Below, one piece after another: positions 1 through 22,258 of a stretch of 22,258 nucleotides of DNA. This DNA comes from an uncultured Dehalococcoidia bacterium (GTDB lineage Bacteria; Chloroflexota; Dehalococcoidia; Lucifugimonadales; UBA3495), in contig CATMOE010000058.1 in NCBI GenBank assembly GCA_950072105.1, forward strand, positions 1 to 22,258, written 5' to 3'. Position numbers and translations under genes: made by a program. Each line of letters opens with the position of its first letter. The stretch's first letter is position 1. Under the pieces are notes generated by a model that worked only from the letters and a program-made list of their open reading frames with translations, made no database searches and was not told the DNA's origin.

Positions 1-336
1 GATAAGCCACGGCCCTTCCACACGGTGCCGTAGGATCACTTTGCCCGACTTTCGTCCCTGCTCGACTTGTAGGTCTTACAGTCAAGCCCCCTTATGCCAA
101 TGCGTTCTTAGGACGATTTCCATCCGTCCTGAGGGGACCTTTGGGCGCCTCCGTTACATTTTAGGAGGCAACCGCCCCAGTTAAACTGCCCACCAGGCAC
201 TGTCCCCCAGTTTTGCTGAGGTTAGAACCAAAAACAGCCAAGGGTGGTATTTCAACGGCGGCTCCACCCCAACTAGCGTCGGGGTTTCATAGCCTCCCAC
301 CTATCCTACACATGACAGCTCCCAGCCCAATACCAG

Positions 337-372
<36 letters not shown>

Positions 373-497
373 CGCGGGTCGCCCGCGTCTTCACGGGCAC
401 CGCAATTTCACCGAGCCCTCCGTCGAGACAATGGCCAAGTCGTTCAACCATTCATGCGGGTCGGAACTTACCCGACAAGGGACTTCGCTACCTTAGG

Positions 498-898
498 CAT
501 TTTGTTACTCATCAAACTTCTCCATTGGTCCCATCCCTTGTTAAAGGGGGAGGTTAGGATGGGGTAGTTAGACGGGGCCGGACATTTCTGCCGGCCTCTG
601 CATGTCGCCATACAGATCGGACCATATCTTCCCCACGTTCCGACAGGGGTCTGGCGTATGGTCTCTGAGGATTCCAGGGAGGTCCGCGCTTCCCCATGGA
701 CATGGGTTAGCGTTTCTTCTCCGAGGCCTTTCCTGCTGATTGTCCGCACCGGACGCATTATTACCGATCAACCCAGATTAGGATGACTTGGTAGCGCCGG
801 ATACTCGGAGTTTCCAGCATATAGCCAGATTTTATAACGGCCTTGGTCAGCCTTTGAGGCCGAGGCTTGCGCCGGGGCCTGGTTGGACTAACCGGTTG
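498..898 (-). mobile_element. Group I self-splicing intron (IB-like, no homing endonuclease ORF) inserted after 23S U1923
   Basis: Splits the conserved AACGGU|CCUAAGG. The exon ends in U (899) and the intron ends in omega-G (498). Core elements: P AUGCUGGAAA (811-820), Q AAUCAGCAGG (732-741), R UCAGAGACCAUA (657-668), S AAGAUAUGGUCC (619-630). P3 is UCUGGC/GCCAGA, P7 is GACCA/UGGUC, and P9 is CUGUAUG-GCGA-CAUGCAG. The IGS GCCGUUA (835-841) pairs with exon UAACGGU, giving the G-U pair at the splice site. Confidence 0.96.
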
Positions 899-952
899 AC
901 CGTTAGAGTTACGGCCGCCGTTCACCGGGGCTTCAGTTCGCAGCTCTCACCG

Positions 953-996
<44 letters not shown>

Positions 997-1646
997 GTAG
1001 GGTTTCCCCTTAGCACAGACCTGTGTTTTTGTTAAACAGTCGCCCGGCCTTCTTCTCTGCGCCCCCAGAGCGCTTCACCAGCTAGTGGCTTCACCCACCG
1101 GGGGGCCCTTTCTCCCAAAGTTACAGGGCTCTTTTGTCTAGTTCCTTAACGGAGGTTAGCTCGAACGCCTTAGGACTTTTATCCTTGCCCACCAGTGGCG
1201 GTTTGCGGTACGGTCGCCCCTGCTCCATAACTACGAAGCTTTTCTCGTCGGTTTGGGATCAGCAGAGTTTCGTATCTCGAAAGATCGATTCCCTCCTCTC
1301 TCGGCTCGTAACGATGGAGTGGATTTGCCTGCCCCATCTTGGCCTACGGAGAAGAACACACCATGTCCAATAGGCATGCCCTACCTACCCTTCCGCACCC
1401 CTCCTTAGTTTTAAAGCGAAACAACGGCGGTGCAGGAATATTAACCTGCTGTCCATCGCCTTCGGCTCTTGCCTACGGCTTAGGACCGACTAACCCTACG
1501 CCGATAAACGTTGCGTAGGAAACCTTGGGCTTTCGGCGCCAGGGATTTTCACCCTAGTTTACGTTACTCATTCCAGGATTCTCACTTCCCCGCGCTCCAG
1601 TCAGCCTCACGATTGACCTTCATCGCCCGAGGAACGCTCCCCTACC

Positions 1647-1807
1647 ATACCCAGGCATGATTCAGAGGATCTGACCCTTTTCCCGCCGGATTCACCGCCG
1701 GGAGCCCTTTGGCCGTTCCGCTCCAACCGAAGTCGGAGTTTCCCGATCATTGGATTCCCGGTAGATCCACCATTGGGAGCAAGATTTTAGCCTCTGTACC
1801 TGAACAT
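1647..1807 (-). other. Structured insertion (intervening sequence or expansion segment) in 23S helix 45
   Basis: There are 163 nt between the conserved flanks CCGAAGCCGU and GGUAGGGGAGCGUUCC, versus about 24 nt in E. coli. The insert is closed by AUGUUCAGGUA/UGCCUGGGUAU and CAGAGG/CCUCUG stems. Internal hairpins include CUCCGAC-UUCG-GUUGGAG (1721-1738). It has no credible ORF. Confidence 0.88.
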
Positions 1808-1889
1808 TCACGGCTTCGGCGGCAAGCTTGAGCCCCGTTACATTTTCGGCGCGAAACCCCTCGACCAGTGGGCTGTTACGCACTCTTTA

Positions 1890-1920
<31 letters not shown>

Positions 1921-2493
1921 TTGTCTGGGGAATCTCACTTCCTTTGCCACTTAGCTTGCACTTGGGGGCCTTAGCCGGTGATCTGGGCTGTTTCCCTTTC
2001 GACTACCGCACTTATCTGTGGCAGTCTCACTCCCGGGTATCGGATAGACGGCATTGGTGGTTTGATTGGGTTTGGTAAGCTCACGCCCCCTAGCCCATTC
2101 AGTGCCCTACCTCCGTCCACCTAGTTCCCGAGGCTGCACCTAAATGCATTTCGGGGAGAACTAGCTATTTCCGAGTTCGATTGGCATTTCACCTCTACCC
2201 ACAGCTCATCCCAAGCTTTTGTACCAGCCACGGGTTCGGTCCTCCAGTTCGCGTTAACGAACCTTCAACCTGGCCATGGGTAGCTCACCCGGTTTCGAGT
2301 CTAATATATGGAACTAAGCGCCCTATTCAGACTCGCTTTCGCTACGGCTCCGGAACTACAGTTCCTTAACCTCGCTCCACACATTAAGTCCCTGGATCAT
2401 TCTTCAATAGGCACGCCGCCACCCCTTCCAATAAAAGAAGAGGCTACGACCTTCTGTAGGCTTACGGTTTCAGATCTATTTCACTCCCCGCTA

Positions 2494-2527
<34 letters not shown>

Positions 2528-3263
2528 ACGCTATCGGTGACCAAGGGTATTTAGCCTTGGAGGGTGGTCCCCCCAGATTCCCACAAGGTTTCCCGTGCCC
2601 CGTGGTACTCAGGGTATGCGCTAGGAGTCTTGTCCCTTTCGTCTACGGGGCTTTCACCCTCTATGACGGTCCTTCCCAGGTGCCTTCGACTAGAGACAAG
2701 ATTTGTAACTCCTTCAGGTCTGGCGAGGCGACCTAAAACGCGCCCTACAACCCCGATACGACATAGGACCTCACTCCACTAAGTCGTACTGGTTTAGGCT
2801 ATTCCCCGTTCGTTCGCCACTACTAGGGGAATCTCGGTTGATTTCTTTTCCTCGGGGTACTTAGATGTTTCAGTTCCCCCGCTTACCTTCCCGATACAAA
2901 ACCGGGATAATCCGACTCAACACCGGATTAGGTTACCCCATTCGGGTATCCCCGACTATGCCTGCTAGACGGCTCATCGAGGCTTAACGCAGCCTTGCCG
3001 CGCCCTTCATCGGCCCTTGGTCCCAAGGCATCCACCGTAAGCCCTTAATAACTTGACCCACGCTAGGAACTTCAAACTTAATACTTTGTTCTTCGCAGGA
3101 TTCTCGCTTCCTATTCTTTTGTTAATGTGCGGGCAAGAGAAACGGCGGCTGGGGTTTACCCCGAACCGCCGTCCAGGCTATCCCAACTCTATTGTCTTTT
3201 TCAGGTGACTCGCATCAACTGCAAACAACCTTCCGCCAACAAGTATCCTCTTGCGGACTTACG

Positions 3264-3292
3264 ATTATACGGGCGGCATGCCTCCCAGTCAA
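3264..3292 (-). promoter_or_regulatory. sigma70-type promoter of the 23S gene
   Basis: TTGACT (3292-3287), 17 nt, then TATAAT (3269-3264), about 200 nt upstream of the 23S 5' end. Confidence 0.85.
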
Positions 3293-3332
3293 GGGTCTAT
3301 GCACGGAGTTAACCAGATTGACTAAAACTCGG

Positions 3333-4187
3333 TTACCGCCCCTTGAACTCCGGCCGGCGTTTTTCCAGGAATGCCTGGACCGCCTCTTTGTGGTCCTCCG
3401 TCGACCGGGCCTGGTCCTGGGCCACGTGGGCCAGATGTAGACTGTCTTTTAGGCTCATGTCCAGGCTCTGGTGCACCAGGTATTTAATCATGGCCAAGCT
3501 CTGGGTGGGCCCTTGGGCCAAGCGGGTCGCTAGTTCCATCGAGGCTTCTTCGATGGCGTCGTCGGCGACTACTTTGCTCACCAGACCCAACCGATAGGCT
3601 TCATTGCCGTCGATGCGGTCCCCGGTGTATTGCAGAAGCAGGGTGTTGCTCAAACCGATCAACCGGGGCAACTGCCAGCAGCTACCGTCGCCCGGTATAA
3701 GCCCCATGCGCACGAAGGCTTCGGAGAACTGGGCCTTTTCGGCGGCGATACGGATGTCGCAGCCCAGGGCTATACCCATACCGACTCCCATGGCGTGGCC
3801 GTTAACCGCGGCTATCGATGGTTTCTGCAGCTCGTGGAGCCGCAGGGGCACCATTGCGGCGCCGACGGCCTCGGACGTGGATCTCTTGGCAAACCGGCTC
3901 TCCATCCTCCCCCAGGGCAAGGGGGCCGGGTCCGCGCCGGTGTTGGACTTTTCGTCCCGGTCCTGGATCCGCTGGTTGAAGCCACGAACGTTCGCCCCGG
4001 AGCAGAACGACGGCTCGGTGCCCGTGAGCAACAACACCCTTTGTTCCGGGTTGTCCTCAAACTGGTCCAGGGCTTGCAGGAGCTCTTGGGCCATCTCAGC
4101 GCCCATTGCGTTCCGGGTAGACGGGTCGTGCATGGTGATTATAAAAACCCCGTCCCTGGTTTCTGTCTTGATGAACTGATTATCCAT
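3333..4187 (-). CDS. Enoyl-CoA hydratase/isomerase (crotonase family, PaaG-like)
   Basis: Motifs FCSGAN, KPSIAAVNGHAMGVG, ALGCDIRIA, GLIP and C-terminal AFLEKRRPEFKGR. Start moved to the ATG at 4187, which follows GGAGG. Confidence 0.92.
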   Translation of the reverse strand: MDNQFIKTETRDGVFIITMHDPSTRNAMGAEMAQELLQALDQFEDNPEQRVLLLTGTEPSFCSGANVRGFNQRIQDRDEKSNTGADPAPLPWGRMESRFAKRSTSEAVGAAMVPLRLHELQKPSIAAVNGHAMGVGMGIALGCDIRIAAEKAQFSEAFVRMGLIPGDGSCWQLPRLIGLSNTLLLQYTGDRIDGNEAYRLGLVSKVVADDAIEEASMELATRLAQGPTQSLAMIKYLVHQSLDMSLKDSLHLAHVAQDQARSTEDHKEAVQAFLEKRRPEFKGR

Positions 4188-4357
4188 CGTCGCCTCCAAT
4201 TGAGAGGTTATCTGTCAACTAGCCCAGTGGCAGTTCACGCATGTTGCCGCTATAATTCGGTGAGTTAAGAGCGCAACACAGTGTTAGTCTTTGAAGCCGT
4301 TCGGGGCCACAGATTAGCACAAGAGCGGAGACCAGACAACTTAGGAGGCAGGCCAAG

Positions 4358-4786
4358 ATGCAACAGGGTAGCATCGTCAACATCCACATCGCCAGGGTCA
4401 AGGGCACACCCTCAAACTCAGTGCAAGAAGCCAACGCAATCTCCGGAATGGGGTTGGAAGGCGACCGTAGCTGTGCGAAAGGGAATATGCGCCAGGTGCT
4501 GTTGATGGACAAAGAAACTCTGGACGAATTTGAGTTGGAGCCGGGTCAGATCAAAGAGAACATTACGACCACCGGCGTAGATATGTCCCAGACGCAGCCC
4601 GGCCAAGTGTTCTTTATCGGCGACACGATAACCATGGAGATCGTCGGCGAGTGCGAGCCTTGCGGCAAGATGAACGCCCTTCAACCGGGGCTACTGGACA
4701 AAATAAATCACCGCCGAGGAATGCTCGCCATGGTAATCAACGGCGGCTCCTTCAAGGTTGGCGACTCGATACGCTTGGATTCCTAG
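4358..4786 (+). CDS. MOSC domain-containing protein (YiiM/YuaD-like)
   Basis: Motifs GLEGDR, RQVLL, ENITTTG, CEPCGKM and RGMLAMVINGG. AGGAGG RBS upstream. Confidence 0.9.
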   Translation: MQQGSIVNIHIARVKGTPSNSVQEANAISGMGLEGDRSCAKGNMRQVLLMDKETLDEFELEPGQIKENITTTGVDMSQTQPGQVFFIGDTITMEIVGECEPCGKMNALQPGLLDKINHRRGMLAMVINGGSFKVGDSIRLDS

Positions 4787-4820
4787 ATCGCCGGGTGAGT
4801 TCCCTCAAAAGAGCGGTAAC

Positions 4821-4857
4821 AAAAAGGCGGGAGGTTAAAGGCCTCCCGCCTTCTCTT
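4821..4857. terminator. Bidirectional intrinsic terminator between convergent genes
   Basis: AAGGCGGGAGG-7 nt-CCTCCCGCCTT, with an A-run on the left and a pyrimidine run on the right. Confidence 0.8.
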
Positions 4858-4902
4858 ATTGTGCCCATTCTTCCGGTAAGTGGAATCTTGCCTGTAATTG
4901 CC

Positions 4903-5480
4903 TTACGGCGTGCGTCCGGACATGCCCAGTAGCTTGTCCTGAATGCTGGCAGTGATCGGCACTTGTATCTCCGATCCAAAGAAGCCGCCCTGCCGGGCCC
5001 CTTCTATAGCCTGGGACAAGAACCCATAACACGCTTCCGCCAAGGCGGAGTCCATGTCGGTATTCTGGCCTGTTGCCGTGGACAGGTCCCAATTGTGGAT
5101 AACAATGTCTCCCATGGGAATCATGAGGAAACCGCCCGCGGGCATCGGACCGAAGGGCGTCTCCACCGTGGATGACATATCCATGGACTTGGCGGTGGCC
5201 AGCACTGCGGCGGTATTGGCCCGGAAAACGGCCTCCGCGCCTTCGGTCGGTATCGGATCCGCCACCGAGAACATCTCACCAGGATCCCCGGGGCCCCGTT
5301 CAATACGCTGTTGGCGAACACCGCGACCCTGAGGTTATGGTTGATCAACGACTGAACGTTCCATTCGCTACAGGGAGTAGACGAACTCAATTGATCAGCC
5401 TTGATGCTAGCCAACTTAGGCAGCATCAGTTGAATCGCAGCTTCGTAAGCATCGATTGGATTCGGACCTTGTTGAGCCAT
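4903..5480 (-). pseudogene. TIGR03086 / MDMPI_N (DinB-like) metal-binding protein, split by a 1-nt frameshift near 5286-5297 (pseudogene or sequencing error)
   Basis: The N-terminal half (ORF 5121-5480) has TPCSEWNVQSLINH. The C-terminal half (ORF 4903-5274) has TPFG, DIVIHNWDL and DKLLGMSGR. Adding one base in GGGGCCCCGGGG joins them into a 192-aa protein. Confidence 0.82.
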
Positions 5481-5620
5481 GGGTTATCTCTTTCTACGCC
5501 GCCGGTGACGGCCTTTTAGTAAATTTTGCCGGGCAGTTTCTGCCCAATGTACGTATCGACGTGGCTCCTAGCCGCAATTTGCCGCCCGGATTGTCCCACG
5601 GGCTCATAACTTGAGAGCGG

Positions 5621-5650
5621 ATTGTATGGGCAAGGTCCATCCTGCGTCAA
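5621..5650 (-). promoter_or_regulatory. sigma70-type promoter for the TIGR03086-like gene
   Basis: TTGACG, 18 nt, TACAAT. Confidence 0.6.
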
Positions 5651-5697
5651 CCCATAGTTCGTTCTTCTACGTCCTTTACCCGTCTCCAGCCCGGCTG

Positions 5698-7056
5698 TTA
5701 ACTCAGTGTTCTCGCAACAGTGCCGGACACATCGGTCACCTGTAGGATATCCGACCAGGCGTTGACCGCGTCTTCCACGCCTTCTTGAGATAGCACCAAC
5801 GCCACATTCTCCTGGAACTTAGCTTTGATGTTTTCAAAGCCCCACGGGTTTTTCTGGCTGCCCAGGATGTCGGCCCTGGCAGTAACGTGCTCGAACACCC
5901 GGCCATCTTTCAACGTGATCTTGATCTTATGTCCGTCATCGGACCTGGTCAGCATCTCCTCGGATTTGGCCATGACCCTGGTCCGCACTTTGCCCATGGT
6001 TTCGTTGATGGTGGGGTCGGCTATTTTTTCTTGAGTGAAAGTGTCCACAGCAATTTCCCCGTCCACCAGGGCCGCCGCGACGTTAAACTTGGCGCTGAAT
6101 TTCCCCTTAAGTTCGTCGTCAGGGTCCTGGTAAAGCATCACCACCGAGTAATACGACTGGTCGACCTCGGCCGAGGCCACGTCTTCGTAGGTGAAATCGT
6201 TGTCTCGCATCAGGCTGAACAGGCTATCCAACATGGCGTGATTGCCACCGCAGCAGGGATACTTCTTAATCATCAAAGCGTCCTGAACCCGGTAAGGCTT
6301 ACCCAGGTTTTCCGCCATCTCATCCAAGTCGTAGATGCCCTCTCCCAGAACGGTGGTAGCGAAACCGAAGGGATGCTCAATGATCTGCTCTCCGGCAGTC
6401 AATCCCCGCTGAGCGAGTTGGGCCGCGGTCACGCCATCCCGGCAGGTCAGGCCGGCGTGCAACGGCTTGGTCATGGTGCCGAAGTTGTGGATCAACCCGC
6501 TGGCCATGGACCCAGCCATGCCCAGCGCCATGACGGTCTGTCCATGGTCTAGCTTCATCAGCTTGGCGCAGGCGGCGGTGCAGGCCAACCGGCCGATGAC
6601 CGCGGTACTGTGGAACCCCTTGTCCATCTGCTTGTATTTGGTGGCATGTTGCAGCGCCAGCCCAACCTCGCACCCGATCACATAGGCTTCCAGCAGATCT
6701 CGTCCGGTAGCTCCCGAGTGCTCTCCGATCGCCAGTAGAGCGGGGAAAATAGCGACAGTGGGATGGCCGAATCCGCCAAAATCGTCGTAGTCCAGGGCAT
6801 GGCCCATGGTCCCGTTGGCCAAGGCCGCGTTGGCTACGGAGCTTTGAGATCCCGACGAAAGCACCGTAGCTTGAGGCGCCGCCCCTTGATCGGCGACATA
6901 TTTCTTGATGATGTCACCCACCGGCTGGGCTGAACCCGCCAGGATAACCCCAATGACGTCGAAGCATGACTCATTGGCCACCCGGATAGCGTCGGGCGGT
7001 ATGTCCTCGTACGTTGTGTTGACGATCCACTTGGCGATTGTATCTGTCGCGCCCAT
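5698..7056 (-). CDS. MmgE/PrpD family protein
   Basis: Motifs AALANGTMGHALDYDD, GHPT, GFHST, TKPLHAG, KKYPCC and KFSAKF. GGAGG RBS upstream. Confidence 0.93.
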   Translation of the reverse strand: MGATDTIAKWIVNTTYEDIPPDAIRVANESCFDVIGVILAGSAQPVGDIIKKYVADQGAAPQATVLSSGSQSSVANAALANGTMGHALDYDDFGGFGHPTVAIFPALLAIGEHSGATGRDLLEAYVIGCEVGLALQHATKYKQMDKGFHSTAVIGRLACTAACAKLMKLDHGQTVMALGMAGSMASGLIHNFGTMTKPLHAGLTCRDGVTAAQLAQRGLTAGEQIIEHPFGFATTVLGEGIYDLDEMAENLGKPYRVQDALMIKKYPCCGGNHAMLDSLFSLMRDNDFTYEDVASAEVDQSYYSVVMLYQDPDDELKGKFSAKFNVAAALVDGEIAVDTFTQEKIADPTINETMGKVRTRVMAKSEEMLTRSDDGHKIKITLKDGRVFEHVTARADILGSQKNPWGFENIKAKFQENVALVLSQEGVEDAVNAWSDILQVTDVSGTVARTLS

Positions 7057-7121
7057 CTACTTGCCTCCGTAAACTCAGAATCTGTGCCAAGATTCTCTTG
7101 GTTTTAAGGAACTTCGCGCCC

Positions 7122-7149
7122 ATTATATACCTGGCAGTGGCGACGGCAA
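7122..7149 (-). promoter_or_regulatory. Possible sigma70 promoter for the MmgE/PrpD gene
   Basis: TTGCCG, 16 nt, TATAAT. Confidence 0.45.
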
Positions 7150-7312
7150 GACAGGTATTTGGAATAAAAACCCGGCCTAGATATCTATACTCGTCGACCT
7201 GTGAAAGACATATAATTGTGAAACTATCCTCGGAAATGCCGAGAAGAATCGCCGCTGTCCCTGCTTCGGAACCTTTACGGGGTGGAAAATCGAAATTGGA
7301 TAAACTGACCAT

Positions 7313-8497
7313 ATGACTACAACAACCGAAGCCGTAATTATCGGCGGCGGGGTGATGGGTTGCAGCATACTGTTCAACCTGGCCGCCCGCGGATTGACCA
7401 ACTCGATATTGTTGGAGCGTGAGTCGCTGGGCTCCGGTTCCACCGGCCGCTCTTCCGGGGCCGTGCGGATGCACTACTCCAACGAAGTCCACGCCCGGAT
7501 GGCCTGGCAAAGCCTGGAGATATTCCGCAACTTCGATCAGGTTATCGGCGGCAGCGTAGAGAACCAGGCTGCCTTCGTGGAAACCGGGTACCTGATCTTC
7601 TCCGGCAACGATGACGTGGACGCCTTCCACGCCAATGTGGCCATGCATCAGCGGGTTGGCATTAAATCCAGCGTCATCAGCCGGGAGGACGCCGCCGAGA
7701 TCGCCCCCGCCTTCAACTTAGAAGATTGCGCCGCCATCGCCTATGAACCCATGTCGGGACACGCTGATCCTTCAGGCGTCGCCGCCGCCTATGCCTCCCG
7801 GGCCCGTGAGTTGGGCGCCCAAATAAGGCTACAGTCTCCAGCCACCACTGTGGAGATTTCTTCTGGGAAAGTAACCGCGGTGATCACCGCCGGAGAGCGC
7901 ATCGAAACACCCATGGCCGTAGTGGCCACCGGTCCCTGGAGCCGGCGCTTCCTACTTCAGCACGGAATAGACCTGCCACTGGAGGCCACCCGGCACGAGG
8001 TGATACACCTTAAACGCCCAGTAGACAAGCTTCCCTACCATCCCGGCGGTGCGGATATTGCCAACCTGATCTACTTCCGCCCGGAAGGCGCAGACCTAAC
8101 TCTGGTGGGCAACGGCAACATTGAGCAAGTGGTGGATGATCCGGAGATATACGCCGCCAGGCCCAGCCAGAGCTTCATTCAAGAAGTGTGGAGCCGGCTG
8201 GTTCGCCGGATTCCAGTCATGGAAGAAGCCGAATTCAGCACCGGCTATGCCGGACTGTACACGTCCACTCCGGACTCTCATCCCATCATTGACCGGGTAG
8301 ACGGAATCGATGGCCTGTACATCTGCACTGGGTTCAGCGGCCACGGGTTCAAACTATCTCCCATGGTGGGTGTGCTGATGGCCGAACTGATGCTGGACGG
8401 CCGGGCCACCACCATAGACATCTCTCCCCTGCGCATGTCCCGGTTTCGTGAGGGAGATTTGAACAGTCCAAGCTACGGGTTCAAAGTGCTGGTTTAA
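7313..8497 (+). CDS. FAD-dependent oxidoreductase (DAO / sarcosine oxidase beta-like)
   Basis: Rossmann motif IIGGGVMG, plus GSTGRSSG, TPDSHPII and GFSGHGFKLSPMVG. Confidence 0.92.
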   Translation: MTTTTEAVIIGGGVMGCSILFNLAARGLTNSILLERESLGSGSTGRSSGAVRMHYSNEVHARMAWQSLEIFRNFDQVIGGSVENQAAFVETGYLIFSGNDDVDAFHANVAMHQRVGIKSSVISREDAAEIAPAFNLEDCAAIAYEPMSGHADPSGVAAAYASRARELGAQIRLQSPATTVEISSGKVTAVITAGERIETPMAVVATGPWSRRFLLQHGIDLPLEATRHEVIHLKRPVDKLPYHPGGADIANLIYFRPEGADLTLVGNGNIEQVVDDPEIYAARPSQSFIQEVWSRLVRRIPVMEEAEFSTGYAGLYTSTPDSHPIIDRVDGIDGLYICTGFSGHGFKLSPMVGVLMAELMLDGRATTIDISPLRMSRFREGDLNSPSYGFKVLV

Positions 8498-8502
8498 GAG
8501 GT

Positions 8503-9243
8503 GTGGATGTGAAGGGCCTATTGCTATTGACGGCGCTTATGTTGCTCGCCATGGTAGCGCTAACGGCGTGCGTCAGTCTGACCGCGGAGGAAAAGACCTA
8601 CAAAGCTGCGGTGGAATTGCAGGGGCAAGGGAAGCTGAACGAAGCTATCGCCGAATACGGCAAGGTCCTGGAGCTGAACCCCCAGTCTGTCGAAGCTTAT
8701 GCCAACCGTGGTGGCGCTCGCGCCGATCTGGGCGAATATCAGATGGCCCTGCAGGATTACGGCCAGGCTCTGCTGCTCAACCCTGAGGACGCCAAAATGT
8801 ATCTCACTCGTGCTAATCTCCATAACGATCTAGGGGAGACTGACAAGGCCATCGAGGACTACAGCCAAGCGATACGGATCACGCCAACTTTCTCGGATTA
8901 CTACCACCGAAGGGCTAATATCTACGCCAAACTGGGCCAAGTAGACCTGGCCTTGGGAGACTACGCCGAGTCGATCCGCCTCAGTCCCACCTTCGCCGCA
9001 ATATATGTCGACCGGGGCAAGTTTTACGGCAACTTGAACCAACGTCAACGGGCCTTGGACGACTTGACGGAAGCGATCCGTCTTGACGGGAACTACAGAG
9101 AGGCTTATGCGCTACGCGCCGCGGAAAACGCCCATACTGGCAATGACGCCGCCGCCCAGCAAGACCTGGAACAAGCCGTAGGGCTTGGCTATGATCAAGC
9201 CCTTCTCGCAGATACGATTCAGCGGATTAGAGCCCTGCGTTAG
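8503..9243 (+). CDS. Tetratricopeptide repeat lipoprotein
   Basis: Hydrophobic signal peptide with lipobox LTAC, then about six 34-aa repeats (AYxNRG..A..DY..A..L.P). Confidence 0.88.
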   Translation: MDVKGLLLLTALMLLAMVALTACVSLTAEEKTYKAAVELQGQGKLNEAIAEYGKVLELNPQSVEAYANRGGARADLGEYQMALQDYGQALLLNPEDAKMYLTRANLHNDLGETDKAIEDYSQAIRITPTFSDYYHRRANIYAKLGQVDLALGDYAESIRLSPTFAAIYVDRGKFYGNLNQRQRALDDLTEAIRLDGNYREAYALRAAENAHTGNDAAAQQDLEQAVGLGYDQALLADTIQRIRALR

Positions 9244-9294
9244 TTGGGGCTTTGGCATGCCATCACCGTTAAATCGGAATATTGGCGAATCCGT

Positions 9295-10536
9295 GTGAAG
9301 CATACTTGGTTATTTACATTGGTTCTGCTTCCGGCCTGCGCCCTTATCCTCGCCGGTTGTCAGACCGGAAAAGTTCCGGAACGGCAGCAGGCGATTATTT
9401 CCCTGGACCAGCCGGTCAACCGGGACCCGGCCGCCGGCCGCCCTTTTCAAGACAGCGGCTCGATTCATGCCGCTCAGGGCAACCTTCAGCGATCCGTCGT
9501 GGATTTCGACGAAGCCATTCGGTTGGACCCGAAATTTGTGCAGGCATACTATTCCAGAGGGTTCGTGTATAACCGGTTGGGCCAGCCTCTTCGAGCCATC
9601 GAAGATTTCAAACGAGCAATCCTGCTAGACCCAGATGTGGCGGAGGGTTACCTCGGCAGAGGCGAAGCCCACGCCGCGCTGAAGCAAATACCCCAAGCCA
9701 TCGAGAATTACGGGGAGGCAATCAGGCGTGATCCCGATTCCTCCAGAGCCTATTACGGCCGGGGTAACGTTTACGCCGAGCTGGGCCGACCCCGGCTGGC
9801 CATACAGGACTGGGAGGACGCCACCCAGGCCGATAGTCAGTTCGCCCCGCCCTATCATCGCTTGGGCGAAGCCTATCGGGGCATGGCTCAACTCCAACGG
9901 GCCCTCACAACCCTGAATCATGCCCTCCGGCTTGACCCGGGCAATGCTCCCAGCCTCGCCAGCCGTGGCGCGGCTTACGCTCAGTTGGGCCAGTTCCAAC
10001 CAGCGGCCCGCGACCTGGATGAAGCCATCCTGCTGGACCCCGAACACGCCCAATCTCACAATAACCGGGCTTACATCGCCCTCAATCTGGGAAAGATCCA
10101 GCAGGCTATACAACACCTAAACACCGCCATCTCCCTGGATCCATTGGCGGGGCCGGCCTACACCAATAGGGGATATGCCTACCACCGATCGGGACGCTAC
10201 CAACAGGCCGTTCAGGACCTTGACCAAGCGGTGGGATTGATCACGGAAGACATTACAGCCTACCGCCGATGGGGCCTGGCCTACGACGGCTGGGAACAGT
10301 ATCGCCGGCCCAGGGAAGACTTCGACGAGGCTATCCTTATTGTACCGTGGATTGGTGGGGTGTACGCTGTGCGTGGGGTTGCCAACGCCCTGTTGGGAAG
10401 AGACTCAGCCTCCCTCCGCGACATCGACCTAGCGGCCCAAAGAGGATTAGACCGGAGACTGGTGGAGCGGGCCATAAGGCTGGAGCGGTCAAAAGCAGGA
10501 AATCAGGGCCTAGGGGCTAGTAACTCTCCAGGCTGA
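9295..10536 (+). CDS. Tetratricopeptide repeat lipoprotein (about 9-10 repeats)
   Basis: Probable GTG start at 9295 gives a signal peptide ending in lipobox LAGC. Repeats such as AYYSRG...AIEDF..AI.LDP follow. Confidence 0.85.
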   Translation: MKHTWLFTLVLLPACALILAGCQTGKVPERQQAIISLDQPVNRDPAAGRPFQDSGSIHAAQGNLQRSVVDFDEAIRLDPKFVQAYYSRGFVYNRLGQPLRAIEDFKRAILLDPDVAEGYLGRGEAHAALKQIPQAIENYGEAIRRDPDSSRAYYGRGNVYAELGRPRLAIQDWEDATQADSQFAPPYHRLGEAYRGMAQLQRALTTLNHALRLDPGNAPSLASRGAAYAQLGQFQPAARDLDEAILLDPEHAQSHNNRAYIALNLGKIQQAIQHLNTAISLDPLAGPAYTNRGYAYHRSGRYQQAVQDLDQAVGLITEDITAYRRWGLAYDGWEQYRRPREDFDEAILIVPWIGGVYAVRGVANALLGRDSASLRDIDLAAQRGLDRRLVERAIRLERSKAGNQGLGASNSPG

Positions 10537-10554
10537 TTGAAAGGACCTAACGAT

Positions 10555-11796
10555 ATGACTCAACCTACCGTCGATGGCGCCCGGTTAAACCGCACCCTGC
10601 AAGAGTTGGGCCGGTTCGGCGACTCGCCCCAGGGTATGCAGCGTATCGCGTTTTCTCCGGACGACGTAGCCGGCCGCCGTTACATCATGTCATTGATGAG
10701 CCAGGCCGGATTGGATATCCGCATCGACGCCGGGGGCAACATCATCGCCCGGAAAGAAGGGTCCGTGGCCGGATTGCCCGCCATCGGCATGGGGTCTCAC
10801 GCCGACACCGTCCCCAGCGGAGGCAAGTACGACGGCGCCTTGGGAGTAATGGCCGCCCTGGAGTGCGCGCAGACTTTGGCCGACAATCACCTAACACTAC
10901 GGCACCCGGTGGAGGTGATGGTCTTCACCAACGAAGAGGGCACCCGCTTTCACCGTTGGCTGCTCGGCAGCCGAGCCATGTCGGGGCTATTGCTGCCGGA
11001 AGACCTTGCCGCCGTCGACGATGAAGGAGTCACCTTGGCCAGCAGGATGTCCGACATCGGGGGAGACCTTTCCCGCGTTGACGAAGCCCAACGGGCGGCG
11101 GGAGAGCTAGCCGCCTTCTTCGAACTCCACATCGAGCAAGGCCCCACCCTATATCAGACCGGCACCCCCATCGGCGTTGTGACCGGCATTACCGGCCGGG
11201 CCCTGTTTGAAGTGGAGATCGACGGGATGGCCAACCACGCCGGCACCACACCAATGGCGGACCGGCACGACGCTCTTGTAAGCGCCTCCCGCCTGGTGTT
11301 GGCGGTCCAGCGCATGGCGGCTGAAGATGAAATATGCCGGGTGGCCACTACCGGGGCGATAGAAGCTCATCCCAACGCCGCCAACGTCATCCCCGGCAAA
11401 GCCCGCATCAGCGTGGAGTTCCGGGACGTGTCAATGGATGCTCTTTCCGCCGCCGAAACCGAGCTACGCCGCGCTGTGGAACGGGTGTCGTCGGACGAAG
11501 GAGTAACGATGCAGATCCATCGCCAAAGATTCACATCGGCGGTCCCCATAGCCGATTCGATGCAAGCGATGGTGGAAGAAGCTGCCGGCCGGTCAAGCTT
11601 GGAGTCACAGCGGCTGCCCAGCGGCGCCGGCCACGACGCCCAGGCTCTTGCCCAGATCGCCGAAATGGCGATGATTTTCGTGCCCAGCGTCAACGGCATC
11701 AGCCACTCGCCCGAGGAATTCACCACCCCTGAGGACTGCGCCAACGGCGCACAGACCCTGCTCAATCTGCTCACCCTGGCCGACGAAAGATTTTAG
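10555..11796 (+). CDS. Zn-dependent M20 amidohydrolase (allantoate amidohydrolase / N-carbamoyl-L-amino acid hydrolase family)
   Basis: Motifs GSHADTVPSGGKYDG, NEEGTRF, ELHIEQG, NHAGTTPM, SGAGHDA and SHSPEE. ATG at 10555 follows AAAGGA. Confidence 0.93.
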   Translation: MTQPTVDGARLNRTLQELGRFGDSPQGMQRIAFSPDDVAGRRYIMSLMSQAGLDIRIDAGGNIIARKEGSVAGLPAIGMGSHADTVPSGGKYDGALGVMAALECAQTLADNHLTLRHPVEVMVFTNEEGTRFHRWLLGSRAMSGLLLPEDLAAVDDEGVTLASRMSDIGGDLSRVDEAQRAAGELAAFFELHIEQGPTLYQTGTPIGVVTGITGRALFEVEIDGMANHAGTTPMADRHDALVSASRLVLAVQRMAAEDEICRVATTGAIEAHPNAANVIPGKARISVEFRDVSMDALSAAETELRRAVERVSSDEGVTMQIHRQRFTSAVPIADSMQAMVEEAAGRSSLESQRLPSGAGHDAQALAQIAEMAMIFVPSVNGISHSPEEFTTPEDCANGAQTLLNLLTLADERF

Positions 11797-11817
11797 CCAT
11801 TTCCAGACAGGAGATTT

Positions 11818-12252
11818 ATGAAACTCACCGGAAGTTATGAGGTTGCCGCCACCGCCGAGAAAGTGTGGAATGCCTTGACCGACCCCGTGTCCTTGTCCGG
11901 CTGCATCCCCGGTTGTGACGGATTGGAGCCGGTTGGACAGGACGATTACACGGCAACGATGACGGTGGGCGTTGGCCCGGTAAAGGGAACCTACAACGCC
12001 AAGATATCCATGCTCGACAAGGACCCTAACCGGTCGTTCCGGCTAGTGATCGAGGGTAGCGGAAACATGGGTTTCGTGAATGGTGAGGCCACCATTACCC
12101 TGGACGAGCAAGAAGGCCTAACCACCATCGGCGTGGACAGCGACGCTCAGATCGGCGGTCCGGTCGCCCGCGTAGGTCAACGCCTGATGGAGAGCGTAGG
12201 CAGGATGATCATGGACAACTTCTTCAAATGTCTCCGGGAATCCATAGAGTAG
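11818..12252 (+). CDS. coxG: CoxG-like SRPBCC/START-fold protein
   Basis: Motifs VWNALTDP..L..CIPGC, VGVGPVKGTY and IGGPVARVGQRL. AGGAG RBS upstream. Confidence 0.85.
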   Translation: MKLTGSYEVAATAEKVWNALTDPVSLSGCIPGCDGLEPVGQDDYTATMTVGVGPVKGTYNAKISMLDKDPNRSFRLVIEGSGNMGFVNGEATITLDEQEGLTTIGVDSDAQIGGPVARVGQRLMESVGRMIMDNFFKCLRESIE

Positions 12253-12359
12253 AAGGGTTCGCCCGGACTGCCGGACCGAACGCTTCCAAATCCTAGATCA
12301 ACTGACCTTGATCGATCCATAGGCAACCCTCGGCTAAGGCAACGGGTATCGGCCGATTT

Positions 12360-13091
12360 ATGGATGAAACTGGAACAAACCTCGTGAAGCTCAGCGGGGT
12401 GTGCGCCATCCTATATGGCGTCACATGGGTCGCATGGCTGGTTGTCTCCGCGGTCGCCACACCCTGGGACCCCGGCGACATGGGACCGTACCTTTTACAA
12501 GTAAACGCCGACCCAACGGCCTACTTAGTCGCCAACTGGCTGGCAGTCATCAGCCACGTCGTAGGGTTGCCCGTCGCCCTGGGGTTTTACCAAGTGCTTC
12601 GCCGGTGGGGCGCAATGCTGTGGGTTGGGGTACTAGCGTTGGTTTTGGGGAGTCTCTTTTTTATCGCCGCCAATATCATGTTTAGGGCGTTTGCTTATGA
12701 ACTGGGGTCTCGCTACGTGGCGGCAAGTGAAGCCACCAGGCCCGCCCTGGAGGTTCTGGCCAGCACCCTGTACCAAACAGGATTGTTTCTGGATCTTATC
12801 GCCCACGAACTCTTCTTCAGCATCGGAATCGGGCTCTTTTCTCTCGCCATCTTTCGGACATCAGTGGCGCCCAAGTGGGTCGGGTGGTTCGGTATGTTCG
12901 GAGCCGTCGCCGCGGGTGGTTTCAGTCTCCTGACTCTGCCCATCATCGTGGGATGGATCGTCGCTCCGGAACCGGTGGTTGTCCTGGCCAGCGGGGTCAT
13001 GATCGTTGGAATGCTCGCCGCCTATGGATGGATAGTAGTCATGGGGATAGTTCTGCTGAGGCAGCGGGAGCCGGTCACACTGGCCACGTGA
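12360..13091 (+). CDS. Multi-pass membrane protein, DUF4386-like
   Basis: About six hydrophobic segments and a PKWVGWFG motif near the C-terminus. The family call is by resemblance only. Confidence 0.6.
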   Translation: MDETGTNLVKLSGVCAILYGVTWVAWLVVSAVATPWDPGDMGPYLLQVNADPTAYLVANWLAVISHVVGLPVALGFYQVLRRWGAMLWVGVLALVLGSLFFIAANIMFRAFAYELGSRYVAASEATRPALEVLASTLYQTGLFLDLIAHELFFSIGIGLFSLAIFRTSVAPKWVGWFGMFGAVAAGGFSLLTLPIIVGWIVAPEPVVVLASGVMIVGMLAAYGWIVVMGIVLLRQREPVTLAT

Positions 13092-13193
13092 GCATAGATT
13101 CACGTCCTATGCCCACTCGATTCGTCAAAGCCGGCCACCGCCCACTCTGAACCGCTCCTGTTGCGTGAGCAGAACACTAGCGCCGACAGAAAC

Positions 13194-13418
13194 CTAAGGG
13201 AAAAGAGTCTCCCCGGTCTCGTCGTCAATCACGGTTATGGCGCTAACCGGACAGTCTTGCGCCGCCTCCATAATGTTCTCTTCCGTGTCAGCGTTTGGGT
13301 CCGCTACGGTGGACTGCCGGTCGTCGTTGAGAACAAACACCTTGGGCGCGTAGGTTTCGCACATGGCGTTTCCTACACAGATGTCGAGGTCAACGGAAAC
13401 TCTAAGCTTTCGTGGCAT
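13194..13418 (-). CDS. Single-cluster ferredoxin, probably [3Fe-4S], P450-associated
   Basis: CVGNAMC...CPVSAI (CxxNxxC-CP). Starts 9 nt after the P450 stop codon. Confidence 0.92.
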   Translation of the reverse strand: MPRKLRVSVDLDICVGNAMCETYAPKVFVLNDDRQSTVADPNADTEENIMEAAQDCPVSAITVIDDETGETLFP

Positions 13419-13427
13419 TGCTACTCT

Positions 13428-14663
13428 CTATTTCAGCGAAACCGGCAGGCTCTTCAAGGAGCGGAAGGTGACGCTGGGCTGATACTCGTAATCATCGGTT
13501 TCCAGGCTTATGGAGTCGTACCTCTCGGCTAGGGCCTTGAAGGCTTCTTGGGCCTCCATTCTCGCCAGCGTCGCGCCAAGGCAGTGGTGGATACCGGACC
13601 CGAAGGCCACGTGGGTGTTGGGCCAACGGCTGATATCGAATGTGTCGGGATTCTCGTGCTTGGCCGGGTCGCGGTTGGCGCTGGACATGAACCACCGGAT
13701 GCGGTCTCCCTCTTTTAACAACTTCCCGCCCAACTCCACGTCTTCCGACGCGATGCGCTGGATCGACTTCACCGGCGGATCGTAGCGCAAACACTCCTCC
13801 GTGGCCCTTACAATGGTATCAGGGTCCTGGAACGGCGCGTCTTTCAACAGCTTCCACTGGTCTGGATGCTGCGTAAAGGCCAGGGTGCCGTTGCAGATAA
13901 GATTGATCGTAGTCTCGTGTCCGGCCAGAAGAAGCAGGATGGCGTCGGCTATCACCTCGTCCCTGGTTAGGGCGCCAGTTTTCTCACCGCTGGCCAACAC
14001 CGAGAGAAGGTCATTCTCGTCGACCGGTAGGGCCACCTTCTGGGCCACCAAGGGAGACAAGTATTCCATCAGCTCTTTGATTCCATCGGTTAGGGGCTGC
14101 ATCCGGTCCGCCTCCCCCCTTCCGATGAAAAGAAGCTTCTCGGCCATGGAGCGGATGAATTTCCGGTCCTCAAAAGGCATCCCCATCATCTGTGCGATGA
14201 CAAAGAGGGGCAGCGGAGTGGCAAAGTCCTTCATGACATCCATCCGCCCGTTCTGATCGGCCTCATCAAGCATATCTTTGACCACTTTCTGGACCATCGG
14301 GCGCCACGTTTCCATGGAGGCTGGGTTAAACCACTTGTGCACCACCTTTCGTTGATCCGTGTGCACCGGCCTATCCTGCTGGATGAACCACTTCATGAAG
14401 AACTCCCTCATGAATTGGTATAAGCCGAGGTCAGATTCGTCGATCGCCGGATAGGGCGATCTTTTGTCCCTAGACCAGAACTCTGAGGAAAACAACTCGT
14501 GATGCCTGGTCATCCAGACCAAGTCATCGTGTCGGGTGATTACCCAGAGCTCGTACTTCTCATTCCAATGGACAGGGTCTTCGTCCCTGATCCGACCGTA
14601 GTAGGAGTAAGGGTCGGCGATGGCCTCACCGCTAAACATCTCATCGCTGATAGCAGTAACCAT
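13428..14663 (-). CDS. Cytochrome P450
   Basis: I-helix AGHETT, K-helix EECLR, ANRDP and heme motif FGSGIHHCLG. Confidence 0.97.
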   Translation of the reverse strand: MVTAISDEMFSGEAIADPYSYYGRIRDEDPVHWNEKYELWVITRHDDLVWMTRHHELFSSEFWSRDKRSPYPAIDESDLGLYQFMREFFMKWFIQQDRPVHTDQRKVVHKWFNPASMETWRPMVQKVVKDMLDEADQNGRMDVMKDFATPLPLFVIAQMMGMPFEDRKFIRSMAEKLLFIGRGEADRMQPLTDGIKELMEYLSPLVAQKVALPVDENDLLSVLASGEKTGALTRDEVIADAILLLLAGHETTINLICNGTLAFTQHPDQWKLLKDAPFQDPDTIVRATEECLRYDPPVKSIQRIASEDVELGGKLLKEGDRIRWFMSSANRDPAKHENPDTFDISRWPNTHVAFGSGIHHCLGATLARMEAQEAFKALAERYDSISLETDDYEYQPSVTFRSLKSLPVSLK

Positions 14664-14692
14664 AACGTCTCCACATCTCTGAATTTTGCTCG

Positions 14693-14721
14693 AATCTAAT
14701 ACTATAGCCGCCTGATGTCAA
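14693..14721 (-). promoter_or_regulatory. sigma70-type promoter for the P450-ferredoxin operon
   Basis: TTGACA, 17 nt, TAGATT, about 30 nt upstream of the ATG. Confidence 0.65.
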
Positions 14722-15101
14722 TGGTGATCTAGCTACATCATGTCTCGATAGACTAGGATACGTCGAACAGATCTTTACGGCTACTGCTGTTCCGATGCCC
14801 CGGCAACCCCATGGAAATCGTGGCAGTGGGTACGACGCTGATGCCCCATCTCGCGATCCCGGACCTCCTACCGGAGAGTACTTTTCCCCATGGCCCCTAC
14901 GGATGTAAGATGCAATGGGTCAAAAAGTATTTCATTCTGATGGAGTGAACGGGACGCCATTGCTCCACAGAACGAGCGTCCAACTGGCTAGACAATACTG
15001 GCGGCGGCTGTCTAAACATAGTAAAGCTGCCGCCAAATCACGGCGCTTCGTTCTCACGGTTATATGCATGATGGCGCCGAATCAAAAGAATAGGACGGAA
15101 C

Positions 15102-16265
15102 ATGCCAACAGCACCACACGACACCGAATATTATCTTGATACCGCCCGCGAATTGGCCTCCCGCGTGGCGCCTAAAGTCGACATTATAGAAGCTGAACGC
15201 CAACTACCCACCGAACTCGCTAACGAGATTGCCGACAAGGGTTTCTTCCGCCTCCTCATTCCTCGTTCGATGGGTGGAGCGGAACTGGACCATCCGACAT
15301 TCCGCAAGATACTTGAGATATTCGCCGCCGTTGATGGCAGCACCGCTTGGGCAATCAACCAGAACAATGTGTTCGCCACCGATGTGATGCGGATGCCAGA
15401 GCAGATCGCTCATGAGATTTGGGATGAAAGACGAGCCGTTGTAACCAACGGCCCCCCTACCAGATCCGCCAAGGCCGTTACCGTGGACGGCGGATACAGG
15501 CTGAGCGGACTGTGGAACTTCAGTAGCGGCTTCGACCACGCCACCTGGATCGCAGCCCTGGTTCCCGTTTGGAGCCAAGGACAAACCGCTCCCACCGGCA
15601 GGGAAAACTTCCGCTTGATGCTTCTGCCGAAAAATGAAGTGACTTTCGTAGACCAATGGCATGTCAACGGGATGCGAGGCACCGCAAGTTTTAGCTTCGA
15701 GTTGAATGACATCTTTGTTCCCGAGACCCGAACGTATGCCCAAACTGACCCCGTGCGGTCAGATAGCCCCGTCTACGTTATTCCTAGAGGGCTGCTATTC
15801 GGCTCAGGCTTCGCCACCGTGGCTCTGGGCATCGCCCGCGCCAGCTTGGGCACGGTGATTGACCTAGCCGCAAACAAGACGCCGGTCCGAGCCAACACGT
15901 TGGTGCAAGATCTCTCCACTACCCACCGGCTCATCGGAGAAGCGGAAGCCATCTGGCGCTCAGCCCGGGCGTATCTCCAAGAATGCGCCTCCGCAGTTTG
16001 GGAAGGCTCATGCAAGAATGGCGCACTGACGCCGGAGGAGCGCATCCAGTTACGCCTTGCCAGCACGTACGCAATTCGAAGCGCGGCCCAGACCGTAGAT
16101 ATATCCTATAACCTTAGTGGATCGGACGCGATCTTCACGCCTAATGCGATCCACCGTTATTTCCAGGACATCCACGTCATAACCCAACATGCCCAAGGGC
16201 GTCCCGTCCACTTGGAAACCGCGGGCCGGTTCTTGCTAGGCCTGAATCCCGATGGCAATCTGTAG
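15102..16265 (+). CDS. Group D flavin-dependent monooxygenase, oxygenase component (acyl-CoA dehydrogenase fold; HsaA/IacA/C2-HpaH-like)
   Basis: Motifs AERQLP, DGSTAW, GGYRLSGLWNFSSG, WHVNGMRGTAS and RYFQDIHVITQH. Confidence 0.88.
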   Translation: MPTAPHDTEYYLDTARELASRVAPKVDIIEAERQLPTELANEIADKGFFRLLIPRSMGGAELDHPTFRKILEIFAAVDGSTAWAINQNNVFATDVMRMPEQIAHEIWDERRAVVTNGPPTRSAKAVTVDGGYRLSGLWNFSSGFDHATWIAALVPVWSQGQTAPTGRENFRLMLLPKNEVTFVDQWHVNGMRGTASFSFELNDIFVPETRTYAQTDPVRSDSPVYVIPRGLLFGSGFATVALGIARASLGTVIDLAANKTPVRANTLVQDLSTTHRLIGEAEAIWRSARAYLQECASAVWEGSCKNGALTPEERIQLRLASTYAIRSAAQTVDISYNLSGSDAIFTPNAIHRYFQDIHVITQHAQGRPVHLETAGRFLLGLNPDGNL

Positions 16266-16298
16266 AAAGTAGCAATCTGACTGTCAGGAGTAGCGATA

Positions 16299-17225
16299 AT
16301 GGAACGGAGAATACCAACGAAAGAAGAGGTTCTGGCTTATCTGGAAAAGGACCGGAATTGGGGGCGTTGGGGCGACGACGACCAGGTTGGAGCGGTCAAT
16401 ATGATCACTCCGGAAAAACGCGCCGCCGCTGCCCGGTTGGTCAAATCCGGCCGCGCCGTGTCGTTGAGCCGCGAGTTCCCGAAAACCCCGGCGCCAAACA
16501 ATCCTACCCCGGCCATCCACTTCATGAAGCGCGGCGCCAAAGACACGGGCGGCTCCGCCACCGATTTCTACGGCATCTCCTATCACGGCCAAGCGACCAC
16601 CCACTTGGATGCTCTGTGCCACGTCTGGGACCACAACGGGATGTGGAACGGACGCAACCCCGACGACGTCATAACCTTTGACGGTGCAACTTGGGGGTCG
16701 GTGGAGCACTGGAAGGAAGGAATCATTACCCGGGGAGTGCTTTTGGACGTTCCCAAGTTCCGGGGGCAGCCCTTCGTTAAATTGGACGAGCCCATCCACG
16801 GATGGGACCTGGAGGACGTCGCCAAGTCTCAAGGGATCACCATGGAGCCGGGTGACGCGTTAATCGTCTATGGCGGCCGGGACGCTTGGAACGAGGTCAA
16901 TCCACAGTGGGGGTCTCCTCCAGCGCCCGGCCAGCCCCGCCAACGAGCGGGCCTGCACGCTTCATGCCTCAAGTTCATCCGGGAGTCGGACTGCTCCCTG
17001 CTGGTCTGGGACATGATGGATTTCGAGCCCAATGGATACGACATTCCCTGGTCGGTGCACGGCTCAATCTTCGCCTACGGCATCGGGCTGTTGGACAACG
17101 CGCTGCTGCAACCACTAGCTGAGGCCTGCGCCGAGGAGGGCCGTTACGAGTTCATGCTCACCGTGAATCCGCTTCGTGTCGTAGGAGGAACCGGCTCCCC
17201 GGTTAATCCAATAGCGCTGTTTTGA
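16299..17225 (+). CDS. Cyclase family metal-dependent hydrolase (kynurenine formamidase / isatin hydrolase superfamily)
   Basis: Motifs NWGRWGDDDQVG, HGQATTHLDALCH, ITRGVLLD and GGTGSPVNPIA. AGGAG RBS upstream. Confidence 0.9.
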   Translation: MERRIPTKEEVLAYLEKDRNWGRWGDDDQVGAVNMITPEKRAAAARLVKSGRAVSLSREFPKTPAPNNPTPAIHFMKRGAKDTGGSATDFYGISYHGQATTHLDALCHVWDHNGMWNGRNPDDVITFDGATWGSVEHWKEGIITRGVLLDVPKFRGQPFVKLDEPIHGWDLEDVAKSQGITMEPGDALIVYGGRDAWNEVNPQWGSPPAPGQPRQRAGLHASCLKFIRESDCSLLVWDMMDFEPNGYDIPWSVHGSIFAYGIGLLDNALLQPLAEACAEEGRYEFMLTVNPLRVVGGTGSPVNPIALF

Positions 17226-17303
17226 GGGAGAGTTCGCCTGGGTGAGTCCACTACCCCAGACCTAGACGAGGGCCACGATTCCCAGTGTACCCCCCCGCCG
17301 GGC

Positions 17304-17337
17304 CAACAAAAAAGCAGAGACGAATTTGCCTCTGCTT
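17304..17337 (-). terminator. Intrinsic terminator of the ABC permease operon
   Basis: Minus strand AAGCAGAGGC-AAATTC-GTCTCTGCTT followed by TTTTGTT. Confidence 0.78.
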
Positions 17338-17401
17338 AATTTTCTCCCTGTTCAAACCTGCGGCCATCGTAACCGCAGCCACTAGCTAATCAGACAACTC
17401 T

Positions 17402-18442
17402 CTACCCCAATTGCCGCAGCCGCGGGTCCAGAGTGTCACGAAGCCAATCTCCAAATACATTTGCGGCCATCACAACAGCTACTATCGCCAGGCCGGGAAG
17501 GGTGGAGATCCACCATGCGCCCGCCAGCCTATCTCGCCCGTCAGCCACCATGGAACCCCAGGCAGGGGTCGGCGGCGGGACTCCCGCTCCCAAGAAGCTG
17601 AGCGTGGCCTCCAGCAGAATGACTATGCCGATCTCCAGTGTGGTCAGCACGATCAGAGTATTGATGAGGCCGGGGAAGATGTGCACGATCAGGATGCGCG
17701 GGGTGGACGCACCGGCAACTTTGGCCAGGCCCACGTAATCAGCGGTCTTCAGACTCAGCACTTCTCCCCTTACGTTCCTTGCGATTCGGGGCCATATGGT
17801 GAGAGCGAGAACGGCCACGATCAGAACAAAGGACTGTCCCAAAGCCAGGACCATCACCAGCGCCAGCAAGATCGTCGGTATCGCCAGCTTGATGTCTACC
17901 AGGCGCATGCAGACCTCATCGACCCAGCCTCCGTACCAACCCGCCAGCATCCCAACGGTCACCCCGATGGTGATGCCCACCAAGATGACCAAAGTTACCA
18001 CTATCAGGGAGACACGGGCTCCGTGGATAACCCGGCTCAACACGTCGCGACCCAGGTGGTCGGTGCCAAGAATGTATTTGGTGGTGCCGCCGATTTTGGT
18101 GACTACCTCAATCTCGTCCCCGATCTTGACTCCGGGGTCGTCCAATGAGGCTTTCTGCAGGGTGATTTGGAAACTCCTCTCGTTGATCGACAACCGCTGT
18201 ACAACTGTCTTAAGCGATGTTTCGGAACTCGCCCACATCGGCGGCGTGTTCCTGTCTCTCAGGTCACTTTTCAAGGGATCATGGGGCGATATCCAGGGCG
18301 CCGCTATCCCCACAAAAATAAAAACACCCAGCATAATAGAGGGTATTATGGGCATCCTTCGAAATCGTCTCAGCCAACGGGCAACCTTTACCCGAGGTGC
18401 TTCTGGGGCGAAAACGACGCTACCGGCAGTTTGTTCAGCCAT
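17402..18442 (-). CDS. ABC transporter permease, DppC/OppC family, with a ~46-aa loop insertion
   Basis: Motifs APWISPHDP, LGTDHLGRDVLSRVIHGARVSL, EAA-like YVGLAKVAGAS, LSFLGAG, WGSMVADG and GDWLRDTLDPR. Confidence 0.94.
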   Translation of the reverse strand: MAEQTAGSVVFAPEAPRVKVARWLRRFRRMPIIPSIMLGVFIFVGIAAPWISPHDPLKSDLRDRNTPPMWASSETSLKTVVQRLSINERSFQITLQKASLDDPGVKIGDEIEVVTKIGGTTKYILGTDHLGRDVLSRVIHGARVSLIVVTLVILVGITIGVTVGMLAGWYGGWVDEVCMRLVDIKLAIPTILLALVMVLALGQSFVLIVAVLALTIWPRIARNVRGEVLSLKTADYVGLAKVAGASTPRILIVHIFPGLINTLIVLTTLEIGIVILLEATLSFLGAGVPPPTPAWGSMVADGRDRLAGAWWISTLPGLAIVAVVMAANVFGDWLRDTLDPRLRQLG

Positions 18443-18501
18443 CTCTGCTTCTTCCTTTACTGACTACCAATGCCAACGGTTCTTGAATCGGGGCGGGTAT
18501 T

Positions 18502-19419
18502 CTAGGCGTAACGAACCCTGGGATCGATGTAGGCGTAAAGAACGTCAACGATCAGCGCCGCCAGGACGTACAGCATCGTAAACACCATGACCACGCCCTG
18601 CAGGAGCGGATAGTCGGCGGCGAACAGAGCCTGAACCGCCAATTGTCCCAAACCAGGCCAGGCGAACACCGTTTCCACAACCAGTGACCCGGTGACCAGA
18701 GCGCCCAGGGTTACACCGGCAAAGGTAAGCGCCGGCACCAGGGCGTTGCGCAGGGCGTGTTTCCAGATAACGACGGCGGGTTTTACTCCTTTGGCCCGGG
18801 CCAGTTTGATGTATTCAGAGTCCAAGGCGTCCAGCATGGCCGAGCGGATCAGACGCAGATTAGCGGCCACGTAATACCAGCCCAGAGTGATGGCAGGGAG
18901 GATGATGCTCAACTTCTCCTGCCGCCCGTAGGGAGGTAGCCAGCCCAGATTAACCGCGAAAAAGAACATCAACATTATGCCCAGCCAAAAGTTGGGAGCT
19001 GACTGGCCGACCAATGCAATCATCTTCCCAAATCCGTCCATAAGAGAGCCACGCTTCACGGCGGAGAGTACCCCCAAAGGTAACCCCAATGATATCGAAA
19101 ACAAAAAGGCCGCCCCTCCCAACTGTATTGTAGCCGCCACTCGTTCCCCAATGATTTCTACAACCGGGCGCTTCTCTTTGATGGATATTCCGAAGTTTCC
19201 CTGCATGGCGTCACTAAGGAATATCCCGTATTGCTGATAATAGGGCTTATCCAAGCCTAACGAAACGGTCAGCCGGTCCCAGTCCTCCTGAGTGGAATAA
19301 TCATCCAGGAAGATGTGCCTGGGATCTCCGGACGCACGGCTCATGGCGAAGATCACCACGGAAACCACCAATAGGGTGATTATGGATATGAAGAACCTGC
19401 GAACTAGAAAACGTTGCAT
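18502..19419 (-). CDS. ABC transporter permease, DppB/OppB family
   Basis: Motifs LGLDKP, GNFGIS, PNFWLG, YIKLARAKG, KHALRNA, VETVFAWPGLG and YAYIDPRVR. Confidence 0.95.
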   Translation of the reverse strand: MQRFLVRRFFISIITLLVVSVVIFAMSRASGDPRHIFLDDYSTQEDWDRLTVSLGLDKPYYQQYGIFLSDAMQGNFGISIKEKRPVVEIIGERVAATIQLGGAAFLFSISLGLPLGVLSAVKRGSLMDGFGKMIALVGQSAPNFWLGIMLMFFFAVNLGWLPPYGRQEKLSIILPAITLGWYYVAANLRLIRSAMLDALDSEYIKLARAKGVKPAVVIWKHALRNALVPALTFAGVTLGALVTGSLVVETVFAWPGLGQLAVQALFAADYPLLQGVVMVFTMLYVLAALIVDVLYAYIDPRVRYA

Positions 19420-19487
19420 AATCTACTCTCCGGGTCCGTTCCCAATTACCAACCGATTCTCGCCGGTACAGGCCGCCGACTCCTGGA

Positions 19488-19928
19488 TTATCGTCGAAAT
19501 AAAAGCAGCGCTCGATGGCTTAGGTTTAGTAGCAACGCTGCGACACTGGTAGCCACGATAGCTCCAATCACGATGTATGTTATGGGGGTCACATCCGCCG
19601 TAGCGCAGCAGGGCACATCTTGCGCCGAACCGAATTGGTACCCTCCCCAAGAGCCGCCGGCCGCCGCCAGCAGCAGCAATGAGCCCATGACGATGAGCCG
19701 ACCCGCCGAATTTCCATCAAGGTTCAGCCATGCTAGGAACACGCCTCCGGCGACGCCCACCGACGCACCCCCTATGAAGAAAAGCAGTAAGGTGTCGCCG
19801 GAGCGGGCGCCGAAAAACACGAAAGATCCCCATCCGATCCCGACACCAAGGAAACCAAAGGTTCCCCCGATAAGCACGCCCATAAGTGTACGTACCGTCA
19901 ATCCGATCAACGGCCGCAGCCACTCCAT
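19488..19928 (-). CDS. Hypothetical Gly-rich membrane protein (about 4 TM helices)
   Basis: Four hydrophobic Gly-rich segments. Likely ATG at 19928 after GAGG. Co-oriented with, and inside, the ABC cluster. Confidence 0.7.
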   Translation of the reverse strand: MEWLRPLIGLTVRTLMGVLIGGTFGFLGVGIGWGSFVFFGARSGDTLLLFFIGGASVGVAGGVFLAWLNLDGNSAGRLIVMGSLLLLAAAGGSWGGYQFGSAQDVPCCATADVTPITYIVIGAIVATSVAALLLNLSHRALLLFRR

Positions 19929-20055
19929 GACGACCTCTGTCGATGGCAGAGGCCCGGATTTAGATACCACTCCGGTTTACTTCCAACACTGAATCAGCCT
20001 CCAGGGACAATAGTTGTCTCCGGTCTTTACTTTAAAATTACCAATAAAATAGTTG

Positions 20056-20089
20056 AATCCGGACCGGGCTTGACTGCCCGGTCCGGATT
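20056..20089. terminator. Perfect 14-bp stem-loop downstream of the SBP gene (terminator or mRNA-stabilising hairpin)
   Basis: AATCCGGACCGGGC-TTGACT-GCCCGGTCCGGATT, with a weak, displaced U-tract on the minus strand. Confidence 0.65.
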
Positions 20090-20137
20090 AGTTTCGCTGC
20101 TCCGCTCTAGCGGGAGATTCGATCTACTAACTTACCA

Positions 20138-21994
20138 TTAACGAGGAACGATGTTCTCGTAGCCGTTGGGAAGCCGGATGTCGCTGAAGCTGGTGTACTC
20201 CCAAGGCTGAATCCTGGGACCCACCGGTACTACACCCTCGATAGTGTAGAGACCGAACCCAAGCTTTTGCTCGTGGGCCATCCAGTCGTACATCTCTAGC
20301 GTCTTTTCCATCCGCGCGGCGTCATCCAACTCACCCATCACACCGCCTATGTTCTCGTTCAGGTAGGGGTGGAATGTGCCATAGTTAAAGGTCGATTTAT
20401 CCAGATAGTTGTTCAAGCCCAGCATCGGCTCCAAACGTATTGAGATAGCGTGGCAGGTCGCGCCGGGCCAAGTGCGGCCAACCAACTGAGGCCGTAAGGT
20501 CTGGTATGGGATCCTCTGGAGTTTGACGTCGATCCCAACTTCGCCCCACATGGCGGCGATGGCCTCACAAGCTTCCACCTCGGCGGCAACGCCTCGAATG
20601 GCCGTCGTCAGGTCGATAGTGAAACCGTCGGGGTATCCGGCTTCAGCCAGCAACTGCTTGGCTCTTTCCGGGTCGTAGTCACAGGTCCAGTCAGCCGGTA
20701 CCAAGTGTTCATAGCCGCCCCAATCGCGAATGCATAGGGGGGCGCCGAACCCAGCCAGCAGCGTGTCGACCAGGGTCTGCCGGTCGATCGCGATAGTCAT
20801 GGCCTCACGAACCTTCCGGGCATTGGCCCACTCGGGGGAATTTACATCAGCGTTGGCCGACACCCAGGCCCGGTCACCATCGAAGTCGCCTTTCTGATCT
20901 GGGTCGCCAATGCCAGTGTAAAGCTGGCCGTAGACATTCATCCCCGCTTGGCTGATAAGGCCCACGGAGTTTAGCAATGCGCCTTCCACCTTCTCCACCT
21001 GAGGAATGTTGTCGAACGACATAATGAAGGTGTCAAGCTGTCCGGTCTGGAACCCGGCCAAGCGGGCCGACTCCTCCGGAATCTCCCACAAGGTCATCTC
21101 GGCGAATGCCGGGGTTTTGCGCCAATGGTTTTGTACCGCCTTCATCTTCCAGAACTCACCGGTCTTGGTCTCCACCAATTCCCATGAGCCAGTCATGGCC
21201 GTGTCCCGGCTAGTTTTTTCGATACCTAACTCTTCGCTCTGCTTCTTACTCACCACGTTACCGCTGGTTCCGCCCACGTGGCGCATGAACTCAAGGGCGC
21301 GTGTGCTGATCCAGGGTTTGGCGGTTTTCACCACAACGGTATGGGTATCAGGTGACTCGACGCTGCCTTCGGGATTTGTCCAGAAGTCGGCGATGAAGGA
21401 TGCCCTGGCGTGGACGGACGATTCACTTCCCCATTGCTGGTAGGAGTAAATTATGTCGTCCGCAGTCAACTCACCGTAGCCTTTGTGGAACTGTACCCCT
21501 GGCCGAATGTTAAAAGTCCAAGTAAGCGTGTCTTCACCGATGCTCCAGGACTCGGCCAGCATGGGAGCCGCTTTCCGATTCTTGTCGAAGCGGACCAGGG
21601 CCTCTCCCATGGTGGTACTAACCACGTAGATCGCCGGGTTCCCGGCGATGGACGGGTGGTAGATGAAAGTGCCCAGCGACGACTGGCCGACGTTGAGGGC
21701 GCCCACAGGCTCCATTGCCATTGCGGGAGCCATCGCCGTTGGCGTGGCCACTACCACAACTTCTTTGACTACTTCCTTGATAACCTCTTTTTGTACCACA
21801 ACCTCTACGGGAACTTCCTTGATGACCTCTTTTTGTACCACGACCTCTTTGATTATTTCCTTGACTACTTCCTTTTCCACCACTATCGGCTCAGGAGCGG
21901 AGCCGCCACAGGCGGCGGCTATCGCAAGAATCAAAATCAAGGGGATCCAAATAAGCGCTATAGACATCGGGGTCCTTGGGTAAGCCAAAATCAT
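20138..21994 (-). CDS. ABC transporter substrate-binding lipoprotein, family 5 (DppA/OppA-like)
   Basis: Lipobox AAAC-GG, and motifs MLAESWS, TWTFNIRPGVQFHKG, TADD, VREAMTIAIDR and YDPERAKQLLAEAGYPDGF. Start is the ATG at 21994 or the TTG at 21988, after GGAGGT. Confidence 0.94.
   Translation of the reverse strand: MILAYPRTPMSIALIWIPLILILAIAAACGGSAPEPIVVEKEVVKEIIKEVVVQKEVIKEVPVEVVVQKEVIKEVVKEVVVVATPTAMAPAMAMEPVGALNVGQSSLGTFIYHPSIAGNPAIYVVSTTMGEALVRFDKNRKAAPMLAESWSIGEDTLTWTFNIRPGVQFHKGYGELTADDIIYSYQQWGSESSVHARASFIADFWTNPEGSVESPDTHTVVVKTAKPWISTRALEFMRHVGGTSGNVVSKKQSEELGIEKTSRDTAMTGSWELVETKTGEFWKMKAVQNHWRKTPAFAEMTLWEIPEESARLAGFQTGQLDTFIMSFDNIPQVEKVEGALLNSVGLISQAGMNVYGQLYTGIGDPDQKGDFDGDRAWVSANADVNSPEWANARKVREAMTIAIDRQTLVDTLLAGFGAPLCIRDWGGYEHLVPADWTCDYDPERAKQLLAEAGYPDGFTIDLTTAIRGVAAEVEACEAIAAMWGEVGIDVKLQRIPYQTLRPQLVGRTWPGATCHAISIRLEPMLGLNNYLDKSTFNYGTFHPYLNENIGGVMGELDDAARMEKTLEMYDWMAHEQKLGFGLYTIEGVVPVGPRIQPWEYTSFSDIRLPNGYENIVPR
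21749..21885 (-). repeat. Val/Glu/Lys-rich tandem repeat linker (KEVV/KEVI/VPVE) in the SBP N-terminus
   Basis: Protein IVVEKEVVKEIIKEVVVQKEVIKEVPVEVVVQKEVIKEVVKEVVVV. A 36-nt direct repeat at 21771-21806 and 21813-21848 has 2 mismatches and a 42-nt period. Confidence 0.9.
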
Positions 21995-22258
21995 ACCTCC
22001 ACAAATTACGGTCCAGGGCATTCAATCCCTCAATTCCAAGGTCAGCCGGCCACGAAATCGAAAGAAACTACAGGAACTACGTTGGAGTAGGGTTTCCGGA
22101 TTTATACACTAATCAGCCGATACAAATAATAAGAATCAATACAAATGACGCTTTCCGTTGGGAGTCTATTGTTAAGAGATTCTACATACGCCATGTTATC
22201 ATGAAAGTCAATACTATAGGGCACCCTTTCTACCTGTAGACAAGCGTTCGGAGGGACT

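Follow-up and report, generated by a model that had tools for sequence, protein, structure and literature searches.

An endonuclease-free clade of IB4-like group I introns at position 1923 of the 23S rRNA in Dehalococcoidia

In textbook cycles, rRNA introns without an endonuclease are expected to be short-lived. The locus analysed here raises the question of what a short insertion of this kind is doing in a 23S rRNA gene and how its lineage endures. The window, as we call the whole 22,258-nt stretch of DNA under analysis, carries a 23S gene on its minus strand. Alignment of this gene with E. coli rrlH placed a 401-nt insertion directly after U1923 (Table 1), with the junctions AACGGU/CAACC on the 5' side and AAAAUG/CCUAAGG on the 3' side (slashes mark the splice sites) and a G as the last intron base. 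The original prediction, made from the sequence alone, of an insert between U1923 and C1924 is thereby upheld. Its assignment to group I introns also holds, since all core helices can be drawn, with support from covariation in 48 members of the clade described below. The insert is a group I intron that is predicted, on sequence grounds, to splice. The proposed check with Infernal and RF00028 succeeded in part: the match at 858-598 spans the full model (1-253) with an E-value of 2.2e-10, but its 45.2 bits lie below the Rfam gathering score of 50. For this reason, a whole-window Rfam scan at the gathering threshold left the intron unlisted, and RF00028 was found under an E-value threshold. Since the assembly that contains the window (G000; 92% complete) has a single 23S gene, and this gene carries the insert, splicing is likely necessary, in agreement with the earlier claim that the intron must be excised for helix 69 to form. 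The intron holds no endonuclease-sized ORF, and the longest same-strand frame that overlaps it, read from stop to stop, comprises 99 aa and gave no Pfam match, consistent with its description as ORF-less.

Table 1. Features of the interrupted 23S rRNA gene, in window coordinates.
Feature	Position	Strand	Basis
23S rRNA 3' exon; first base C1924 = window 497; truncated by the contig end near E. coli 2427	1..497	-	Rfam and alignment
Group I intron (IB4-like, ORF-less), 401 nt, after 23S U1923	498..898	-	Alignment, RF00028, hand-drawn fold, covariation
Terminal omega-G	498..498	-	Invariant in 48/48 clade members
Copy of a dispersed REP-like genomic repeat within P9.2	527..564	-	Repeat matches in the genome
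P9 with GCGA tetraloop (608-605) and P9.1 with GAAA tetraloop (588-585)	576..616	-	Fold, covariation
P7 (665-659 x 624-619); predicted G-binding pair G663-C620; C660-G623	619..665	-	Fold, covariation
P8	631..649	-	Fold, covariation
P3 (829-823 x 657-650), enclosing P4-P6	650..829	-	UA/CG/UG covariation
P6 and extension; location of the LAGLIDADG ORF in relatives	669..733	-	Fold, covariation, ORF map of relatives
P4 (819-814/739-734) with P5, P5a, P5b domain	734..819	-	Fold, covariation
P1: exon UAACGGU (905-899) x internal guide 841-835; U899-G841 wobble at the 5' splice site; C898-G842	835..905	-	99.5% paired
Long, clade-typical P1 extension: stem 893-886/852-845, GCAA loop 870-867; no P2	845..893	-	Fold, clade comparison
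23S rRNA 5' exon; last base U1923 = window 899	899..3058	-	Rfam and alignment

The secondary structure was drawn by hand and then scored on 48 distinct clade members. P1, P3–P9 and P9.1 are all drawable, and P2 is absent, P1 being followed by AAAA and then P3. Pairing is retained in 98.0% of 3360 cells, with two-sided changes at 19 of 70 pairs, located in P3, P5, P5a/b, P6a, P7, P8, P9 and P9.1. None of 500 shuffles attained the observed pairing and slid partners paired at 31–40%, controls that favour the fold because it was derived from the same, mutually related sequences. The fold has a z-score of -3.3, and none of 100 shuffles was equally stable. The U-G pair of P1 (U899-G841) occurs in all 48 members, while P3 and P7 are paired in 99.7% and 100% of cases, respectively, each with a two-sided change. 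The guide co-varies with the exon in other phyla (ACCGU with GGCGGUU, AUCGU with GGCGAUU). It starts 46–71 nt into the intron within the clade (54 rows, including duplicates) as against 6–44 nt outside it, the latter range coming from the 25 of 61 introns with a pattern match, among the matches listed. The catalytic residues are invariant in 48/48 clade members, and P10 is weak in the window's copy as judged from its sequence.

Most architectural claims of the original prediction were borne out. The complete P/Q/R/S elements correspond to a P3/P7 pseudoknotted core with a G-C guanosine-binding pair and a P4-P6 domain; P9 is capped by a GNRA loop, P5 (with P5a/P5b) and P6 are extended, P2 is missing and the terminal G is invariant. 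The C-G pair in P7 (GACCA/UGGUC), described as departing from the common form, is indeed present, but it is not rare: C660-G623 is C-G in 44 of the 48 members and U-A in the other 4, and the C-G pair also occurs outside the Dehalococcoidia clade. A P5 extended by P5a/P5b and the lack of a P7.1/7.2 insertion are hallmarks of subgroup IB4, both of which are seen here together with the absence of P2. IB4 introns without P2 are described in the available text of PMC1995217. The architecture points to an IB4-like intron. The long P1 extension with its GCAA loop, the GAAA-capped P9.1 and the repeat copy in P9.2 go beyond what the original prediction listed.

The peripheral loops take up genomic repeats: the repeat in P9.2 has 55 matches in the window's genome, and the reversed control has 0. 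Related copies, in either orientation, lie in the 3' part of the introns of six other genomes (G008, G004, G020, G159, G219 and G156). A GUAACAA-like motif occurs twice in the intron on the minus strand, in a P5b bulge (765-757) and in the 3' tail (510-498); most L1923 introns outside CPR have preserved the tail form. Pairing of the 3' GUAAC tail with the guide was considered and dropped, since introns with a GUGGG guide retain the tail.

Contigs from RNA libraries cover the intron in all six RNA runs, drawn from four studies, which makes its expression plausible. The search for a spliced junction returned the expected 401-skip joint (496-898) in 6/6 runs, but about 105 intron-less relatives have a junction identical to the spliced joint, with flanks 96–100% identical. 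The joint was therefore rejected as proof of splicing, not being host-specific. Precursor contigs in the RNA runs were discounted as bridges since they have fewer than 31 letters on the exon side, and the 5' splice site is bridged by X18 only, a run whose kind is not on record. Contig depth of the intron core relative to the 5' exon (higher in X11 and X12, far lower in X3, X4 and X8) was left unused because it cannot rank the parts. Back-joints at 873-496 (X14) and 844-501 (X8), one contig each and from sister variants, could reflect circles or template switching and give only a hint of circular intron RNA.

The host belongs to Dehalococcoidia and likely to SAR202 group III. Three observations lead to this assignment: PF00296 (luciferase-like monooxygenase) has 120 matches in the genome, a few of them split; the sequencing runs that contain the stretch are marine or hydrothermal; and introns from Dehalococcoidia/Chloroflexota genomes fall in the same clade as the window's intron. 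The PF00296 count agrees with SAR202 group III, for whose subgroup IIIa the available text of PMC6946804 gives up to 114 FMNO paralogs, and so supports the lineage first proposed. The 23S gene has further peculiarities. A hairpin insertion of about 130 nt lies at 1648-1777 (-), near E. coli 1184, and its region varies among relatives, with an anchor-to-anchor span of 35 to 184 nt. This helix 45 region is a known site of intervening sequences, and the insertion may be one of the RNase III type or else an expansion segment. About 78 extra nt lie in domain I at 2699-2776 (-), near E. coli 285, where Rfam also shows inserts. The 16S and 23S genes appear unlinked, because a 16S fragment lies on a separate contig (G000:C50 25305-26264, with the 23S on C58), a protein gene for enoyl-CoA hydratase (3333-4199) precedes the 23S gene, and the window has no tRNA. 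The genes at 3333-22021 encode the enoyl-CoA hydratase, MOSC, MmgE/PrpD, an FAD oxidoreductase, an M20 hydrolase, CoxG, a P450, an acyl-CoA dehydrogenase, a cyclase and a peptide ABC transporter; these catabolic and transport genes have no link to the intron.

Introns at L1923 occur widely among bacterial MAGs. A GTDB scan with a pattern comprising the terminal G and the 3' exon yielded at least 120 L1923 junction matches, those listed including Acidimicrobiia, Thermoleophilia, Acidobacteriota, Gemmatimonadota, Ignavibacteria, CPR, Dehalococcoidia and others. Whole introns were measurable at 71 loci; three loci were dropped (one without an insert, two ambiguous), and the remainder are short of flank. 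Among the matches listed, 46 of the 61 measurable introns outside Dehalococcoidia exceed 600 nt, an endonuclease-sized length, and 15 of the 61 are ORF-less copies, while all ten from Dehalococcoidia/Chloroflexota measure 459 nt or less. Where mapped in relatives, the endonuclease ORF is of the LAGLIDADG_1 type and sits between Q and R; the ORFs of two relatives were confirmed as PF00961. The site is accordingly not rare, and its rarity was overstated in the original prediction: junctions occur across many phyla, and archaeal LSU/1923 introns scored as IB4 fill nine table rows in the available text of PMC6125680. The identification of L1923 as the I-CeuI site was correct, PMC3315327 naming it, in its available text, for the chloroplast LSU of Chlamydomonas eugametos. 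For bacteria, position 1923 is unnamed among the 23S intron sites in the available text of PMC1995217, Table 1 included, and position 1923/1924 was not found in that of PMC11270868 with one supplementary file. Chloroflexota are not named among intron hosts in the available part of PMC11835236. In the open-access literature, we found no report of an L1923 group I intron in Chloroflexota/SAR202 and no paper with the phrase L1923 together with group I intron. Metagenome loci L217-L338 show the same P4-P5 scaffold and an endonuclease at about L1911-13, L1917, L1931 and L2604, and some (e.g. L294) hold adjacent L1923 and L1931 introns.

Comparison with known systems places the intron more precisely. 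It shares its insertion site in helix 69 with the I-CeuI intron of Chlamydomonas eugametos, and both belong to the same ribozyme class; it is set apart by its bacterial host and its lack of an endonuclease ORF. Insertion after U1923 agrees with an I-CeuI-type homing intron, and the single-motif LAGLIDADG ORF of such introns is absent. The exon reads ACUCUAAC in the window's host and ACUAUAAC in the Chlamydomonas eugametos L1923 system. The target site in the family has the sequence TAACTCTAACGGTCCTAAGG, and the family exon ACUCUAACGGU (A1916C; 899-915, minus strand), at the edge of the endonuclease target, occurs in both empty and filled alleles. The archaeal IB4 LSU/1923 introns, as described in the available text of PMC6125680, occupy the same site in short and ORF-sized copies with an architecture of the no-P2 type, and an archaeal L1923 intron from the GTDB scan aligns to the same core; the window's intron differs in its bacterial host and long P1 extension. 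Bacterial L1917/L1931 introns also lack P2 and have a complex P5, but they and those at L1951 and L2593 occupy other sites (PMC1995217, available text). The LAGLIDADG_1 introns at L1923 in Acidimicrobiia, Thermoleophilia, Acidobacteriota, Gemmatimonadota, Ignavibacteria and CPR share the P4-P5-P7-P9 scaffold and the GUAACA 3' tail with the window's intron, whereas their short P1 loop and separate branches in the core tree distinguish them from the Dehalococcoidia clade. In the CPR rRNA introns, ORF-less copies are scattered amid ORF-bearing ones (PMC11270868, available text), whereas the clade described here, which spans several families, is ORF-less throughout. An old ORF-less tRNA group I intron has likewise been maintained through vertical inheritance and losses, and horizontal transfer as well as recombination at its locus are reported for it; it belongs to a different subgroup, and its site, unlike L1923, lacks abundant endonuclease-bearing relatives.

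The clade itself emerged from surveys at several taxonomic levels. The survey of related 23S genes suggested with the original prediction covered 202 genomes of the family, in 150 of which the site was matched; 44 of these (about 29% occupancy, 19 genera, one genome with a single flank) bear the intron, all copies being ORF-less. Outside the family but within the order, 6 of 131 pattern-positive genomes have it, as does 1 of 399 genomes in a class sample whose 23S coverage is not established. In a quick tree of 197 intron cores, from which three long rows were left out, a branch with an SH-aLRT of 99 separates the 53 Dehalococcoidia rows (51 distinct) from all others. The distinct copies measure 333–504 nt and span at least five families, and the ORF-less introns outside the clade are scattered amid ORF-bearing ones. 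A profile of 44 L1923 endonucleases matched the 51 clade introns weakly (best E 0.0099), almost only where the endonuclease ORFs overlap the ribozyme. Searches of the 202 family genomes returned 0 for PF00961 (LAGLIDADG_1) and 0 for a direct L1923 enzyme query, and in the control such enzymes do match PF00961. PF14528 was found in 35 of the 202, mostly in ORFs of 400–1400 aa that are probably inteins. A metagenome search for an ORF-bearing member gave at least 122 matches, mainly introns at L1931 and other sites; none of about 83 placed metagenome cores, among the matches listed, and none of 10 placed viral cores fell inside the clade. The viral scan gave 20 matches, none of them seen at L1923. 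An ORF-bearing member may exist, because the GTDB and metagenome scans yield lower bounds. Since relatives at L1923 have a LAGLIDADG_1 ORF lying between Q and R, we infer, with good support and in line with the original prediction, that the intron lineage lost a P6 endonuclease gene. What is new is the endonuclease-free clade; the single intron is mostly ordinary and extends a known site to a further host lineage.

How the clade is inherited was addressed by comparing introns with hosts. Over 42 family rows, intron distance is correlated with host distance (Mantel rho 0.41; no value this high in 2000 permutations). Explaining presence and absence on a 92-row host tree (46 intron-bearing, 46 chosen empty) takes 20 changes, at least 15 of them forced by well-supported branches, versus 30.9 in shuffles. 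Introns are closer than their hosts in 2 of 861 pairs, both of which join G153 with genomes of genus g27: the introns of G153 and G158 are 97% identical in hosts 7.5% apart, and the median intron distance is 0.27 in the 331 pairs with such a host distance. Forcing the G153 intron with that of its host sister G027 was rejected (p-AU 0.004; the test group was picked after inspection of the tree). The G153 intron lies on a 1.2-Mb contig, and its exon markers are host-type from -42 and +75. Genus-level intron clades were rejected for g7 (p-AU 0.0004), g21 (0.024), g11 (0.042) and g27 (6e-9), again in tests set up after the tree. Family-wide intron monophyly was not rejected (p-AU 0.14), and neither was the grouping of f12 with f23 introns (0.24), so that cross-family transfer is unsupported. 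Intron-bearing and empty sister genomes less than 1% apart exist. One MAG, G083, holds both an intron-bearing (L046) and an empty (L186) 23S; its intron copy, at a contig end, is mosaic-looking, G153-like in the 5' part and G027-like in the 3' part, and is either a chimera or a recombinant. The picture from the trees is one of mostly vertical descent with repeated loss and some lateral swaps, unless the MAGs are chimeric; since all relatives are MAGs, chimeric rRNA assemblies could mimic transfer. With the same proviso, the near-identical intron in the distant hosts G153 and G158 suggests lateral movement without an enzyme.

Considering these results, we judge it probable that the window carries an ORF-less IB4-like L1923 intron, predicted to self-splice, in a clade that likely lost its P6 endonuclease once and has since likely been passed on vertically, lost repeatedly and swapped laterally on occasion. 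By analogy with group I chemistry, the guide would pair with the exon UAACGGU and set the splice site at U899-G841, and a free guanosine bound in P7 at G663-C620 would attack after U1923. The freed 3'-OH of the exon would then attack after omega-G498, rejoining AACGGU/CCUAAGG and restoring helix 69, a subunit bridge. Because the only 23S gene of the assembly carries the intron, the core would stay under selection, and the P1 extension, P6 and P9.2 would drift and take up repeats. The most likely route of the rare swaps would be homologous recombination between the near-invariant flanks and incoming rDNA, with no homing enzyme of the intron's own. An intervening sequence that is dead or outside group I, and that RNase III cuts out or the host tolerates where it lies, would fit the covariance-model score below the gathering threshold and the variable helix-45 insertion of the family, but the invariant catalytic residues (48/48), the covarying helices and the position within helix 69 of the sole 23S gene make it scarcely credible. 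The lateral component could be denied by a purely vertical history, in which the intron entered with an endonuclease, lost it and was subsequently inherited and lost, any discordance reflecting MAG chimeras or alignment noise. The Mantel correlation, the whole-family monophyly that was not rejected, the mosaic-looking G083 copy and the closely related intron-bearing and empty sisters, which fit recent losses, all suit this history; it is nevertheless unlikely in view of the G153 intron on its long contig with host-type markers on both sides and of the genus clades g7, g21, g11 and g27 rejected in post-tree tests.

If the swaps are real, their route has to be considered. Possibly, though we put this forward only tentatively, an old endonuclease-free lineage still moves among SAR202 genera at its native site by precise, enzyme-independent group I mobility, the extreme form of which would be reverse splicing followed by reverse transcription. 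An enzyme acting in trans is conceivable as well: an L1923 LAGLIDADG endonuclease from an uncaptured phage, plasmid or rare ORF-bearing member would cut the empty sites, into which the ORF-less intron would then be copied. Other phyla have L1923 enzymes in abundance, short co-conversion fits homing, and trans-homing of ORF-less introns is described for T4-like phages in the available text of PMC3984707. However, neither PF00961 nor an L1923-enzyme homolog turned up in any of the 202 family genomes, the PF14528 matches there are mostly in the long, probably intein, ORFs, no placed metagenome core (about 83, among the matches listed) or viral core (10) fell inside the clade, and about 70% of the sites lack an intron, more than one would expect under efficient homing; the probability of this route appears low. 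Mobility through RNA, in which the excised intron would reverse-splice into empty 23S RNA, be copied by a host reverse transcriptase (RT) and recombine into the gene, would explain precise swaps despite the missing endonuclease. RTs occur in 64 of the 202 family genomes, and the two RNA runs with a back-joint in one contig each offer a hint of intron circles. RTs are present in 22/44 intron-bearing and 31/105 empty genomes (Fisher p 0.024; kin not independent), an enrichment that was set aside as phylogenetically confounded. This route demands that intron RNA cross between species, the same RT pathway would erase the intron more easily, G153 and the window's genome have no RT match, and the available text of PMC3984707 describes the route as without direct experimental support. 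It is thus very improbable. Both trans-homing and reverse splicing appear to be weaker candidates for the transfer than recombination across the flanks.

The clade matters more than the single intron. Set against the textbook expectation, 51 distinct copies in at least five families persist without an endonuclease and with signs of lateral swaps. Because the Rfam cut-off misses the window's intron, rRNA introns can also break 23S annotation in SAR202 MAGs. The spread of group I introns without a homing enzyme is an open question according to the available text of PMC3984707, and the clade supplies matched intron-plus and intron-minus sister genomes in which enzyme-free spread can be tested. 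If true, the lateral movement suggested here would represent natural, enzyme-independent group I mobility in an abundant deep-ocean bacterial group.
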